Source: Limisphaerales bacterium (GTDB lineage Bacteria > Verrucomicrobiota > Verrucomicrobiia > Limisphaerales > AAA164-E04). Taken from it: a DNA stretch of 64,000 bases. Within the stretch, counting starts at the first letter, position 1; every line of letters begins with the position of its first letter. Location: positions 1,583,127 through 1,647,126 of the forward strand of contig OZ241891.1 of NCBI GenBank assembly GCA_965203425.1, in the 5' to 3' direction. This document shows, piece by piece, positions 1 to 64,000 of this stretch. A program made the position numbers and the translations under genes. Under the pieces are notes generated by a model, which ran no database searches, was not told the DNA's origin, and saw nothing but the letters and a program-made list of their open reading frames with translations.

Positions 1-216
1 GGGAGCATTATTATTGGTGGAATCATTGGATCGACGTCTATTTGAACCTTGGGGATCTGCATCCTTTAACTGGCAGGCCGCTTACGGGAGTGACGCCTTA
101 CAGGGTGCATGCTTGGATTTCGCCGAGAGGCCCCGGCGAGTCGGGGGGTTATTACGTTCCCGTTCACTTTCGGCGATCATCGAGTTCCGAATGGGAGACG
201 CTTGGGAATTACTAAG

Positions 217-1041
217 TTGAAGAATCGGGCTTTTACTTTGATTGAGTTGCTGGTGGTGATTGCCATCATCGGCATTTTGGCGTCTTTGCTCCTGCCCGCT
301 TTGGGCAGGGCAAAGGCGTCGGCTCATAAAGCGGTCTGCATTAATAACCAACGGCAAATAGGGATTGCTCGGCAACTTTATGCCGGTGATAACGATAACT
401 TCTTGGTGACTTATCGGCGTGGATGGTGGGCTAGCCATCTTTGTTTTGATTATTTGGGTGGTCAAACGAATTTGTTTGGTTGTCCTGCGGAGAAACGGAT
501 TTCGCGTTTGGTGGCTCAGGGAGTTCTTCCTGCGGGCTTATGGAATTGGGGTTATTTGCAAAACGATTATGGTTTGAAGGCGTTGGTGGGGCCTTCGATT
601 AAGTCTCGGGCTTGGGGAATTAGCGGGAGTTCTGTGTTTAATGGTCCGCGGTTTCGTTCGCCTGGGATTCGGGATTTTCAAGTGGTTTCGCCTTCGCGCA
701 TGATTACGCAAACAGACGCCTCTTGTTTCTTTTTTTCGGGAGATGGGGAGCCTTTGTATTTTTGGCGGACGCCTTCTCTTAGTGCACCTAGTGGTATTTA
801 TGACCTTGGCTATTTTGGCTTGAATTCTCGTTTTGTGAATATTTCTCTTCGGCATTCTGGTCGGGCGAATGTTCTATTTGCGGATGGGCATGTTGGTTCG
901 GAGACTTTGCGGCAACTGCTTTATCCATCGGTGGAAAACTTGACGAGGTTCAATTACGACAATCGGAGGCATTGGGGTTGGATGCCTGCCGTTGAAGGTT
1001 GGGAACCTCCTACGCCTTGGGATGAGCCCGTGGATTTTTGA
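217..1041 (+). CDS. prepilin-type N-terminal cleavage/methylation domain protein, H-X9-DG (DUF1559-like) class
   Basis: ORF 109..1041. It has a pilin-like leader/TM ([28 protein letters not shown]) and a C-terminal [15 protein letters not shown] (H-X9-DG). The in-frame TTG at 217 ([12 protein letters not shown]...) gives the canonical short leader, so it is preferred over ATG 109. Confidence 0.85.
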
Positions 1042-1070
1042 GCGTCGCTTGAGTTTTGCCTTTGTTTCAA

Positions 1071-1099
1071 CCGTCGGGTTTCGTTTCGGCGGTTTTTTT
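1071..1099 (+). terminator. intrinsic terminator-like hairpin plus T7 run
   Basis: CCGTCGGG-TTTCGT-TTCGGCGG forms an 8-bp stem (including G-U pairs) followed by TTTTTTT, 30 nt after the stop at 1041. A near-identical copy lies at 18734..18762. Confidence 0.6.
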
Positions 1100-1656
1100 G
1101 TTGTGGGATTGTTCTATTCTTTCCATTGATTGGGCAGGCTTTGCCGGCCTGAGGAACGGGAAGGAGCGGTCGAACAAAAAGGCGGTCTCTTTGCGCCGTT
1201 GGTTTGCGTTCTGCTTGGCTGGAGTAGGCGTGGCTGAACACCACTGCGCTTGGCTTTGTTCGAGGGAGACAAAGAGAGAAGAAAGCGCCGAGACAATTGG
1301 GGTTGGCTTTGGTTTTGGGGTGGTTGGATGGTTGAGGGTGTTCTGCGGGGATTGCTATGTTGTGAAGGGAATGATGCGGTGAAGGGATTTCTGTTGCTGG
1401 TGGTTGTTCATGCAAGAGAAGGGAAAGAGATTGAAAGGTTATGGTAGTTAGTGGATTGGTGTTGGTCGAGTGGCACAGGGCAGGCTTTTATATGGGGAAG
1501 CATTTTATGAATTGTGTTGGTGTTGGTTGTATGCGTGTGGTTGGCATTTTTTGGGGAGAGATTGCAGATTACGGGATTGGCAAAAATTGCGGAAGCGTGT
1601 TGCTGTTGCGGAAAGTTGGCGTTTCGTCCATCCTGAAGTGGAGCGGATTGTGTCTT

Positions 1657-2118
1657 ATGCCAAGTCGATTTGTTTATATGCGCCGAGTGGAGTTTGCCGA
1701 CACGGATATGGCGGGGATTATGCACTTTTCCAGCATTTTCCGTTTTATGGAGTCTGCGGAGCATGCTTTTCTTCGAAGTCTTGGGCATTCGGTGATTCTG
1801 AGTGATTTGGATCCGCTCATGGGATTTCCTCGCGTGAGGGCGGAGGCAGATTTTCGTCGGCCGTTTCGATTTGAGGACGAGATTGAGATTGAGTTGCGGG
1901 TGCGAGAGAAGCGGGAGAAGTCGTTGACTTACGGTTTTGCGTTGCGCAAGGCCGGAGATCCCGGCCGGGAAGTGCGGGCGGTTGGCTTGATGACGGTGGT
2001 TTGCGTTTGCAAGGGGGAGGATGGCGAGATGTCTGCCGTTGAGTTGCCGCCGGTTTTGGCGGAGAAAATTGAAGTGGACGAGGGATTGGGCGCTTCTGGG
2101 GATTCGGAAGAGCGTTGA
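1657..2118 (+). CDS. acyl-CoA thioesterase, 4HBT/YbgC-like hotdog fold
   Basis: The C-terminal 153 aa of ORF 1441..2118 read MPSRFVYMRRVEFADTDMAGIMHFSSIFRFMESAEHAFLRSLG..., typical of the YbgC/4HBT family. The upstream part of the ORF is GT-rich low complexity, so ATG 1657 is the preferred start. Confidence 0.75.
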   Translation: MPSRFVYMRRVEFADTDMAGIMHFSSIFRFMESAEHAFLRSLGHSVILSDLDPLMGFPRVRAEADFRRPFRFEDEIEIELRVREKREKSLTYGFALRKAGDPGREVRAVGLMTVVCVCKGEDGEMSAVELPPVLAEKIEVDEGLGASGDSEER

Positions 2119-2180
2119 TTCTCGGCGGGCAGATTGGCAAGAATGACGGTGGGGAATAGGATTGGAAAGATTTTACGATT

Positions 2181-2747
2181 ATGGGAACGGAAACATCATC
2201 TGGCGTGGGTATGGCGTGGCTTTACTTTGCGTTGCTGACTGTGTCTTGCTGGGGACTTTACGGAATCCTGTTGCACAAGGGGCAGGTAACGATGGGCGAT
2301 CCAGAGAGCGGTCGTTACAAGGCGTTTTTGTTTGTGGGAATTGCTTATTTTTTGACGGCGGTTTTGGCGCCTTTGGTGCTTTTATGGTATCGGGGCGAGG
2401 CCTTCAGCGGTTATACGGGCGCCGGGATGGGATGGTCGTTGACGGCGGGCATTGCCGGCGCGATTGGCGCCTTTGGCGTTTTGCTGGCCTTCGGCGCCAA
2501 AGGGACTCCGGCGGTGGTGATGTCGATTATTTTTGCCGGCGCGCCGATTGTGAACGCTGTTGTCTCTCTCCTGATTTATCCGCCGGCGGGAGGTTGGGGG
2601 GCGGTTCGATGGCCTTTTTATTTGGGGATTTTACTGGCGGCGCTCGGAGGCATGCTGGTCACTCTCTTTAAACCAAATCCGGGTCCGCACAAACCTAAAC
2701 CCGTAATGGTCAAAACATTTCCCGCTTACTTGGACAAAGGCGATTGA
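2181..2747 (+). CDS. small polytopic inner-membrane protein (about 5 TM segments, function unknown)
   Basis: 188-aa ORF with repeated hydrophobic stretches (WLYFALLTVSCWGLYGILL, FLFVGIAYFLTAVLAPLVLLW, LTAGIAGAIGAFGVLLAF, FYLGILLAALGGMLVTLF). No family was recognised with certainty. Confidence 0.55.
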   Translation: MGTETSSGVGMAWLYFALLTVSCWGLYGILLHKGQVTMGDPESGRYKAFLFVGIAYFLTAVLAPLVLLWYRGEAFSGYTGAGMGWSLTAGIAGAIGAFGVLLAFGAKGTPAVVMSIIFAGAPIVNAVVSLLIYPPAGGWGAVRWPFYLGILLAALGGMLVTLFKPNPGPHKPKPVMVKTFPAYLDKGD

Positions 2748-2774
2748 GGGACTCCTTTCCTTGCGGGAAGTTCG

Positions 2775-4067
2775 ATGAAGAACGCAGTGCATCCTTCGCG
2801 AAAGGATTTGGAAGCCCGACAGTTGTCGCTGTTGAATCACTTGCTGGAAGAGACGCTCGCCTCCAACGCATTCTATCAAAACAAGATCGGAGTCCCTGCG
2901 AAGGCGGCGAAGTTTTCCTCACTGGCCGAGTTTCGGGAGCGATTTCCGCTGACGACTAAAGCGGAGTGGACGGCGGATCAAGAAGCGCATCCTCCTTACG
3001 GCACGAATCTCACCTATCCGCTCAGCCGCTACACTCGCTGTCATCAAACCAGCGGCACTTCCGGCGCGCCAATGCGCTGGCTGGATACGGCAGAGAGTTG
3101 GAAGCACATCTTGGAAGACTGGATGGAAGTGATGCGCGCCGCCGGTTTGCGCCGGGAAGACCGCTTTTTCTTTGCCTTTTCCTTCGGGCCGTTTCTCGGC
3201 TTTTGGGCGGCTTTCGAGGCGGCGTTGAGACGAGGAAGTTTTTGCCTGCCGGGAGGCGGAATGACCACGGCGACCCGCTTACAGGCGATTATGCAAAATG
3301 AGATCACCGTCCTTGCTTGCACGCCCACCTACGCCCTGCGAATGGGCGAAATGGCCGCCGAACAAGAAATGGAACGGCCTCCCTTGCGCCGCATTCTAGT
3401 GGCCGGCGAACCCGGCGGGAGCTTGCCGGCAATGCGCCGACGGCTGGCCGAATTGTGGCCTTCAGCCTCGGTGTTCGATCATCACGGAATGACGGAGACA
3501 GGCCCCGTTTCCTTCCAATGCCCCAACCACCCCGGCATTCTTCACCTTATCGATTCATCCTATCTTGCGGAAGTGAGAAATCCTCAAACGCAAGAGACGG
3601 CCGTCCCCGGCGAACGCGGCGAATTGATTTTGACCACCTTGCGGCGAACCGGCTCTCCACTGATTCGCTATCGAACGGGAGATTTAGTGCAATTGGCCGA
3701 GCCCGACGCTTGCGGCTGCGATCGGAATCTCACGACGCTTGACGGAGGCATTCTCGGACGGCTTGACGACATGGTAATCGTGCGCGGAGTCAATGTTTAC
3801 CCCGGCGCGATCGACGAAATTATTCAGATCTCCGGCGGCGTAGCCGAATATCAAGTCGAAATTAGCGAGCATCGAAGCCTGACGGAGTTGACTATTCGCA
3901 TTGAAACGAAAAGTAGCGAAGCAAACCCGGCGGCCGTCGCCCAAAACCTCGAATGCGAATTACGACAACGTTTGGCCTTGCGCATTCCCGTCCAGACGGT
4001 TCCACCGCAAACCCTCCCCCAATTTGAGATGAAAGCCCGCCGTTGGACAAAGGCGGGAGGAAATTGA
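2775..4067 (+). CDS. phenylacetate-CoA ligase family (PaaK/CapK/F390 synthetase-like) adenylate-forming enzyme
   Basis: 430 aa with CHQTSGTSGAPMRW (AMP-binding P-loop of the PaaK family) and YRTGDLV...GRLDDMVIVRGVNVYP. Confidence 0.8.
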   Translation: MKNAVHPSRKDLEARQLSLLNHLLEETLASNAFYQNKIGVPAKAAKFSSLAEFRERFPLTTKAEWTADQEAHPPYGTNLTYPLSRYTRCHQTSGTSGAPMRWLDTAESWKHILEDWMEVMRAAGLRREDRFFFAFSFGPFLGFWAAFEAALRRGSFCLPGGGMTTATRLQAIMQNEITVLACTPTYALRMGEMAAEQEMERPPLRRILVAGEPGGSLPAMRRRLAELWPSASVFDHHGMTETGPVSFQCPNHPGILHLIDSSYLAEVRNPQTQETAVPGERGELILTTLRRTGSPLIRYRTGDLVQLAEPDACGCDRNLTTLDGGILGRLDDMVIVRGVNVYPGAIDEIIQISGGVAEYQVEISEHRSLTELTIRIETKSSEANPAAVAQNLECELRQRLALRIPVQTVPPQTLPQFEMKARRWTKAGGN

Positions 4068-4389
4068 GACTAAGGCGGATTCCCACAATGCGTAATAAAG
4101 AATTCAAAATTTGAAGTTTTTGAACATGAATAAAAATGATGAAACAGAGAGAAACTTGATATTCATCTGGAAACGCCAAAAACCCCAATAGCCTAGAAAC
4201 TACTGACCGCTTCATTATTCCCGTCTCCCACTCTCCATATCTAGTTTATCCCATTCCCTCAGTTTCTTTTTCTTTACCCTCCAAACACCTCCGCTTCCCA
4301 GCTACGCCAACAAAGAAAAACTTTGCTTCAAAACATTCAATCGAAGTAAAAACCCAATCTCCCTTTGCAAATAATAGCCTCGAACCCAA

Positions 4390-4739
4390 CTACAAATCAC
4401 GAAACAAAAAACCACTCTTCTCAACTCTCTTGGAAACAAGATCGAGAAAAAGCAATCTCCGCCATTTACCGACTACAAATCACCCGTTGTGAATCACAAA
4501 CCACAACCCGCTGTCCCACAAATCACAAACATCAAACCACAAAGCACCGGCCGCTTGGTTTGCCCACACAGCAACTAGCCGGCTATAAATCACCAGCCGT
4601 GTCTCCTCGCCAATCGCTAACTGTTGAAGACGAGCAAATCTACAAAGCCTCAACTACAAAGCTGTGGTGCTTTGTCGTTTTTATCGCTCGCCACAAACAC
4701 CAAAAAATCCGCAACACCAAACCAAGTCTACAAAGTGAC
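4390..4739. repeat. cluster of at least 7 direct copies of a CTA(C/T)AAA(T/G)C(AC) motif
   Basis: CTACAAATCAC at 4390 and 4473, CCACAAATCAC at 4516, CTATAAATCAC at 4583, CTACAAAGC at 4640 and 4654, CTACAAAGTGAC at 4728, plus a GAATCAC half-site at 4491. Spacing is irregular. Confidence 0.6.
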
Positions 4740-5608
4740 GGCTTGGGCTTGCCGTTTCTTATGAAAATGGCGGCGGAAGAGGACAAAACCCAAAGCGAAT
4801 AAATCAAACACAAATGCGTATTCTTTGAGTTCGAGGATGATTCTGCTGTGGACGACAATCCGCTCCAAGCCAACGCTGTTGGCCGCTAGGAAGGATCCGT
4901 AAGCCTCTGCTCTTTGATTAGGAGAGACCTAATAAGGCCCCAGAATTATTGTCGCTTTGCGTATGAAAGTCGCCGATGGATTTGTTGATCCAGCTCGTTC
5001 CCACCCAAGAAGAAGGCGGATTGATGGAATAAAACAAACGGCTGAAGAAGCGAATTCCCAAGGGCATCGTATGGATTATCCTAGTCCATCAAAAAACGCT
5101 CAATAGTCGGCTGTTAGCGCTGACGATGGCAATCATCGGCGCGTTGAGACACGAGCGGCAAAGTTGATGTTGGCGTTGGTTCTGCCTCTGCCCAGAATTC
5201 TCTTTCTTGCCGAATCGATGTCTTTAGGATTAGAGCTCGCCAATCAGAGAGAATGAGGAAAGTTCGCATCCTTAGACTTGTTGGCGTTGTCAATGCGTCC
5301 GTTATTGAAAGAGTTCATAAATGCCCAAGTGTCTCATCTAGGGGAATGATTGGAGATTGCGGAGGTTGGAATGCTTTGGAGGCCATTTTGAGTGGCCGCG
5401 GTGGTGAAAGAAGCACTGAACATCCAGAGAGTCTGGCTGGCCTTGTTTTGGCTATGGGAGAGACAATACACAACTGAGATTGGCTTGGTTGGATGAGAAC
5501 AGGAGAAGAAAGTGCCAACACAACAAACACAGCTAAAAAAGACTTCCGGCCGATGCTTGTTGCTTTCGTTTTGACGCAAACAAGGGAATGCTCTTCCTCA
5601 TGTTTCAT
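4728..5608 (-). pseudogene. decayed paralog of the PEP-CTERM protein family found at 39390 and 57936
   Basis: The N-terminus from ORF 5315..5623 is MKHEEEHS...FLAVFVVLALSSPVLIQPSQSQL (compare ...LLSLSSIEQSQAQL in the intact paralogs). After several stops and frame changes, the last frame ends ILELKEYAFVFDLFALGFVLFRRHF...* (compare VPEPEEYALVFGLFALAFVIFRR). At least 4 frame disruptions were seen on hand translation. Confidence 0.5.
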
Positions 5609-6543
5609 CTGAACTAGTTTCAAAATCTAAGAGACTGCGGATGCGAACCACTCCACGATGGAATCCACAAAGGCGATTTATGTTTTGGAGGAACGCTGAT
5701 TCGTCTGTCGTCCAGCGATGCTTGGGAATGCGTTCTGGCTTGGTGGCTGTCTCTGGCCGGATGCCTCGTCCATTCTCAAAATGGAAAAAGGGAAGAGGAA
5801 AGCAAGTTTTTTAGAAACGACCAAGCACGCCAAGAAGCGCGTCATCCCATCTTGCCGTTGTGGGAGGAAGTTTTGGTGGTTCGTGTTTTGTTGGGTTAGT
5901 AGTCAGTGCGGAAAGTGTGTTTTGTGGAGGAAGAGAATTTTGAATGAGGAACGGCGCATGGGAAGGGAGGGCAAAACTGCAAAGGGTGCGAAGATAGGGT
6001 TTTTAGTTTTGGTGATTGGGAATGCTTGGCTACGAACGTGCTGGTTTCTGGCTGTTGAGAAGTGAGGAAGTTTGTTGGTTTAGGTATTGGAGTTTTAGGA
6101 TGTGGATGAGAGGGGGAAAGGGAGAAGTGAATGGGGGGATGTGAAAGGGCAAATCACTGGGCGATGACTTTACAACAGGGCGGGGGACTTTGCTGTTTTT
6201 GCATTGCAAGCTGCTAAATGCTAATTATGGGTTGTATGGTGGTTGGTTTGGTGGGAGTCTGTAGAGAGAGTGGTTGGTTTTGTAAATCTGTTGGTTGTGT
6301 TGTCTTTGCTAAGGGGGAGAGGTTTTCTCGATGTTTGTTGGATGGGGTGGTTGCGGGGTTTGCGGGTTGTTCATTTTTTGGGGGATGGTTTTGGCGGTGG
6401 AGGGGATTTTTCGCGGGTTTTCTCTTTTTGTTTGGAAGGGGTTGTTGGGATTTGTTTCAGTTTTTTTGGGGGGGTTCTCGTTTTTGGTGTCTCTCTGTTT
6501 GTGGAAACGTGCGCCGGTTGTTTGTTGATGATTTTCCGGCAGT

Positions 6544-8316
6544 TTATGTTCGGTTTAGATCGAGGTTCCAAGTTACTCGCTGTAGTTCGGATAGGGAGAT
6601 GGTGCCGTCTTGGACGCGGTGGAAGGCGATTTGTCGCAAGGGGCGCCAGCCGTTTGTTTTAGCTGTTTTTCTTAGTTGGGCGAGGCTTGCTTGGGCGTGG
6701 ATGGCTTCTGTTGTGATTTCGTTGATTACGGCGAATTCGTAGAGGGCGATTTGTCCTTTGACGCCTGTTTGTCGGCATTCGATGCATCCTTTGCCTATTT
6801 GGAATTGGAGTTGGCCGGCGGGGAGGTTGAGGACTTTTGACATTTCTTCTATTAGTTTTTGTTCTGGCGCAGGAGCGGGATTGGCGCATCGTTTGCAGAT
6901 TCGGCGGGACAGGCGTTGGGCGATGGAGCAGCGCAAGGAGGCGCCGAGTGCTGGGGCTTCGACGCCTATGTCGATTAGGCGTGGGATTGCGCTGACGCTG
7001 TCGTTGGCGTGGAGGGTGGAGAAGACTAGGTGGCCGGTTTGGGCGGAGCGTACGGCAATTTCGGCTGTTTCTCGGTCTCGGACTTCGCCGACTAGGACGA
7101 TGTCGGGGTCGTGGCGAAGGAGGGCGCGCAGGCCTTTGGAGAAGGAGAGGCCGATTGCGTCGTGGGTTTGCATTTGGGCGATGCCTTCGATTTGGTACTC
7201 GACGGGATCTTCGATGGTGATGATTTTGCGTTGTCCGTCGTTGGCGTGGTTGAGGGCGGCGTATAGCGTAGTTGTTTTCCCGCTTCCCGTTGGCCCGCTA
7301 ATCAGGATAAGGCCTTGGGGAAGTTGGAGAATTTTGGCGAACAGGGTTTCTTGGGGCGGAAGCATGCCGAGCTGTTCTAATCCTAGATGCAGGCTTTGGC
7401 GTCCGAGGATTCTGAGGCAAAGGTTTTCTCCGTGTTTGGCGGGGATGACGGAGACGCGGAGGTCGTAGGATTCGCCTTTGGTTTTCATTGAGATGCGTCC
7501 GTCTTGGGGGAGGCGTCGTTCGCTGATGTCCAGTTCGGCCATTACTTTGAGACGTGAGACGATGGCGGCGTATAGGCGGCGTAGTTCTCCGGGGACGGGG
7601 ATGGATTGCAAAGTGCCGTCGATTCGGTAGCGCAGGCGGACTGAGCCGGCGCAGGGTTCAAAGTGGACGTCGGTGGCGCGCAGGCGAAGCGCTTCGGCGA
7701 GAATTTGGTCAACGAGGTCTGAAATTGTTCCTTCCACGGCGCCGTCTTTGCCGGTTCTCTTCTGTTTCCATCGTTCTTCAATGGTCGAATCGGCCAAGTC
7801 GAAGACGAGTTCTTCGTTGTCCAGCATTTCGCTTTGAGAAGACTCGCGCAGTTTTTCGACCGTCTCGGCGCCGAGTCCGAATTGGGATTTGATGACGGCG
7901 TCGATACGGCTGGGCGTGGTGAGGAGGAAGCGGACTTCTCGTTTGAGGAGAAGGCGAAAGTGGGCTAGTTCCAAGCTGCTGGGAATGTCGCCGCAGGCGA
8001 TGGTGATCTCGTTTTCGCTCACGCTGAGGGGAAGAAAGCGGTAATGGAAGATGAGTTTGAGGGGAACGGATTCCAGCAGGACTTCGGGGATGGTGAAGTT
8101 TTCGAGGTCTTGAAATTCGACGTCGTGAACTTTGGCTAATGCTTGAAGAGTGTCTTGCTCGGAGGCGAGATTGAGCTCGAGGATTAGGCGATGGACAGGG
8201 AGTTGGCGTTGATTTGGATGGCCGCGGAGGATTTGAAGGTGCTTTTCGTTGAGAATTCCTTTGGAGCGCAGGATCTCTCCGATGTTCGGTCGTAAATTTT
8301 CGGGGATCGGCGGCAC
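6544..8316 (-). CDS. GspE/PilB-family secretion ATPase (type IV pilus / T2SS assembly ATPase)
   Basis: 590 aa with Walker A (ISGPTGSGKTTTLYAAL), Asp box/Walker B (DPDIVLVGEVRD), His box (TGHLVFSTLHAND), a tetracysteine motif (CKRC...CIEC) and an N-terminal GSPII_E_N-like region. GTG start overlaps the upstream stop (TAGTG). Confidence 0.9.
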   Translation of the reverse strand: MPPIPENLRPNIGEILRSKGILNEKHLQILRGHPNQRQLPVHRLILELNLASEQDTLQALAKVHDVEFQDLENFTIPEVLLESVPLKLIFHYRFLPLSVSENEITIACGDIPSSLELAHFRLLLKREVRFLLTTPSRIDAVIKSQFGLGAETVEKLRESSQSEMLDNEELVFDLADSTIEERWKQKRTGKDGAVEGTISDLVDQILAEALRLRATDVHFEPCAGSVRLRYRIDGTLQSIPVPGELRRLYAAIVSRLKVMAELDISERRLPQDGRISMKTKGESYDLRVSVIPAKHGENLCLRILGRQSLHLGLEQLGMLPPQETLFAKILQLPQGLILISGPTGSGKTTTLYAALNHANDGQRKIITIEDPVEYQIEGIAQMQTHDAIGLSFSKGLRALLRHDPDIVLVGEVRDRETAEIAVRSAQTGHLVFSTLHANDSVSAIPRLIDIGVEAPALGASLRCSIAQRLSRRICKRCANPAPAPEQKLIEEMSKVLNLPAGQLQFQIGKGCIECRQTGVKGQIALYEFAVINEITTEAIHAQASLAQLRKTAKTNGWRPLRQIAFHRVQDGTISLSELQRVTWNLDLNRT

Positions 8317-8858
8317 TACTGGGGAATTTGAAAAGTTTCTGATTGGCTAAATCTGATGCGGCGAGGTGAGTCGTTCCCATCGGCGCCGACGGCAATCTCG
8401 TTTGAATTCATTTGCAAGAGGCGGAGGTTGGCGATAACGACGTCGCCGAGGTCGACGGCTTTGAAGGCGCCGTTCACTTGCAGGAAGGCTTTTCGTTTTC
8501 CCGAACCCTGTTGGTAAATGCCTTGGAATTCGATTTTAATCTTCCGGGTTGGAGAGGCGGGTTTTGGAGCGGGCGAAACGGCCAGCGCAAAGTGGCGTGT
8601 AAAGAAGGGGGAGGCTTCGGGGTTTTGTTTTAGGAGCTCGGCCGGGGTGTTGACGAACTTCGGCAGTGTTGGGGCGTCGAGGTTTGTCTCTTCTGATAGC
8701 GTTGTTTTGTTTGGGATGCCGGCGCCGATATTCTGGACGGCGGCAAAGGAGTCTCGGATGGCCGCAATGGAATTCTGGATGACCGCCGCCCAGATGATTG
8801 TCAACAGACTCAGGGAGAAAATTGTGGTCAGTGTGTTTTGAGACATTTGCGCAGGCAT
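8316..8858 (-). CDS. PilP/GspC-HR-like small membrane-anchored pilus-assembly protein (hypothetical)
   Basis: Internal ATG of ORF 8316..8978. It has an N-terminal TM (TLTTIFSLSLLTIIWAAVI) and a C-terminal beta-rich module (IEFQGIYQQGSGKRKAFLQVNGAFKAVDLGDVVIANLRLLQMNSNEIAV), as in PilP. It sits between the PilO-like gene and the ATPase. Confidence 0.45.
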   Translation of the reverse strand: MPAQMSQNTLTTIFSLSLLTIIWAAVIQNSIAAIRDSFAAVQNIGAGIPNKTTLSEETNLDAPTLPKFVNTPAELLKQNPEASPFFTRHFALAVSPAPKPASPTRKIKIEFQGIYQQGSGKRKAFLQVNGAFKAVDLGDVVIANLRLLQMNSNEIAVGADGNDSPRRIRFSQSETFQIPQ

Positions 8859-8871
8859 ATAAATGGATTCG

Positions 8872-9771
8872 CTAGTTTTCTTGAGGTTCGGCGGTTTGCC
8901 GTTCGACGCTGGCCGGTTGTCGGTTGTCCTTCGTTTCGGCGGTTTTCTGTCTGGAAAGCGGAGGGATAAAACCCACAATTTTCATCCAAACGGAAACGTG
9001 TGCTGGTTTTTCGGGCGAGTTTTTTTGGATCAGGATTTGATCGACATACAAACTTGGTTTGTGGGGCAGGTAATCGATATTCAGATCTTTTTGGATTTCT
9101 TCGGCGCGGAGCGGGAGCATGAGTAGCAAGCGGAACAAAGAGCTGGAATCACAAGCGAATTGAATCTCGCTAATGACGGGAATGAGCGGCGGAGGGAGGG
9201 CTGCGTTGGCTGACGGAGTTCTTTGGCGTTGTACGGAAAGTTTGGAGATTGATTCGACGTCGGCGTAGATCATTGATTGCAGGAGGTGTTGCGTCAATGA
9301 GAGTTCGATCCAGAGGTAGTTGGGATCGGATAAGTCGCTGTGATAGGCGGGAAAGCCTTCAAACACGGAGGGAGGAATTCTGGATTGCCGGGTTTGGGCG
9401 AGTTTGTCGAGAGATTCGATGACTTCTTGTCGGTGGTTTTCGTAATCGACGAGTTGAAATTCAAGGCTTTTGTTTTTGTCTTGGTAAAAACTGTCGATTT
9501 CGATGCGGGAGAGCAGTGTTTGTTTGACGCTTTCCATATTGGGCGCCAATTGTTTGAGGCTTTGAGAGATGAGGTTGTAGTCGATTCGATCCGGCGCTTG
9601 TTTCTTGCGGTGGATTGTTTCGATCCGGCTCCACGTCTGGCGCAGTAGGGATTCTTTTTCTTTAGTTCGCACATTCAATGGGCGGTAAACAAAGAGGAAA
9701 TAGGCTAGGATCAAGCAGGAAATTGCCCAGCATCCCCGGTTGGATTGAGCCCATCGAATGATTGCGCGCAT
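8872..9771 (-). CDS. PilO-like bitopic protein (hypothetical)
   Basis: 299 aa with an N-terminal TM (CWAISCLILAYFLFVY) followed by a predicted coiled coil. The call rests mainly on operon position. Confidence 0.4.
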   Translation of the reverse strand: MRAIIRWAQSNRGCWAISCLILAYFLFVYRPLNVRTKEKESLLRQTWSRIETIHRKKQAPDRIDYNLISQSLKQLAPNMESVKQTLLSRIEIDSFYQDKNKSLEFQLVDYENHRQEVIESLDKLAQTRQSRIPPSVFEGFPAYHSDLSDPNYLWIELSLTQHLLQSMIYADVESISKLSVQRQRTPSANAALPPPLIPVISEIQFACDSSSLFRLLLMLPLRAEEIQKDLNIDYLPHKPSLYVDQILIQKNSPEKPAHVSVWMKIVGFIPPLSRQKTAETKDNRQPASVERQTAEPQEN

Positions 9772-9805
9772 TGTTTCTTCCTGTTTCTAGCCGCTCTTTT
9801 TTGAA

Positions 9806-11680
9806 TCAAGGAGTTTCCTTTAAGGAATCGCTTTGGGGATGGCGATCGCTGGGCAACGGGCTTGTTTTGGGACGGATTCCGGATTCTTGTCGATGGTCGG
9901 TTCCTCTTCGGTTTTCTTTGAATTTTTCCGCCTCGGCCGTCTTCCGGTTGGAATGAGCCGTTGGCGAGTCGGGGTTCAAGTGGAGATTGCGGTCGAAGTA
10001 GTTTCGGCGCAGTTCAAGCGAAAGCGCTGCGTGCCGTTCGCCGGGAAAGAGAATGTTCGTTTGGGCTAGCGGGCGGCGGAGGTCTTCGGCCAAAGTGTCG
10101 ACGTGCCGATAGATTTTGTTTTCGTTCAATCGGTTGACGAGGGAGAGCAACTTGGCTCTCATTGTTTCGCCTGAGTGGCGGAAGCTGAATTCGGCGACGA
10201 ATCCGGGTTTGCCGGCGAAGGGATTGGCGGGGGCAAGTTCGGGCGGCGCTTCCATTTTGTTGGAAGCGGTTGGGCTCGACGATTGAGAGTAATAGCTGTC
10301 GAAGTCGGCTAGAAGCACCAGCCAGTAAGCGGGGTCTTGGGCAACGAATTGCAGAGCGGCAAAGGTTTCGATCAATTCGGCGGTTTCTTGTTGAAGGCGG
10401 AGAATGGGGCGAACTTGCTCGTATTGCGCGGCAGATTGGGAAAGGGTTTTTTCTGTTTCCTGCATCTCTGCGATTACGAATTCGGCGCGCTGGATGTGCT
10501 TGTCGCTCATTCGGAACAAAACGGCGTTTTGCCAAGTTGCCAAGAGGAGAAGGAAAATTGTGGCGGCAGCGGCGGCGGCCGTCCAGCCTCGAAGACGGTT
10601 CCAGAAGAATTTCTGGTCTCTTCGTTGGCGGCAGGCTTGCGGAAGGAGCGAAATTTGGAGTTTTGCGAGGCCAAAGGCGGCGCGCGCAACGCCGAGCGCG
10701 GCGGAGAATTCTGAAGGCGCGCGGCGCTGTTTTGTTGATTTTCGGTTTTTGGCTTTTGGTTCTCCGCCGCTTTTTGATCGATGTTCTTCTTCGGGCAGGA
10801 TCACCGTTGCCTCTGTCCTTTTCCGAAGAAATGCCGCCGCCGGCTCAATCAATCCTTTTTCTCCCAAGAGAAGCAACCGATCCCGACGGGTTAATGGAAT
10901 CGTTTGCTGGGAGGCGCGAGGAACGGACGAGGGGAGGAGACGTTCTAGCCAACTTTCCAGCGCGTCCGCAGAGGGAGAAGGGTCGGCGGAGAATTCTGGT
11001 TGTTCTGACGGAAAACCGACAAGGGGAGAGGAAAAACTGGCGGCGAATTGGGGACGTCCGTCGCGGATTTGCAAAAGAGATGTGTGGCGCCGGCCGACGT
11101 CGACTGCCCAAACCGCGCCATCGGAATGTGTCAGGCTTTCAAAAGCACTCCAAAGTCCTTGAGCGGCGCTGGTCACGTCGTCCACGTCGTCAAAGTCCAA
11201 GCCGAGTGTTTGCAACCGTTGTTGGACGGACGGTTCTCGGCAATAAGTCAGCCACCATAGTCCGCCTCCGTTTTCTCGCTCGCCGTGTTCTTCGGGCATC
11301 GAGGATTTGGCAAGCGGCTGATGATCGAATACTAACTCGACGTCTTCAATTTTTTGGAAGCGCGCCGATTCGCCGGCGATAAATTCTTCAATGCTCTGCG
11401 TTTGGAGGGAGATTTGTTGGGAAACGGTTTCAGATTGCGGGAGGATCAGGTAAATGCGAATGGGATCGTATTGGGATCGCAGGTGTTTGACGGTTTCGGG
11501 GACGATGTCTTTGGCCGGCGCCAAGTGGTTGGGAATGGTGATGTGTTCTCGCACTTGAACCCGACTCAAGACGCGTTCGGCAATCAGGATGAGCGTTGCG
11601 GTTTCTCCCGGATCCAAAATCATCACCCGTTCCAGTGTCCAAAAGGAACAGCGGGCGAGTTTGGCAAGCTGGGCAAACAT
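9806..11680 (-). CDS. PilM-like / PilN-like fusion protein (hypothetical)
   Basis: Start moved to ATG 11680 (MFAQLAKL...), 6 nt downstream of the secretin stop. There is a cytoplasmic N-terminal half, then a basic linker, a single TM (WTAAAAAATIFLLLLATW) and a coiled-coil/periplasmic part like PilN. Confidence 0.5.
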   Translation of the reverse strand: MFAQLAKLARCSFWTLERVMILDPGETATLILIAERVLSRVQVREHITIPNHLAPAKDIVPETVKHLRSQYDPIRIYLILPQSETVSQQISLQTQSIEEFIAGESARFQKIEDVELVFDHQPLAKSSMPEEHGERENGGGLWWLTYCREPSVQQRLQTLGLDFDDVDDVTSAAQGLWSAFESLTHSDGAVWAVDVGRRHTSLLQIRDGRPQFAASFSSPLVGFPSEQPEFSADPSPSADALESWLERLLPSSVPRASQQTIPLTRRDRLLLLGEKGLIEPAAAFLRKRTEATVILPEEEHRSKSGGEPKAKNRKSTKQRRAPSEFSAALGVARAAFGLAKLQISLLPQACRQRRDQKFFWNRLRGWTAAAAAATIFLLLLATWQNAVLFRMSDKHIQRAEFVIAEMQETEKTLSQSAAQYEQVRPILRLQQETAELIETFAALQFVAQDPAYWLVLLADFDSYYSQSSSPTASNKMEAPPELAPANPFAGKPGFVAEFSFRHSGETMRAKLLSLVNRLNENKIYRHVDTLAEDLRRPLAQTNILFPGERHAALSLELRRNYFDRNLHLNPDSPTAHSNRKTAEAEKFKENRRGTDHRQESGIRPKTSPLPSDRHPQSDSLKETP

Positions 11681-11685
11681 GGGAA

Positions 11686-13869
11686 TCACGGTTTTGGCGC
11701 GGATGAAATGGCCGGTTCTCCTTCGTTCCAATCGCCGTTGGCGCCGAATTCGATGAATTCTCCGGTTTCAGAGAGCAATGTGGCGGTCACAAAAATCAAA
11801 AGATAGCGGGGTTTGTCCACTTCGGTGCGCCTTCTAAACGCCGCGCCAATAACGGGGATTTTGCCCAGAATGGGAACCGATTCGACGAAGGTGGATTGTT
11901 CCCGCTCCAGCACGCCGCCCATGACGACGGTTTGGCCGGACTGAACGATCACTCGAGTTTTTAGGGATTGAGTGCGTGATTCCGGCAACTTAATCTCAAT
12001 CGAGTTTCCGGTGGAATCCCTCACGGTGGCGAAGTCAACCAACTTCACTTCTTGATTCACTTCGGGATAAAGAGCCAAGTAAATCGTTCTTCCATCCCCG
12101 CCGATGCTGGCCATCACTTCAAGCGACACTCCCGAAGTAATTTCTTTAGGAGCGCCCTTCGGCACCAGCGTGGAAGCGATGTTGCGTTCGTTGACGGTCT
12201 GGGTGACGGTGTATTCTTCATAGTAGTTTTGGATTTTGCCGTCGGCAATCCGGGCGGGAAGGTTGTTGACCACCGTGATGCGGGGGGCGCTCAAGGTTCG
12301 GGTTTCTCCCTCTTGTTCCAAAGCCGTCAAGGTAAGGCTGAGGTTGGTTCGGTTTAGAATATTCCCGAAGGTTTCCTGCAGATTTTGTCCCACATTGACG
12401 TTTTCGGGGACAATATCAAGAAAGTCCGTGGGCGTCTGTCCTTCTTGCGGCGGACGGCCGGTTTCCCAAAGGGCGCCCAATTGCAGAAAAGCGGCTTCGG
12501 AGACGGTGATGAACCGGGCTTCGATCAACACTTGCTGGAGGGGGCGGTCGTATTCTTCGATGATTCGCTCCAGCACCGCCAACTGCTCGCGGGTGCCGGT
12601 AGCCAGAATAATGTTGCGCTCATAATCAATTTCGTATTCCGAGCCTTGAAAGAACTTTTGAATCGCCCGCTCAATGGAAGGCGTGCTGGGAACGCCGTCG
12701 CGGACAAAGGTTTGCGCTTTTTCGACCGTGACGGTTGTCACCGTGCCGTCTTTCGCTTTGGTTTCAGTTCGTTGGACTTCGTCGGCGCCAAAGATGGCGG
12801 GCAGGATGAATCCCTTTCGCAAGCGATAAATGCGGGTGTCTTCGATGGTTTTCTGTTCGTCTTGACCGTCCACGATCCAAATCAAGTCATCGCCGACTTG
12901 GAACTGAAGATCGAAGTTTCTGGAAACATAATCCAAAAACTCGCCTAATCGCACTTTTTCAAAGTTGAGACTCAATTTTTCTTGAAAGGCTTTGAGCGAG
13001 CGGTCGGCGACAAAATTAATGCTTTCGCTTTCGCCAATCTGAAAAATGACGGACTCCAAAGTGACGTCGTCCAATTTGACGGAAAATTCCTTGTCCAACT
13101 CTCTGGCCATTCGCCCGGCTTGGCTTTTGAAGTCGAACATCGGCGCGGAACGGGAAATCGTCTGGTTGTAAGTGCGGGGAACGTAGGGTCTGGATTCGAT
13201 GTCCAACACTGCGTCGCGGAGGTCTTTGCGCGGCGTCAACCCGCGGTCCGCCTGCTCGGTAAGCAAGCTTTCCACCGTGGGGCTGAAGACGGAGTTTTGG
13301 GAGTCAATCTTGCGAATGGTGTCTTCTAATGCTCGGCTTCTCAGAATTTCTTGTTGCTTTCCCACCCAATCGTGAACGCGGGCGACTACTGGGTCATTAG
13401 CGTTCTTGTCGCGCAATTGATTGGCGGCGATCATGGCCTCTTCCCATTGATTGTTTTTGGCCAGCTCAAAAATCTGCTTAATTTCCTCGTCGTAGCGGAT
13501 GCTGTATTGAGTCGCCTCCCTCTCCAAAGAAGAATGAGGTTGGATTGGTTTGCTTGCGGGCGGCCTTGTCGCAGAGGGATCCTTTGGGCTTTGGCAACCG
13601 ACAATGCACAACGTTGCCGCAAAAAAGGGGAGACCCTTTCCGCCGGGAAGTCGAAAGAGAGCCATCCAATCGAAAGTCCATCGGCAGATGCATTCAGTCT
13701 TTTTTAAAAGGCCGGAGTTTTTCATTCTTTGCCGAAAATCTTTGGCAGTTTTCTCGACGAAGAAAAAGGCCGAACGCGGGGAAGTTTTCCATTCTCGGCT
13801 CGTCAACCTCTTTTTGCCCCAACCGTTCCTGGAGTTGAGTTGTGCCATAGCGTTTTTGTGATGCCTCAA
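11686..13869 (-). CDS. secretin (PilQ/GspD family outer-membrane channel)
   Basis: The C-terminal secretin domain reads LIEARFITVSEAAFLQLG ... GQTVVMGGVLEREQSTFVESVPILGKIPVIGAAFRRRTEVDKPRYLLIFVTATLL. A lipobox-like LCIVGC lies near the N-terminus, so the true start is probably internal (MKNSG... or MALFRL...). Confidence 0.9.
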   Translation of the reverse strand: MRHHKNAMAQLNSRNGWGKKRLTSREWKTSPRSAFFFVEKTAKDFRQRMKNSGLLKKTECICRWTFDWMALFRLPGGKGLPFFAATLCIVGCQSPKDPSATRPPASKPIQPHSSLEREATQYSIRYDEEIKQIFELAKNNQWEEAMIAANQLRDKNANDPVVARVHDWVGKQQEILRSRALEDTIRKIDSQNSVFSPTVESLLTEQADRGLTPRKDLRDAVLDIESRPYVPRTYNQTISRSAPMFDFKSQAGRMARELDKEFSVKLDDVTLESVIFQIGESESINFVADRSLKAFQEKLSLNFEKVRLGEFLDYVSRNFDLQFQVGDDLIWIVDGQDEQKTIEDTRIYRLRKGFILPAIFGADEVQRTETKAKDGTVTTVTVEKAQTFVRDGVPSTPSIERAIQKFFQGSEYEIDYERNIILATGTREQLAVLERIIEEYDRPLQQVLIEARFITVSEAAFLQLGALWETGRPPQEGQTPTDFLDIVPENVNVGQNLQETFGNILNRTNLSLTLTALEQEGETRTLSAPRITVVNNLPARIADGKIQNYYEEYTVTQTVNERNIASTLVPKGAPKEITSGVSLEVMASIGGDGRTIYLALYPEVNQEVKLVDFATVRDSTGNSIEIKLPESRTQSLKTRVIVQSGQTVVMGGVLEREQSTFVESVPILGKIPVIGAAFRRRTEVDKPRYLLIFVTATLLSETGEFIEFGANGDWNEGEPAISSAPKP

Positions 13870-13912
13870 TTTGCCCGTTTAGAAAGGGCCTTGAAAAAAG
13901 TTCAACTCCGAA

Positions 13913-14524
13913 TCACGGCGAATGCGATGGAGGAACGGACATTGGGCGGAACTTCGCCGACCATTTTCGGATCGCCAATGCAATAACGCCGAGCGCAAGA
14001 AATAAGAGAACCAAGGCGATTGCCGGCCAGAGAGCGGACAGAATGGCCAATAGGGAGAAGGTGACCGCGCCGCCGGCTTCCATTGTTGAAAGCAGGGGAT
14101 TGCTCACTCCCCCGGTCGTCAAGGTAGAACCACCTCTCAGGCAGGCCGTCGTCGTGTGAAGAAGTCCGGCGGCGCCTCCTCCCGCAATGAGGGCGAGACT
14201 CCACTTCGACAAAGGGCTTAGGTCGCCGATCATCGAGGCGGAGAGAATCGTCCCCGCAATCACCGCTGCCGGCCCGGCAACGGCGTCCAAAAAGTTGTCT
14301 ACCCACGGAATGTAGTAAGCGAGAATCTCGCACGTTGCGGCGACGCCGAAGGCGATTAGCGCCGGAGAGCTTCCCAGCCATTGAAATCCTTCCGCAAGGT
14401 CCAGATACCCGAACTTGGCGGCAATGCCGGCGACTAGGGGGGGAAGGAATACCCGAAAGCCGCAGGCGGCGCTTAGTCCCAGCCCAATCATAATTCCCCA
14501 AAGAGTTTCTGCTGTAATGTCCAT
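13913..14524 (-). CDS. DUF4126-like integral membrane protein
   Basis: 203 aa, glycine/alanine-rich and polytopic (MIGLGLSAACGFRVFLPPLVAGIAAKFG...). The family name is from memory. Confidence 0.6.
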   Translation of the reverse strand: MDITAETLWGIMIGLGLSAACGFRVFLPPLVAGIAAKFGYLDLAEGFQWLGSSPALIAFGVAATCEILAYYIPWVDNFLDAVAGPAAVIAGTILSASMIGDLSPLSKWSLALIAGGGAAGLLHTTTACLRGGSTLTTGGVSNPLLSTMEAGGAVTFSLLAILSALWPAIALVLLFLALGVIALAIRKWSAKFRPMSVPPSHSP

Positions 14525-14691
14525 TGTGAAATCTTTCTTCTATTGATGATTCGTTTTTTCGTTCGCCGTATTTCCTTAAACAGCAACTTAAGAAATGAAG
14601 GTATAGCCGATTTTCCCGGATGCGTCTATAATTACAGTTTCCGATTAGAATGGCTAATTATGCGGGCAAAATGCTCGTCTTGCAAGAGCGG

Positions 14692-17094
14692 TCATCGAAA
14701 ATCCCATCGAAAAGTCGCCGCTAATCCGTGGGCGGTGTAGTTGTTAACGCCCGCCGCACTTGGCTCCTTGTATTGGAAGGAGCCGTATTGCAGTCGGAAG
14801 GAGCCGGCCTCGCTAATCTGTTTTGCCAAGCCGATGACGACGCCGTGTCGGGCGTAATCGATGCCGATCGGCAAATTCAACCCGGTGTCGCTCTGGTGAA
14901 AGTCTGCTTTGGAGAAGGAATAAGTCGCATCCCAGTGCCAGGTTTTGCGGAGGGCGAGGTTGGCGTTTCCGATAACAGTATAAATTTGCCCGTCGTAGGG
15001 TGTTAGAATGACGTTGTCGGTAATTCCACTGGTCGTGCGAAGATCGCTGATTGAGGCCGTCCCGGCAAAGCGAAGGAGGCGCCAAGGTTGCGCGGCGGTG
15101 GATATTGCCCAACGTTGCGCATTGTAATCGGCCTGCGATTGTCCCGGCGGAAACACTGCCCCGAAGACGTCCACCGAGTCGCTTGCAACGCCGTAATCCA
15201 TTGCCGTGAGGCGATAGGAAAGAGTGCTTCGAAGCCGGCTCGACGGACGCAGAGTCCATTGAATCTGAAAGTCGTCCGTTTCGGCACTGCGAACCCGAAT
15301 GAAGGCCGGATAGCCGTTTCCCGTCGGCGCCAATCCGTCCGTGTCCAAGCGGTGATCGTAGTTGTTCTCTCTCCGTCGTTTTCGATACCAGACGTCTAGG
15401 GAAAACCAACGCCGAGGCGAATAGCGCAAGCCTGCCTTGCCCTCCTTGTAATCCGTCGTTGCGTCGGTCTGCCTCATAAAGTCGTTGTCCGCCGCAAATC
15501 CGTCGTCGACAAATTGCCCTTCCCTTTGATCGATCTTCTTTTGCTGGAATTTGGCGTCCGCATAGACGACCACATTGCGAATCTTCGTATAACGGAGGCC
15601 AAAGTTTTCTTCCGTCGATCTTTGGTCAAGGTTTGTGTCGAGTTGGGCGGGAGTGATTCCGTAAAGAAACAAATCGCCATCCCCGGATTGACGAGTCCAA
15701 TCGTTCTGCGCGCCGGCAAAGAAACTCCATCCGTTCCAAGGGCCGAAGCGCGAATTGAAGTTAACAACGTGAGAATTCCGCTTCAAATAAAGGCTTCTGC
15801 TAAAATCATCTTGGAAAATCATTGCCGGCGAATTGGATGGCAAGAATCTTTCAAGATCGAATTGCGCGTCGGCAGTCAAATTGGCGTACAAATAACCGCC
15901 AGATAAAAGCCACCAAGGTTTGATTTGTTTCTCAATGCGGAACGTGTTGACTCCGCTGAAGTGTTCGTAACCTTCTTTTGTTTCTGCTCGTTCCCAGTTT
16001 TCGGGGCGAGAGCCGACAACGGCAAATTCAATCGTCTCCCGTCGCGTGTCCAAGTCCGCAAACTCGCCGCGAAAAGATTCCTCCAGCCGTCCACCCGTCC
16101 ACTCGTGCCAAAAGTCCGCTTTAAAGACGTGCGTGCTTTCATCGACGCGCTTGGACGACGGCAAAATGCCTTTTCCCGCCACGCTTGCCAAATCCTTTGG
16201 GAAAACCGGCCCCCAATGAAGCGTAGACTTCCCGCCATCGCGAAATTGGTTTTCGTAACCGAGTGTGATCATCGTCCGATCAGTCTGCCCCAACCCAACT
16301 TCCATCCACGCTCGACCGGAATCAAGATACAGATCGCGATCCAAAGAAAACGCATCTTGGCCAAAGTATGGATAAAAACCGCCGGTATCATCGTAGTAAC
16401 GACGGAATCGCTCATATCCAATTGCAAAAAAGCCCAAGTCAGGTTTGCGAAGCGAAAGTTCGATCTCGTGATCTTTCGTGCGCCAAAAAGTGCGAGAGCG
16501 CATCTCAAATTGCGCGCCGTTTTTCAACCGTTCCTTAAGAGACAAAGCCGCAAAACCGCCCGAAAAACCATCGGCCCGCCAACTATGTTCGCGAAACTTC
16601 CCCTCGTCGCCAAAAACCCAAAAATAACCCAAAGCCGGCTCAAAAACATATTGAAGCAAACTTTCCCCAGCACTCTCCTCCCAAACCAACCCTTGATCAA
16701 TCCACGCCCTCAACGTTCCCACTTGCTCGTCCGTCAACCGTTCGCCCTTTCCAATCGGCGGCATTTCCATGTCCTCTACCAAATGCGCCGCATAGTGAAT
16801 GAGCGGACTGTTTGCGCTGTCGCCGAGGAGAATAGCGTTGCCTTGATCTCCGCCGGCAAGCGCCGCCTCCCGCCGACGCAGATTGAAACCGCCCTTCGGC
16901 CTTTCCTCACCGTGGCATCGCAAGCAATGTCCCTCCAATATCGGCAAAACATCTTCCCGAAAATGAATCCCACGCTCGACCGCCGCAGGAATCGCCGACA
17001 AATCCACTTCTTGCGCCGCAACCGGCAAAAGCCAAACCAACATCCCCACCACCACAAACGCCGCTTGCCAAAACGAAGAAAAACGCCCCATCAC
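14692..17094 (-). CDS. outer-membrane beta-barrel-like protein with N-terminal PSCyt1 (Planctomycete cytochrome c) domain
   Basis: 800 aa with a signal peptide (FVVVGMLVWLLPVAAQE). PSCyt1 signature: FREDVLPILEGHCLRCHGEERPKGGFNL...MPP...LTDEQVGTLRAWIDQG. The remaining ~650 aa are rich in alternating aromatic/polar beta-strand patterns and end ...LAATFRWDFR. Confidence 0.7.
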   Translation of the reverse strand: MMGRFSSFWQAAFVVVGMLVWLLPVAAQEVDLSAIPAAVERGIHFREDVLPILEGHCLRCHGEERPKGGFNLRRREAALAGGDQGNAILLGDSANSPLIHYAAHLVEDMEMPPIGKGERLTDEQVGTLRAWIDQGLVWEESAGESLLQYVFEPALGYFWVFGDEGKFREHSWRADGFSGGFAALSLKERLKNGAQFEMRSRTFWRTKDHEIELSLRKPDLGFFAIGYERFRRYYDDTGGFYPYFGQDAFSLDRDLYLDSGRAWMEVGLGQTDRTMITLGYENQFRDGGKSTLHWGPVFPKDLASVAGKGILPSSKRVDESTHVFKADFWHEWTGGRLEESFRGEFADLDTRRETIEFAVVGSRPENWERAETKEGYEHFSGVNTFRIEKQIKPWWLLSGGYLYANLTADAQFDLERFLPSNSPAMIFQDDFSRSLYLKRNSHVVNFNSRFGPWNGWSFFAGAQNDWTRQSGDGDLFLYGITPAQLDTNLDQRSTEENFGLRYTKIRNVVVYADAKFQQKKIDQREGQFVDDGFAADNDFMRQTDATTDYKEGKAGLRYSPRRWFSLDVWYRKRRRENNYDHRLDTDGLAPTGNGYPAFIRVRSAETDDFQIQWTLRPSSRLRSTLSYRLTAMDYGVASDSVDVFGAVFPPGQSQADYNAQRWAISTAAQPWRLLRFAGTASISDLRTTSGITDNVILTPYDGQIYTVIGNANLALRKTWHWDATYSFSKADFHQSDTGLNLPIGIDYARHGVVIGLAKQISEAGSFRLQYGSFQYKEPSAAGVNNYTAHGLAATFRWDFR

Positions 17095-17107
17095 GCAAAT
17101 TCCGTCG

Positions 17108-17962
17108 CTAATAAAGCAACTTGGGACTCACCATCGAACCATGAACGGCCGTATGGCATCCCGCCGTCCAGCAAGTCCCCATTCGAAGAAAAGCGCTATG
17201 ATCCGTTTTGCCCATCAAAACTTGCGCTGGATCCAACTGCATCTGCGAATGACACCGCAAACAAAGATGCGAATCCCGCTGAACCAGCATCTTGTCGTGA
17301 ACCGATCCGTGCGGACGATGACAACTCACGCAACCATCCCGCAAAGCCTCGTGCGCAAACACAAAAGGACGCGCCTGCTCCCGATGACATGAAACGCATT
17401 GTTGATCCTCACGTGCCAACTCCAACCCACCGAACGGTTTGAAAATCTCGCGCCCGTGCGGATCATGGCAATCCACGCAATTCATTTGCCCTTCCAACAC
17501 CGGATGACGCTGCGGCAGGCGAAACTCGGCATGTTGCGCTTGATGGCAGTCCAAACACGATTGCGGATTTTGGCCGGGATTGTGAATGAAAACGCCTTTT
17601 CCGCCGCCAGCCTGAACGTGCTTGCTTCCGGCGCCATGACAAGATTCGCAACCACTAACCTCTTGAAACCCGGCCTCTTCCTTGAAAAAACGCGAATGAA
17701 CGCTGCCGGGAAACAACCGCGCAATCTCCCCGTGACATTCAGCGCACTTTGGATTGCCGACGAAATGCGCCCCCTCAATCCGCGGCGGAACCACAACGGA
17801 ATCCGGCAACGAAGAACACGAAACAAAAAACAGCAACCCCGCCGACAAAGCGCAGCCCGCAACCAAGAAAAACGGCACCCACTGCCGCCTGCCGCAGAAT
17901 AAACTTGCCCCGCTCACATCAGACCTGAATCTTGTTAAAGAACTACAAAAGAATCCAAACAA
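17108..17962 (-). CDS. multihaem c-type cytochrome (7 CxxCH + 1 CxxxxCH)
   Basis: Haem motifs: CAECH, CESCH, CLDCH, CVDCH, CVSCH, CVSCH, CLRCH and a terminal CWTAGCHTAVHGS. Signal/lipobox-like LVAGC / FFVSC. The true start is probably an internal GTG (..VPFFLVAGC..). Confidence 0.85.
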   Translation of the reverse strand: MFGFFCSSLTRFRSDVSGASLFCGRRQWVPFFLVAGCALSAGLLFFVSCSSLPDSVVVPPRIEGAHFVGNPKCAECHGEIARLFPGSVHSRFFKEEAGFQEVSGCESCHGAGSKHVQAGGGKGVFIHNPGQNPQSCLDCHQAQHAEFRLPQRHPVLEGQMNCVDCHDPHGREIFKPFGGLELAREDQQCVSCHREQARPFVFAHEALRDGCVSCHRPHGSVHDKMLVQRDSHLCLRCHSQMQLDPAQVLMGKTDHSAFLRMGTCWTAGCHTAVHGSMVSPKLLY

Positions 17963-18089
17963 ATTCCGACATTGCCATGAAGAATTCCGTTTTATCCCAC
18001 CGTTTGATCGGGATGAATACGCAGAAAGCTTTAAGGACGGTCTTTGGTCGGCAATAGATGGCCGTTGGCAGTGGGCTCACAAAGAGTCA

Positions 18090-18617
18090 ATGCATAAGGA
18101 TAAAATAGCTGAAGTCGTAGAAAAACTCGTTAACGAGGTTTCTGATATGGCGGATTTGGGCGGTCGATTTGATAACAGCATTATGGTAGCCGTACGTGAT
18201 GCTGACGATCCTCTTCCACGCAAAACGCTCAAAGTGGGCGATCCGTTGTTAGTGCCGTATGAGGGCTATCAGGCGGGATTTGACGCATGGAACGACGAGC
18301 GGAATCGCGCGATCAACGAAGGCATGGCAAGGAAACGGCGGCAGAATCGTCCAACCGGGATTTTGGCGGACGGCACGTTGGTGAACGCAAACAACGAGCC
18401 AGTCCAAGCCAGCTCACGTTTTCTGGGCAGTTTTATGAACTTCGGCAAAACGTTTGCTTTGCAAGAAACGGAAGACGGCCATGTGCGTCTCTCTCCTGAA
18501 GCGATGGCCATTTTAGACGCCGAGTTTGGAAAACAAGAACGGCCTTTGAGACCTGCTGTTTTGGGAAATCCTCCTCCTACCGAGGAAGAATGGCGACTGC
18601 AAGAAGCCATCCGCTAA
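18090..18617 (+). CDS. hypothetical protein (no recognisable family)
   Basis: First ATG of ORF 17754..18617 that does not overlap the divergent cytochrome gene. GC is visibly lower than in the neighbours. The reading frame stays open for 27 more codons after the TAA. Confidence 0.35.
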   Translation: MHKDKIAEVVEKLVNEVSDMADLGGRFDNSIMVAVRDADDPLPRKTLKVGDPLLVPYEGYQAGFDAWNDERNRAINEGMARKRRQNRPTGILADGTLVNANNEPVQASSRFLGSFMNFGKTFALQETEDGHVRLSPEAMAILDAEFGKQERPLRPAVLGNPPPTEEEWRLQEAIR

Positions 18618-18733
18618 CAGGACGAAGAAGGCGCCCGCCAACAACAACGGCATCTGGAAGAACTGGGCCGACAACGCCAACAAGAATACAAGTTAAATTG
18701 ATCGGCTAGTTGGATATTTTCTCCTGTTTGCAA

Positions 18734-18762
18734 CCGTCGGGTTTCGGCTCGGCGGTTTTTTT
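18734..18762 (+). terminator. intrinsic terminator-like hairpin plus T7 run (second copy of the 1071..1099 element)
   Basis: CCGTCGGG-TTTCGG-CTCGGCGG followed by TTTTTTT. It lies between the hypothetical gene and leuS. Confidence 0.6.
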
Positions 18763-18868
18763 CGCTGTTGATTGTTCTCTTCGGGGGCGCCGCTCTCTTC
18801 GCGAATGGATGGAAGAACGGAGAAAAGGGGTTGCGGATGGGAATGGATTTTCCCAATATCCTTTGCTT

Positions 18869-21589
18869 ATGCCGAATGCGCGGAAGTTATATCCGTTTGA
18901 TTGCATCGAACCAAAGTGGCAGCAGCATTGGTTGAGAAACAAAACCTTCAAGGCTTGGAATCCCGGCGAGGAAATGGCCGAAGGCCATCCTTTTGCCCTC
19001 CGGCACCGCTTGCGGGGAAAGGTTGCGGCGGCAGATTTGCCGCCCAAGTGCTATATTCTCGACATGTTTCCGTATCCTTCCGGAGCGGGGCTCCATGTTG
19101 GGCATCCGGAAGGCTACACGGCGACGGATATTCTCGCGCGATACAAGCGGGCTTGTGGGTTCAATGTGCTGCATCCGATGGGCTGGGACGCTTTTGGACT
19201 GCCGGCCGAACAGTATGCCGTCAAAACCGGGCAGCATCCTCAAAAGACCACCGAAGAGAACGTCGCCACTTTTCGCCGACAGATTCAGAGCTTGGGATTT
19301 AGCTACGATTGGAACCGGGAAATCAACACCACCGATCCAAAATACTACAAGTGGACGCAGTGGATTTTTCTGCAAATTTACAACGGATGGTTCAATCCTG
19401 AATTGAACCGGGCAGAACCAATCGAACGTTTCTCCTGCCCAAAAGATGTTTGCGGCGGGGCGGAGCGCAAGAAGCGTCTTCGGGACGTCCGCTTGGCTTA
19501 TGTTGCTGAGACGCCGGTGAATTGGTGTCCGGATTTAGGCACGGTGTTGGCGAATGAGGAAGTGACCGACGGGAAGAGCGAAGTGGGAGGTTTTCCAGTG
19601 GTGCGCCGTCCCATGCGCCAGTGGATGTTGCGAATCACCGCTTACGCGGAACGGCTTTTGAAGGATTTGGAGGGGATTGACTGGAGCCATTCGCTCAAGG
19701 AGATGCAGCGGAATTGGATTGGGCGATCCGAAGGAGCGGAAGTCCTCTTCCCTCTTGCCGATGGGAAAGGATCGATCTCCGTTTTTACCACGAGGCCGGA
19801 TACCTTGTTTGGGTCGACTTATATGGTTTTGTCGCCGGAACATTCCTTGGTGGAGGCCATCGTCCGCTCGGATTGCCGAGAAAGCGTGGAGGCTTATCGG
19901 GAAAAAGCCGCGGGCAAAAGCGATTTGGAGCGCACCGATTTGGCCAAGGAAAAAACCGGCGTCTTTACGGGAGCCTTTGCCGTCAATCCGGTTAACGGCG
20001 AAGAAATTCCCATTTGGATTGCGGACTACGTGCTGTCCACCTACGGCACGGGGGCCATTATGGCGGTTCCCGCCCATGATGATCGAGACTTGGAGTTTGC
20101 CACAAAATACAACCTGCCCGTTAAAAAAGTCGTCCAAGCGCCGGAAGGAATGGACTCCATCGGCTTTGTTGGAGAAGGAACCGCGGTCAATTCCGATTTT
20201 TTGAATGATTTGCCGAGCGCTCAAGCCAAAAAGAAAATCACCGCTTGGCTGGAAGAAAAGGGAAAAGGACGAAAGACCGTCCACTACAAGCTGCGAGATT
20301 GGCTATTCAGCCGTCAACGCTATTGGGGCGAGCCTTTCCCCATCGTCTGGCGCAAGGAAGAACATGAACCGGTTGACGAATCCGCCTTGCCCGTGATTCC
20401 GCCGGACTTGACTGATTACAAACCCACCCCCGAAGGCGAGCCTCCTTTGTCCAGAGCCGCGCAATGGCGCTCGACCGGCGGCGGTTTGCGACGAGAGACG
20501 AACACAATGCCGCAATGGGCCGGAAGTTGCTGGTATTATCTCCGCTACCTCGATCCCGCCAACGACGAACAATTCTGCGATCCTGAAGTGGAAAAGTATT
20601 GGATGGGCGGCGATGGCCGCAAAGGTAGCCTTCCGGGCGTAGATTTGTACATCGGCGGAACCGAACACGCGGTGCTTCACCTTCTGTATGCGCGCTTTTG
20701 GCATAAAGTATTGTATGATCTCGGATTCGTTTCCACGCCCGAACCTTTCTACAAGCTAGTGAACCAAGGACTCATCTTAGGCGAAGACGGGCAAAAGATG
20801 TCCAAGTCTCGCGGCAACGTAGTCAACCCAGATGAAATCCTCCAAAAATATGGAGCCGACGCCTTTCGGCTTTACGAGATGTTTATGGGGCCTTTGGAAA
20901 TGACAAAACCCTGGAACACGAAAGGCGTCGAAGGCGTTTATCGCTTCTTGGGACGCGTTTGGAGGCTGTTTGTCGACCCCGAAAGCGATAAGGCGTTCCA
21001 CCAAAACTGCGCCATAGAAAATGGGGAGAACACTGCGGACGAAAACGCAAAGCCGCCAACCAAACAGCTTGAGGCTATTAGGCTTGCCAAGAAAATTCAA
21101 GAGAGCGAACCCTCGCTTGAACAAACCAAAGCCCTGCACCTTTGCATCAAAAAGGTCACCGAAGATTTGAACGCGCTACGCTTCAACACGGCAATCTCCG
21201 CCCTCATGGTATTTGCCAATGAAGCAGGCCGTTGGAAGACGCTGCCTCAATCCGTCCTGCGAACTTTCCTCCGTCTTTTGGAGCCTTTTGCGCCTCACTT
21301 GGCTGAAGAACTCTTCTCAAAATTGGTTGGAAACAGCGGCGCAGGCACGATTGCCTACGAAAAATGGCCTGAATACGACGCATCCCTATTGATGGAAGAT
21401 ACCGTTGAAATTCCGATTCAAGTCAATGGAAAACTGCGCGCGCGGTTAAAAGTTCGTCGAACGGCGTCCAAGGCGGAAATGGAAACGCTCGCGTCGAAGT
21501 CTTCTTCAATTCAGCCGTTCATTGAAGGCAAGACCGTGCGCAAAATCATCGTCGTGCCGCAAAAACTCGTCAACTTGGTGATCGATTGA
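18869..21589 (+). CDS. leuS: leucyl-tRNA synthetase
   Basis: [21 protein letters not shown]..., HIGH motif ([10 protein letters not shown]), KMSKS motif (QKMSKSRGN), CP1 editing region. 906 aa from ATG 18869. Confidence 0.95.
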
Positions 21590-21647
21590 CCCGCATCTTC
21601 CGCCGGCGAACAAAAACCCATTTACAAACACTTTTTGCCGCGCGAGT

Positions 21648-22808
21648 TCAATTTGCGATCTCCGAGGGAACAGTTCCATCGCTGGTCGGCGTTCCCTCCA
21701 AAAGCCAAGCGAGATTGAATCGGGCAACCGTCGATCCTCCTTTTGGCCCGCCTTCAAAATGGAGATAAATCCAGCCTTCGGACGGAGTTTTCGGGCGCCC
21801 GGCATTGAGAGAAGAGTAGGCAAATTTTCCTTTGAATAACAGGCGTTTCAAAGGCCAAGTTTTGCCGCCGTCAAAGCTGCCCCAAACCGTGCCGTGCCGT
21901 CGTCCGCTGGGACTGTCGCAATTGCTGTACAGCAAGATGTTCCAGCCTTGTATCGGGAGGCGGATAAGTCCCCCCATGCATCCGTAGTTAGTATCTTGCG
22001 GGCCGTCCGGCAAAACCTCCACAATCCGCCAATTTTCCCAAGTGTGTCCGCCGTCTGCGCTGTCGGCGGCGCGGCGTTTCCGATTGTTGGGACGCATGTG
22101 CCAATGAACGCGAGAGTTGTAGTAAATGCTACCGTCCGACAATTCCGCAATGGCGGCTTCTCCGGTGCCGTTTTCTGGAAAGGGATTGCTGCTCCACCAA
22201 GTAAAGCCTCCGTCGTCGCTGTAAACAGCGTTGGTGTAGTGAGTAGGCCATTCTTCCCGTGCGTTCTTTTTCCCATAGTAGCGCGAGGGACGAATCAATC
22301 GCCCTTTGTGCTTCCCTCGTTGAATGGTGATGCCGTGCTCGTTCATGTGCATCGAAGGCACGTTGCCGCGATTATCGGGATGGATGATCGGTTTTTCGGC
22401 ATTCCAAGTTTTGCCGTCGTCCCGACTTCGATAGAGGGTCAAAGGCGCCGGTGGATGCCGATCCTCCACAAAAATCAAAATGTCGCCTGAAGATTCGTCC
22501 ACCGTGGTGCCCCCGCCGTGAAAGCCAGCCGCGTCAATGACAATGTTCGGACCCCAAGTCTTCCCTCCGTCTTCACTGCGCCGAGCTTTTACCCCTTTGC
22601 TCCCCCAAGTAGCCAGCACGGTGCCTTTGACGCTGACGACGATGTTCGGAAATCGTTCCTCGTCAAAAAGGGGTTGCGTCTCCAACTTCGGCTCCCCGAG
22701 AAAAGCTGAAAGACAGCCTTCAATCGGCTGGCCGGCATCTGCGGTACTGTAGGCGACAGCGGCGGCAAAGCTCGCGGCGGCAAAAATAAATTTCTCGTAT
22801 TTTCCCAT
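21648..22808 (-). CDS. BNR/Asp-box repeat exo-alpha-sialidase-like glycoside hydrolase
   Basis: Five Asp-boxes (SEDGGKTW, SRDDGKTW, SDDGGFTW, SADGGHTW, SFDGGKTW) and a signal peptide (FIFAAASFAAAVAYSTADA). Confidence 0.85.
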   Translation of the reverse strand: MGKYEKFIFAAASFAAAVAYSTADAGQPIEGCLSAFLGEPKLETQPLFDEERFPNIVVSVKGTVLATWGSKGVKARRSEDGGKTWGPNIVIDAAGFHGGGTTVDESSGDILIFVEDRHPPAPLTLYRSRDDGKTWNAEKPIIHPDNRGNVPSMHMNEHGITIQRGKHKGRLIRPSRYYGKKNAREEWPTHYTNAVYSDDGGFTWWSSNPFPENGTGEAAIAELSDGSIYYNSRVHWHMRPNNRKRRAADSADGGHTWENWRIVEVLPDGPQDTNYGCMGGLIRLPIQGWNILLYSNCDSPSGRRHGTVWGSFDGGKTWPLKRLLFKGKFAYSSLNAGRPKTPSEGWIYLHFEGGPKGGSTVARFNLAWLLEGTPTSDGTVPSEIAN

Positions 22809-22942
22809 GGCTAAAGCGAAAGTATCTCTCTTGCCGAGCTAATAGGAAAGCCTTTTTATCCCCATTTCCTTGTTTATTCATGTTTCTCTTGGCTTTTTCA
22901 CATGGGTGAGAAGACGCAGGAAAGGAAAAACGCCAGTCCATA

Positions 22943-23169
22943 TTGACAAATTTATAGAACTCTCAAATAATTATTCTCTGTCGGTGATTTCTGTCATTCC
23001 GCTGAAAGCGAGGCAGATGAGATGGGTTCGCCCGATGCGGAGAAAGAGATGTAAGCAGAGAGAGAAGAATTAGTTATTCAGCAAGCTCAAAGCCATACCT
23101 CATTGGTGGTGTGGAAGGGAAGTTTCATCAGACGGTTCTTGGCGTTATTTGTATCGTGTTAGATTGAAT
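22943..23169 (+). repeat. copy 1 of a ~230-nt repeated element with its own sigma70-like promoter (candidate small RNA)
   Basis: TTGACA (22943) - 17 nt - AATAAT (22966), followed by sequence shared with 48516..48743. Identical blocks are ATAATTATTCTCTGTCG, GATGCGGAGAAAGA and TTATTTGTATCGTGTTAGATTGAAT. Indels are not multiples of 3 and there is no shared reading frame. Confidence 0.55.
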
Positions 23170-24244
23170 CACACTTCGGTAATTCTTCAATGTAAGATAG
23201 AAAAGCCGGATTAATATATCAGAGCATTGAAAAGGATAAATGGTCGAGAATAGGATTATCCCTAGAGCACATCAAGATTATGGAAATCGGTGTAATAATG
23301 ACGCTGTCATTGTAGTTTTTATATACTACGGACGTTTCCGAGGAAACAGAACAAGGAAGCGTTCGGGCATTGAAAAGCTATCTAATATGGCGAATGCTGT
23401 GCAAAATGAGTGGGGATCAGTTGAGCCCTTTTATTGAAATATTAGATTTCGCAAAAATCAAAAATCAACAAGTGGATAACGTTATAATTAAATTTTTTAA
23501 AGATCAATCTTCCGAAAATTGTATCTGACCTGATGACTGCAAAATAATTGATTATATCACCATGTTTTCAGTGCCTGGCAGTAAAGCGGGAAAAATGATG
23601 ACTTTTGAAGCAATCGAAACACACATCAAAACTAAGTCTATAAAGCCTCTTAGTGACAGCAAAACTAACTACCAAGTATATTCTACCACAGAAAGAGTGG
23701 GGCGGGAATATCGAAAAAGTTGAGAAGAATCCGTCGATCTTATTGAGAATTTAACTCTAACTTGAGGAACGGAGTAAACAACTAACATAGAAGATTGTTA
23801 AAATATGGATGTGCGCCGGTGATATTTAGCTGAACAAAAAGCATTGCCAGCTAGAGTGTGTTGAAATCCTCAACATTCGCGGGGATCCGTTGAAACAAGT
23901 CGATCTGGTTAAAAACACGATAATGTACAAAGCCAATTTTATTGACAACGAGCAGAAGGCAAATCAGTTGCAGGGAATGCTTTAGAATAACTGATGGCGG
24001 GAAAAATATGGAAAAGGTAAGGTACCTCAAATCCGCATCGGTAGATTCTTGAAGTATTAGACTATGACGGGAATTAGCAAATAAGTCGCCATTCACTGCA
24101 CATAGACAAAGTTTCTCAATTACATCAAAAAGTCAAACCAAATAGTGAAAACGTTGTAAAAAACATTAAGTGGTGTTGATGAATTCATGGAATCCCGATA
24201 AATGTTTCTCCGTCGATAGTCTCTTTTGAAGATCACTTATGGTA

Positions 24245-24532
24245 TTACACTTGCTCATCAGCAATACGCTTGGGTCGACAATCGATCCCGTGCTCCAAGA
24301 ACTCAAGCACGTAGTCGTCACCCAAAAACGGTGGATAAAGGTCCCAGTCTCCAAGGATCCCTTTGCTGTGGTCTACGACTTGAGTTGATTGGTTGAGAGG
24401 GTAATGCCTGTTCTGATGGCTACTGTCATGGGCAAAGGTATACAACATGACTAGATGTCGATGTTTGGCGGTACTGGTACTATCGCTACGCCATATGACA
24501 AGATCGTTCGAACTTTCCTGGCGTTTGTTCAT
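24245..24532 (-). CDS. hypothetical 95-aa protein inside the AT-rich island
   Basis: ATG 24532 is preceded by AGGTGG 7 nt upstream. Sequence: MNKRQESSNDLVIWRSDSTSTAKHRHLVMLYTFAHD... No family recognised. It is the only ORF in the island with a convincing SD. Confidence 0.3.
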   Translation of the reverse strand: MNKRQESSNDLVIWRSDSTSTAKHRHLVMLYTFAHDSSHQNRHYPLNQSTQVVDHSKGILGDWDLYPPFLGDDYVLEFLEHGIDCRPKRIADEQV

Positions 24533-25038
24533 CTCGTGACCACCTGCGTCATGCTTTGATAATTCCTCAACACAGCTCAAATATAAAAAGGACTAAGCTT
24601 AGTGATATGGGAAATTTGGTCTAGGCAAGTTCACACGGAAAAATAGGAGAATTAGCGCTACGAAGTAAATAAATCAAAAATATTTCTCCAATCTCAATCG
24701 CTAAAAGTAACCAAAAAATCTAGAGTCAAACGGAAAATAGCACTTTTCCATGGCCGATCTAGGGGAAGTCTAAAGAGTTGCATAGATATTAGAAAAATCT
24801 TGTGTAGAGTGGTTGATATTTAATTCGCTCCTCGAACGCAGATTGCGCTGGAGTGGGCTAGAGTATCGTTGAAACAGACAAATTATTCACTCTAAACAAA
24901 CAATCAGATGGAAAAACTCTCCACATCCCCAAAACTCAAATCTGTATTCCTCGGCATTATATTGATCACGGTTGCATAAGGGCAATACGCCATCGATTGC
25001 TTCATTCTCTGTTACGTTTCGGCATTCATTGAGGAATA

Positions 25039-25560
25039 ATGCGTGAGAATTCGAGAGGAGGGATTTCAGGAAAAATACACAAGAGTCAACAGACTTTCTG
25101 TGGGAAGCGACAGATCGGCCGGCCGCCGGCGGCGCTTTCGCTAGACAGCGTCAGTATAAAAACTCCGCCTGATGCGACCGGCAAACTATCAAAACAGCCC
25201 GCAGTTTATTGGCAAATCTTGTAGAGGCTGGCCAACGAAGATTCATAGGGTTACCACAGACAATTGCACGGGTGGGAAAAGCATGCCCAATCGCTATCGC
25301 GGATGGATTTTATTTATGAAAGTAGCGAAAGGTAACAACCGTGGCGATGGGATTGGAGTCGGCAGTTTCTCTATTGAAGGGCCGTCGAGATTCTTAGGCA
25401 TATAACTAAGAGAAGTATAAGAGGCACAACGAAGTGGAACAATTATTCCGCCGATGAAAGGAATATTGAAAGGAATATTGCCGAGTCTCCCCTCGCTGGG
25501 AGAAATTTTTGACGTGTTTTTCCTCGGCTCTGTCATGTTCCATCTTCTTGGATATGTTGA
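25039..25560 (+). mobile_element. IS5/IS4-superfamily (DDE_Tnp_1) transposase remnant, multiply frameshifted
   Basis: Three consecutive frames carry family landmarks in the correct order: LDSVSIKT (from 25141), GKSCRGWPTKIHRVTTDN (25211, compare GRSRGGxTTKIHxxxD) and YSADERNIERNIAE (25441, compare YKxRNxIERxF). No intact ORF and no ends identified. Confidence 0.5.
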
Positions 25561-25854
25561 TGCGTTTATGCCTGCTAATATTGTCTTTCTGGAGTTTTTG
25601 TTGCGTCATCTTTTATCGGCGGAAATTGACAACGGGGAAATCGAATCGCGTTGAGAGAATAGCGGGTGTCGCGGATGAACTTGACTTTGCCTCCGCAACT
25701 GGCGCAATGGTAGACCTTTTCTTTCTCCGGCAGATAGACATTTTCTACTAGCCGATGCCAATCCGCCCTCATAAGAACAGAGGAAGACGAACTGTATGTT
25801 ATTTTTCGCAGCGGCCATTTTTTTAAAAAATTAATCATCTTAATCCACGAATCA

Positions 25855-27285
25855 TTAGGCTAGGATTTTCGTTAGCACGTGGCCGTGGACGTCGGTAAGC
25901 CGCATGTCGCGTCCGCTAAAACGCACGGTCAAGCGGGTGTGGTCAATGCCCAGCAGGTGGAGCATGGTTGCGTGCAGGTCGTAAATTTCCACGCGGTTTT
26001 CGACGGCTTTGTATCCATATTCGTCAGTGGCGCCGTAGGCGGTGCCGCCTTGGACGCCGCCGCCGGCTAGCCAGATGGAGAAGCCAAAAGGGTTGTGATC
26101 CCTACCGTCGGCGCCTTGGGAGAAAGGCGTGCGCCCGAACTCTCCGCACCAGATGACTAAGGTTTCGTTCAAGAGGCCTCGGCTTTTGAGGTCGGCCAAG
26201 AGGGCGCCAATTGGTTGGTCTACCGCGCGGGCGTTGTTGGCGTGTCCGCGCAGCAGGCCGGAGTGTTGGTCCCAACGGTCGGCGCCGACGCTGGGGCAGG
26301 TCAATTCTATGAAGCGGACGCCTCGTTCCACTAATCGCCTGGCCAGCAGGCATTCTGTGCCGAAGGTTCGGGTGGCTTCGAACTCGGATTCCAAGCCGTA
26401 GAGCCGTCGCGTTTGAAGGGATTCGCTGTTTAGGGACATTAGTTCTGGCACTGCGGACTGCATCCGAAAAGCGAGTTCGTAGTTGGCAATGGCGGATTCA
26501 ACGGCGCTTGCTCGTCCCATCCGTTTTAGCGAGCTTCGGTCTAAGGCTTCCAAAAGCCCCAGTTTGTTTTGTTGGAGCCGTGGAGTTTTTTCTTTGGATT
26601 GGATATTTGCCACCGGCGGGTCAGAAGGGCGGAAGACGGATCCTTGAAATGTGGCTGGCAAGAAGCCGTTGGAGAAGTTGTCCAGTCCGCCCGGAGGCGT
26701 GAGACCTCCGTTGAGGACGACGAATCCGGGCAGGTTTTGGTTTTCGGTGCCGAGTCCGTAGGCAACCCAAGCGCCGGCGCTCGGCCGTCCGGACAGTCCC
26801 AATCCGGTATGCAAAAAGTAGTTTCCGTTGGTGTGTTCCGAGAATTCGGAGACCATTGAGCGGATAACGCATAGTTCGTCCGCTTGTTTGGCGACGTGAG
26901 GGAAGAGATCGCTGATTTCGATGCCGCTTTGTCCGTGTTTTTTGAATTCCCAATGTCCGCCGAAGGTGTTGCCGTTGTTGTTGAACTGGGTCGGCTCTAT
27001 TTTCATTTTGAAGGGTTGGCCGTGTTCGGCTTTCAATCGGGGCTTGGGATCAAAGGTGTCCATGTGCGCCGGCCCGCCGTCCATGTAAAGCATGATGACG
27101 TGCTTGGCGCGGGACGCAAAGTGCGGCGGCTTGGGCGCTAGGGGATTTGCTGCGGCTGAAGCCGAATCTCCGAGCGCTTGATTCTTGCTGTGCAGGAGGG
27201 ACAGCAGGGCAAGGCCGCCAAATCCATTGGAGCATCGGGAGAGCATTTCTCGGCGGCTGATGGGCTGATGGAATCTCGATTTCAT
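25855..27285 (-). CDS. DUF1501 domain protein (sulfatase-like, Tat signal)
   Basis: MKSRFHQPISRREMLSRCSNGFGGLALLSL, then a typical DUF1501 body ending ...RDMRLTDVHGHVLTKILA. Start moved to ATG 27285, directly after the upstream stop at 27288. Confidence 0.9.
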   Translation of the reverse strand: MKSRFHQPISRREMLSRCSNGFGGLALLSLLHSKNQALGDSASAAANPLAPKPPHFASRAKHVIMLYMDGGPAHMDTFDPKPRLKAEHGQPFKMKIEPTQFNNNGNTFGGHWEFKKHGQSGIEISDLFPHVAKQADELCVIRSMVSEFSEHTNGNYFLHTGLGLSGRPSAGAWVAYGLGTENQNLPGFVVLNGGLTPPGGLDNFSNGFLPATFQGSVFRPSDPPVANIQSKEKTPRLQQNKLGLLEALDRSSLKRMGRASAVESAIANYELAFRMQSAVPELMSLNSESLQTRRLYGLESEFEATRTFGTECLLARRLVERGVRFIELTCPSVGADRWDQHSGLLRGHANNARAVDQPIGALLADLKSRGLLNETLVIWCGEFGRTPFSQGADGRDHNPFGFSIWLAGGGVQGGTAYGATDEYGYKAVENRVEIYDLHATMLHLLGIDHTRLTVRFSGRDMRLTDVHGHVLTKILA

Positions 27286-27287
27286 GG

Positions 27288-30200
27288 CTAATCTAAGAAG
27301 ATGAATTCTTTGGCGTTGAAAAGAACGTGGCAAAAGTCTGACCAAGCTTGCCGGTTGCCGTTTTCTTTTTCTTCAATGTAAATTTTGCTTTGTTTTTGAA
27401 TAAATTCGAGTGCGAGGCGGTTTTCTTCCGGGGTTGGCTCCCTGCCTAAGGCGGCAAAGTAAGCGCGGGCGATCCGTTCTGCGGGTGCGGTTGTTTGGGA
27501 AAGCAGTTTTCCGGCCCAACTTGCGGCTTGGTGAATGCCAAGCGGGTCGTTCATAAGGATCAACGCCTGCGCAGGCACGTTGGAGACGGAGCGTTTGCCG
27601 AAGGTTGCGTGTGGGATTGGCGCGTCGAAGGCGAGCATTGCGGGGGAAAGAAAATTCCGCCGCACTTCTTGGTAAATGGTTCGGCGCCGCTCACCGTCTA
27701 AGGGGCCGTTGCGGCCTGGTCGCCCGCGCCCGGTCATAAATGGCGTCAAATGCACCGGCACCGGTTTCCCAAATTGCCTCAAATCCAAGTCACCGGAGAC
27801 AAGGAGCATGGCGTCGCGGATGGCTTCTCCTTCCAAACGTCGGATGGGCATTTTGTGGAACCAGCGATTCGTCGGATCCTGTTCGTCGGCGACGGCGTTC
27901 GGCTTGGAGGCCATTTGGTAAGTGGAAGAGGTGGCCAGCAGTCGAATCAATCGTTTGGAAGACCATTCGCCTTCGGTGACGAACCAATGAGCTAGCCAGT
28001 TCAAAAGATCTGGATGAGTAGGCTCTTCTCCTAATACGCCGAAGTTGTCCGGCGTTGGAACGATGCCGCGTCCGAAAAGGTGGTGCCAAATGCGGTTGAC
28101 ATACACTCGCGCCGTCAATGGATTCTGCGGGTGGGCAATGTGTTCCGCCCATTCGCGGCGTCCGGAACCTGCCTCACCAACCGGACGAAACGAATCCAGA
28201 GCTTCGAGGAATTTTCGAGGCGCGGTTTCTCCGAGCATTCTTGGATTTCCTCGGACAAACACGGCGGAGTCTTTCCCGGAACCCTCAACCATTGCCGGCG
28301 ACAACGTCGGAGGCGGAATTTGGTCGGCAATGGCAGTGTATTCGGCTTGGGCTTGATGAAATGGCTCTTCCCTGCCCGGCGCAAGTAGTAGTTCTTTTTT
28401 GGTCAGCCAATTCAGCCATTCTAGGTCTTCTAGGGAGAGCCGGTCGTTCGTTTTTTCGTTTTTTTGTTTTTTGTCAAAGTTCCATCGTTGGATTATTTCC
28501 AGCGTCTTTTGCTCGCAGGCCGCTAAAAAGTCCGCCGATTCCGCTCTCTCTCCGGCCAAACTTCGCAAATAGTTTTCCGGCACTGGCAGAGGAAGGGGCG
28601 GGGATGGCTTTGACGAGGCGATCCCTTGATAAACCGCAAACCATCCGTTGGCGCCGTAGTCGGCTCGGCCTCCGGCCAGATCGCCTGTCGAAGTGTCTTT
28701 GAGTTCGACGTATGCATTGCGCCCGCGCCAGCGGTTTAGGTCGAATGTGATCCAACGTTTCTCGGAGTGGCTTAGATGTTTCTTGAGTCCGCCGTAGATG
28801 GGGTTGCGAATCAGGTTGAAATTGTCGATCACAACGTTGATTCGGCTGTTCTCTCCCGACGCAAGCACGTGAAGATAACGCTCGCGGATGGCAAAGGTGG
28901 GCGAGCGCAGGCTTCCTTGAAAACGTTTAGAGTAGCGAGCGCTGTGAATGGACGGTTGCGTCTCCATCAAGACGGTTGCGTGAGCGCCGGAAAGCAAAAG
29001 TTCTCCGGCATTTGTTTGAGCGTCCACTAGTGCGGGTCCGTCAAAAAACCAGCCGCTCCATCCATTCGATTTAGCGTCCGCCATCCCGATGCCGAGTGTC
29101 TCCACCGCTTTTGCGGGCGCGTCCGAAAGTTTCTTTTCCTGCTTCTGCTGGCGGTTGTGGAAGATCGTTTGTTTTTCGGATTTGTCGGGATTGGCCGGCC
29201 TCGTCAACGCAAACAGGGGATGGCGCTTGCCAACGGATCGAGATTCATCCAGCGCTTCCACCCAACGATTCAGCAAAACGGGATGAAGTTTCTCCGTTGC
29301 GGCCTCGACAACAATTCGTTCCCAAGAGGGCAATGGCCGGTTTTGGAACCCGAAGAATTGCTTCCGTTCGCTAAAGACAAAGTGATCCGCCGCCACGTAT
29401 CCCCAGTCATCCGAAGCGTCGTCTTTGAGTTCGATTTTTGCTTGCCGTCCACGAAACTCCCGCACGTCCCATCGCTTCGGACGAAATTGATCATCTCGAT
29501 TCCCCGCCGCCATTCTCGCCGCTTTTCCGTCCACTAACAAATGAACGGAGACTCCCTTGGAGCCTCCGGAGATTAGAAAGTGAATGTAATCTCTTTGGAT
29601 GGAGAAGGATTTACTTAGAAGTCGGCCTCGATTTTGTTTCCCCTTCTCCGTTCCCGCGCTGTTTGAGCTGGCAAATCTTTGTCCCAAACCGCCGCCAAAA
29701 GACGCGCCGTTAGAGGAATTTTTGCCGTCGAAGGGGTTGTCGGCAAAAGCGTCTCCCTCGCCTTCCCATCGTTTTTCCGGGAATTTTTCAAAGTCTTCGA
29801 AGAGAATGTCGAGCGGAATCGCTTCCGTGTTCAGCGGGATGCTTTCGGATTCTTGAAAGCGGGCAGGAGAGCCGGCGGTAGATGCCAAGGACGGTTGATC
29901 TGCGCGGGAATCGGCAAGCAATCTGAGTCCTGCGCGGACGTATTCGGCCAACGAGTCGGCATTTTTCAGCCAGGCGATGAAGGCCGCTTCTCTTGCGGCC
30001 GTTTTCTTTGCCTTCAAGCGGTTTCTGAAACTGCCCCAAGTCTCCGGCGCGTCGACTGCCGCTTCGTGGTAGCGCGAGCTGCGCAACACGCCGTAGAGCG
30101 AGTAAAAATCCTTTGTCGAAATCGCGTCAAACTTGTGATCGTGGCAGCGGGCGCAGGAAATCGTCAGCCCCAAAAAGGTTTTTGAGAGAACGTCAATTTG

Positions 30201-31292
30201 GTTGTCGATCAAGTCCAGTTGGTTCATCTGAATGTCCACCGGAGAATGAACCTGCTGACCGAGCCAGTAAAAACCCGTTCCCATCCACGACTCGTTAGCG
30301 CCGTTCTCCGGGTTGCGTCGCGCTTCCTCCAACAAATCCCCGGCAATATGCTCTTTCACGAAAAGGTTGTAAGGCACGTCTTGGTTGAACGCCCGAATTA
30401 GATAATCGCGATACCGCCATGCATTGGGAATCTCGTAATCGAACTCGTGTCCCAGCGTCTCAGCATAGCGAACCAAGTCCAGCCAATGCCGCGCCCAGCG
30501 CTCCCCGAATTGCGGCGAAGCAAGCAAGCCGTCCACCAATCGCTCGTACGCTTGGGGATGGCCGTCCGCTTGAAAATTACGGATTGCCTCCGGAGACGGC
30601 GGCAAGCCGGTCAACGCGTAGGACAATCGTCGAATCAAAGACCGCTTGGATGCCCGCGGCGCCGGTGCCAATCCTTCGGTTTCCAAACGATGCAACACAA
30701 AGGCGTCTATCGGATTCGTCGACCAGTCGGCTCTTTCCACTTTCGGAGGAATCGCCTTTTTCACGGGTTGCCAAGCCCAGTGATTTTGTCGGCGTTCGGC
30801 AATGTCAAAAACAGGCTCTTTGCGTTCGTTCTTTGGCGTTGCCTGCTTCGGCCACGGCATGCCTAGGGAAACCCATTGCTTCAAATCGGCGATTTCCCGG
30901 TCGGACAGCTTCGACTTAGGCGGCATTTGCAAGTCCACGTTTTGATATCCAATGGCCTCGATAAAAAGACTGCCGGCCGGCTTTCCCGGAATGGCCGCCG
31001 GCCCGGAGTCTCCTCCTCTCAAAAAGCCTTCGCGAGAATCCAGCAACAGCCCGCCTTTGAGTTTCTCCGCCCGATGACTGTGACACTCAAAACATTTCGC
31101 TGCCAGCATTGGTCGAATCTTTTTCTCAAAAAACTCCAAGCCCTCGGCGGCAAAGGATTCTCCGAAAGCCTGCGGCGGCCAAAGCCCAACAACGGCCAGC
31201 AAAATCAACGCCGCCAAGCCGCGCGCGCCGAGTTGGGCGCGTTGGACAAAGTTCGGGCTCGCGAAGGTTGAAAACGGAGAAAGCCTTTGCAT
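27288..31292 (-). CDS. PSD1/PSCyt + DUF1549 + DUF1553 giant protein
   Basis: 1334 aa. Cytochrome-like [19 protein letters not shown]; DUF1549-like [42 protein letters not shown]; DUF1553-like [29 protein letters not shown]. This is the canonical partner of DUF1501. Confidence 0.9.
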   Translation of the reverse strand: [1334 protein letters not shown]

Positions 31293-31544
31293 ATTCCAAA
31301 AAGATTCCGTTTTGGAAGAGAAATTGTCAAGTTTCAGATTCCAACAAAACGCTTTTTTTCATCGAGGAAAATTTTTCCTAAATTCTGCGCCGGAATATTC
31401 ATCGCAATCTTTCCAACAAGTTTGGGGACTTTGCCGCGACGTCCTCTCGCCTTGTCCTTTTACCAAACGCAAACGAGGGAAGAAGCGGTGCTTTGGCCTT
31501 GCTTTTTGGATCGCGCGGGCGGTAAGTGCCCTTGTCTAAAGCGT

Positions 31545-33854
31545 ATGATCTCTCCGCACGAAAGCGCCAGCCGCCGGCAAATCTCGAAGCTTCGCTCCCA
31601 AAAGCGAGTCGAAAAAACCAGCTTGGATTACCTCGTCGCCGCCCTCAATCCCTTACTCATCATGCTTCTTGTTGGAAGCTTGGTTTTCTTTTTGATCCAA
31701 GTGTTTTATCGAGGAGAAATGGCGGGCGGAGTTCGCTGGGTGATGTTTTGGTTTGTTTTGGCTGTCGTTTTGGTATCTCGAATCGGCATCGAACAAAGCC
31801 CGGTTCACGCGGGCGTTTACGGCGCCGGCTTGGCTGCGGCCGCTTGGTTGTTTCTGATGCAAACTCACCCTGCTTTTTTACTAGGAATCATTTGCCTGGC
31901 AGTCGTCTGGTGGTCTGCCCACCAACTCGTCCAAGACTGCGCCTTGATCGACGACGCCGAGGACTTCACTCACCAAGGCTTGTTAGAAAAAACAACGGAA
32001 AGGACAGCTAAAAAACCGCAGGCAATCTCGTCTCCAACTTCGCAAAATCTTGCTGGCGATAAATCGGCGGGCGTCCAAAAACGAAAGTCCAAAAGCCCCA
32101 GAACCAACCAGAAGAAAAACAAACGAGCCTCTCGCCCTCCGGGCCGTCGAGTGCTTTTCTTCTCTCTGGCGGCGCTTCCCCTCTTCGGTCTCGGACAATG
32201 GTTTGCGGAGGCAAGGAATTCCGGCGACGGCCAGTCCGGTTTTCCCTTGCTGATTGCCTACTTTGCGGCCGCCTGCGGTCTGCTCCTCTCGACCAGCTTT
32301 CTCGGAATGCGCCGCTACTTGCGACAGCGCTCCATCAAGATGCCGGCAAACATCGCCAGCTCGTGGATGATATTCGGCGCCGGGATAGGAGGATTCGTGC
32401 TGTTGCTGGCCATCTTTGCGCCGCGACCGGGCGTGGGCGCCGCATGGATGGAATTCTCGAGGAAAATAGACTCCCTCATCCAAAACGCCAGCGAAGCGGC
32501 CATGCGCTTCAACCCGGCCGGTATCGGCAAAGGCCGAGAAGGCCTCGACTCGATTGCCTCTCGCAACGCCGTTCAAAACACAGAAAACCCCCGCTCTCCA
32601 AACGCCGATCCCCAATCGCAATCGGGAAAGCAGCCGCAACTCTCCAACCAAGGTCGTCCGGAGAACGGCGCAGAAGCTCAGGCGGCGGCCTTTCTCGCTC
32701 GAATCCTGAAGAATCTTCTCATTGGGGCAGCCTGCATTGCCGCAGTCATCTTCCTCTGCTGCAAACGCCGATTGCTGACGGCTTTGATTGTGGCCCTTTC
32801 GCGGGCGATTCTAGGCTTTCTCCGCAATCTTTCGGCGCCCTCCCTGCGTCGTTCTATCCCGCCCAAAAAGCCGGTTGACGCGGCCAAAAAGAATCGACTT
32901 GCGCCCTTTCGTCGATTCCAAAACCCCTTTGTCTCCGGCCAATCAGAACGCTGGCCGCCGGAAGTCTTGATCGCCTATACCTACGAAGCCCTCCAATCTT
33001 GGTCCAAAGAAACCGGCGACCCCGATTCGCCCGAAGAAACTCCAGTCGAACGTTCCCGAAGCCTAGCGCGCCGCCATCCGGCGCTTCATCCTTGGGTTCT
33101 TTCCCTCGGCGAGCATTACAGCCTGCTCGCCTACGGCCAACGAATTCCTCGGACAATGAACGCACTTTTCCTTCGCAAAATTTGGGCGGCCATCGCCATC
33201 CCCGTTCCCAAAGCGGCCGGCATCCTCGCTCCGCGCAAAGCAACCGCCCCACATTCTAGTAGTTCCAAATATAAAATCTATAGGAACCGAATTCTAATCT
33301 ACTTCGTCACCGCGCCACTTGCAGGATGCGGCTTGCCGTCTTCCGCTCCCAAAGAAACTGTTGGCATGTTTCTTTCGCAACCGGAATATCGAGGATGGGA
33401 ATCAGAAGCGCACAAACTATCAGCGCAAAAAGAAGTGGAGCGGACGATTAGAAAGTTCAATGTCTTTGTAAAAAATTTTACGACTATAAATATTAGGTTC
33501 TATAAAAAAGACACGGAAAACGGCGTTTATATTGAATGGGGAAATTGGGAAAACAGAGCCGGCGAAACAGAGCCGTCGTATGATAGAACTTTGATATACG
33601 AAGCCGTATTTCAAAAGAAGAAATTCCCCAGCCGAAAATATAAATGCATCAACATCGCCGGAGAATACTACATAGAAAAACAACATCCCGTGGCGACAAA
33701 GTTCGCCCGTGGCTCTTATACCCTTCCCTTGCCGGAATTGGACTCTTTTTCTTATATGCCTCCTTTGCCGAATTCGAACGCCTCGCCCGCCAAGCCTTTG
33801 CCGAAGAAAAGAAGGACTGACAATGCACTCTTGCCTATAAAGAATGGCGTTTAG
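31545..33854 (+). CDS. polytopic membrane protein with DUF4129-like segment, fused in frame to a low-GC lipoprotein-like C-terminal module
   Basis: ATG 31545 (MISPHES...) avoids overlap with the divergent PSD1 gene. There are several TM segments. ...PEETPVERSRSLARRHPALHPWVLSLGEHYSLLAYGQ resembles DUF4129 C-termini. From ~33250 the composition drops and the frame reads YRNRILIYFVTAPLAGCGL (lipobox). Confidence 0.5.
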   Translation: MISPHESASRRQISKLRSQKRVEKTSLDYLVAALNPLLIMLLVGSLVFFLIQVFYRGEMAGGVRWVMFWFVLAVVLVSRIGIEQSPVHAGVYGAGLAAAAWLFLMQTHPAFLLGIICLAVVWWSAHQLVQDCALIDDAEDFTHQGLLEKTTERTAKKPQAISSPTSQNLAGDKSAGVQKRKSKSPRTNQKKNKRASRPPGRRVLFFSLAALPLFGLGQWFAEARNSGDGQSGFPLLIAYFAAACGLLLSTSFLGMRRYLRQRSIKMPANIASSWMIFGAGIGGFVLLLAIFAPRPGVGAAWMEFSRKIDSLIQNASEAAMRFNPAGIGKGREGLDSIASRNAVQNTENPRSPNADPQSQSGKQPQLSNQGRPENGAEAQAAAFLARILKNLLIGAACIAAVIFLCCKRRLLTALIVALSRAILGFLRNLSAPSLRRSIPPKKPVDAAKKNRLAPFRRFQNPFVSGQSERWPPEVLIAYTYEALQSWSKETGDPDSPEETPVERSRSLARRHPALHPWVLSLGEHYSLLAYGQRIPRTMNALFLRKIWAAIAIPVPKAAGILAPRKATAPHSSSSKYKIYRNRILIYFVTAPLAGCGLPSSAPKETVGMFLSQPEYRGWESEAHKLSAQKEVERTIRKFNVFVKNFTTINIRFYKKDTENGVYIEWGNWENRAGETEPSYDRTLIYEAVFQKKKFPSRKYKCINIAGEYYIEKQHPVATKFARGSYTLPLPELDSFSYMPPLPNSNASPAKPLPKKRRTDNALLPIKNGV

Positions 33855-33855
33855 T

Positions 33856-34701
33856 TTACCCTGCCTTTACGCCGTAAAAGCGAGCCGCGTTTCCTCCCAT
33901 AACTTTGGCTCGGACATTTTCATCAAACTGCAAGAGGTAATCCGTCACCAACTCCGCCACTTCCACATAATCCGCCGCCAGTAAACAAACCGGCCAATCC
34001 GAACCGAACATCAATCGATCCTCCCCGAATGCATCAAACACAACGTCCAAGTAGGGACGAAAATCCCGCTTCCGCCACGCCCTCCAAGCCGCTTCGGTAA
34101 CCATGCCGGACACTTTGCAATAAACGTTGGGAAAAGCGGCCAGCTCGGCAATATGACGATACCAAGGGCGAAGAATCCCGTCCTTGATAAAAGGCTTTGC
34201 GATGTGATCCAGCACAAACGGTTGCTCCGGGAATTTTTTAACCACTTCAACAGCCGCCGGAAGATGTTTGGGAAACAACAATAAATCGTAAGTCATTCCA
34301 TAACGATGCAGCTTGCTCAAACCTCGCAAAAAGTCGGGACGCAACATAAATTCCTCATCCGGTTCGTCGTGAACAACGTGGCGGACGCCAACGAACTTTG
34401 CGCGCGATGAAAGCGCTTCCAGATCGGCTTCCACTGATTCTCCCCGCAAATGGACCCAACCCACAACGCCCCGAATGCGTGCTTCCTGCTCGGCCAACTC
34501 TAAGAGCCATTCAGACTCTTTTAAACTTTGCCGCGCCTGCACAGCAATAGAACCGTCCAACCCAACTTTTGCCTGCTCCTTCCACAAATCCTTCGGCCCG
34601 AAATCCCGCCGAATCGGATTCATTTTTTCCCCCTTCATCCAAGGATATTGCGCAGGATCGTAACTCCAAAAATGTTGATGCGAGTCAATTTTCATAGACA
34701 C
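33856..34701 (-). CDS. amidohydrolase-2 family metal-dependent hydrolase (lactonase-like)
   Basis: MSMKIDSHQHFWSYDPAQYPWM..., ...VRHVVHDEPD..., ...MFGSDWPVC: the classic amidohydrolase_2 pattern. Confidence 0.8.
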   Translation of the reverse strand: MSMKIDSHQHFWSYDPAQYPWMKGEKMNPIRRDFGPKDLWKEQAKVGLDGSIAVQARQSLKESEWLLELAEQEARIRGVVGWVHLRGESVEADLEALSSRAKFVGVRHVVHDEPDEEFMLRPDFLRGLSKLHRYGMTYDLLLFPKHLPAAVEVVKKFPEQPFVLDHIAKPFIKDGILRPWYRHIAELAAFPNVYCKVSGMVTEAAWRAWRKRDFRPYLDVVFDAFGEDRLMFGSDWPVCLLAADYVEVAELVTDYLLQFDENVRAKVMGGNAARFYGVKAG

Positions 34702-34946
34702 AAAAATACAAGCAACAGCGCTGACGGTTCAACTTGTTTTTCCCGACCGCCGCCGCTGATTCACATTTATTAACACCGCAAAATCAAAAAAGGCGGCAAA
34801 AACAGGCATGAAGTTTTGCATTGCCGATTGCTAGGTGGCCGGCTGGGCGGAAGATTGTAGAAAGAGGCGTTTGGTTTTGGAAATCTGTTGACGGTCGGCG
34901 CACAAGGGATGGCGATTTTGCAAGAGGCTAAGAGAGCTATTCGCCT

Positions 34947-35111
34947 CTAATCTGTCTTTTTGGAAGGTTGTTGGGGCGGGATAGGGCATTTGCCTCCGCA
35001 GCCGCAGGCGGTTTTGTTGTTTCGGCGGCGGAAAACGCGCAGGGTGAAGAGTATCACAACCGCGGCAACAACGGCGGGAGCGGCGATGCTTTGCCAATCT
35101 GCGGCGAACAT
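34947..35111 (-). CDS. FeoB-associated Cys-rich small membrane protein
   Basis: 54 aa from the internal ATG of ORF 34947..35255: MFAADWQSIAAPAVVAAVVILFTLRVFRRRNNKTACGCGGKCP... One TM plus CGCG, starting 6 nt after the feoB stop. Confidence 0.6.
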   Translation of the reverse strand: MFAADWQSIAAPAVVAAVVILFTLRVFRRRNNKTACGCGGKCPIPPQQPSKKTD

Positions 35112-35116
35112 AGCGG

Positions 35117-37222
35117 TCAATAGCCAAGGGCGGAGCCGATTTGAAACACAAGCAGAGAGGCCAGGTAGGCGGCGGCGGTCATGTAGCCAAATTGGAAGAG
35201 GGGCCATTTCCAACTGTTGGTTTCGCGTTTGACGATGGCGACGGTGCTCATGCACTGCATGGCGAAGACGTAGAAGACCATGAGGCTAAGGCAGAGAAGC
35301 GGCGTGTAGCGAGGAGAGCCGTCTAGTTTTTTCTCGGCAAGAAGGCGGTTGCGCAGTCGTCGGCGGCGGTTATCTTCGTCTTCTTCCACGGGGTAAACCA
35401 CGGAGTAAATAGTGGACATTGCGCCAACAAAGACTTCGCGGGCGGCGAAGGAGGCAAGGAGGCCGATTCCAATCTTCCAGTCGTAGCCGAGCGGGGTAAT
35501 GAAAGGTTCGATTCCGCGCCCGATTTTTCCGGCGACGCTTTCGGACATTTGGACGGCGGGGTCTGGCGAATTCGATTTGGGATAAGTGAGGGCCGCCCAG
35601 AGCAGAATGGAGATGCCGAGGATGATGGTACCGGCCCGGCGGATGAAAATTCGAGTCCGCTCCCACAAATGAAAGGCGATTCCTTTAAGTGAAGGCGCTT
35701 TGTAGGAAGGCAGTTCGAAGATCATTGGCGTGTTTTCCTCCTTGTCGAGTCCGCGGTGGAAAATCCAAGCGAAGACAAAGGCGCTAAAAGTTCCCAGAAA
35801 ATACATGAGCATCATGAGGCCGACTTTGACCGTTGTGGAGGCTTGTTCGGCGGGAATCATGGCGGCGATCATGAGCAAGTAAACGGGAAGCCGGGCAGAA
35901 CAGCTGGCCAGCGGAACAACGAGAATAGTGATCAAGCGGTCTTTGGGATTGTCGATTGTGCGGGTGGCCATAATCCCGGGCACGGCGCAGGCATAGGAAC
36001 TGAGCAGGGGGAGAAAGGATTTTCCGTTGAGTCCGACTTTGCTCATCAGACGATCCATAATGAAGGCCAGACGAGCCATGTAGCCGGTGTCTTCCATCAG
36101 GCCGATAAAGAAGAACAGAATAAGAATTTGCGGGAGAAAGACGACGACGTTGCCGACGCCGGCAATGACACCTTTTTGGATTAAATCCCGCAAATCGCCG
36201 GGAGGCATAATCTCTTGGACGGTTTGGCCGGCGGCTTCAACCCCGGCTTCAATCCATTTCATCGGGCCCTCGGCGATGCTGAAGATGAGGTAAAAGAGGA
36301 CGCCCAGAATGGCGATGGCCGCCGTCCAACCCCAAAGAGGATGAAGCAGGACGGCGTCGAGCCGGTCGGTGAGAGATGTTTTGGCAACTCCGGGCCGGCG
36401 GATGGCGGGGCCGCAATGTTCCTGTATCCAGCCGTAACGGGCGGAAACAAGTTGCTCTTCCCAGTCCGGGAATTGTCTTTGCAGTGTTTGTTTGGCGGAG
36501 GCGATGGCTTGAGGTTGAGTGTCGGGCGGTTTGGTGCCGTGTTGAGAAAGCCGGTAGATCGATTCCGACTCGACTTCTTTGTGTTGAACGACGCCGGCTT
36601 CGCTTAGGGTTTGATGGATTTCCCTGAGGGCTTTGCCGAGGTTTTTTGGAAGCGGCAATCGGATTTTGTTTGGCGCCGGAAGATGGCGTCGAGCCATGGC
36701 GAACTTGAGCGCGATGATGCCTTTTTGGACGTTGGCTTGCATGGGAATGACGGTTGTGCCCAAGCATTTTTCCAAAGCGGCGAAGTCGATTTGTATCTCT
36801 TTTTCTTCAGCCGCGTCCATCATGTTCAAAACCAGAATCGTGGGAAGGCCGAGTTCCAAAATTTGGGTGGCTAGATAGAGATTCCTTTCCAAATTGCTTG
36901 CGTCCAGAATGCAGATGACGCGGTCCGGCCTGGGCGTATCCGCTTGCCGTCCGAGGAGAACGTCCCGCAACACGGCTTCGTCGGGAGAGCGAGCGTTCAG
37001 ACTGTAGGCGCCGGGCAAATCCAGCAAGCGAATGCGCTCGCCGTGAGGAGAAACGCACTCTCCTTCTTTGCGTTCCACGGTAACGCCCGGATAGTTGCCG
37101 ATTTTTTGGCGAAGGCCGGTGAGGGCGTTAAATATGGTGGTTTTGCCGCAATTCGGATTCCCCACAAGCGCATAAGTTTTCTTTGGGCGCGTTGACGGAG
37201 AAATTGCGGATTGGGTGGGCAC
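35117..37222 (-). CDS. feoB: ferrous iron transporter FeoB
   Basis: 701 aa with an N-terminal G-domain (GNPNCGKTTIFNALTG, DLPGAYSL) and a polytopic C-terminal permease. Confidence 0.95.
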   Translation of the reverse strand: MPTQSAISPSTRPKKTYALVGNPNCGKTTIFNALTGLRQKIGNYPGVTVERKEGECVSPHGERIRLLDLPGAYSLNARSPDEAVLRDVLLGRQADTPRPDRVICILDASNLERNLYLATQILELGLPTILVLNMMDAAEEKEIQIDFAALEKCLGTTVIPMQANVQKGIIALKFAMARRHLPAPNKIRLPLPKNLGKALREIHQTLSEAGVVQHKEVESESIYRLSQHGTKPPDTQPQAIASAKQTLQRQFPDWEEQLVSARYGWIQEHCGPAIRRPGVAKTSLTDRLDAVLLHPLWGWTAAIAILGVLFYLIFSIAEGPMKWIEAGVEAAGQTVQEIMPPGDLRDLIQKGVIAGVGNVVVFLPQILILFFFIGLMEDTGYMARLAFIMDRLMSKVGLNGKSFLPLLSSYACAVPGIMATRTIDNPKDRLITILVVPLASCSARLPVYLLMIAAMIPAEQASTTVKVGLMMLMYFLGTFSAFVFAWIFHRGLDKEENTPMIFELPSYKAPSLKGIAFHLWERTRIFIRRAGTIILGISILLWAALTYPKSNSPDPAVQMSESVAGKIGRGIEPFITPLGYDWKIGIGLLASFAAREVFVGAMSTIYSVVYPVEEDEDNRRRRLRNRLLAEKKLDGSPRYTPLLCLSLMVFYVFAMQCMSTVAIVKRETNSWKWPLFQFGYMTAAAYLASLLVFQIGSALGY

Positions 37223-37239
37223 AGGTTGCTAACAAGCTG

Positions 37240-37479
37240 TTAAGGTTCCGGATGCACTTCAATTCGCTCCGCTTCTTGTCTCCGTAGGGAAAAGAGCGCC
37301 CCTTGAAACGAAATTTCAAGCGGATCCCCCAAAGGCGCCCGGCGAACCAGCCGTATTTTGACGCCCGGCAAAAGCCCCATTTCCCGCAAACGATTCAATC
37401 CATGAACGCCGCTGGGAAAGGAGGCGACGACGGCGCTTTGACCGGTTGGCAAATCGGCGAGTTTCGCAGTCTCGGACAT
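37240..37479 (-). CDS. feoA: FeoA-domain protein
   Basis: MSETAKLADLPTGQSAVVASFPSGVHGLNRLREMGLLPGVKIRLVRRAPLGDPLEISFQG (SH3-like FeoA pattern), from the internal ATG of ORF 37240..37752. Confidence 0.8.
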   Translation of the reverse strand: MSETAKLADLPTGQSAVVASFPSGVHGLNRLREMGLLPGVKIRLVRRAPLGDPLEISFQGALFSLRRQEAERIEVHPEP

Positions 37480-37501
37480 GGGATTGCCTTGGTGGAAACC
37501 G

Positions 37502-37792
37502 TTAGACTTCGGCTGGTTCGACAAAAACCGATTCCGCAAGCCGTCGACTGAGGCAAACTTTGGAATGGCAAACCAGACAGAGCATGGCGCCGCTTTTGCT
37601 GAGGATTTTGACTTCGGCGTATTCGCAGAACCCCATTTCGCGCAGGCGGCGGCAAAGAGCGGGTTGAGACGGAAGCTTTTGGACGCGCGCTTTTTGCCCC
37701 GGTTCCACGTCTTGAAGGGAGACCCAACGAGCGGAATCGGCGTCTGCCGCAAAAGGGCGTTTGTGATCTTTTTTGGTCAACACAAGAAGCAT
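37502..37792 (-). CDS. feoA: second FeoA-domain protein
   Basis: ...VSLQDVEPGQKARVQKLPSQPALCRRLREMGFCEYAEVKILSKSGAMLCLV... Start is ambiguous (ATG 37792 or 37834). 37792 is preferred because a perfect palindrome occupies 37797..37813. Confidence 0.7.
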   Translation of the reverse strand: MLLVLTKKDHKRPFAADADSARWVSLQDVEPGQKARVQKLPSQPALCRRLREMGFCEYAEVKILSKSGAMLCLVCHSKVCLSRRLAESVFVEPAEV

Positions 37793-37796
37793 GTTA

Positions 37797-37813
37797 TTGA
37801 GATTCAATCTCAA
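37797..37813. promoter_or_regulatory. perfect 8-1-8 palindrome TTGAGATT-N-AATCTCAA, Fur-box-like operator candidate upstream of the feo operon
   Basis: Plus strand TTGAGATTCAATCTCAA is self-complementary. The inner 7-1-7 TGAGATT-N-AATCTCA matches 5/7 per arm of the Fur 7-1-7 consensus TGATAAT-N-ATTATCA. It lies 4 nt upstream of ATG 37792. Confidence 0.4.
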
Positions 37814-37858
37814 AATCAATCCCTTTTCTTCCATCGGGTTTCTTGGAGGAAAATCAGT

Positions 37859-39100
37859 TTATCCGCGCCGGATTTCAGAGCCTTGAAACCGGATCGTAAT
37901 GCGATAGACATGTTTGGTGCGGCAGGCGATTTTTCCCGTCTGGAGGTCCATTTGTTCCGGGACTTGAATTTTATGAAGATCAATCACCGCGTGATAGCCT
38001 CGCTCCGAAAAAATGTCGATTAGCATTCCTAGAGCGTCGGGATTGTCCAAGACCGAATCTTCGGTGTTGACGGAGGCCACGCCGGAAATCGCATGCCGAA
38101 CCACGACTGGCATGATTTTTTTCTCAATCAAAGCAACAACCCGATGGAAAAGCGCGCCTTGGTTGAGTTCGTATTGATCCAACCGCCGCACCAAATCTTG
38201 GCGGGCGTGAACGACGATTTCGCTGGCTAGGGGCAGACTACGCAGGCGGTCAAAAGTTTGAGGGTCCAACTCCAACGAACTCTGATAGCGCAACTCGCCG
38301 AGGATGTTCTGCTCGACTTTTTCAATCGGCCCCTGCGCGCTGATGAAGTGGTAAAAATACGTCTGCTTCAGAGACTGAAGCGCTTCCCAAGTCCGCTCCT
38401 TGAAGACTCGATAGCGATGGCGGGCGGCCTCCGGATCCAAATCCGTGGCTCTGGCTTCTCTTTCCTCGCCGCTTCCTGAGGCGCGGATTTTTTGATTCTG
38501 CCGCTCCACCTCTTGCCCCCGCTTGAGTTGTCGCTCGACGCTGGTGGTTTCATCCACAAAGAGAACCATGACGTGCACGGTAGGTTGGCGGAAGTGAATC
38601 CGCATCGGAGTGTCGTAAAACTCGCGGCGCAACTGCTTCATTCTCGCCACCAAAAGATTGAGGCACTCCACCTGCACTTTAGTTCGAGGGAAACCGTCCA
38701 AAACAGCGCCGTCCCGATATTCTTCGTCCAAAAGCTTGCGAAAGACCAGCCCCACGACTTCGCGGTCGCCAACCATGCCCCCTTGTTTTTTAATCTTTTG
38801 CGCTTCCGGGCTGGTTAACAGCGAACTCACGACAATCGAATCACAGGTCAACCCGCGGGCGTTGAGGATGAACTGAGTTTGCGTGCCTTTCCCCGATCCA
38901 GGAGCGCCGCCCAACAAAATCAATTCTTTGGAGAAACGAAGGTTTTCCCTGCCCAATTCCGCTTCCAGCTCGCCCCATACAGAATTGAATATCAACTGAG
39001 CGTCCTTGATCTCCAACTCCGGATCCGAAGGCGGCGCCGAAAGGAGAACGGAATCACCGTCCTTCGCCTCCAAAACAGACTGCGGACCAGCCGACTTCAT
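37859..39100 (-). CDS. adenylate kinase-like NMP kinase with ~200-aa C-terminal extension
   Basis: LILLGGAPGSGKGTQ (P-loop of the adenylate kinase family), VLDGFPRT. The C-terminal half has no recognisable motif. 413 aa. Confidence 0.6.
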   Translation of the reverse strand: MKSAGPQSVLEAKDGDSVLLSAPPSDPELEIKDAQLIFNSVWGELEAELGRENLRFSKELILLGGAPGSGKGTQTQFILNARGLTCDSIVVSSLLTSPEAQKIKKQGGMVGDREVVGLVFRKLLDEEYRDGAVLDGFPRTKVQVECLNLLVARMKQLRREFYDTPMRIHFRQPTVHVMVLFVDETTSVERQLKRGQEVERQNQKIRASGSGEEREARATDLDPEAARHRYRVFKERTWEALQSLKQTYFYHFISAQGPIEKVEQNILGELRYQSSLELDPQTFDRLRSLPLASEIVVHARQDLVRRLDQYELNQGALFHRVVALIEKKIMPVVVRHAISGVASVNTEDSVLDNPDALGMLIDIFSERGYHAVIDLHKIQVPEQMDLQTGKIACRTKHVYRITIRFQGSEIRRG

Positions 39101-39308
39101 AAAAGCAAAATCAAGCCCTCATTAAACGGAAAACCGACCGCCTTTGGCAACAATTATTCCCCAAAAAGCCAGCCGCCGGCGTCATGGCGAACTTTCAATT
39201 CATTTTTCGTTCCGCCAAAAACCAGCACAATGCCAAGCAACCCGTCTTTCTTTTAACCGCCAATGCTTTCCATAAAATGTTCGCGCTCATTATTTTTCAT
39301 TTTTTTGT

Positions 39309-39338
39309 TTGACAATGCTGTCGACGATGGTTTTTTAT
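39309..39338 (+). promoter_or_regulatory. sigma70-like promoter of PEP-CTERM paralog 1
   Basis: TTTTTTTGTTTGACAA (T-tract + TTGACA at 39309), shared verbatim with 57828..57841. A weak -10 TTTTAT lies at 39333. Confidence 0.35.
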
Positions 39339-39389
39339 TTTCAACAGTTTGTTCCATTATGTTCTCGACAATTCAAATTATCGCTTGCC

Positions 39390-40264
39390 ATGAAAATACC
39401 TCCCCCCCCCCCCCCCCCCCCGCAGCCGCCAAACGGTTGACCGTCGCCTTGCTTTTGACGGCAACTTTGCTTTCTTTGTCGTCAATTGAACAAAGCCAAG
39501 CGCAGCTGTACATCGACATCTATCCCAGCCAAGACAGCTCCAAAACCCATAGCCTCTGGGTTTTGAGCGGCGAATCCCAAGCCTCCATGTTTTTGAATGA
39601 AGCCGACAGCTACATCCGACACGGCGCCCTCGCCAGCGCACACCAAGCCAACGAACGCGACACCTACGAGCTCGAAGACCTCCTCTACGCCGGCCCCAGA
39701 GGCATCGGCAACTCTCCCCTTGCCTTTGGCTCTCTGTTTTCCTTGACCGCTCTTTCCCCTTCTTCCCTCGACTATGCGGGAGTCACCAACTTTTGGGCGG
39801 CCACCAACACCGTCTCCTCGCTTTCATCCGCGGCGGGAACGCCCACTCTTTCCTTCTCCAACCGAGTCGTCAACGGCGCGGTCACCAACCGAAGCATCAG
39901 CCATATGGCTATGTATGATCAGCCGGGGGGCAATAACTGGCTCGGTGTGCGCGTTGGCGGCGGCAGCAATCTCACCTACGGCACTAATCGTCCAACTGTC
40001 AACTGGGTCGGCGCCGGCTTGATCAACAAACCCATTGGCGACTTTCGCTCCCGCGATCCCTACATCCGCAACAAAGCCAACATCATCGGCTATTTTGGCG
40101 ACAACACCCTTGGCGGTGGACTGCGCATTCGCGTGCATTCGGCGACGGTTCCGGAACCCGAAGAATATGCGCTTGTGTTTGGCTTGTTTGCTCTCGCCTT
40201 TGTGATTTTCCGCCGCTGCTGCCCCAATTTTTTCTGCAGAAAAAGCGGAGTGAAAATGGATTGA
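39390..40264 (+). CDS. PEP-CTERM sorting-domain surface protein, paralog 1 (ATG 39390 out of frame with the body at C20)
   Basis: The body frame (ORF 39263..40264) encodes ...PPPPPPAAAKRLTVALLLTATLLSLSSIEQSQAQL... and ends VPEPEEYALVFGLFALAFVIFRR (PEP-CTERM). ATG-AAA-ATA-CCT-(C)n at 39390 would be in frame with 21 or 18 C. The upstream ATG 39359 is in frame at 20 C. Confidence 0.7.
39402..39421 (+). repeat. homopolymeric C20 tract inside the 5' end of a PEP-CTERM gene
   Basis: Counted directly: t + 9 C, 10 C, 1 C, then g at 39422. Confidence 0.95.
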
Positions 40265-40422
40265 ATGGACGAAACACTCGGCAAACGCATCGAGAAAAAA
40301 AGAGTTGCCTTGGCGAAGGAAAGCCGTTAAAAACTTGCCTTTGCCCGTCGCCGCAGGGAATTTTTTGGCGCGGTTACAGGCCAAGTTAAATGCAGAAACA
40401 ATAAATCGACTAAAGAAAACTT

Positions 40423-41742
40423 ATGCAACCAGAAATAGGACAAGAATTCGCGTTCGTGCTGAACACCTTTTCGTTTCTCCTTTGGGGAGCGCTTGTAATG
40501 TGGATGTGCGCCGGCTTTACCATGCTGGAATCCGGCTCCGTGCGCACCAAAAACGCCTCGATGATCTGCCTCAAGAACATCGGCCTCTATGCCATCGCCG
40601 GCATCGCTTTTTACCTTATCGGCTACAACCTGATGTACGTCGAAGTCGGCCAATTAATCGGCTCGTTTAAATTTCTCTACGGGTCTTCAGGCGACGAGAT
40701 CGCCAGAGTGGGGAGTGAGAGCAACTATTCCACCATGTCCGATTGGTTCTTCCAAATGGTTTTTGTGGCTACTACTGCCTCCATAGTTTCCGGCACGTTG
40801 GCCGAGCGGGTCAAGCTGTGGACCTTCTTTGCCTTCACGGCGATTTTGACGGCCTTTATCTATCCTGTCATCGGCTCTTGGACTTGGGGCGGAGGATGGC
40901 TTAGCGGCGATGAAGGCTGGCTGGCTGGCCTCACCGGAGCGAAGTTCCAGGACTTTGCCGGTTCCACTATCGTTCACAGCACCGGCGGTTGGGCGGCTTT
41001 GGCCGGCGCTCTCATCGTGGGGGCAAGACGAGGCAAGTTTCGGCGCGACGGAAGCGTCAAAATCACCCCGCCTTCCAGTGTTCCCACGGTGACTCTGGGC
41101 GTGTTCATTCTTTGGCTGGGCTGGTTTGGTTTCAATGGCGGCTCTGTGCTGTCTATGTCCAGCGCAGCGGACGCCGTGAACATGGCGAACATCATGGCCA
41201 ACACCAACTTGGCCGCCGCCGCAGGAGTGATTGCCGCTCTTTGCGTATCCCGGCCTCTCTTCGGACGCATTGACCTGATGGTCGGCTTGAACGGCGCTTT
41301 GGCTGGACTGGTCGCCGTCACCGCTGGCCCCACTTTTGTCGATCATTACTGGGCGCTTATCATCGGCGCTATCGGCGGTGTCATCTGTGCCGGCGGCATT
41401 AAGCTGATGGAAAAACTCAAGATTGACGACGTCGTTGGCGCCGTGCCGGTGCATCTTTTTGCAGGCATTTGGGGAACTTTGGCGGTGTGCATCACTGTAG
41501 GCGGCAATTTCGTCACCCAGCTCGTGGGCGTGTTGGCGATTGGCGTCTTTGTGTTTGGCGTCTCGCTTTTGGCGTGGTTTCTCTTAGACAAGCTGATGGG
41601 AGTGCGAGTGTCTCAAAGAGTGGAGGAACTCGGCCAGGACGCGATGGAACTGGGAATTGAAGCGTATCCTGAATTTATGGTGATTCCGGATCCGGACGAA
41701 CACGACGAGGGAGCTCCCGGCACGGAGAAAAAAGGCGGCTAA
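40423..41742 (+). CDS. amtB: ammonium transporter (Amt family)
   Basis: 439 aa. FSFLLWGALVMWMCAGFTMLESGSVRTKN, ...DFAGSTIVHSTGGWAALAGALIVG..., ...VGAVPVHLFAGIWGTLAV. Confidence 0.9.
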   Translation: MQPEIGQEFAFVLNTFSFLLWGALVMWMCAGFTMLESGSVRTKNASMICLKNIGLYAIAGIAFYLIGYNLMYVEVGQLIGSFKFLYGSSGDEIARVGSESNYSTMSDWFFQMVFVATTASIVSGTLAERVKLWTFFAFTAILTAFIYPVIGSWTWGGGWLSGDEGWLAGLTGAKFQDFAGSTIVHSTGGWAALAGALIVGARRGKFRRDGSVKITPPSSVPTVTLGVFILWLGWFGFNGGSVLSMSSAADAVNMANIMANTNLAAAAGVIAALCVSRPLFGRIDLMVGLNGALAGLVAVTAGPTFVDHYWALIIGAIGGVICAGGIKLMEKLKIDDVVGAVPVHLFAGIWGTLAVCITVGGNFVTQLVGVLAIGVFVFGVSLLAWFLLDKLMGVRVSQRVEELGQDAMELGIEAYPEFMVIPDPDEHDEGAPGTEKKGG

Positions 41743-41784
41743 GACTCGCGCAAGAGATTCCGGACGCAAGGTTCGCCGCATCAC

Positions 41785-43998
41785 ATGAATCCTCTCCCGG
41801 ATGAGACAATCTCCATTTTGGAGGGGACGCATCCCCATCCGCATCAGTGGCTGGGAATGCACGCGGCAACAAGGAACGGCGGGCAGGGAATCGTTGTTCG
41901 CGCCTTCCTTCCCGAAGCGGTGAACTGCGGCGTAGTTCACCTCGGCGAAGCGCGAGAACAACGTTGCCCTTTGGAAAAGATCGACGAGCGTGGTTTCTTC
42001 GAGCATTTCTTTGCGGGCAGGCGGAAAGCCTTCCCCTATCGCCTTTGGACGGAACAGACCAACGGCGAGTTCCGCGAATTTTACGATCCCTACTCGTTTT
42101 TGCCGACGCTGAGCGACGACGATCTCTATCTCTTCAACGAAGGCACGGACCGGCAGGTGTTTTACAAACTCGGCGCCCATTGCCAAACCATCAACAATGT
42201 TCCGGGCGTTTCCTTCGCCGTCTGGGCGCCGAATGCGCGGCGCGTATCGGTAACGGGCGATTTTAACAGCTGGAACGGCTTATGTCATCCGATGCGTTCG
42301 ATGGGTTCCTCCGGAGTTTGGGAATTGTTCATTCCCGGCCTGCAAAGAAGGATGTTCTACAAATACGAACTTCTGGACGCAAACGGGCAAATCCGAATTA
42401 AATCGGACCCCTACGGTGCCTGCTTCGAAGCCCCTCCCAACAGCGCCTCCATCATCAACGCCCCGTCCGAATACCAATGGAACGACGAGGAATGGATGGC
42501 GCGCAGAGCCAAAACCAACTGGCTGTCGCAACCCATCTCAATTTACGAAATGCACTTCGGCTCTTGGAAGCGCGTTCCCGAAGAAGGCAACCGCCCCCTC
42601 TCCTACCAAGAAGCCTCCTTCCAGCTGGTAGACTACTTAAAGCAAATGCGCTACACGCACGTGGAATTCATGCCTCTCTCCGAATTCCCTTTTGAAGGTT
42701 CCTGGGGCTACCAAGTCACCGGATTCTTTGCGCCAACCCATCGCTACGGACAGCCCGACGCATTCCGATTTTTAGTCGACACCCTCCACCAAAACGGCTT
42801 TGGCGTTTTCTTAGACTGGGTACCGGCGCACTTTCCCAAAGACGCCTTTGCCTTAGCCGAATTCGACGGCACCCACCTCTACGAACACGCCGACCCCCGC
42901 CAAGGCGAGCACCAAGATTGGGGCACGCTCATCTTCAACTACGGACGCCCCGAAGTGCGCTCCTTTCTCATCGGAAGCGCCCTCTCATGGTGCGAACAAT
43001 TTCACCTCGACGGCCTGCGCGTAGACGCCGTCGCCTCCATGCTTTACTTAGACTACTCCCGGTCGCGCGGCCAATGGGTGCCCAACCAATACGGCGGCCG
43101 AGACAACATCGAAGCCATCAACTTCCTGCGGGCCACCAACGACGCCGTTCACAAAACTTTCCCCGGCGTCTTGATGATTGCCGAAGAATCCACCGCCTGG
43201 AACGGAGTCACCAAACCCACCAGCCAAGGAGGCCTCGGCTTCGACCTCAAATGGAACATGGGATGGATGCACGACACCTTAGAATATTTCAAAAAAGACC
43301 CCATCCACCGGAAATGGCACCAACGCCAACTTACCTTCGGCGCCGTCTACCAACATACCGAACGCTTCAATCTGGCATTCTCCCACGACGAAGTCGTCCA
43401 CGGCAAAGGCTCCATGCTCATCAAAATGGGCGCCCCCACCATCCCCGAAAAAGCCCGACAACTCCGCGCCCTCTATGGTTGGATGTGGGCTTGGCCGGGC
43501 AAAAAAACCCTCTTCATGGGAAACGACTTCGGACAATCCGCCGAATGGGACTACGACCGCAGCCTAGACTGGCACCTCCTACAATACAACGACCATAGCG
43601 GCGTCCAAAGACTCGTCGCCGACCTCAACGCCTTCTACCTTCGCCATCCTGCCCTCGGCTCCTGCGACTTCAACTCAAACACCTTCCAGTGGATCAACCA
43701 CTCCGACCACGAATCCTGCGTGATCAGCTTCCTTCGCCTCGGGCAGAACGCCCGGCACACAGTCCTTGTTGTCAGCAACTTCACCCCAATAGACCGAGAA
43801 CACTACCGATTAGGCGTCCCCCATCCGGGAACATGGCAAGAAACCATCAACACTAGATCCACCCGCTACGAAAGCCAATCGCCACACCCAGCTCAAGAGA
43901 TTGCCTCCCAACCCATCCCTTGGAACGGCCACCCCCAAGCCATTGACCTCGCCCTTCCCGGAATGTCCACCCTCTTCCTCCAACTCAAAAACACTTAA
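41785..43998 (+). CDS. glgB: 1,4-alpha-glucan branching enzyme
   Basis: 737 aa. VSFAVWAPNARRVSVTGDFNSWNG, GH13 motifs DWVPAHF, GLRVDAVASMLY, MIAEESTAW, AFSHDEVVHGK. Confidence 0.95.
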   Translation: MNPLPDETISILEGTHPHPHQWLGMHAATRNGGQGIVVRAFLPEAVNCGVVHLGEAREQRCPLEKIDERGFFEHFFAGRRKAFPYRLWTEQTNGEFREFYDPYSFLPTLSDDDLYLFNEGTDRQVFYKLGAHCQTINNVPGVSFAVWAPNARRVSVTGDFNSWNGLCHPMRSMGSSGVWELFIPGLQRRMFYKYELLDANGQIRIKSDPYGACFEAPPNSASIINAPSEYQWNDEEWMARRAKTNWLSQPISIYEMHFGSWKRVPEEGNRPLSYQEASFQLVDYLKQMRYTHVEFMPLSEFPFEGSWGYQVTGFFAPTHRYGQPDAFRFLVDTLHQNGFGVFLDWVPAHFPKDAFALAEFDGTHLYEHADPRQGEHQDWGTLIFNYGRPEVRSFLIGSALSWCEQFHLDGLRVDAVASMLYLDYSRSRGQWVPNQYGGRDNIEAINFLRATNDAVHKTFPGVLMIAEESTAWNGVTKPTSQGGLGFDLKWNMGWMHDTLEYFKKDPIHRKWHQRQLTFGAVYQHTERFNLAFSHDEVVHGKGSMLIKMGAPTIPEKARQLRALYGWMWAWPGKKTLFMGNDFGQSAEWDYDRSLDWHLLQYNDHSGVQRLVADLNAFYLRHPALGSCDFNSNTFQWINHSDHESCVISFLRLGQNARHTVLVVSNFTPIDREHYRLGVPHPGTWQETINTRSTRYESQSPHPAQEIASQPIPWNGHPQAIDLALPGMSTLFLQLKNT

Positions 43999-44100
43999 CA
44001 TCTTCGCTAGAACTTTCCAGTTTGGAAGACTTGCGGGCATTGAAATTAGAAAAAGGAACCACTTGATAAAATCACAAAACAACGCTTCAATAAGGCAAAA

Positions 44101-44952
44101 ATGAGCCAAGGGAATCCTTACAAAGATTTTACAGACAGACTTCGGATCCTCGCCAGAAAACATCCTGATCTAATCACCACAACGTTAAGCAACATTTTCA
44201 CAATGCGCCTAATCGGAAACAAAACGCATGGAGACCTAGCAGAAATCGCCATGGCCGAATTCATCAATCAATACATGTACGATTTCCGCTCCGTGCATGT
44301 CGGCAAAGACTTGTACAGAGCAAAGTCCAAAGAGGAAGACATCAAAATCATCAACGAAATGACCCAAGTTGCATTTCCCGTCAGCCTGAAGGCCTATGGC
44401 GATGGACCTCTTCAACTTTCAACAGACAAAAACTTCAGAATGTTTCCACGGTTGGAACAGGAAGGCGCCGATATTGTAGGCAGAGAAAACATCGCGCTAT
44501 TGCTTGCCGATTCCGCTTTCTCTGATTTCCGAAGAATAAACGTCTTGCCCTTGATTTATGACGAGAAAGCTCAACGTTGCAACATTCTCGTTTTCGATTA
44601 TCATCGAGCAGAAACTAAAACGGTTAGAATTTCAAGAGAAACAGGCAATCGAGGAAGAAAGCATCCCGTCTATCGATTTTATGATTCCAGCAATGCCTAT
44701 ATTTGCGAAGTGCGCTACGGAAACGCGGCCGCCAACGCTCTCCAACGCGGACTATGGACTCACACGAAGAACGGTCTCAACTATTTTGACAGCATTACCA
44801 ACGGTTGGATTAACTACTCCCATAACCATGTTCTAGTTAAACTCTTCTCTCATGCGCTTGTTTCTTCTGAAATCGGCCATAGGAATGCTCTGGAAAAAAT
44901 CAAAGAAGACATTGTTCGACTCAAACAAAGATCCTATATTCCGCCAATCTAA
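44101..44952 (+). CDS. candidate type II restriction endonuclease (cognate to the downstream methyltransferase)
   Basis: 283 aa, no family recognised. Possible PD-(D/E)xK elements (HGDLAEIAMAEF ... EEDIKIINE ... VSLKAYG). Its stop overlaps the methyltransferase start (TAATG). Both genes are visibly AT-richer than their neighbours. Confidence 0.5.
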   Translation: MSQGNPYKDFTDRLRILARKHPDLITTTLSNIFTMRLIGNKTHGDLAEIAMAEFINQYMYDFRSVHVGKDLYRAKSKEEDIKIINEMTQVAFPVSLKAYGDGPLQLSTDKNFRMFPRLEQEGADIVGRENIALLLADSAFSDFRRINVLPLIYDEKAQRCNILVFDYHRAETKTVRISRETGNRGRKHPVYRFYDSSNAYICEVRYGNAAANALQRGLWTHTKNGLNYFDSITNGWINYSHNHVLVKLFSHALVSSEIGHRNALEKIKEDIVRLKQRSYIPPI

Positions 44953-46094
44953 TGCAAACACAGTCTTTCCTCTTAGATAATGGGATTCCTGATATTCCTT
45001 CGACCGAAGGCATAAAATATACAGGATCTAAGCGCAAGCTGCTCCCCTATATTCTTGTGTTGTCAAAGAAGACAGGCGCGCAAAGTGTTTTTGACGGCTT
45101 TGCCGGATCTACACGAGTCAGCCAAGCGTTTGCTCGCTCGGGATATGGAGTAGTATCCAACGACTTGGCCGAGTATTCCCGTGTTTTGGGCACATGCTAT
45201 CTAAAAAACAGAAAGCATCCGAAAGAATATCAACCGCTCATTGATCATCTCAATTCGCTACCTCCAGAAGACGGCTGGTTTACCAAGCATTACGGCGGCG
45301 AGGTCAATCCCGGCAACAAAGGCAACGCAATTCAAATCGACGGAACCAAGAAACCTTGGCAGAAGAAAAACACACGAAAACTCGACGCTATCCGGAGAGA
45401 AATTGACGCCTTGAAACTAGATAAGATTGCAAAAAGCGTGGCTTTGACAAGTCTGATTTTAGCGCTGGATCAAGTCGACAGCGCACTTGGCCACTTTGCT
45501 TCTTACTTGAAGGATTGGTCTCCCCGATCCTTCAAAGACTTAAAGTTGCAAGTTCCCCGATTGTGGAAGAACCAAACCACAAACACCGTGTTGCGCGGCG
45601 ATGTTTTTCAAGCGCTTTCTAGCATCAAAACCGACTTAGCCTATTATGATCCGCCTTATGGATCCAACAATGATAAAATGCCGCCTTCCAGAGTTCGATA
45701 CGCCTCCTATTATCATTTGTGGACTACTGTTTGTAAAAATGATTACCCGTCCTTGTTTGGCAAAGCCTTCCGTCGGCAAGACTCGTCCGACGAAGTGGCG
45801 TCTTCAATATTTGAGGAATTTCGCAGAAATGACTCTGGGAGATTTATTGCAGCAGAAGCTATTGAACGACTATTGAAAGAAACGCCATGCCCGTGGATTT
45901 TGCTTTCTTATAGTTCGGGAGGCAGAGCGGCGGCTGGGGAACTCAATGAAGTGATAGAAAATTGTGGCAAACTTGTGGAGATTGTGGAGGTGGACTATAA
46001 AAAGAATGTAATGTCATCTATGCGATGGACCCACCAATGGGCGCGAGAACTTGAGGAACCCAACAAAGAATTCCTGTTTCTAATAAGGAAATAG
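44952..46094 (+). CDS. Dam-like (D12 class, alpha-group) N6-adenine DNA methyltransferase
   Basis: IKYTGSKRKLLPYI, SVFDGFAGSTRVS (FxGxG, AdoMet binding) and YYDPPY (DPPY catalytic motif), with motif I before motif IV. Confidence 0.85.
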   Translation: MQTQSFLLDNGIPDIPSTEGIKYTGSKRKLLPYILVLSKKTGAQSVFDGFAGSTRVSQAFARSGYGVVSNDLAEYSRVLGTCYLKNRKHPKEYQPLIDHLNSLPPEDGWFTKHYGGEVNPGNKGNAIQIDGTKKPWQKKNTRKLDAIRREIDALKLDKIAKSVALTSLILALDQVDSALGHFASYLKDWSPRSFKDLKLQVPRLWKNQTTNTVLRGDVFQALSSIKTDLAYYDPPYGSNNDKMPPSRVRYASYYHLWTTVCKNDYPSLFGKAFRRQDSSDEVASSIFEEFRRNDSGRFIAAEAIERLLKETPCPWILLSYSSGGRAAAGELNEVIENCGKLVEIVEVDYKKNVMSSMRWTHQWARELEEPNKEFLFLIRK

Positions 46095-46115
46095 CATACA
46101 AAGGTGGAGGCAAGT

Positions 46116-47369
46116 TCAAGTGAGCGGGTCTTCGGAAACAGAGCGGAGGACTTCTTCCAGGGGAATTTCGCCGGATGCGGCGCGGGTAATGCCGCTTTCC
46201 CAAAGTGTTTTCATGCCCTGTTCTTGGGCAATGGCTTGGAGTTTCCTTGTGCGGAACTTTTCCATTACGGCGTCGCGGATTGGCTCGTTGACGGCCAGCA
46301 TTTCCGTTAGGGCGGTGCGTCCGGCAAAGCCGGTTTCGTTGCAGGTGTCGCAACCGCCGCCTCGACGCCAAGTAGCATCGTCCAGCAGTGTTTTGGAAAC
46401 TCGCTTGAGCAACGCCGGGTCAGGCGGATAAGGCATGGCGCAGAGAGGACAGTTTTTGCGGACGAGTCGCAGTCCAAGAATGCCGATGATGCTGGAGGCG
46501 AGGAGGAAGGGCTCGATGCCCATGTTGATCATGCGGGCGAAGACTCCGGCAGTGCTGCCTGAGTGAATGGTGCTTATGACGAGGTGGCCGGTAAGGCCGG
46601 CTTGGACAGCAATGGCGGCGGTTTCGGGATCGCGAATCTCTCCGATCATGATGACTTGAGGGTCTTGGCGCATGAGGGAGCGAAGCGCGAGAGGATAGGT
46701 GAAGTCCCTCGCGATGTTGATTTGGGACTGGCTGATTTGCGAGAGGTTAAACTCCACCGGGTCTTCTACGGTGCTGATGCTGATGCTGGATCCGTGCTGT
46801 TCTACGAGGTGGCAAAGCGCGGCATAAATGGCGGTGGTTTTGCCGGAACCGGTTGGGCCGGTGAGCAAGAGCATTCCCGTTGGGCGGCTGAGCAGGTCTT
46901 TAAGAACGGTCGAAGTGTCAACCTCGAAACCCAGTTGTTCGATGTCGAAAGCGCGGCTTTTAGGATCAAAGATGCGAATAACAATCTTTTCTCCGCGAGC
47001 GAACGAATGGCCAACGCCTCCGCGAATCACCGGAAAAAACGAAAGCCGAAGCTCCACGCCTCCCTCGCCCGTAGTCGCCCGAGCATGCCCTTCCTGCGGA
47101 CGATCGGTTTCGTAGTGGACCAGATTCGCCATGACTTTCAAACGCGCCGAGATTTTCTCGGCCAGTTCCAGAGGCAAATGCTCAAACTCCCTGAGAACGC
47201 CGTTGAGACGGAAACGGATTATGAGACTTTCCTCCCACGGCTCGACGTGAATGTCGCTCGAATTCGCGTCAATAGCGTCTAAAATAACGCATTCGACTAT
47301 TTGAGCGATATCGATCTCTTCAAGGCTCGGACTTTGTTCGACAATCTGGCGCGTTCGATTCACAATCAA
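46116..47369 (-). CDS. GspE/PilB/PilT-superfamily secretion ATPase, short form without N-terminal domain (orphan)
   Basis: 417 aa. LLLTGPTGSGKTTAIYAAL, DPQVIMIGEIRD, TGHLVISTIHSG, CPLC...CDTC. Confidence 0.85.
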   Translation of the reverse strand: MIVNRTRQIVEQSPSLEEIDIAQIVECVILDAIDANSSDIHVEPWEESLIIRFRLNGVLREFEHLPLELAEKISARLKVMANLVHYETDRPQEGHARATTGEGGVELRLSFFPVIRGGVGHSFARGEKIVIRIFDPKSRAFDIEQLGFEVDTSTVLKDLLSRPTGMLLLTGPTGSGKTTAIYAALCHLVEQHGSSISISTVEDPVEFNLSQISQSQINIARDFTYPLALRSLMRQDPQVIMIGEIRDPETAAIAVQAGLTGHLVISTIHSGSTAGVFARMINMGIEPFLLASSIIGILGLRLVRKNCPLCAMPYPPDPALLKRVSKTLLDDATWRRGGGCDTCNETGFAGRTALTEMLAVNEPIRDAVMEKFRTRKLQAIAQEQGMKTLWESGITRAASGEIPLEEVLRSVSEDPLT

Positions 47370-48515
47370 CTGGTTTCCTTATTTTTGGCACTTATTAGCT
47401 GTTCACTATAGAATGACTTTCACCAATCGTCAAGAATTTTTCAGAAGCCAATGAATTGTAACCAGTGGTCTGTGATCTATTCTGTTAAGTGAAAAGTGAA
47501 AAACAGACTTCTAAAAGAAAATCATTTCTTGAACAGCCAGCGGCCGATTAAACTGCATCCTCAAACCCAAACAAAGTCCAGAAAATCACCAAACCAACGC
47601 TCTCCAATCTACCTCGCAACCACTTGCCCAACCCGCCAACGTTTTCGAAACTTGCTTGAAAATGAGTTTCCCCGATTACCAATAACTCTCCCCAGACAAA
47701 GCGAAAACCACAACACATCAAAAAAAACGCCACTCGCCCAAGCTTTCCAACAAGCCCAAACCCGAAAAACAAAAACTTTCCGAATACTATTATCCGCCCG
47801 CTTCTTCTCGCTAACGCAACGCCTCCTACATCCACTAATCCTCTTCGCCTCCTGCCCCGTCTCCTTCCAATCCGCACAAAGCCAAAGTAGATGTTTACCT
47901 CCAACAATCCTCCCTTGAGAATTCACTATGCATCCTAAATCAATTCAGGTCTAGTAAATAATTTTCAATTCCTGCTTCTGTGAATTCATCAACGCAATAT
48001 TAGTCTAAACTATATCTCTAAAAAAGATTTTCCCGCAAACACCGAGCATCCCTTGAATTCTATTCCAATGCACAAAACTTACTCTTCTATTTGTACCAGC
48101 CATCGCAAGGCCTCTCGCATCCATTTTCACTGATGCGCATGGAATAGGGGATCTCACCTTAGCATGTAACCTGTCGGACAACAGAACTTTTGCATCCGCC
48201 CAAGCTATTCGCCCGAGTCGTTTTCTTCGGGACGATTGGGCGCAAGTTCTGCCGAAGGCAAATTGCTTTCCCTATTCACGGCGTCGCCAAGAATCGGGGA
48301 CGAATCTTCTCTAACTTGCCTTGCGGCCCGCATTTACTCCATTTCTTCTAGCATCGGCAAGCAAATCGTGCCATCTTCATTCACCAACAGCAGAATGGCT
48401 TCCTAATTTGATGCTACGAGCATCCCGTTTAAGGTCTTCACACCCGTTGAGAATCGGATCACCACTTTTTCTTTCTCCCAAAGCGAAAAACTCAAACGAA
48501 CAACGCTAGGCAGTG

Positions 48516-48743
48516 TTGACGAGTTCTTACAATCCTCAATAATTATTCTCTGTCGATGATCGCCGTCATCTCGCCGAAAACGAAGCAGACAAGCTAGATT
48601 CACACGATGCGGAGAAAGAAATGTTGGCAGAGGAGGAAGGATCGGTTGTTTAACGGGCAAAAGTCATTCTACCACATAGGTGCTGTGGAGGGGAAGTTCC
48701 ATCGAACATTCTTGGTGTTTATTTGTATCGTGTTAGATTGAAT
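48516..48743 (+). repeat. copy 2 of the ~230-nt repeated element (candidate small RNA)
   Basis: TTGACG (48516) - 16 nt - AATAAT (48538), then sequence colinear with 22943..23169. It ends 28 nt before the galE stop (convergent). Confidence 0.55.
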
Positions 48744-48770
48744 TATGCTTTGGCAATTTGGGGATGTGGA

Positions 48771-49742
48771 TTAGGTGGGGTAGCCGTTGGGGTGGGTTTT
48801 GTGCCATTGCCAGGCGGAGTGGACGATGGTTTCGATGTCGGTGAAGGCTGGTTGCCAGTGGAGGGCGGCGAGGGCGCGGGAGGGGGCGGCAATTAATGCC
48901 GGCGGGTCTCCCTGCCTTCGGCTTTGTTCTTCGACGGGGATTTTTACGCCGGTGACGGTTTCACAAGCGGCGATGACTTCGCGCACGGAGTAGCCTTTGC
49001 CGGTTCCCAGGTTGTAGCAACCCACAAGGTCTGATTGGCAGGCTGTGACGTGGGCGGCGGCGAGGTCTTTGACGTGAACGTAGTCGCGCACGCAGGTTCC
49101 GTCCGGCGTTGGGTAATCGGTTCCGAAGATTTTGCAGGAGGCTTGCTGTTTCAGCGGCACTTTTAGGATGTTGGGGATGAGGTGGGTTTCGACGCGGTGG
49201 TGTTCTCCGAATTGGTCGGTGGCGCCGCAGGCGTTGAAGTAGCGGAAGGCGATGAAGCGAAGCTCGTGAATTTCATGATACCAACGCAGGATTTTCTCGA
49301 AAATCAGTTTCGATTCGCCATAGGGATTGATGGGATTTTGAGGAGCGTCTTCGGAGATGGGGACTTGCCTGGGGATGCCGTAGACGGCGCAAGAGGAGCT
49401 GAAGACGATCTTGCGAACTTGGGTTTGGATGCAGGCGCCCAGCAGGTTTAATCCGTTGGCGACGTTGTTGCTGAAATATTTTTCGGGCGCTTGCATGGAT
49501 TCTCCAACTAGGGCGGAAGAAGCGAAGTGGATCACCGCTTCAGGCTCGGCAGTCTGCATTGCTTGGCGGATTTGTTCTGGTTGGCTGAGGCAGCCTGGCA
49601 GAAAGTCCGCTCCCGGATGCACGGCGCTTCGGTGGCCTTCGCTTAGGTTGTCGAAAACGGCGACTCGGTGGCCTTGTTCGATCAATTCTTGGACGCATGC
49701 GGAGCCGATGTAGCCGGCGCCTCCTGTGACAAGCACGTTCAT
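48771..49742 (-). CDS. galE: UDP-glucose 4-epimerase
   Basis: MNVLVTGGAGYIGS..., ...YGESKLIFE... (YxxxK), SDR extended family, 323 aa. Confidence 0.9.
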   Translation of the reverse strand: MNVLVTGGAGYIGSACVQELIEQGHRVAVFDNLSEGHRSAVHPGADFLPGCLSQPEQIRQAMQTAEPEAVIHFASSALVGESMQAPEKYFSNNVANGLNLLGACIQTQVRKIVFSSSCAVYGIPRQVPISEDAPQNPINPYGESKLIFEKILRWYHEIHELRFIAFRYFNACGATDQFGEHHRVETHLIPNILKVPLKQQASCKIFGTDYPTPDGTCVRDYVHVKDLAAAHVTACQSDLVGCYNLGTGKGYSVREVIAACETVTGVKIPVEEQSRRQGDPPALIAAPSRALAALHWQPAFTDIETIVHSAWQWHKTHPNGYPT

Positions 49743-50017
49743 GTTGAAGAAAGGAAATTGCGGAAACAGCGAGGGGAGTCAAGTTTGACTTTGCGTTTGC
49801 GCGTTGCTTTTGGTTTCTCTGCGCGGCTTCGGATTTGTTTGCCTGCGTCGCGAGGATCGGCGGGCATGTTTGAGGGAAATGGTATCGCATTTGTCTTTTG
49901 TGTCAACCGACGAGGGGGTTCATCTGTCTTTTTTGTGAGGGAGCGACGAAAAAACATTCGCTTTTTTGCGAGAATGTTTCCAATCTGTTTTTGCAAAGGG
50001 TCGCTGGATTCCAAGCC

Positions 50018-52480
50018 ATGGTTTTTGGGAACGTTATATTTTTGAGGCAAGAGTGGCTGTTCGCTGCTTTGGTGGGGCTGGGATTGGCAGCTGCGTTGCT
50101 TTTCGTTTCGTATCGGCGCCAGAAGGGGGCGCGGGGCGTCAAGCAAATTTGCTTCGTTCTTAAATTTTTGGGGTTCGGCTTGTTGATTTTGTGTCTGCTG
50201 GAACCGTCGTGGAGCGGGACACGGGCAAAACCAGGCGCCAACTTTCTGGCGGTTTTGGCGGATAACAGCCAAGGAATGCGAATCCGAGATGCGGGCTCTG
50301 CAGAGAGCCGCGGAAGACAAATGTTGCGCCTACTGGTGGACGAGCCGTCCTCGTGGCGGGAAGAATTGGAGTCGCAATTTAAAGTGCGGCGCTATTTGTT
50401 TGACGCCGGCCTGCAGGGGACAATGGATTTTTCGGATCTTCGTTTTGACGGGCGGGCTTCGGGATTAGGCTCGGCTTTGCGGTCTTTGTCGCGGCGATTT
50501 GCTGGGCAACCTTTAGCGGGCGTGTTGCTGTTTAGCGATGGGGCCGCCACGGATATTGTTGACGGAGAGTGGGATTGGGACGGCCTGCCGCCCGTCTATC
50601 CCGTAGTTTTGGGAACGGACGAGCCAGTGCGCGACATTTCTATCCGAAACATTGCGATCACGGAAACCGCCTTCGAAGATGCTCCGGTCACCATTTTGGC
50701 GGAAGTGGACGTCAACGGATTCCGAGGCGGAAAAGTGTCGGCAAAATTGGCGCCGGCAAGGGAGGAACGAGAAGAACAATCTGGGACTCTGTCCGATGAC
50801 GAAGGCCAAGCGAATGGAGAATTCGGGCTGGAGGAACAAATTCAAAAAGTTGAGAAAGATCGAGCGACGTTGCCTTTTCGGTTTCAATTTCGTCCGATAA
50901 AGAGCGGTGTTTCCTTCTATCAGTTGCGTGTCGCCTTGGCGGCCGAAGGTTTTGGATCGTCTGGGAAACCAACCGAAGCCACTTTGGCCAACAACCAGCG
51001 AGTGTTGGTGGTTGATTGCAGCCGGGGACCTCATCGAATTTTATATGTCGCCGGCCGTCCCAACTGGGAATTCAAGTTTTTGAAACGAGCCCTGCAAGAG
51101 GACGATCAGGTTCAATTGGTAGGATTGATCCGCATTGCCGAACGCGCGCCGCGATTCGAATTCAAAGGACGGCGCAACGAAACCAGCAATCCCCTCTATC
51201 GAGGCTTCGACAAACAAGACGAATTGACCGAGCAATACGATCAACCGGTGCTGAGACGGGATGGCGTGCGGGACAAAAGCGAGCTGGCTGGCGGTTTTCC
51301 CAAGAAGGCTGAAGAGTTATACGAATACGCGGCCATCCTTGTCGACGATCTAGAGGCGGATTTTTTCACCACGGACCAAATGCTTTTGATGCAAAAATAC
51401 GTTTCCGAACGCGGCGGCGGATTCCTGGCGCTGGGCGGATACAACTCTCTTGTGGACGGAGGCTACGACGGAACGCCTGCAGGAAACATGCTGCCGGTTT
51501 ATTTGAACCAAAGCGCGAAAGACAACCCAACGGGCGAAGTGCGCATACAACTTACTCGCGAAGGCATGCTGGAGCCTTGGATGCGCCTGCGTCCGAGAGA
51601 ATCCCAAGAGCGAGAGCGGTTGGAATCAATGACGGCCTTCAAAGTCCTCAGCCAAGTGGGAGAACCCAAGCCCGGCGCAACCGTCCTCATGACGGCGCGA
51701 GAAGAATCTACCGGAACGGAATATCCCGCTCTGGCAGTACAACGGTATGGAAAGGGAAAAACAGCAGCCATGATGATCGGTGACCTTTGGCGGTGGCAAA
51801 TGCGAGACCACGCAAGAACGGGCGAACAACCGAAGGCTTGGCGGCAACTCGTTCGTTGGTTAATTGCCGACGCGCCCCAACCCATCGAAATGACAATCCA
51901 CCGCGTCCCGGCCGACGCCAACCAAGCCGTCCAGATTGCAATTCGCATCAAAGACAAACAATTCCGGCCGATGGAAAACGCCGCAGTACGCTTGACCGTC
52001 AAGTCCTTAACGCTGAAAGACTCGCGCGAAGCCGTGAATTCCGCAGTTCCCGGGACGGCAGCAGTCCATACAAACTCTGTGCAAATTACGGCAGAATCTT
52101 CGCCCCACGAAATTGGACTTTACGAGGCCGTTTATGTGCCGAGGCAAACCGGAGGCTACGCAGTAGAGGCCGTCATAACCGATAGGAATGGATTGACGGT
52201 TGGACAAGCCGAAGCGGGTTGGAGTTCGGATCCAGCGGCAGAAGAATTCCAATCGCTCCATCCCAACCGCGAACTGATGAGGCAAATTGCCAGCCAAACC
52301 GGCGGCCGAGTGGTGGACGCCGCCGACCTGAACGACTTCGCAAAGAAATTGCCCGCCCTCCGAGCGCCCGTGACCGAAGAATGGACTTCTCCAATATGGC
52401 ACAAATTTTGGATGTTCGCTTTGGCGATTGGTTGCTTCATCATGGAATGGGGCGTTCGTCGAGCTCAAGGTTTCGCATGA
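50018..52480 (+). CDS. large membrane protein with BatA-type N-terminal double-TM region and GATase1-like (ThuA/DUF1355-like) domain
   Basis: From ATG 50018: MVFGNVIFLRQEWLFAALVGLGLAAALLF...KFLGFGLLILCLLEP; a central block AAILVDDLEADFFTTDQMLLMQKYVSERGGGFLALGG; a C-terminal TM. Family naming is from memory and approximate. Confidence 0.55.
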   Translation: MVFGNVIFLRQEWLFAALVGLGLAAALLFVSYRRQKGARGVKQICFVLKFLGFGLLILCLLEPSWSGTRAKPGANFLAVLADNSQGMRIRDAGSAESRGRQMLRLLVDEPSSWREELESQFKVRRYLFDAGLQGTMDFSDLRFDGRASGLGSALRSLSRRFAGQPLAGVLLFSDGAATDIVDGEWDWDGLPPVYPVVLGTDEPVRDISIRNIAITETAFEDAPVTILAEVDVNGFRGGKVSAKLAPAREEREEQSGTLSDDEGQANGEFGLEEQIQKVEKDRATLPFRFQFRPIKSGVSFYQLRVALAAEGFGSSGKPTEATLANNQRVLVVDCSRGPHRILYVAGRPNWEFKFLKRALQEDDQVQLVGLIRIAERAPRFEFKGRRNETSNPLYRGFDKQDELTEQYDQPVLRRDGVRDKSELAGGFPKKAEELYEYAAILVDDLEADFFTTDQMLLMQKYVSERGGGFLALGGYNSLVDGGYDGTPAGNMLPVYLNQSAKDNPTGEVRIQLTREGMLEPWMRLRPRESQERERLESMTAFKVLSQVGEPKPGATVLMTAREESTGTEYPALAVQRYGKGKTAAMMIGDLWRWQMRDHARTGEQPKAWRQLVRWLIADAPQPIEMTIHRVPADANQAVQIAIRIKDKQFRPMENAAVRLTVKSLTLKDSREAVNSAVPGTAAVHTNSVQITAESSPHEIGLYEAVYVPRQTGGYAVEAVITDRNGLTVGQAEAGWSSDPAAEEFQSLHPNRELMRQIASQTGGRVVDAADLNDFAKKLPALRAPVTEEWTSPIWHKFWMFALAIGCFIMEWGVRRAQGFA

Positions 52481-53493
52481 AAACGTTTCATTGCCTCATC
52501 CTTTCTCTTTTGACGAGCCTTGGGTTGGCGCCGGGCGATCTTTCGTCTTCCCCCGAAGATCGTGCAACCATCATTGTCGTTACCGGAATTGCCGGCGACC
52601 CCGAATACGAAACAATCTTTGCACAGCGATCCGCCCGTTGGCGCCGGGCAGGAAAAACCGCCAACGCCAAAGTGCATTCCATCGGCGAAGAAAAACCCAA
52701 CGAACAAAGCGACAAAGAGAGATTGCGCTCTTTATTAGAAACAGAAGCCCAAAAGAAAGAGGGGACACTATGGCTTGTTCTCAACGGACATGGAACCTTC
52801 GATGGAAAAAAGGGAAAATTCAATTTGCGAGGGCGAGACGTCTCCGCCGAAGAACTTGCCAAATGGCTTGAAACTTGTCAGCGTCCGCTCGCCGTAGTGA
52901 ACGGATTCTCCGCCAGCGCACCCTTCATCCAAGCGCTTTCCAAAACCAACCGCGTAATCCTGTCTGCCACAAAAAGCGGTTACGAAATGAACTACTCCCG
53001 CTTCGGCGCCTACTTCTCCGAGTCTATCGACAATCCAGAAGCAGACCTCGACAAAGACGGCCAAGTCTCTCTGCTAGAAGCGTTCTTGACGGCAACCCGC
53101 AATACGGAGGAATTTTACTCTTTGAACGGCCGACTGGCCTCCGAACACGCGCTCCTCGAAGACACCGGAGACCAGCGCGGCATCGAAGCCAATTGGTATC
53201 AAGGCGTCCGAGCAATCAAAAAACCCGAAGACAACACCACGCCCGACGGACGCCGCGCTCACCAATTCCACCTTATCCAAAGCGAATTTGAACAACGCAT
53301 GCCGAAAGAACTTCGAAAACAGCGCGATGCCCTAGAACTCAAACTCCTGGAACTGCGAGACCAAAAAGCCTCCTTCAAAGAATCCGAGTATTTCAAAAAA
53401 TTAGAAGCCATCCTCCTACAACTCTCCGAACTTTATGCAACAGCTGAGGCTTCCATAGCCAAATTACCAATTCGACCAGAATTAAAGAACTAA
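52477..53493 (+). CDS. secreted hypothetical protein
   Basis: ATG 52477 overlaps the upstream stop (ATGA). Signal peptide MKTFHCLILSLLTSLGLAPG. C-terminal coiled coil. Confidence 0.5.
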   Translation: MKTFHCLILSLLTSLGLAPGDLSSSPEDRATIIVVTGIAGDPEYETIFAQRSARWRRAGKTANAKVHSIGEEKPNEQSDKERLRSLLETEAQKKEGTLWLVLNGHGTFDGKKGKFNLRGRDVSAEELAKWLETCQRPLAVVNGFSASAPFIQALSKTNRVILSATKSGYEMNYSRFGAYFSESIDNPEADLDKDGQVSLLEAFLTATRNTEEFYSLNGRLASEHALLEDTGDQRGIEANWYQGVRAIKKPEDNTTPDGRRAHQFHLIQSEFEQRMPKELRKQRDALELKLLELRDQKASFKESEYFKKLEAILLQLSELYATAEASIAKLPIRPELKN

Positions 53494-53500
53494 AACGAAT

Positions 53501-54844
53501 GTGGGCAAATCTTTCAAAACAAAGAAAATCAAAAGAGATTCCTCCGCAAAAATCCCCTCCTTTTCATGGCGACGAGCCGCGGGCAAGGCCTTATTGCTCT
53601 TGGCCGGAATAGCCTTCGCTTGCGCGGCATTAGAAACCTATCTCTGTCTCCAATGGCCCTTTCTAACCAACAAAGAACCGACGCACTTCCATCCCAAAGC
53701 GGGCAGCATCAGAAAACCCAACGCAGAAGTGCGCTCGTCCAATAACTACGGCGAATTCTTCGTAGTGGAGAAAGTCAACAGCTTAGGCTTCTTAGACCGC
53801 GAGCCACTAAGCCCAGAGCAAAGAGGAACAGGCTGCCATATTACCATCATTGGCGACTCTTTTGTGGAAGCCAGACAAGTGGCCATCGCCGATAAATTCC
53901 ATATTCAATTAGAACGGCTCGCCGCCAAAGAATTGCCCAATCTGAACATGACCGCATCAGCCTTCGGACGCGGCGGCACCGGACAAATTAATCAATTGCC
54001 TTATTATGACGAGTTTGCCCGGCATCTACGCCCTTGCGTTTTAGTGCTGGTGTTCGTTATCAACGACTTCGGCAATAACCATCCAATTCTCTCCTCATTG
54101 CAAAAATCCGAGGCGTGGGATCCAGAACGTCCCCCATTCGCTACTGCGGAAAAAAGCGGCAACGGCGACTTTCGTTTACTTTCACCGAATCGGAATTTCC
54201 GCGAGTACATGTTGCCTCGCCCGCCTATGTCTTGGACTTCAAGATTGAGAAACTATTTGACCCAAAAATTCCACCTTGCCAAGTGGCTGTATTCCAAACG
54301 CTTGTTATGGAAACACGCTCGCGTAGAAGCCGCTAGAGAAGGCCGCGAGGAGACTGAAGATATCCAGATGACTGCGTGGGTAAAACATTTGAGCCAGCGC
54401 CCCCGCTATGCTTCTCTGGCAAAAGAATGGCCGCCCATAGCGAGGATAAATAGTGTGTTTGAAAGAGAAAATTTGCCGCCGATATTTGAGGAAGCCTTAG
54501 AATTTACAGCTTACGCCTTAGATCAATTCAAAGAGCGCGCGGATCGAGATGGTATTCCGCTGCTCATCCTCTCAACGTGTACTATGGGCACCCAAGGTGA
54601 TCGAAGATTTGACCGCATGCACGCTATGGCCGAAGAGCGCGGCATTCCCGTGATTGACCAGACGAACTACATTCGCCGCCAAGGCGGCCGGATTGAAGAT
54701 GCGCATTGGAAACATGACGGACATTGGAACGCAACCGGCCATCAATGGGCGGCGGAAGCCTTACTGGAATACTTCAAGGCAAACCCGCACATTTGCCGCC
54801 TTCAATCTAATAAAGTGGGTCAAGGGGACACGCCGCAACGTTAG
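53501..54844 (+). CDS. membrane-anchored SGNH/GDSL-like hydrolase family protein
   Basis: GTG start, N-terminal TM (ALLLLAGIAFACAAL), block I-like ITIIGDSFVEA, C-terminal ...KHDGHWNATGHQWAAEAL (DxxH-like block V). Confidence 0.5.
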   Translation: MGKSFKTKKIKRDSSAKIPSFSWRRAAGKALLLLAGIAFACAALETYLCLQWPFLTNKEPTHFHPKAGSIRKPNAEVRSSNNYGEFFVVEKVNSLGFLDREPLSPEQRGTGCHITIIGDSFVEARQVAIADKFHIQLERLAAKELPNLNMTASAFGRGGTGQINQLPYYDEFARHLRPCVLVLVFVINDFGNNHPILSSLQKSEAWDPERPPFATAEKSGNGDFRLLSPNRNFREYMLPRPPMSWTSRLRNYLTQKFHLAKWLYSKRLLWKHARVEAAREGREETEDIQMTAWVKHLSQRPRYASLAKEWPPIARINSVFERENLPPIFEEALEFTAYALDQFKERADRDGIPLLILSTCTMGTQGDRRFDRMHAMAEERGIPVIDQTNYIRRQGGRIEDAHWKHDGHWNATGHQWAAEALLEYFKANPHICRLQSNKVGQGDTPQR

Positions 54845-55079
54845 CCCACCATAATATAGACGCAAGGCAAGTAGAACCTAAGCGAAAACGAAAGTCTTCC
54901 CCCGTTGGAATAGTTTTTTAGCACTTGCCATAATACTATGCCGACTGGTTGAAAACTCTGCATGGAGTTCTGTGATCCGGTCTTTTGATGTTGTTGCCGT
55001 CCCCTTCCTATTATTGAACTGCGGTGGCGGAACTTATTTTGTCGGAGCAGATCTTTGCGGAAGGAAAATAAGAGGCGCG

Positions 55080-55481
55080 TTAATCGGCCCGCACTTCGTC
55101 ATTTTCTTCCGCATTCCCTTCGAGGATGTCTGCTATAACGGTTTGCCCGCGAACGGGGCCTGTAACTTGGATTCGAGCCACTTTTTGCCCGCGGCGGTAG
55201 AGAAAGAGCTGCTGTCCGATTGCTGGCATTGGATGCAACGGAAATTCCAGCACGGCAAAGCGCAGTTTCTGATTTACTTTTACCACCGTTCCATCGCCGC
55301 TTGTGATCGGAAAAATTACTGCGTTTCCATTCGGTTGGTCGTCGTCGGGCGTTGAGGCATTCTCGGCATCCGTCCAAACAGGTTCCCGCTCCATCGAAGA
55401 TTTCGGCGCAACGGTTTGAGAATTCCGGCAAGCGCTCGACAGCAAAAACCCTACGCTCATCAATAGAACAACCCATCGCAT
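55080..55481 (-). CDS. small lipoprotein, hypothetical
   Basis: MRWVVLLMSVGFLLSSAC (lipobox), 133 aa. Confidence 0.5.
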   Translation of the reverse strand: MRWVVLLMSVGFLLSSACRNSQTVAPKSSMEREPVWTDAENASTPDDDQPNGNAVIFPITSGDGTVVKVNQKLRFAVLEFPLHPMPAIGQQLFLYRRGQKVARIQVTGPVRGQTVIADILEGNAEENDEVRAD

Positions 55482-55579
55482 TCAGGGATTTTGGGGGAGA
55501 ATTTTCAGAAACGTCAACCAGCAAAGCCAGTGCGGCGCTTTTTCTTGTCATTGGCATAGTTTTGGATAGTTTTCTGCAA

Positions 55580-56374
55580 GTGAGGATTCTTTTTATCGGC
55601 GACATCGTTGGCTCTCCGGGACGGCGGGCTGTTCGGGAACTCGTTCCTCTCCTTCGCAGGCAACGCAACATCGACATGGTTGTCGCCAATGGGGAAAACG
55701 CCGCCGGAGGCGCCGGCATTACGCCGGAAACAGCCGCCGAGATTTACCAAGCGCAAGTGGACATCATCACTACGGGCGACCATCTTTGGGATCAACGAAC
55801 GGTGACGCAGCTGCTGCAAGAAGAATCCAGATTCCTCCGTCCGCTCAACTATCCATCGGGCACACCGGGCCGAGGAGCAACCGTGTGGCGGCATTCCGGT
55901 GTCGACTCGGTTGCGGTGGTCAACCTTCAAGGCCGCGCGTTCATGCCCGCATTGGACAATCCCTTTCACGCCATCGACGCCGTCATTCCTTCTCTCCGAA
56001 GAAAAGCCCCCATCATCCTCGTCGACATGCACGCCGAAGCCACCTCGGAGAAAATTGCTATGGCGCGATTCCTTGACGGAAGCATTACCGCTCTGGTCGG
56101 CACGCACACTCACGTTCAAACCGCCGACGAGCAAATCCTTCCCGGCGGCACCGGTTTTCTTTGCGACGCCGGATTTACCGGCGGACAGGAAAGCGTTTTG
56201 GGACGCGAAGCGAAGCCCGTCATCCAACGCTTCCTCACCAACCAGCCTCAGCGATTTGCCGTTGCCAAGAAACGAATTGCGCTTCACGGCGTTCTCTTTG
56301 ACGCTGACGAAACCACCGGCAAATGCCTCTCCATTGAGCGGATTTCAAAACTTCTGCCGAGCGGCGAAGATTAA
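55580..56374 (+). CDS. YmdB-like metallophosphoesterase (2',3'-cyclic-nucleotide phosphodiesterase family)
   Basis: From in-frame GTG 55580: VRILFIGDIVGSPGRRAV...MVVANGENAAGGAGIT...TTGDHLWDQ...VDMHAEATSEK...GTHTHVQTADE. ~265 aa is the typical size. Confidence 0.8.
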   Translation: MRILFIGDIVGSPGRRAVRELVPLLRRQRNIDMVVANGENAAGGAGITPETAAEIYQAQVDIITTGDHLWDQRTVTQLLQEESRFLRPLNYPSGTPGRGATVWRHSGVDSVAVVNLQGRAFMPALDNPFHAIDAVIPSLRRKAPIILVDMHAEATSEKIAMARFLDGSITALVGTHTHVQTADEQILPGGTGFLCDAGFTGGQESVLGREAKPVIQRFLTNQPQRFAVAKKRIALHGVLFDADETTGKCLSIERISKLLPSGED

Positions 56375-56476
56375 TCCGCCGACCAAACACGCAAGCCGCC
56401 TAGCACCAAAAAACCCATTCTTTCTCGTTGCTTTCTCAGCAAAACTGCGCTATCTTTTGGAAAAAATTCAGTCAAT

Positions 56477-57724
56477 ATGATCCGTCTCATTTTTATCGCT
56501 TCCGCCTTTGCCCTTGCCGGCGCTCCGCAACCTTTGCCCGCCGAAGAAGCGCATTGGCCGGGTTGGTTGGGACCTGACCGCAACGGTTGGGCAAAGAACT
56601 TTCAACCGCCCAAGCAATGGCCAAAGCAATTGAGAAAAGTCTGGCAAACCAAAGTGGGCGGCGGCTACGGCTCTCCACTCGTCGCCGGCGGCCTCGTTTT
56701 TCAACACGCCCGTCAAGGCGAAGAAGAAACGCTTTGGTGCTTGGACTTGGAAACAAGCCACCCCAAGTGGCGCCAAGGCCACGCCGTGCCTTTCAAAATA
56801 GGGCTTGGAGGCGAACTTCACGGCAAGGGGCCAAAATCTTCCCCGGCATTGGCGAACGGTCGGATTTTTACGATGAGCATTACGGGAGTCCTTTCCGCTT
56901 CCGAAACCGCTTCAGGCAAACCTCTCTGGCGGCGCGATTACAGCCGCCGCTTCGACAAGCCTCATCCCTACTGGGGCGCCGCAACCTCTCCGCTGGTGGA
57001 CGGCGAACGAATCATCATCCACTTTGGCGGCGACGAAGAAGGCACCTTGGTCGCGTTGGACGCCAAAACCGGCCGGGAAATCTGGAGTCAAGGCCACGAC
57101 GGCGCCTCTTACTCCTCCCCAATTGTTGCCGAGATTCAAGGCGTCCGCCAAATTATCGAATGGAACCACAACAATCTTGTCGGCATAGAAAACACAACCG
57201 GCCGCCGTCTTTGGCAGTATTCCTTTCCTCATGTGGGCAACAACCAAAACATGCCCACACCCGCAGTTCACAACGGGCAAGTGATTGTCGGCGGCGAAAA
57301 CCGCGGCATCCGCTGCGTCAAACCAACACGGCACGGCAACAGCTGGACGGTCAAAGAACAATGGCGGCAAAAAGAAGTGGCGCTGGATATGAGCACCGCC
57401 GTGATGAACGACGGCCGGCTCTATGGATTTTCTCATTACGGAAGAGGCCGAATCTTCTGCCTCGACGCCAAAAGCGGTGACATCCTCTGGCAAGGCCCCT
57501 TCCGAACCGGAGAGCATGCGTCCTTTCTGGCAATCCCCGACCACATTCTCGCTCTTTTGGATTCCGGCGAACTCCAGGTCTTGTCCGCCAATGGCAAACG
57601 CTACGAAAAAATCGCTTCTTACATTGTGTCCGAAAATCCCACTTGGGCGCCGCCAGCGCTTCTCAAAAACGGAATTCTAGTGAAAGACACGGACACCCTC
57701 ACCCTTTGGTCGCTGGCCAATTAA
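56477..57724 (+). CDS. PQQ-like beta-propeller repeat protein (BamB-like fold)
   Basis: Signal peptide, HWPGWLGPDRNGW start typical of this family, and repeated ...G..lW... propeller blades. Confidence 0.75.
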   Translation: MIRLIFIASAFALAGAPQPLPAEEAHWPGWLGPDRNGWAKNFQPPKQWPKQLRKVWQTKVGGGYGSPLVAGGLVFQHARQGEEETLWCLDLETSHPKWRQGHAVPFKIGLGGELHGKGPKSSPALANGRIFTMSITGVLSASETASGKPLWRRDYSRRFDKPHPYWGAATSPLVDGERIIIHFGGDEEGTLVALDAKTGREIWSQGHDGASYSSPIVAEIQGVRQIIEWNHNNLVGIENTTGRRLWQYSFPHVGNNQNMPTPAVHNGQVIVGGENRGIRCVKPTRHGNSWTVKEQWRQKEVALDMSTAVMNDGRLYGFSHYGRGRIFCLDAKSGDILWQGPFRTGEHASFLAIPDHILALLDSGELQVLSANGKRYEKIASYIVSENPTWAPPALLKNGILVKDTDTLTLWSLAN

Positions 57725-57834
57725 AACTGCATTTACCCAAGCGCAAAGCATTCAAAAGAAAAGCCAAGCCCAAGAATCCAAGAAAATCCTCACGAAAACC
57801 TCAGAAAAAATGCGGAGAATTTTTCTTTTTTTGT

Positions 57835-57863
57835 TTGACAAACGTTGGCAACAAGGCTTTAAT
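57835..57863 (+). promoter_or_regulatory. sigma70-like promoter of PEP-CTERM paralog 2
   Basis: TTGACA (57835) - 17 nt - TTTAAT (57858). The upstream T-tract and -35 are identical to those of paralog 1. Confidence 0.4.
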
Positions 57864-57935
57864 GAATGCGTAGTTTGTTTTACAAAATAGAATAACGGCA
57901 GAAGTATTTTGGACTAAATCAACTTATCGACCATC

Positions 57936-58656
57936 ATGAAAATCCCCCCCCCCCCCCCCCGCATCCCTAAACCGTAAGCCATTGTCCCTTGGTGTCTTCG
58001 TAACAACGGCCTTGCTTTCCTTTGCCTCGATTGAGCAAAGCCAAGCGCAACTCCTCCTTACCGTCAATCCTCTCCAAACCGACACCAACTCAACCGTCTG
58101 GACTTTCTCCGGCAGCTCCACCGCCTCTCGATCCGGCAACATCACCACAACGCAATCGGTTTTAATAAATTTCGAGACGGTAGGAAGCATAATTCCCTAC
58201 ACCTCCGGCGGCGCTTCGATCTTCACGGTGGGAAGTAGTGCGGTCGATCATTCTTTAGCAGCCAATTCTGCCAGCCTGCCTCAGATCACCACCCCCTCCG
58301 GCGCCCGAACCATCAGCCATATTCATCTGGAAAAAGACGAAAGCGTGGACATCGTGGGCATTCGAGTCGCAGCAAGTTCGCTCAGCTATTCCACAAACGA
58401 CCTCGTCTCGTGGAGCGGGCAAGGCACCTTGTCCCACTCCATCACCAACTTTGCCGTCAACGCTGCCGGTGAGTATTATTACAACTACATTTTCGGCCCT
58501 TATTATGCGGCCGCCGGCACTTCGGGCGTGCCGAGTTCCGGCGGCCTTCGAGTGGTAGTTTCCAGCTCGCCCACGCATTTGGTTCCCGAACCACAAGAAT
58601 ACGCTCTCATCTTCGGCTTATTTGCGCTGGGTTTTGTCTTCTTTCATCGCCGGTGA
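57936..58656 (+). CDS. PEP-CTERM sorting-domain surface protein, paralog 2 (ATG 57936 out of frame with the body at C17)
   Basis: The body frame is open from 57940 and reads K-S-PPPPP-ASLNRKPLSLGVFVTTALLSFASIEQSQAQL..., ending VPEPQEYALIFGLFALGFVFFHRR. The only ATG (57936, ATG-AAA-ATC-(C)n) is in frame with 16 or 19 C. The ORF track could only offer TTG 57982, which removes the basic n-region. Confidence 0.7.
57944..57960 (+). repeat. homopolymeric C17 tract inside the 5' end of the second PEP-CTERM gene
   Basis: Counted directly: aat + 7 C, 10 C, then g at 57961. Confidence 0.95.
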
Positions 58657-58848
58657 ATGCAAAAGAAACGACGGGCAGTGTAATTAGCGGTAGCTGAGTC
58701 AGAATTTAGGACTTTTTGAGTTTTGAGAGGACGACGGGTTTATTGTGGCCCCGGTTCGTCTCTGCCAGCGTTTCGGACAAGCAATCGGCAAAGGCGCACC
58801 CCGCGAATCGCTTTGGCGCCGGCCTTGACACAAGCCAAAGATTTCATC

Positions 58849-60864
58849 TTAAAAGGGAGCGTTGCGGGAAAATTCGCCGTGGCAAAGTTCCCAAGACTCG
58901 TAGCATTCTTCGGGCAATTCCCTCAAAAATTGAGACGGTTCCAGTCGGCCGTCTTGTTGTCCCGGCGCAAAACGCATTTTGGGAAAACTCAAATACAGCT
59001 CATTTTTGGCGCGAGTGGTAGCCACGTAGAACAAGCGACGTTCCTCTTCTTCCCCGGTTTCCTCATCCCTGAGAGAACGCGAAGAAGGGAACAAACCTTG
59101 GCAGAGCATGATTATGAAGACGACGCTAAATTCAAGTCCCTTCGCTTGATGAATCGTCGTCAAGCGAAGGCGGTCGTCTTTGTTGGTTTTGGCGGCGCGA
59201 TCTTCGGTTTCGAGGTTGGTTTCTAGCGCTAACTGCGACAGGAAGTCTTCTAGGTTCTCAAACGCTTGGGCGTATTGCGCTAGCTGTTGCAAGTCTTCCA
59301 AACGGGATCGGTAATTTTCGAACTGATTTTGCAAATATTCTTCGTAGCCAGCGTCTAGAATTAACTCAATCATTTTGCCGGGATCGCGGCGCATGGACTC
59401 ATCCTCCAGTTGCGCCATTGTGGCCGTCCACTGCGCCCAATCCGCCTTCGCTTTTTTGGGAACGGCTTGAGCGCAATTCGCCAGACGCTCCGCAACGCTC
59501 AATTTCGGCGACTGCCTCAAAAAGAGGCTCCATACTTTGCTCGCTATTTTGCCGCCGATTCCGGGCAACATTTTTGCCAAGCGATGAAAGGCGATTTCAT
59601 CGTGCGGGTTGGCAACCAACCTCAAATAAGCCGCCGCGTCCTTGACGTGCGCCTGCTCAAAGAAACGAATGCCACTCGTGATCACAAAGGGAATTTCCTG
59701 CTTGATCAATTCCAACTGCAACTCCATCGCGTGCCGGTGAGAGCGATAAAGAACCGCCATATCGCTTAACTTTTCGCCTGCTTCCCGCAATTCCAAAACT
59801 CGATTCGCCACAAAACCCGCTTGTTCGTCGGCGTCTTCGCAAGTCGCAAGCACAGGTTTCTGTCCCGAATCTCGCACGGCTTGGAGTTTCTTCTGGAATT
59901 GGTTGCCGTTGGCGGCGATGGCTTCGTTGGCTAAACGCAAAATCTCCGGCGCGCTCCGATAGTTCGTCTCGATTTTGAACATTTTTGCGTTCGGATAACG
60001 TTTTGAAAATTCGAGAATGTTTCTAAAATCCGCTCCCCGCCACGAATAAATACTCTGATCCTCGTCGCCTACCGCCATCACGTTCCCATGCTCTTCGGCC
60101 AACCGATCAATCAAGCGCCCTTGCAGTTTGTTGGTGTCTTGATACTCGTCCACAAGAAGATAACGAAATTGCCGTTGATACTGCCGCCGCACGTCTTCGT
60201 CCTTGTCAAACAACTCCAGCCAAAGCGCGAGCAAATCATCAAAGTCTACCAGTTCGCCCTTAACTTTTCGGGCGCGATAGCGTTCGCGAATGGATTCCAA
60301 CTGCGCGGTCAGATGCTCAAAATAACTGAATTGATCTTGAATCATCGACGCAAGCGGAATCATCCGATTCACTGCCTGCGAAAAAATGTTCCCCACCACC
60401 TCCGCCTTGGGAAACTGAGCGGACTTGACGCTCTTTTCCTCTTCAATACACGACTTTAAGAGACCCTTCGCATCTTCGCGATCCATGATGGTAAAGCCCC
60501 GCGAGTATCCAACTGCCGGCGCGTGGCGGCGCAAAATGCGGTTGCCAATCGAATGAAACGTCCCTCCCCAAAGAGACGGCAGTTCTCGCCCCAACAACGA
60601 AGCCACCCTCTCCATCATCTCTTGGGCGGCTTTGTTTGTGAAAGTCAGCAACAAAATTTGTCGAGCCGCAATCCCATGTTCAATAAGATAGGCCACCCGA
60701 TAAGTCAGCGTCCGCGTCTTTCCCGAACCAGCGCCCGCTATTACTAATGCCGGACCGGGCGGACAAGTCACTGCCTCCCACTGCTGGGGGTTTAATTCTT
60801 TCTCGTAATCAATCCGAAAATCCACTTCCAATCGACGGCCGGATTCAAGCATACACGCCTTCAA
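58849..60864 (-). CDS. UvrD/PcrA/Rep-family ATP-dependent DNA helicase
   Basis: 671 aa. LVIAGAGSGKTRTLTYRVAYLI (motif I), LLVDEYQDTN (motif II), TIHQAKGLEF, LFYVATTRAK. Confidence 0.9.
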   Translation of the reverse strand: MKACMLESGRRLEVDFRIDYEKELNPQQWEAVTCPPGPALVIAGAGSGKTRTLTYRVAYLIEHGIAARQILLLTFTNKAAQEMMERVASLLGRELPSLWGGTFHSIGNRILRRHAPAVGYSRGFTIMDREDAKGLLKSCIEEEKSVKSAQFPKAEVVGNIFSQAVNRMIPLASMIQDQFSYFEHLTAQLESIRERYRARKVKGELVDFDDLLALWLELFDKDEDVRRQYQRQFRYLLVDEYQDTNKLQGRLIDRLAEEHGNVMAVGDEDQSIYSWRGADFRNILEFSKRYPNAKMFKIETNYRSAPEILRLANEAIAANGNQFQKKLQAVRDSGQKPVLATCEDADEQAGFVANRVLELREAGEKLSDMAVLYRSHRHAMELQLELIKQEIPFVITSGIRFFEQAHVKDAAAYLRLVANPHDEIAFHRLAKMLPGIGGKIASKVWSLFLRQSPKLSVAERLANCAQAVPKKAKADWAQWTATMAQLEDESMRRDPGKMIELILDAGYEEYLQNQFENYRSRLEDLQQLAQYAQAFENLEDFLSQLALETNLETEDRAAKTNKDDRLRLTTIHQAKGLEFSVVFIIMLCQGLFPSSRSLRDEETGEEEERRLFYVATTRAKNELYLSFPKMRFAPGQQDGRLEPSQFLRELPEECYESWELCHGEFSRNAPF

Positions 60865-60950
60865 TAGAAACGCCCGTCACCAAACCTAATTTGCCCCAAA
60901 AGGAAAGGAAAAGGCTTCAAACCAACATTTGCCAACAAAATCTCAGTCAT

Positions 60951-61022
<72 letters not shown>

Positions 61023-61035
61023 AACGGAAAAAAAG

Positions 61036-61064
61036 ATTCTCCAATTTGCAGAAACCATTGTCAA
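61036..61064 (-). promoter_or_regulatory. sigma70-like promoter for tRNA-Lys
   Basis: Minus strand TTGACA (61064..61059) - 17 nt - GAGAAT (61041..61036), 13 nt upstream of the tRNA 5' end. Confidence 0.4.
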
Positions 61065-61133
61065 CTTTTTATTGACGCCCTAAAGAAGTAAACAAAACGC
61101 CTTGCGCCAATCGGCTCCCTACAAGCCGGTTCT

Positions 61134-61988
61134 CTATCGGCTGAGTACGCGGTAGAATCGGAAGTTCGTCTCAGAAGAAGTTTCATCCACAAATGTGACG
61201 GGAACTTCCTCCAACACCAACTCTTGGAAAACTTCCCAACGAACGCCGTCGGATGAGATTTGCACAATTGCCGAACGCCCCGGCGTTCCCTCCACGTCAA
61301 AACGAAATTGACCGTCCACATAAGCGGGACGGGAAAGTTTTGGAGGTGTTGCCGGTTCCAGCGGAACAGGCGCTTCAACAGAATCAATCGCCCGGCGCAT
61401 ATCGGAAACCGAATCCCGAAAACGCTGGGCATAGTGGGTGCGGAGATAGATGATTTCCCACAATTGATGGGAAGGCGAATTGGAAACTCCACTCACTACC
61501 ACAAAATCCGAGCCGCCTGATCTGGCTCGAGATTGCGGAAAGAACTGGAGAAACGCAGCCAGATCCGAGCCGTCCCCCACCAATTCCAAGCCAGTAGCCT
61601 CGGCAAAACGAAGCGTTCGCATTCCCCCATTGGCAATGCCGCTGCTGTCTTTTTCCAACCCCACTATGACTACTGGCAAACCAGCCACATTTCCGCCAAG
61701 ATTTTGGTAATACTGATTGATATCTGACTCAACGACCGCTGAGTTTGCTCGGCAGATGCTTCACCAGTGAGAAAAAAAGTCCAACACAACAATCGAGCCT
61801 TCTAGATCGCTCAACCGAAACTTCTCGCCGGTTTTCACATTCGTCATCTCAAAATCGTCGGCTATCTCGCCAACTTGTTTCTCCTGCGCTTGCGCCTCAA
61901 AACCACTGAGCGCCAATCCAACGCCAATCGCTAAGATCACCGTCAACCGAGTCCATTTTCCTAAGTCACATTTCATTTTCGTTATCAT
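61134..61988 (-). CDS. TlpA/redoxin-like thioredoxin-fold protein, candidate selenoprotein (in-frame UGA 61763..61761 read as Sec; motif W-U-S-I-C)
   Basis: ORFs 61761..61988 and 61134..61688 share one frame and are separated only by TGA plus 24 sense codons. Joined sequence: signal peptide ...LALSGFEAQAQE, FEMTNVKTGEKFRLSDLEGSIVVLDFFSHW-U-SICRANSAVVESDINQYYQNL...VVIVGLEKD. This matches the layout of TlpA/ResA proteins (F.L.d..G....L.dl.Gk.vvl.FWa.WC..C). A ~100-aa C-terminal extra domain follows. Confidence 0.65.
61723..61756 (-). promoter_or_regulatory. SECIS-like stem-loop downstream of the in-frame UGA
   Basis: Minus-strand RNA: UGA-AGCA-UCUG-CCGAGCAA-ACUCAGC-GGUC-GUUGAGU-CAGA. The upper stem is 7 bp (one G-U), the apical loop is GGUC, and the lower stem is UCUG/CAGA. 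The loop starts 23 nt after the UGA. Confidence 0.5.
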
Positions 61989-62000
61989 GTTTTTCTACAA

Positions 62001-63278
62001 TCAAAACTGTATAGAAAAGGCAAACTGAACCGCCGCCCAATCCCGGCTTTTATACAAGTCTTCAAAAAAGGGCGCATCGTCGTCCACCGCTTCATATCGA
62101 GTAAAGTAAGGCCCGGCGATGACTTTTACACTAGCCCTCTTTCCAACCCAACGCGTTCCCAATCCAACTTGATAGCTGTCCAGTCCGGGCGGCGCATTAG
62201 ACGCCGGCAAAGAATTTTGAAACTCTCCCTCATCGTGATAATAACGGCCAAAAACACTCACTAGCCATGCGTCCGTCCAATTGCATTCCAGCGTTGCGCC
62301 GACAAAAAATGCCTTAAACTCTTCCGAAATCTCCGCTTCAGACGCCGGATCCTCTGCCACCCAACCGCCTTGAGCACGCAACACCAACGACTCACCAAGC
62401 GCCGCATTGAGAGAGCTTTGAACGCCCCAGCGCTTCTCTCGCGCCATTGTGTCCGTCATCTGAATCTCCAGCAAGGATCGCAAGCGCGGACTCAAAACAT
62501 TTTCACTGGCCAACCGATACGCAAAGGAGTCTATCACCTTCCGGCCCAACTCCAGACCTTCCGGCCCCAACTCAGCGCTAGGCGCAATCCAGTCTTGGTA
62601 ATAACTGAAGTTCGCCTCTAAATACCCTGAAGCCGGCAAATACTCCCATCGCAATTGCGTTCCCAACTGGTATCCATGCGGCGAAATATTGGGATAACCG
62701 TCGATAGAATATACCTCTCGATAATAATCGTGCAACCACAACATCCGGAAATTTTGGAAGCCATCATAGTAACTTGTTTGACCTTGCCAAACTACACGAT
62801 CGCTCAACGAATGTGTGAGGTTTAACTGCGCCATTTTTCGTTCCGCATCTGAGGGAATCTTATTTGCACCCTTTCCTAAGCGTTGCTCGATTTCCCATTG
62901 AAAAAGCGGATCTCTTGGAGAACGCACGTCAATTCTATATTTGTCATAAGTTAGCCCAAAGTCCCATTGGGTATCCTCGTAGTCGTGGCCATATTGAAGC
63001 GTGTATTGAGTCACTTGAAAATCGCTAGTGAACAAGCCTTCCGCGCTAATGTTTAAGTTTTGTTCAAAATCCCATTCCCGCGCTAAATCCACTTCTTCCA
63101 ACGCATTCTCTTCCGACGAAGCAGTGGTCAGCGTTCTGCTTTCTTGAAGGGCGTTGGCGCCGTTGTCTTCGCCTCGAATCGATTGTTCGATATCTAGCGG
63201 AGACGCCGCCAATCCTTCCGCCAAAAACAAAACCGCCAAGCCCGTCAAACCGCGCTGAAATCCTTGTTTCATCCGCAT
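62001..63278 (-). CDS. DUF3570-like predicted outer-membrane beta-barrel protein
   Basis: 425 aa with a signal peptide (LTGLAVLFLAEGLAAS), aromatic-rich alternating strands and a C-terminus ...AVQFAFSIQF. It is paired with a DUF4266-like lipoprotein and a TlpA-like gene, as I recall for this family. Confidence 0.6.
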   Translation of the reverse strand: MRMKQGFQRGLTGLAVLFLAEGLAASPLDIEQSIRGEDNGANALQESRTLTTASSEENALEEVDLAREWDFEQNLNISAEGLFTSDFQVTQYTLQYGHDYEDTQWDFGLTYDKYRIDVRSPRDPLFQWEIEQRLGKGANKIPSDAERKMAQLNLTHSLSDRVVWQGQTSYYDGFQNFRMLWLHDYYREVYSIDGYPNISPHGYQLGTQLRWEYLPASGYLEANFSYYQDWIAPSAELGPEGLELGRKVIDSFAYRLASENVLSPRLRSLLEIQMTDTMAREKRWGVQSSLNAALGESLVLRAQGGWVAEDPASEAEISEEFKAFFVGATLECNWTDAWLVSVFGRYYHDEGEFQNSLPASNAPPGLDSYQVGLGTRWVGKRASVKVIAGPYFTRYEAVDDDAPFFEDLYKSRDWAAVQFAFSIQF

Positions 63279-63291
63279 TGAAATCTACCGG

Positions 63292-63519
63292 TTATTGGCA
63301 GGCGGTGCATCCCGCCGCTTGGGCGCCTCCCGACAAAGCCGAGCCCGGCTCAATCTGAGTTAGCACCTGCCATTGATAGGCAAAGACCGGCGAGTCGGAA
63401 AACACCATGTTCGGTTTGGATACCAAACGTTGCTCCACCGCTGGCACGGATTTACAGCTGGCTCCTCCAAAAATAGCCAGAAACAAAACCAATCCAAAAA
63501 GTAGTTTGCCAAAACGCAT
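63292..63519 (-). CDS. DUF4266-like small lipoprotein
   Basis: 75 aa. MRFGKLLFGLVLFLAIFGGASC (lipobox), with a C-terminus ...GGAQAAGCTACQ resembling the Gly/Cys-rich tail (..GGGCGCN) of DUF4266. Confidence 0.6.
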   Translation of the reverse strand: MRFGKLLFGLVLFLAIFGGASCKSVPAVEQRLVSKPNMVFSDSPVFAYQWQVLTQIEPGSALSGGAQAAGCTACQ

Positions 63520-63750
63520 TTCCCAACTTCAACGCATCGCCAATCCTCTGTCAACCCTAGAGTGTCTCGCAAAGTGTGGAAAACGGGGGAATGGCGGTGG
63601 AAGGATTCGGCGATTTTGCGAGCGTATGGCGCGGTTTTTCTTGTTTGGAAAATTCAAAGGCGGACGCGAATGTTTGCTTTTGCCTTTTCTTTGCCGGCGT
63701 TTTGCATTTTCCAATCGTTTGCCGTTACAGGAACGGTTGGGCTGAAAAAC

Positions 63751-64000
63751 TTATTCCGATTCCAGCGGCGCCGGAGGAGGCTCCCAAGTTCCTGGATGCG
63801 GCCGATTGTCGTTGTTCCAACGTTTGCGCGCTTGCGGCGTCCGAGCACCTAATTTTTCCAGCGAGACAAACTCCACGTGTCCATCGACCATAACTATACT
63901 GATTCCCTTGCCATGCCGCGGGGTTTGCTTCCGAAAAGTGTCGGACGGACACAACTGCAAAGTGGTTATTCCGTTTTTTGATTCCGGCGTTTGGCGAAAC
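63751..64000 (-). CDS. C-terminal part of another H-X9-DG prepilin-type protein (5' end beyond the window)
   Basis: The frame is open to the window edge. ...RHGKGISIVMVDGHVEFVSLEKL contains H-X9-DG. Confidence 0.75.
   Translation of the reverse strand, partial: FRQTPESKNGITTLQLCPSDTFRKQTPRHGKGISIVMVDGHVEFVSLEKLGARTPQARKRWNNDNRPHPGTWEPPPAPLESE

Follow-up and report, generated by a model that had tools for sequence, protein, structure and literature searches.

How is a gene to be read when a run of 20 C residues, only a few codons behind its start, puts that start out of frame with the signal peptide and the body of the protein? The question is raised by a gene (gene A) in a 64,000-nucleotide stretch of a Limisphaerales bacterium contig (the window), for which an earlier note had proposed a phase-variation switch. 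Textbooks describe phase variation driven by repeats in a handful of host-adapted pathogens. After comparing gene A with its relatives, we consider it very likely that the C20 tract and the repeats of its family constitute slipped-strand, repeat-mediated translational phase variation, operating across a very large family of proteins.

Two poly-C tracts and their genes

All features described for the window lie on the + strand. The canonical start codon of gene A (MKI...; ATG 39390..39392) is followed by the codons AAA ATA CCT and then directly by the C20 homopolymer (39402..39421), the proposed slipped-strand switch, and at this tract length it is out of frame with the long ORF. Translation from ATG 39390 yields MKIPPPPPPPPQPPNG and stops at TGA 39438-39440, an abortive frame of 16 codons (39390..39440). 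The long ORF (39263..40264), in another frame, encodes the remaining signal peptide AAAKRLTVALLLTATLLSLSSIEQSQA (39422..39502, read from the sequence, with predicted cleavage before QLYIDIYPSQD...), followed by the coding region of the mature protein (39503..40264, stop TGA 40262-40264), whose ~255-aa body has 127 homologues. Near its C-terminal end is a PEP-CTERM-like sorting signal, VPEPEEYALVFGLFALAFVIFRR (40148..40222), with a PEP motif, hydrophobic helix and RR read from the sequence. In a series of tract lengths, ATG 39390 was fused to the long ORF only at C18 or C21 (290/291 aa), and at lengths other than 3k translation from this codon halts after 16 or 32 codons. A second ATG lies further upstream (39359..39361) and is kept in the syntenic orthologues; at C20 it is the one in frame, and it would give a 301-aa precursor with a long n-region; because of it, gene A is perhaps not fully off, and its state in the assembly may be either 'off' or 'on with a longer n-region'. 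The place and length of the tract, the stop after 16 codons, the joining of frames at 18 or 21 C and the phase of the upstream ATG had all been claimed in the earlier note, and each was reproduced by recount or by the tract-length series.

Such a run is not expected by chance: the window has a G+C content of 52%, and a first-order Markov model gives an expectation of 7e-8 for runs of at least 20. Besides C20 and one C17 tract, the 64 kb contain no homopolymer longer than 8 nt, and the next-longest C run is 6.

The C17 homopolymer (57944..57960), which the earlier note had missed, belongs to gene B, a paralogue of gene A. It lies 8 nt past ATG 57936 (ATG AAA AT-C17), the canonical start of this gene (MKI...; 57936..57938), and is likewise out of frame; in the corresponding tract series, the canonical ATG comes into frame at C16 or C19 and opens a 239/240-aa precursor. 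The remainder of gene B (57961..58656), comprising a signal peptide ASLNRKPLSLGVFVTTALLSFASIEQSQA/QL..., a mature domain and the tail VPEPQEYALIFGLFALGFVFFHRR (58582-58653), aligns with the family. As read from the sequence, gene B is off at C17, and it has no alternative start like ATG 39359 of gene A. The start of gene A and the ATGAAAAT start found in gene B and in other members of the poly-C class are homologous, and genes A and B have in common a TTATCG...CATGAAAAT start context and, further upstream, a promoter-like T-rich stretch with a TTGACA box (39293..39314 in gene A, 57820..57840 in gene B).

Both proteins look like secreted proteins with a C-terminal anchor. The frame-restored N-terminus contains a basic n-region (KR), a hydrophobic core and an AQA/QL motif, which together make a putative signal peptide, and the C-terminal ends of both genes combine a PEP motif, a hydrophobic transmembrane stretch and a basic cluster. 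In the family alignment, the PEP motif, the helix and the basic cluster show no or almost no variation, the residues P, E, P, E, Y and A being the same throughout, and the AQL motif is likewise invariant or nearly so. The PEP-CTERM/exosortase sorting system, modelled as TIGR02595, was reportedly described by Haft et al. in 2006. Set against that system, gene A scores 14.7 bits, just under the 16-bit cut-off, and carries a 15-residue tail after the RR; gene B has no match to TIGR02595, and 11 of 35 family members have matches at E<=0.1 (best E-value 0.024). Given that the model has only 24 positions, a score below the cut-off is a near miss and not an exclusion. Apart from these sub-threshold matches, Pfam and NCBIfam domain searches returned nothing. 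In an AlphaFold2 model of gene A (pLDDT 78.8, pTM 0.73) the fold is beta-rich and also contains two short helices and a C-terminal helix, and a PDB fold search with this model gave no significant match (best E 0.05, TM 0.2 or less). There is no exosortase gene among the 20 window ORFs scanned; the ORFs of the window include typical PVC housekeeping genes (PSCyt1/PSCyt2/PSD1, DUF1501, T2SS/T4P ATPases and a secretin).

A large family with repeats in the leader

Relatives of gene A are numerous. A protein search identified 127 of them, spread over many ENA contigs and three complete chromosomes (4.23, 4.31 and 4.52 Mb). When species-representative genomes were scanned, two chromosomes labelled 'MAG: Limisphaerales bacterium' (OZ251460.1 and OZ242022.1; order Limisphaerales, Verrucomicrobiota, PVC group) proved to contain 155 members, with ~75-80 paralogues per genome in these related Limisphaerales. 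No relative turned up when JGI metagenomes were scanned with the gene A protein. The ENA contigs of relatives are labelled PANK22-1_SAMN1229xxxx, and a 2022 study by Pankey/Lesser deposited Caribbean sponge metagenomes; from these two facts, the lineage is possibly sponge-associated.

When the best 80 of the 155 members were examined as 3.7-kb loci, 56 of the 80 had a homopolymer of 9-27 C or 9-23 G at the 5' end, with no further G/C run of 8 nt or more anywhere in those loci. Most of the 24 loci without an apparent tract have frame-shifting tandem repeats of other kinds, and in 17 of the 80, units of 7 or 8 nt are repeated in tandem at the place in the leader where the homopolymers otherwise stand: GGCAAGCG x2-7, GACAAGCG x3, ACAGCGA x36, ACAACGCA x19, TCGGGCA x2-7 and GAACTGC x9. 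A hypermutable leader repeat is thus present in 73/80 loci (56 homopolymers and 17 with 7- or 8-nt units), with at least eight motifs: C, G, three 7-mers and three 8-mers. Several of the copies with 8-nt repeats have two units only, and slow switching is expected for them.

The homopolymers occur in two arrangements. In the poly-C class, to which both window genes belong, the order is ATG, 2-15 codons, Cn and then GCA..., and the tract falls in the n-region, ahead of the basic residues and the hydrophobic core. In the poly-G class (ATGAAACGAAAACTATCTTTATTGGCC...TGCCTTTGC-Gn-(T)ACAACGCCCAAGCGCAGTTG), it falls at the end of the hydrophobic core, immediately ahead of the AQAQL motif. One promoter variant, L035, has lost the coding tract and has G17 directly after the conserved CTTGAC box. 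In L034 and L090, the tract is directly preceded by two ATGs that differ in phase (ATGAATCATGAAA...), suggesting that two of the three phases may be productive in some copies. The start of many family gene calls lies downstream of the repeat run, and many relatives have a predicted N-terminus with poly-Pro (MKIPPPPPANRKPL...) or with poly-Gly within the signal peptide (...CLCGGGGGVANAQL). We rejected selection for such a poly-Pro or poly-Gly peptide as the main cause, since it would not lead one to expect the codon use that is found: over 14 other genes in the window, CCC accounts for 34% of Pro codons and GGG for 12% of Gly codons, and the runs are nevertheless pure CCC or GGG, which points to a constraint on the DNA and not on the peptide.

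Upstream of the repeat, a T-rich stretch with a [TC]TGAC box was found in 77/82 family loci versus 40/445 background windows. A sigma-70 consensus scan upstream of genes A and B called no full promoter, and the conserved T-rich/TTGAC box is therefore described only as promoter-like, with a presumed role in transcription initiation. By these features the family copies look like independent expression loci and not like promoterless cassettes. We also considered gene conversion from silent cassettes (of the pilS or vls type); since a start codon and an upstream box accompany nearly every copy, it is unlikely.

Tract length, reading frame and intact ORFs among relatives

The earlier note had suggested comparing tract length in relatives, and this comparison shows that the tracts change in length while their surroundings are conserved. 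Searches by identical protein with the genes of the window gave no second assembly of its strain, and the comparison is therefore one across relatives. In the syntenic orthologues of gene A (gene order FeoB-FeoA-ADK-like / gene / Amt-GlgB), the flanks are well conserved and the tract ranges from C7 to C20. Read from the canonical ATG, the window gene (C20) and the orthologues L087 (C17) and L001 (C15) are off; L082 (C15), L081 (C11), L085 and L086 (both C9), L084 (C7) and L002, whose tract is interrupted (CTCCTCCCC), are on. As the window and both reference genomes come from MAGs with complete chromosomes, in which the consensus of 15-27-nt homopolymers can err by 1-2 nt, the on/off call of any single locus, C20 included, is provisional.

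Closely matched alleles and duplicates show the same pattern at shorter range. Within one 90% protein cluster, the same allele has been called both at full length and in truncated form. The alleles L088 (Logan SRR18249429) and L089 (ENA ERZ23496354), from separate metagenome assemblies, are C15 (on) and C13 (off) and are otherwise identical over the 855-nt gene and 118 nt upstream, with four other differences that all lie downstream of the gene; the two are perhaps assemblies of one sample, in which case the difference would be either assembler noise or real heterogeneity. Three pairs of paralogues (L069/L072, G11 versus G12 with 0 mismatches in 3089 nt; L007/L010, C13 versus C10 with 1 mismatch in 3110 nt; L055/L064, G19 versus G18 with 3 mismatches in 2757 nt) are recent duplicates within one genome that differ essentially only in the tract.

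Could all of this reflect homopolymer error in assembly or sequencing, with a true tract that is in frame and encodes a poly-proline linker (poly-glycine in relatives), and no switching at all? Long-read consensus is notoriously unreliable at long homopolymers, the chromosomes of the window and of its closest complete relatives are from MAGs, and both window tracts are only one or two bases off frame. The distribution of frames argues otherwise. From the canonical ATG, only 10/56 homopolymer loci are in frame, and the remainder are divided equally between those that need -1 (23) and those that need -2 (23); so few in frame, and two equal out-of-frame classes, indicate no systematic under- or over-calling around an in-frame truth. 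Moreover, 15/17 loci with 7- or 8-nt repeats, which are not prone to such error, are out of frame and only 2/17 in frame. Error would also have to account for both states being found in scaffolds from separate metagenome assemblies, for paralogue tracts that differ by up to 3 nt, and for pure CCC or GGG codons, which peptide-level selection does not predict. We regard this explanation as very unlikely.

If any upstream ATG is allowed, 12/58 homopolymer loci are in frame, gene A being counted via ATG 39359. Together with the 7- and 8-nt repeats, this makes 14/75 (~19%) in frame versus the one third that chance would give (one-sided binomial p = 0.004, for loci that are not independent of one another). 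Because this fraction falls below the 33% of free drift, there may be extra selection for 'off', or some copies may be permanently silent.

The out-of-frame copies are the majority, and one might ask whether they are simply decaying members of an expanded family, with the repeats as mutational debris; the orthologue L002, which has no intact tract, even has an additional frameshift in mid-gene. Their coding regions, however, have been kept. A change in repeat length alone restores a full-length ORF in 56/58 homopolymer loci, the other two having no identifiable upstream ATG, and in 17/17 loci with 7- or 8-nt repeats. Intact orthologues at dS 0.2-0.6 retain ORFs of ~250 codons with dN/dS of 0.23-0.74. 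Debris would also hardly place the repeats always at the same functional position, behind conserved start codons and upstream boxes. Pseudogene decay is thus extremely unlikely, and on the evidence of frame classes, repeat classes and intact ORFs we rejected both it and assembly error as the main cause.

A further possibility is recoding, in which RNA-polymerase slippage or ribosomal frameshifting on CCC-C would supply a constant low level of in-frame product at any DNA length. Homopolymers of at least 9 nt promote transcriptional slippage, and CCC-C proline codons are +1 frameshift-prone sites. The required shifts are -1 (or +2) for gene A and +1 for gene B, and recoding would account for the intact ORFs of out-of-frame copies. 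It leaves unexplained, though, why 7- and 8-nt repeats stand at the same position, and why length changes so rapidly at the DNA level between identical alleles and between paralogues. As a replacement for DNA switching we judge recoding unlikely; some leakiness by either route, alongside DNA switching, is plausible.

Slipped-strand switching accommodates these observations as follows. The C20 tract would be a hypermutable simple-sequence repeat that falls within the leader-peptide codons of a gene for a secreted protein with a PEP-CTERM-type anchor, and slipped-strand mispairing during replication would add or remove C residues. The length of the tract would then decide whether, and from which start codon, the signal peptide and the mature domain are read in phase: only at lengths of 3k (C18, C21) would translation from ATG 39390 run on into the signal peptide and the mature protein of ~255 aa, and at 3k+2, the present C20, ATG 39359 could give an N-terminally extended precursor. 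As that codon is in frame at 3k+2, the switch may have more than two states. What was observed are the repeats, where they lie, what they do to the frame, how their length differs between orthologues, alleles and paralogues, and the intact ORFs; slippage as the mechanism, its reversibility within a population, the surface location of the product and its biological role are inferences. Nearly all copies would be governed in the same way, by a repeat that shifts the frame somewhere between start codon and signal-peptidase site and by a promoter-like box of their own, and with most copies out of frame at any time, the surface proteins would form a repertoire that is stochastic and combinatorial, like that of Opa in Neisseria.

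The family combines hypermutable repeat length (for a homopolymer, about 8 nt or more), a frame-altering position, polymorphism on conserved flanks and retained coding potential, four features of simple-sequence-repeat contingency loci. The earlier proposal of phase variation, which had been made for gene A by itself, is strongly supported by the out-of-frame tract of a paralogue in the same window, by the leader repeats in 73/80 relatives, by the varying tract length of syntenic orthologues with conserved flanks, by the C15/C13 allele pair and the paralogues that differ in tract only, and by intact ORFs with dN/dS <1.

Known switching systems and meaning for the lineage

A close parallel is the Opa family of Neisseria, which consists of multi-copy surface proteins with their own promoters and a frame-shifting repeat in the signal peptide, whose repeat number sets each copy on or off, with most copies off. 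The present family shares with it the many copies, each with its own upstream box, the frame-shifting leader repeat and the predominance of out-of-frame members. Opa has the CTCTT pentamer as its sole repeat type, about 4-12 copies and a beta-barrel outer-membrane protein, and belongs to a human pathogen; the family described here differs in having ~75-80 copies per genome, at least eight repeat motifs and an unrelated beta-rich protein with a PEP-CTERM-like tail, and in belonging to an uncultured Verrucomicrobium. In the vlhA genes of Mycoplasma gallisepticum, tens of surface-protein paralogues each have their own simple repeat that gates expression. There a GAA repeat upstream of the promoter acts on transcription, whereas in this family the proposed effect is a frame shift within the leader peptide; L035, with its G17 in a promoter-like spacer, departs from the leader-peptide placement of the rest of the family.

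The general mechanism of repeat-based phase variation has been reviewed (PMC5320596). In the Hop/OMP genes of Helicobacter pylori (sabA, oipA, hopZ, babB) and the poly-G contingency genes of Campylobacter jejuni, switching depends on CT dinucleotides or G/C tracts in the 5' coding region (PMC3960876, PMC4965091, PMC8355987). The family resembles these loci in that a 5' coding tract is predicted to switch a surface structure by slipped strands. Those species, however, have ~10-30 loci in many unrelated families, with tracts mostly of 8-13 nt, while here nearly all of the tracts seen, of up to 27 nt, belong to a single family, with none elsewhere in the ~360 kb sampled.

Within the PVC group, homopolymers of >8 bp at gene termini have been proposed to serve phase variation in Akkermansia muciniphila, where 17 genes have short tracts (G8, C10), with capsule-synthesis genes highlighted, and the tracts are not tied to the 21 PEP-CTERM proteins of that genome (PMC3048395). 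Akkermansia and the present lineage are alike in being Verrucomicrobia with mononucleotide repeats and proposed phase variation. The earlier note had thought such a mechanism undescribed both for PEP-CTERM proteins and for PVC bacteria. For PEP-CTERM-type proteins this agrees with the literature we searched; for PVC bacteria it does not stand, in view of the Akkermansia capsule genes. The family itself did not turn up in the literature searched on phase variation of PEP-CTERM proteins or Verrucomicrobia, on simple-sequence repeats in signal peptides of symbionts or on contingency loci in MAGs.

The mechanism, then, is of a well-known kind; the protein family and the lineage are new, and the scale is unusual. 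More tentatively, the window may hold two members of what is perhaps the largest repeat-gated surface-protein repertoire yet seen, with ~75-80 independently leader-switched paralogues per genome, at least eight motifs, some copies with three states, one with its tract in the promoter spacer, and most kept off. Its bearer would be an uncultured, possibly sponge-associated Limisphaerales bacterium that is not a pathogen, and the driving force would presumably be phage or host phagocytes rather than adaptive immunity. With most copies kept off, each cell would display a small random subset of the repertoire.

The same logic as in the classic pathogens would thus appear in an uncultured environmental or symbiotic Verrucomicrobium and in a PEP-CTERM-type family, with dozens of switchable paralogues that rival or exceed the classic systems. 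If confirmed, this would make contingency-locus evolution a general solution that extends beyond pathogens. It would also show that homopolymer 'errors' in MAGs can be biology, and would flag an annotation problem, in that most members of the family are truncated or mis-started by gene callers. Finally, confirmation would give a clue to the purpose of PEP-CTERM surface proteins, as variable structures that are probably exposed to phage or host.

Frame-shifting repeats and start codons in the family leaders

A second tract-bearing member of this secreted-protein family lies in the window itself, at 57936-58656 (gene B), where a C17 tract (57944-57960) directly 3' of the ATG breaks the reading frame, which C16 or C19 would restore in the window sequence. 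In family members without a homopolymer such as L011, L028, L061, L036, L074, L079, L018, L050, L004 and L025, long 7- or 8-nt tandem repeats in the 5' region (about 1150-1560 in local coordinates) separate the ATG from the core of the signal peptide. The repeat units and copy numbers include ACAGCGA x36, ACAACGCA x19 and GAACTGC x9, together with TCGGGCA x4-7, GGCAAGCG x3-7 and GACAAGCG x3, and 15 of the 17 family loci with such repeats are out of frame.

Just 5' of the poly-C tract, paired ATGs in different reading phases were found at L034:1495-1511, at L090:2490-2510 and, for gene A with its C20 tract, at window positions 39359 and 39390 (an example of the dual-ATG sequence is ATGAATCATGAAA). 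With such a pair of starts, a full-length precursor could be made at these loci in two tract phases out of three.

Loci departing from the coding poly-C arrangement

In L035 (1294-1335, OZ242022.1), a G17 tract directly follows the conserved, promoter-like T-rich/CTTGAC box, with an in-frame ATG approximately 125 nt downstream and the coding poly-C reduced to CCCC; this G17 may represent a promoter-spacer, that is transcriptional, form of the switch. L002 (1501-2345, OZ242022.1), one of the syntenic orthologues of gene A, has lost the tract, with CTCCTCCCC in its place, and contains an additional mid-gene frameshift, its ORF stopping 174 codons past the AQL motif at the predicted signal-peptide end. 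The locus represents a pseudogene or else an error of assembly.

Other features of the window

Type II secretion/type IV pilus-like genes occupy 6544-13869 (-), 46116-47369 (-) and 109-1041 (+), the set comprising two T2SSE ATPases, a secretin and a pilin-like protein with an N-terminal methylation motif. Downstream of a T2SSE ATPase gene, an intergenic T7 is immediately followed by G7 (6461-6474), and a 203-aa ORF (13913-14524, -) contains another G7 (14437-14443; C7 in the coding sense) roughly 80 nt from its 5' end, both being far shorter than the family tracts. A D12-class N6-adenine DNA methyltransferase gene (44952-46094, +) adjoins a 283-aa ORF (44101-44952) with no match in Pfam, and the two may form a restriction-modification pair. 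Typical PVC genes (PSCyt1/PSCyt2/PSD1 and DUF1501) are found at 25855-31292.

Annotation and expansion of the family

In most automatic gene calls for the family (predicted proteins P0001-P0120) the 5' end is misplaced: the start is set at an internal codon past the repeat, or else at an out-of-phase ATG upstream, and public annotations thereby conceal the repeat-plus-start-codon architecture. Family genes and their flanks lie inside 1-3 kb segmental duplications with 99.1-100% identity within one genome (L006-L010, L042/L044, L055/L064, L069/L072, L068/L071 and L043/L045). These near-identical copies point to recent duplication or gene conversion, by which the family is expanding or being homogenised.

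Follow-up and report, generated by a model that had tools for sequence, protein, structure and literature searches.

A poly-C tract at the start of a PEP-CTERM-like protein gene of Limisphaerales: a probable slipped-strand switch within a large family of scattered paralogs

Repeat-driven on/off switching of gene expression is textbook knowledge for a small number of pathogens that are adapted to a host and have small genomes. For uncultured bacteria of the PVC superphylum, to our knowledge, such switching has hardly been documented. The system closest in logic to the gene family described here is the opa family of Neisseria, in which multiple copies scattered on the genome, each under its own promoter, carry a repeat of non-3n unit within the coding region for the leader peptide. 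In both families most copies are off, and the independent switching of individual copies and the formation of mosaics between paralogs by recombination, both known for opa, probably apply here as well. The two families differ in several respects. The repeat of opa is the CTCTT pentamer, whereas the present family employs either homopolymers or units of 7 or 8 nt, giving four types of switch in a single family; the number of copies per genome is 3-12 for opa but at least 30-50 here; and the host of opa is a human-restricted pathogen, whereas the host here belongs to an uncultured lineage of Verrucomicrobiota. The opa product is an 8-stranded outer-membrane barrel, unrelated in sequence to the predicted beta-sandwich with a PEP-CTERM-like tail encoded here. 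Membership in the Opa family was thus rejected, given the lack of Pfam homology and the prediction of a soluble fold, a beta-sandwich anchored at its C terminus; the similarity is in mechanism alone.

Extended G/C homopolymers in the 5′ part of genes, on/off control by frameshift and tract lengths variable between strains are shared with Campylobacter jejuni and Helicobacter pylori. In these species, however, the tracts are usually of 8-13 bases and are found in many unrelated genes, mostly for glycosyltransferases and restriction-modification, whereas the tracts here reach 27 bases and belong to a single paralogous family. Dozens of surface-protein paralogs per genome are also known for vlhA (pMGA) of Mycoplasma gallisepticum, each copy carrying a simple repeat upstream and one or a few copies being expressed at a time. 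The vlhA repeat is a GAA trinucleotide located upstream of the promoter, control is transcriptional and the products are lipoproteins, in contrast to the mainly translational frameshift in the present family.

The C-terminal tail of the encoded proteins points to the PEP-CTERM/exosortase protein-sorting system (TIGR02595; Haft et al. 2006, as cited in PMC3048395). Verrucomicrobia are known for many PEP-CTERM proteins, with 21 in Akkermansia muciniphila, and the Akkermansia genome paper noted homopolymers in 17 genes, with nothing further on switching. In the searchable literature, we found no paper that ties PEP-CTERM proteins or gene families of Verrucomicrobia to repeat switching. What is familiar in the system described below is the mechanism; what is unfamiliar is its scale, the phylum, the type of cargo and the fact that a single family makes use of four interchangeable switches.

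The gene under study starts at position 57936 of the window, by which we mean the whole 64-kb stretch of DNA analysed. The ATG codon (57936-57938) is followed by AAAAT (57939-57943) and then by a run of 17 C (57944-57960), which covers codons 3-8 of the ORF, so that a repeat with a unit not a multiple of three lies inside the 5′ coding region. The number 17 is the length as assembled, and the true count could differ by a base or two. Translation in the ATG frame gives MKIPPPPPRIPKP and ends after 13 codons at TAA (57975-57977). The body frame is +1 relative to ATG and is open for 231 codons (57961-58656), ending with TGA at 58654-58656. On the upstream side this frame is closed by TGA at 57937-57939, overlapping with the start codon as aTGA, and therefore no upstream start rescues the gene. 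The earliest start-type codon in the body frame is TTG at 57982, and initiation there would yield a signal peptide devoid of its basic NRK. After substitution of the run by 16 or 19 C, a single ORF of 239 or 240 aa was obtained, in contrast to the 13-aa peptide with 17 C. The original prediction of an out-of-frame C17 tract after ATG-AAA-AT, of a body frame lacking ATG with this TTG as the sole alternative, and of 16 or 19 C as the in-frame lengths was confirmed by the reading of frames. With 17 C as assembled, the gene is strictly off. This off state could be leaky, through the internal TTG at 57982 or through slippage of RNA polymerase or ribosome on the C run.

Within the 64 kb, only two C or G runs exceed 7, this C17 and a C20 at 39402-39421; the other C runs are 6 or shorter, and the longest G run is 7. 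Since the number of C runs of 17 or longer expected from base composition is about 4e-6, the C17 tract is not a chance run. G/C runs of about 8-9 are already generally held to be unstable, and C17 is far longer. The features of this gene and of the related copies within the window are listed in Table 1.

Table 1. Positions of the 57936 gene features and of related family copies in the 64-kb window
Feature	Position	Strand	Basis
T-rich tract with -35-like TTGACA (57835-57840)	57816-57840	+	kept in the 39390 paralog; near-identical at two syntenic loci
-10-like TTTAAT, 17 nt past TTGACA (putative)	57858-57863	+	hexamer and spacer same in window, L041 and L020
5′ UTR leader of the poly-C switch module, conserved	57864-57935	+	alignment to relatives
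Canonical ATG with 13-codon off-frame mini-ORF, MKIPPPPPRIPKP and stop	57936-57977	+	sequence and translation
C17 homopolymer, proposed slipped-strand switch; in frame at 16 or 19 C	57944-57960	+	frames, run scan
Rest of signal peptide: n-region ASLNRK, h-region, cleavage motif SQA/QL	57961-58047	+	translation, family alignment
Body cassette, 82-84% nucleotide identity to L088, L091 and L003 elsewhere	58033-58670	+	DNA comparison
Mature domain, about 178 aa, predicted all-beta sandwich of no known family	58048-58581	+	AF2, Pfam/NCBIfam, Foldseek
PEP-CTERM-like sorting tail VPEPQEYALIFGLFALGFVFFHRR and stop	58582-58656	+	motif position, family alignment, AF2
First-locus paralog: ATGAAAATACCT, C20 (39402-39421) and body	39390-40264	+	sequence, paralogy, synteny
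Third copy of the family, decayed, with frameshifts and stops; PEP replaced by LEL, repeat lost	4730-5610	-	motif search, translation
Orphan signal-peptide fragment of the family (VSALSSLFVSLEQSQAQ)	1199-1294	-	motif search

A promoter function of the TTGACA-17 nt-TTTAAT arrangement was inferred from its conservation: both hexamers and the 17-nt spacer are kept in a three-way alignment of the window with L041 and L020, in which the leader is also well conserved. This pair was not called in a sigma-70 scan, because the -10 element is weak. The leader (57864-57935) is 88-94% identical to those of L041 and L039, whereas the bodies downstream share only about 31%. As for a regulatory RNA in the same leader, this candidate was discarded, with no match in Rfam and a fold weaker than that of shuffled sequences (z=+1.7).

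The product of the body frame reads ASLNRKPLSLGVFVTTALLSFASIEQSQA/QL...VPEPQEYALIFGLFALGFVFFHRR. By inspection, its N terminus has the features of a Sec-type signal peptide as known for PEP-CTERM substrates, with a basic NRK, a hydrophobic core of 17 residues and S-Q-A at positions -3 to -1; the segment EQSQAQL is nearly invariant in an alignment of 33 family members. Using this 33-member alignment, AF2 modelling (mean pLDDT 80.2, pTM 0.74) predicted an all-beta sandwich situated between helices at residues 11-22 and 211-230. Searches with the repaired proteins detected no Pfam family at E<=1 except for a chance match to ColG_sub, and nothing in NCBIfam besides the marginal PEP-CTERM tail. When PDB was searched by Foldseek with the AF2 model, the best E-value was 6e-3, and nothing fell below 1e-3. 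The top weak matches, collagen-adhesin N2, CBM3a and adenovirus fibre heads, are generic beta-sandwiches, and no function could therefore be assigned from this search.

The C terminus has the order VPEP-QEYALIFGLFALGFVFF-HRR, namely Pro-Glu-Pro followed by a predicted transmembrane helix and a basic cluster, and the P, E, P, Y, A, L, A, L, F and R columns of the tail are invariant in the 33 members. With the 24-position model TIGR02595, however, the 57936 gene gave no match at E<=1, the 39390 paralog scored 14.7 bits against a cut-off of 16, and 9 of the 33 members matched at E<=0.1 (best 0.003). Since the model misses this gene, stays below cut-off for its paralog and is weak for the relatives, we call the tail PEP-CTERM-like. 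By anatomy, the product would belong to the PEP-CTERM class. No gene for exosortase (EpsH/Xrt) was found among the 30 large ORFs scanned in the window.

Family genes in the window stand singly among housekeeping genes: the neighbours are genes for FeoB, an adenylate-kinase-like protein, Amt, GlgB, YmdB, a BamB/PQQ_2-like protein and UvrD, and the window also carries genes of PSCyt1, PSCyt2, PSD1 and DUF1501, families typical of Planctomycetes and Verrucomicrobia, in agreement with an origin from Limisphaerales. The closest comparison within the window is with the gene at 39390, whose product is a paralog of the 57936 product (30% identity, E=6e-18). As originally proposed, the two genes have in common the promoter T-tract with TTGACA, the ATGAAAAT start and the cleavage region, with the DNA ...ATTGA(A/G)CAAAGCCAAGCGCA(A/G)CT; a leader block is shared in addition. 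They are also offset differently, as claimed, for the in-frame C counts are 18 or 21 at 39390 and 16 or 19 at 57936. The claim that the 39390 gene is likewise out of frame held for its canonical ATG; with C20, however, the body lies in frame -1, where this codon is read as part of CAT-GAA-AAT, and an ATG further upstream, at 39359, is in frame with it. The public gene call of this paralog (P0258, 100% identical) starts at ATG 39359.

The same window raises the question whether the 57936 gene is a pseudogene, in which case the frameshift would have inactivated a gene already on its way to loss and the homopolymer would be of no significance. The window indeed harbours one copy in true decay (4730-5610, minus strand) as well as the orphan fragment at 1199-1294, and the TGA of the 57936 gene precedes the ends of its homologs, which run about 8-10 residues further. 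Its body, however, is open over 231 codons with a dN/dS of 0.26-0.30 against the closest homologs, the repeat is the only defect, and the bodies of 77 among 80 paralogs are intact even though they are mostly out of frame with ATG. Real decay looks different, as in the 4730-5610 copy with its several frameshifts and stops and the loss of its repeat. We therefore consider decay a highly improbable explanation. Control of the reading frame by repeat number in front of an otherwise intact body is a known property of contingency loci, and the substitution of 16 or 19 C at 57936, together with the constraint on its body, agrees with it.

For the family as a whole, 113 homologs were collected, none having a Pfam domain or a name, and 177 cluster representatives were detected at E<=1e-10 among 1.84 billion. 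As judged from these searches, the family is small and lineage-restricted. In species-representative genomes, 160 loci were confirmed by tblastn, and the best 80 of these 160 are all located on two complete chromosomes of Limisphaerales, 50 on OZ251460 and 30 on OZ242022; the copy numbers read from these best 80 are lower bounds, at least 50 and at least 30, respectively. Limisphaerales is an order of Verrucomicrobiota. Inspection of 5′ ends in these two genomes identified a repeat typical of the family in 72 of the 80 paralogs. A generic repeat detector was positive for 59 of the 80 5′ zones (24 kb in total), versus 8 weak matches of tetranucleotide type in 240.7 kb of flanks. The suggestion from the single window that the tract is a conserved family feature is thus borne out, the flanks being nearly without repeats.

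Four types of switch were distinguished. Type A, to which the 57936 gene belongs, is poly-C of 10-27 residues straight after the short ATGAAAAT... start. Type B is poly-G of 9-24 residues, located 45 nt past ATG, where the signal peptide ends (...CLC-GGGGG-(Y/V)NAQAQL). Type C consists of repeats situated 20-50 nt past ATG, either of 7-nt units (TCGGGCA x2-17, GCAAGCG x9, GAACTGC x9, GAACAGC x37 and CACGCAT x6) or of 8-nt units (CAATCGGT x5, GGCAAGCG x2-4 and GACAAGCG x3); these 7/8-nt repeats account for the odd periodic peptides (GHRASGIGHRASG...) found in public protein calls. As all these unit sizes are non-multiples of three, every slippage event shifts the frame. A search for the ATGAAAAT-poly-C pattern alone, as originally recommended for defining the family, would greatly undercount it, given the four kinds of switch.

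Type D is poly-G of 9-17 residues located 0-3 nt past the TTGAC(A) box, and the ORF that follows is uninterrupted. Its clear members, L026, L060, L062 and L066, carry the tract in the presumptive -35/-10 spacer, and a fifth upstream tract (L030) is ambiguous. They resemble the poly-C of Bordetella pertussis fim2/fim3 and the poly-G/C spacers of Neisseria meningitidis porA/opc. Unlike such promoter-spacer switches, the 57936 gene has its own spacer fixed at 17 nt.

We then consider the frame states. Among the paralogs with a coding repeat, 10 of 67 are in frame with ATG and 57 are out, the former being fewer than the chance expectation of one-third (binomial p=6e-4, with recent duplicates counted as independent). 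For the members with 7/8-nt repeats alone, 3 are on and 23 off. In an 8-nt series, 2.2 copies of the unit are off, 3.2 on and 4.2 off, and the series therefore behaves as expected of a frame switch. Bodies are open over about 230 codons in 77 of 80 paralogs, and those off in the assembly show dN/dS of 0.26-0.55, indicating purifying selection; the off-state bodies are therefore maintained and not lost.

A mostly out-of-frame consensus under purifying selection would also fit recoding, in which the tract is stable at the DNA level and the protein is produced constitutively at low level, by stutter of polymerase on C17 or by a slip of tRNA-Pro on CCC-C. Slippage during transcription is known for long homopolymers, and CCC-C is known as a context for +1 slippage of the ribosome. 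We regard recoding as unlikely: the 7/8-nt repeats of up to 37 copies and the poly-G next to the -35 box could not be corrected by stutter or slippage, whereas slippage of DNA accounts for all four types of repeat, and the tract length differs at the DNA level between orthologous sites. Slippage of polymerase or ribosome may add leakiness to the DNA switch, but is insufficient alone.

This variation in tract length was observed at several orthologous sites. At the syntenic site of the 57936 gene, between the BamB-like gene and uvrD, the tract is C17 in the window, C10 in L041 (OZ251460) and C14 in L020 (OZ242022); the three genomes differ at species level, so that these are not strains of one population. 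The flanks are conserved: L041 and the window are 87.6% identical over 56471-58125 (BamB-like gene, promoter, leader and signal peptide) and 88.8% over 58831-59734 (uvrD), and the uvrD flank of L020, which has the same leader, is 91.5% identical to the window. Length polymorphism between conserved flanks (87.6-91.5% identity), another known property of a contingency locus, was thus detected. At the site of the 39390 paralog, C20, C13, C17 and C9 were found in four genomes that are 87.5-93.9% identical across the ADK-like/Amt/GlgB neighbourhood, and C9 is the only allele that joins the body to the canonical ATG. Across many samples, each of the three frame states was found among the N-termini of this orthogroup. 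The syntenic pair L002 and L092 has C20 (on) versus C12 (off). For poly-G, L060 and L062 share the flanking sequence but differ as G14 and G9, and 4 of 5 paralog pairs with 450 nt of identical flank differ by one G, although such one-base differences between duplicates could be miscalls due to error in homopolymer sizing. On comparative grounds, differences in length at orthologous sites are the signature of a hypermutable tract. As to independent switching of the loci, which had been proposed for the two window genes, the data agree in that the lengths changed independently at orthologous sites (C17/C10/C14 and C20/C13/C17/C9); switching within a population itself would follow by extrapolation.

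The sizing of homopolymers of 17-20 bases is difficult and prone to error in every sequencing chemistry, and the complete related genomes carry contig names of long-read style, if our reading of these names is correct. The tract might then have a true and stable length of 16 or 19, or be inflated by the assembler, and the gene would simply be constitutive, with a short stretch of poly-proline; the one-base differences between duplicates are within the error expected. We give very little weight to an artefact of this kind. The existence of the tract is beyond doubt. Independent assemblies agree on the codon at which poly-C is located, and among them are scaffolds of short-read style (C9, C12, C13 and C17); the differences of 3-11 bases between orthologs are larger than any sizing error, and the members with 7/8-nt repeats, which are not error-prone, are likewise mostly out of frame. 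A one-base miscall at the 57936 locus itself is possible.

Comparison of bodies indicated that switch and cargo are separable. Between 58125 and 58831 the window body and the body of L041 lack homology (31% aa identity), but the switch module is kept. L088, L091 and L003, to which the window body is similar in DNA, are located at other sites and carry 7-nt-repeat switches and not poly-C. In the L1-like genes of both complete genomes, (GAACAGC)37 or (GAACTGC)9 is located straight after ATGAAAA(A)TA, at the place taken by poly-C in the window. The alignment of L002 with L092 begins exactly at the tract, the leader being replaced. These breaks of homology fall at two conserved coding segments, EQSQAQL and PEP-CTERM, and from this coincidence in three or four cases we infer that the two segments may serve as recombination anchors for cassette exchange.

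Taken together, the 57936 gene is likely to be a translational switch of the classical slipped-strand kind, which is off in the assembly, within a large repertoire of surface proteins that switch independently. Replication slippage on the homopolymer would frequently change its length by a single base or a few bases, making the gene reversibly on and off. With 17 C, translation yields the 13-aa peptide, and the gene is off. With 16 or 19 C, translation from ATG 57936 would give a preprotein of 239 or 240 aa with the n-region MKIPPPPP(P)ASLNRK. Signal peptidase would cut this preprotein after SQA, leaving a beta-sandwich of roughly 180 aa with a PEP-CTERM-type tail, and the tail would then be processed by an exosortase for display on the cell surface or in the matrix. 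At the level of the large scattered family, each copy would carry one of the four interchangeable repeat switches, with most copies off at any time, and protein bodies would be swapped between expression sites through recombination at the signal-peptide and PEP-CTERM ends. The outcome would be a stochastic and combinatorial cell surface.

More tentatively, we propose that these genes might constitute a 'variant surface protein' system of Limisphaerales, with a logic like that known from pathogens restricted to their hosts: dozens of PEP-CTERM genes scattered over each genome, four hypermutable switch modules, a minority of genes on and mobile body cassettes. Selection for such a variable surface may come not from an immune system but from phages, grazers or the attachment to particles. 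What stands out is an exosortase-type cargo family with a switch on almost every copy, four repeat solutions at one gene position, and signs that cassettes have been exchanged between expression sites. Once confirmed, the switching would give PEP-CTERM proteins a role at the population level, i.e., surface heterogeneity, and would offer loci ready for gauging bet-hedging in natural communities from long-read metagenomes. Annotators would also be warned that genes of this family are systematically mis-called, with starts truncated or wrongly extended in public calls. If true, repeat-driven surface variation would be a general strategy of uncultured bacteria beyond the classical pathogens.

The search was also extended to JGI metagenome contigs. 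No match was obtained for the exact allele with variable tract length, and a protein-guided scan returned only unrelated PEP-CTERM tails, indicating that the family is rare in these contigs. One family locus, P0100, is identical in 5-6 samples; its repeat is degenerate, and the locus is apparently locked.

The family gene at 39390-40264 (+), a paralog of the main gene that carries a C20 tract, has a further ATG upstream of its canonical start. With the tract at C20, this codon, at 39359, is in frame with the body of the gene (39359-39421 region, +), and in its frame CAT-GAA-AAT is read across the canonical ATG. ATG 39359 is the start used by the public gene call (301 aa), and the same configuration, with the body in frame with the upstream ATG, was observed for three other public protein calls of the family (P0265, P0268, and P0274). 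Owing to the second start, two of the three tract-length classes might be productive in this subfamily.

Within the main gene (57936-58656, +), the off-frame mini-ORF opened by ATG 57936 ends at TAA 57975-57977, four bases 5' of the body-frame TTG 57982 (57975-57984 region, +). Termination-reinitiation at this TTG could give a leaky product without the n-region. The TAA/TTG arrangement is not conserved in the paralogs. At the other end of the gene, the stop codon TGA (58654-58680 region, +) corresponds to an Arg codon of the homologs, which run on as ...RMQKKRQ..., and the in-frame remnant MQKKRRAV lies behind it. Judged from these sequences, the TGA looks like a recent nonsense change, by which the cytoplasmic tail would have been trimmed.

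A decayed copy and an orphan fragment of this family of PEP-CTERM-like surface-protein genes were found in the window, together with the other features listed below.

Decayed family copy, orphan fragment and other features of the window
Feature	Position	Strand	Remarks
Third family copy, decayed	4730-5610	-	frame changes, stops, PEP to LEL, repeat array lost
Orphan family fragment	~1199-1294	-	signal-peptide end only (VSALSSLFVSLEQSQAQ)
ORF with D12-class N6-adenine DNA methyltransferase domain	44952-46094	+	domain match
Type II/IV secretion or pilus components	6544-13869; 46116-47369; 109-1041	-; -; +	
tRNA gene	60951-61022	-	Rfam match at gathering threshold

The third copy contains several stops, and at least three frame changes are needed to read through it; LEL arose there by mutation, and one GCATCGG unit is left where relatives carry a 7-nt repeat array. 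Behind the family signal-peptide end encoded by the orphan fragment, the sequence is unrelated; recombination or a deletion may have left this fragment behind.

Unusual repeats were observed for family members on other contigs. The G-rich repeat of the public protein call P0100 (loci L093-L097, gene starts 175-1501) is degenerate and interrupted; as it is in frame and identical across 5-6 independent samples, P0100 appears to be a locked-on copy. The arrays (GAACAGC)x37 at L022 (1237-1496), immediately 3' of ATGAAAATA, and (ATCGGGC)x~16.6 at L014 (1332-1448) are far longer than a simple frame switch needs. The leader of L029 (~1400-1440) carries three copies of the 13-nt unit cttttcgttatca, a repeat class seen nowhere else in the family.

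Among the other genes of the window, the methyltransferase ORF contains no visible repeat and is preceded by a 283-aa ORF without Pfam match. The secretion or pilus set includes two T2SSE ATPases, a secretin, and a prepilin-type N-methylation protein, and has, as far as seen, no relation to the switch. The tRNA gene is the only one in the 64-kb window and its sole Rfam match at this threshold.

Follow-up and report, generated by a model that had tools for sequence, protein, structure and literature searches.

A predicted selenocysteine-containing thioredoxin-fold protein encoded at the end of a three-gene cassette in Verrucomicrobiota

The window, that is, the whole 64-kb stretch of DNA that was analysed, contains a tight cassette of three genes on the minus strand, which encode a lipoprotein, a predicted beta-barrel and a redoxin. 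The last of these, the redoxin gene, is the predicted selenoprotein gene. The features of the cassette, from upstream to downstream, are as follows.

63292..63519, minus strand: lipoprotein gene, 75 aa, first of the cassette, with a lipobox Cys and the invariant C-terminus ...SGGAQAAGC-T-A-C-Q; 13 nt from the barrel gene
62001..63278, minus strand: gene for a 425-aa predicted outer-membrane beta-barrel, C-terminal ...FSIQF; upstream of the selenoprotein gene and 12 nt from its start
61134..61988, minus strand: predicted selenoprotein gene, 284 codons plus TAG stop, ATG at 61988; the selenocysteine (Sec) codon is number 76
61887..61988, minus strand: predicted Sec-pathway signal peptide, residues 1-34, by inspection (basic n-region, hydrophobic LTVILAIGVGLALSGF, A-Q-A then Q)
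61374..61880, minus strand: thioredoxin-fold (TlpA/ResA/DsbE-like) catalytic domain, from Pfam, NCBIfam, Foldseek and invariant columns
61761..61763, minus strand: in-frame UGA, predicted to be read as Sec, first position of the U-S-I-C redox motif (61752..61763)
61722..61757, minus strand: SECIS-type stem-loop; lower stem 61757..61753 with 61726..61722, upper stem 61744..61738 with 61733..61727, GGUC loop 61737..61734
61467..61481, minus strand: family-invariant N-S-P-S-H motif within the catalytic domain, probably the cis-Pro loop
61137..61346, minus strand: C-terminal beta-sandwich domain (about 70 residues) that follows a Pro-rich linker and ends in ...RFYRVLSR
61096..61108, minus strand: terminator-like hairpin and T-run 26 nt past the TAG, a consensus match only, with a regional count not above that of shuffles; possibly the operon end

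An earlier note on this DNA had described two minus-strand ORFs, 61761..61988 and 61134..61688, as lying in one frame with the TGA at 61763..61761 as the sole stop between them, and a re-check of the sequence agreed on both points. The read-through frame ends at the TAG at 61136..61134 and comprises 284 residues. The peptide across the TGA is ...GSIVVLDFFSHW*SICRANSAVVESDINQYYQNL..., which can also be written as ...DFFSHW-U-SIC-R....

The read-through protein matches Pfam AhpC-TSA (PF00578) with an E-value of 3e-8 (34 bits, cut-off 26), and its best NCBIfam match is the ResA subfamily (4e-10). The structure was modelled with AF2 on a full-length Cys homologue, P0018, in place of the Sec protein. 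In this model a strand at residues 65-73 is followed by a helix at 77-97, and C76-x-x-C79 lies at their junction, at the N-terminus of helix 1. The best Foldseek matches were ResA (1su9/1st9), DsbE (3gl3) and TlpA-like proteins, with a target TM of about 0.75 and E = 2e-8. The fold is thus ResA/TlpA/DsbE-like. However, the NCBIfam orthologue cut-offs were not reached for ResA (NF002854, 39.9 vs 170 bits), TlpA (NF047696, 18.2 vs 230) or DsbE (TIGR00385, 11.9 vs 123), and because these scores are so far below the cut-offs, the assignment is one of fold class only and not of orthology. The model of the ResA-like WAxxUGC selenoprotein, NF041054, gave 13.9 bits against a cut-off of 300. In the P0018 model the N-terminus forms a helix, after which the chain is disordered for a stretch, and the translated N-termini of the relatives, by inspection, resemble the signal-peptide-like start of the window protein. 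The C-terminal domain consists of six strands in the model, with pLDDT >90; this beta-sandwich is conserved in A1 and A2, and the L021 paralogue has a different C-terminal domain in its place.

The case for read-through rests on the comparison with relatives and not on the hairpin itself. TGA was found at the same codon and alignment column in all nine Sec-form loci, which come from nine independent assemblies of different samples, and the protein identity of the Sec-form relatives to the window protein ranges from about 90% down to 40%. Three of the nine assemblies with the TGA are multi-megabase contigs (3.8-4.5 Mb), one of them labelled 192x; the UGA-form contigs include ENA ERZ26050812 ctg28397, ERZ25070167 ctg394356 and ERZ25070786 ctg150429c, with lengths of 4.52, 4.31 and 3.83 Mb. 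The motif in the nine loci is W-U-[SP]-[ITV]-C. It is important to mention that scans of genome and metagenome contigs with a C-x-x-C peptide pattern gave Cys forms only, and that the other Sec forms were obtained from contigs encoding homologues. The earlier note had placed U at the first Cys of the redox motif, and the alignment bears this out: U is aligned with the first Cys of the invariant CSICR in the full-length Cys homologues (P0018, 54-56% identical; P0023-25). The UGA column is occupied by TGC/Cys in P0018/L002, L003, P0023-25 and the outgroup homologues, with C-x-x-C invariant; L002 and L003 are Cys forms nested among the Sec forms, and the Cys-form MAGs include JAMASS01 and CAYFGX01. 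One reading frame is kept from end to end in the nine Sec-form and two Cys-form relatives. On either side of the UGA dN/dS is well under 1; between the window and L008 it was 0.032/0.775 for the mature N-terminal part and 0.086/0.415 for the C-terminal part. The subfamily comprises only 25 clusters among 5.8 billion proteins and appears to be confined to Verrucomicrobiota.

The hairpin described in the earlier note, ACUCAGC-GGUC-GUUGAGU, was found again at 61744..61727, beginning 16 nt past the UGA, and the lower stem given there as UCUG/CAGA is present as AUCUG/CAGAU. The upper stem has 7 bp, the GGUC apical loop lies 23 nt past the UGA, and the minimum free energy (MFE) of the two-stem element is -10.6 kcal/mol. 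The published bSECIS criteria are an apical loop of 3-9 nt, an upper stem of 4-16 bp, a G in the first two loop positions, a distance of 16-37 nt from the UGA and an MFE of at most -7.5 kcal/mol (PMC13188914). The two-stem element fits these values, and the upper stem alone, at -7.3 kcal/mol, is just short of the last one. Taken by itself, however, the hairpin is no more than chance, as a hairpin of 7 bp or more with bacterial SECIS geometry follows 155 of the window's 1,700 TGA trinucleotides (9%). In comparison with shuffled sequences, its folding energy does not stand out (z = -0.7 to -1.4); since the authentic fdhF element likewise fails to reach significance, folding energy was dropped as uninformative. 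A search of the hairpin region against Rfam at a permissive threshold gave a chance sRNA match only.

What distinguishes the hairpin is its conservation. Every Sec form carries it in the same position and with an unchanged GGUC loop, and the codons over the hairpin show the highest synonymous codon identity of 278 windows along the gene (0.89 vs 0.65). Two pairs of the upper helix have changed on both sides, 24:33 (AU/CG/GC) and 25:32 (AU/GU/GC), on the basis of only 10 distinct sequences. The upper-helix cells are 94% paired, vs 23-41% when the partner is slid, with the conserved peptide S-[AT]-V-V-E dictating part of the stem complementarity. As judged from this sequence comparison, the hairpin is under selection at the RNA level. 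It is absent from the distant Cys homologues (n=10) and is retained in the two Cys-form relatives L002 and L003; the hairpin is therefore not strictly tied to the UGA.

Neither selA, selB, selD nor tRNA-Sec was detected in the 64-kb window or the fetched loci by tblastn with E. coli SelA, SelD and SelB and by ARAGORN, which reported tRNA-Lys only. A protein search with E. coli SelA, the query being identical to PDB 8uzw_A, gave only enterobacterial proteins among the matches listed (at least 120). Some Verrucomicrobia use Sec, and a survey from 2016 gave only three Sec-using genomes in the phylum (supplement of PMC5029168). UGA-to-Trp reassignment has been reported in some Verrucomicrobiota (PMC13462651). 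A genome-wide reassignment of UGA (code 4 or 25) was rejected here, because TGA terminates 11 of the 28 Pfam-supported genes of the window. No second in-frame-TGA gene in the window was a convincing candidate. In the window, two ORFs of one frame with a single TGA between them are a frequent arrangement.

The evidence beyond chance consists of the TGA kept in nine loci, the alignment with the first Cys, the purifying selection on both sides of the UGA and the top synonymous constraint over the hairpin. These observations support the claim of the earlier note that a single Sec protein would be made rather than two fragments, and on this sequence-level evidence we consider it very probable that 61988..61134 is a single gene for a secreted TlpA/ResA/DsbE-type thiol-disulfide oxidoreductase of 284 residues, with the active site U76-S-I-C79 and UGA-76 decoded as Sec. 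A quite improbable reading is that the UGA is translated but not as Sec, by near-cognate or programmed read-through (Trp, Cys, Arg) that is perhaps stimulated by the hairpin, in a lineage without Sec machinery. Such a reading would agree with the lack of Sec machinery in the window and the fetched loci, and the persistence of the hairpin in L002 and L003 could point to a role other than SelB binding. Yet Trp or Arg in place of the catalytic first Cys would abolish activity, while the domain is under strong purifying selection, and the loop sequence and spacing of the hairpin are specific to SECIS elements of the SelB type. The hairpin in the nested Cys forms, in turn, fits a relic SECIS left after a Sec-to-Cys change. 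It would also be odd for inefficient read-through to be preserved from 90% to 40% identity when a single third-base change to T or C gives Cys.

That the UGA is a genuine stop, leaving either a pseudogene or two products, an N-terminal peptide of 75 aa and a C-terminal protein of 184 aa with a start of its own, is very unlikely, even though the downstream ORF could begin at the GTG at 61688 and gene callers make precisely this split in all public relatives. A stop of this kind is hard to reconcile with the retention of the TGA over a time that sufficed to saturate synonymous sites, and with dN/dS values far below 1 on either side of it. Moreover, the reading frame is conserved over the 24 codons from the UGA to the supposed GTG start, which can be aligned with the Cys homologues although they lie outside both called ORFs; the GTG itself falls within a beta-strand of the thioredoxin fold, and the called start positions vary among the relatives. 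The C-terminal piece on its own would have neither a signal peptide nor an active site, and the fold would be without its first strands; the earlier note had named relatives with a stop and a downstream part with its own start and signal peptide as evidence against a Sec protein, and no separate signal peptide was found in the downstream part. A sequencing or assembly error is the least credible explanation: TGA is one base away from TGC and TGT, but the same TGA was recovered in nine assemblies from different samples, three multi-megabase contigs among them.

The synteny of the cassette is conserved in relatives, and in L020-L022 the lipoprotein gene is always directly followed by the barrel gene or a redoxin-barrel fusion. 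The barrel family has about 200 representative homologues and weak matches to the BBP2, YaiO and OMP_b-brl barrel families. About 55 of 150 barrel representatives have at their N-terminus a redoxin domain that is homologous to the selenoprotein (E down to 1e-23), and the 425-aa barrel is predicted to be the functional partner of the redoxin. Pfam detected no domain in 75 homologue clusters of the lipoprotein. The identification of the lipoprotein as DUF4266 and the barrel as DUF3570 was rejected, since neither Pfam (E up to 10) nor NCBIfam gave a match, and only the analogy was kept. The PF14086 and PF12094 HMMs had no match in the window proteins or in 26 barrel homologues.

For Sec insertion at UGA-76, the electron donor and the substrate we infer the following scheme. 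UGA-76 would be decoded by the standard bacterial route, in which the stem-loop 61757..61722 recruits SelB together with its Sec-tRNA(Sec). By analogy with TlpA, ResA and CcmG, the exported enzyme would attack substrate disulfides with its N-terminal active-site residue, here Sec, and would be re-reduced through a membrane protein of the CcdA/DsbD type. Compared with Cys, Sec is a stronger nucleophile and has a lower pKa. Within a conserved envelope module of three genes, the protein would act as the redoxin, and its likely client would be either the C-x-x-C at the C-terminus of the 75-aa lipoprotein or something that the 425-aa barrel handles. We tentatively suggest, as a reading that is possible rather than probable, that the redoxin is the redox arm of an undescribed envelope module found across Verrucomicrobiota, a flavin-free counterpart of the DUF4266/DUF3570/thioredoxin-like system in which the redoxin is free or fused to the barrel and which, with the lipoprotein (...GC[TS]xC-x) and the barrel, takes reducing power to or across the outer membrane, and that one lineage changed Cys to Sec while a sub-branch reverted and left a relic SECIS.

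The protein is almost certainly a further example of a known bacterial selenoprotein class, here in Verrucomicrobia. As UxxC redoxin selenoproteins and SECIS elements within coding regions are textbook knowledge in the field, a Sec redoxin changes no concept. With the predicted Sec codon taken into account, a full-length and probably secreted redox enzyme is recovered, which is now annotated as a truncated "hypothetical protein" in this gene and about 20 public relatives. The prediction in the earlier note that annotation would split the gene proved correct, as these relatives are recorded solely as a C-terminal fragment of 160-185 aa. Additionally, the finding would add a lineage-specific selenoprotein family to Verrucomicrobia and connect the use of selenium with a conserved, uncharacterised outer-membrane cassette of a C-x-x-C lipoprotein, a barrel and a redoxin. 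The clean natural Sec/Cys series, including an apparent Sec-to-Cys revertant that still has the hairpin, should be useful for studying Sec retention and loss and SECIS decay.

The hairpin resembles the E. coli fdhF SECIS in being a coding-sequence stem-loop just 3' of the UGA with the same GGUC apical tetraloop, including the G-U dinucleotide in the loop. The earlier note had given the same loop for fdhF, and this was right: the fdhF SECIS sequence, present under fdhF in 5,419 of 5,426 E. coli genomes, forms an apical GGUC loop when folded. Unlike in fdhF, the loop lies 23 rather than 18 nt from the UGA, the upper stem has no bulged U, and an 8-nt one-sided internal loop sets off the lower stem; the remaining sequence is unrelated.

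Thioredoxin-like UxxC selenoproteins, which the earlier note had treated as a known class, are indeed already catalogued as redoxin/TlpA-like families (2006, PMC1794560; Table 1 of the 2026 review PMC13188914). The window protein shares with them the PF00578 thioredoxin fold, Sec for the first Cys of C-x-x-C, the existence of Cys homologues and a SECIS directly 3' of the UGA. It differs from these families, whose representatives include WP_010940744.1, in the N-S-P-S-H motif and the C-terminal beta-sandwich of its own subfamily, and the lipoprotein-barrel cassette is not described for the catalogued families (PMC1794560, PMC13188914). The ResA/TlpA-like selenoproteins modelled by NCBI (NF041054) or listed in PMC13188914 carry a W-A-x-x-U-G-C or U-G-C motif, vs W-U-S-I-C here. 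Bacillus subtilis ResA, Bradyrhizobium TlpA and CcmG/DsbE are the best structural matches and have the same W-C-x-x-C geometry at the N-terminus of helix 1; they are exported, as is predicted here. Unlike them, the window protein has Sec for Cys, an extra C-terminal domain and no adjacent genes for cytochrome c maturation or cytochrome oxidase assembly. Finally, clusters of DUF4266, DUF3570, a thioredoxin-like protein and ApbE, with or without DsbD, have been assigned to extracytosolic electron transfer (Meheust et al. 2021, eLife, PMC8238504). The cassette differs from this system in its C-terminal motif (C-x-x-C-x here, C-x-C there), in having no [ST]GA[ST] flavinylation motif in the 425-aa protein, by inspection, and in the absence of ApbE and DsbD from the 64-kb window. 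The likeness to the DUF4266/DUF3570/thioredoxin-like clusters (PMC8238504) is one of organisation only and lies in their three-part logic.

The candidate selenoprotein gene lies in a single minus-strand frame, which runs from an ATG at 61988 to a TAG at 61136..61134 and is interrupted only by a TGA at 61763..61761. When this TGA is read, a translation of 284 residues is obtained (MITKMKCDLGKWTRLTVILAIGVGLALSGFEAQAQEKQ…GSIVVLDFFSHW*SICRANSAVVESDINQYYQNLGGN…RFYRVLSR). Sixteen nt past the TGA a hairpin, ACUCAGC-GGUC-GUUGAGU (61744..61727, minus strand), is found, with a lower stem, AUCUG/CAGAU, beneath it (61757..61753 paired with 61726..61722). The frame, the lone TGA and the hairpin described in the earlier note are all present in the window. 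The loop identity that it noted also holds, since the E. coli fdhF SECIS folds with a GGUC apical loop (the fdhF query sequence was matched under an fdhF annotation in 5,419 of 5,426 complete E. coli genomes). The features of the region and of two relatives' loci (L021 and L022) are as follows.

63519..63292, minus strand: lipoprotein gene (75 aa, lipobox Cys), first of the cassette
63278..62001, minus strand: gene of a 425-aa protein (C-terminus …FSIQF) with about 200 representative homologues
61988..61134, minus strand: candidate selenoprotein gene, ATG to TAG, one in-frame TGA
61757..61722, minus strand: SECIS-type stem-loop (upper hairpin 61744..61727 plus lower stem)
61467..61481, minus strand: N-S-P-S-H motif, family-invariant
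L021 4302..6077 and L022 4237..5799: homologues of the 425-aa barrel-like protein

Taken alone, the hairpin and the split frame are no more than chance would give. Same-frame ORF pairs with one TGA between them are common in the window, and a comparable hairpin (7 bp or more without interruption, a 3-9-nt loop whose first two positions include a G, distance 16-37 nt) follows 155 of the 1,700 TGA trinucleotides in the window (9%). The folding energy is also ordinary when compared with dinucleotide shuffles (z = -0.7 to -1.4), and the authentic fdhF element performs no better (z = -1.3). The case therefore rests on the comparison with relatives.

The read-through sequence, used as a query against 5.8 billion proteins, retrieved only 25 clusters. 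About twenty of these, 83-92% identical, cover just the C-terminal 62-65% of the query, which corresponds to the downstream fragment called by gene finders; the predicted splitting by automated annotation is thus what the protein database contains for these relatives. Four full-length homologues carry [WY]-C-S-I-C-R, namely the Limisphaerales MAG protein P0018 (54-56% identity) and P0023-25 (27-31% identity), and their first Cys aligns with the window TGA, as the earlier note had anticipated. We then compared the DNA of eight further fragment-form loci, three of them on contigs of 3.8-4.5 Mb, and the TGA was found at the identical codon in all eight. The motifs across the Sec-form loci are W-U-S-I-C-R, W-U-P-T-C-Q, W-U-P-I-C-Q, W-U-P-V-C-R and W-U-S-V-C-R, and whole-protein identity to the window ranges from about 90% down to 40%. 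As shown below, dN is far lower than dS on either side of the TGA. Moreover, the 24 codons from the TGA to the GTG start chosen by the gene finder are conserved in frame and can be aligned with the Cys homologues.

Substitution rates on both sides of the TGA (dN/dS, Nei-Gojobori)
Window vs relative's locus L008: N-terminal mature part 0.032/0.775; C-terminal part 0.086/0.415
Window vs relative's locus L009: N-terminal mature part 0.18/1.15; C-terminal part 0.22/0.89

Other explanations of the interrupted frame were also considered. Sequencing error and the decay of a pseudogene are both ruled out by the nine independent assemblies together with the selection pattern. Genome-wide reassignment of UGA is ruled out because TGA is the regular stop in 11 of the 28 Pfam-supported window genes, including those of LeuRS, FeoB and a secretin. 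The comparison with relatives supports the earlier interpretation as a single Sec protein, and the TGA at 61763..61761 is very probably a genuine Sec codon.

The hairpin was analyzed in the same loci. A stem-loop at equal distance with an invariant GGUC loop is found in all nine Sec forms (the window and the eight relatives), and no comparable hairpin occurs at the corresponding place in ten more distant Cys homologues. For pairs of sequences that agree in the amino acid, the codon identity is 0.89 at codons +5 to +12 counted from the UGA, vs 0.65 gene-wide, and this stretch ranks 1 and 2 among 278 seven-codon windows for synonymous codon identity. In an alignment of 10 sequences 94% of the upper helix is paired, and sliding the 3' partner by 1-3 columns lowers this to 23-41%. 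Pair 24:33, which joins the third base of a Ser codon to that of the second Val/Ala codon, is A-U, G-C or C-G, and pair 25:32 is A-U, G-U or G-C. In the lower helix, which is weaker, 78% is paired and one A-U pair is exchanged for G-C. The conserved peptide S-[AT]-V-V-E dictates part of the stem complementarity, and the covarying positions are synonymous or conservative sites. [quoted passage not shown] As judged from these comparisons, the hairpin acts as a functional element at the RNA level.

A neighbour-joining tree with P0023-25 as the outgroup nests two Cys forms with a TGC codon, L002 and L003, within the Sec forms. The clade of the window group, L002/L003 and L010 is recovered in 100 of 100 bootstrap replicates; L012, a Sec form, falls outside it, and in none of the 100 are all Sec forms monophyletic. 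The simplest reading is that Cys changed to Sec once, at the clade's base, and that a Sec-to-Cys reversion followed. Such a reversion would explain why both loci still have a hairpin 23 nt past the Cys codon, retained in L002 as CUCAGC-GGUC-GCUGAG and drifting in L003 as UCCGC-GGUU-GCGGA, apparently as relic SECIS elements. Among thiol oxidoreductase selenoproteins, changes from Sec to Cys as well as from Cys to Sec are documented (PMC1794560). At the 3' end of the L003 locus, the Pro-rich linker past the redoxin domain has grown into a long (EP)n repeat, cut off by the end of the contig.

Residues 39-103 match AhpC-TSA in Pfam (34 bits vs a cut-off of 26), and the top NCBIfam match is the ResA subfamily, with a score far under its cut-off. 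An AlphaFold2 model of P0018, standing in for the window protein (mean pLDDT 78), consists of an N-terminal helix, a thioredoxin fold, a Pro-rich linker and a six-stranded beta-sandwich (pLDDT >90), with C76-x-x-C79 at the junction of strand 65-73 and helix 77-97. The top Foldseek PDB matches of this model are B. subtilis ResA (1su9, 1st9), Chlorobium DsbE (3gl3) and other TlpA-like proteins (E about 2e-8, target TM about 0.75); M. tuberculosis DipZ-C, in which a redoxin is also joined to a beta-sandwich, was matched as well. In TlpA/ResA/CcmG the exposed nucleophile is the N-terminal active-site Cys, and this is the position of the putative Sec in the window protein. The N-S-P-S-H motif, invariant throughout the family, is probably the cis-Pro loop, and the N-terminus (…LALSGFEAQA|QE) looks, by inspection only, like a Sec-pathway signal peptide.

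The gene is the third of three co-oriented genes separated by gaps of 13 and 12 nt. The lipoprotein family comprises 75 clusters of about 70-90 aa with a lipobox Cys, in none of which a Pfam domain was found; all named clusters are from Verrucomicrobiota, and they share an invariant EQRLVSKPNM[VL]FS and the exact C-terminus …QIEPGSAxSGGxQAAGC[TS]xC[QRKN]. Some homologues of the 425-aa protein weakly match the outer-membrane barrel families BBP2, YaiO and OMP_b-brl. About 55 of the 150 representatives listed for it are 490-650 aa long, with an added N-terminal redoxin domain specifically similar to the candidate selenoprotein (blastp E down to 1e-23, motif VVLDFFA[HY]WCxPC). L021, which has such a fusion, also encodes a separate 296-aa redoxin that keeps NSPSH and has a different C-terminal domain. 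The lipoprotein-barrel-redoxin order is retained in L001, L008, L009, L017-L019 and L002, and at three loci of greater divergence the gene immediately after that of the lipoprotein encodes the barrel or the redoxin-barrel fusion. This fusion and synteny make it likely that the three proteins are functional partners. The linkage is not universal, since in the more distant Sec-form lineage L010/L011 the gene is apart from the lipoprotein-barrel pair, between a ResIII-type helicase gene and an SLFN/AlbA_2-domain gene.

A tRNA-Lys(CTT) gene (60950..61023, minus strand) lies immediately downstream of the candidate gene, with a promoter-like TTGACA-17-GAGAAT ahead of it (61036..61064, minus strand); in L001, L002, L008, L009 and L010/L011 a tRNA-Lys also follows the redoxin gene, before a UvrD-type helicase. 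Elsewhere in the window, a PSCyt1 protein adjoins a multihaem (paired CXXCH) cytochrome at 14692..17962 (minus strand), and a 1,334-aa PSCyt1-PSCyt2-PSD1 protein and a DUF1501 protein are encoded at 25855..31292 (minus strand). Such genes are typical of Planctomycetes and Verrucomicrobia and agree with the taxonomy assigned to the window. An ORF-poor island at about 23000..25000 (GC 0.38-0.42 vs 0.50-0.60 in the flanks, longest ORF 111 aa), between a BNR/sialidase-like gene and a DUF1501 gene, gave no Rfam match at the gathering threshold.

No selA, selB, selC or selD was found within the 64-kb window or the relatives' loci examined; Sec decoding is documented in some Verrucomicrobia (three genomes, 1-4 selenoproteins; PMC5029168 supplement). 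The data establish that there is one reading frame, a Sec/Cys pair and a constrained hairpin, and they also establish the fold and the linkage of the genes. Beyond these, we propose the following mechanism. SelB with Sec-tRNA(Sec) would bind the GGUC hairpin with the ribosome at UGA-76, and Sec would be inserted. The target of Sec76 in the exported protein would be a disulfide, for which the lipoprotein's C-terminal C-x-x-C and a client of the barrel are the most plausible candidates. The selenenylsulfide would be resolved by Cys79, and re-reduction may proceed via a CcdA/DsbD-type membrane protein encoded elsewhere.

The cassette recalls the layout of the DUF4266 (small, C-terminal CXC)/DUF3570 (about 420 aa, flavinylated)/thioredoxin-like/ApbE clusters described by Meheust et al. 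2021 (PMC8238504). The window lipoprotein is similar in design to DUF4266 but differs in its Cys spacing, the cassette proteins do not match the defining Pfam models of that system, and neither ApbE nor DsbD was found within the 64-kb window; we therefore treat the cassette as an analogue and not as a member. UxxC selenoproteins of the same fold class are already catalogued, as 'Prx-like thiol:disulfide oxidoreductase' (PF00578), 'thiol-disulfide isomerase-like protein' and 'UGC-containing TlpA family protein' (both cd02966) and the NCBIfam 'ResA-like WAxxUGC' model, which the window protein fails (13.9 vs 300 bits). Compared with the WAxxUGC model by score and with the other families by description, the candidate is best filed as a new, Verrucomicrobiota-restricted addition to these catalogued UxxC redoxin selenoproteins. 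Less ordinary are the uncharacterised lipoprotein-barrel-redoxin module to which it belongs and the apparent revertant lineage with its relic SECIS.
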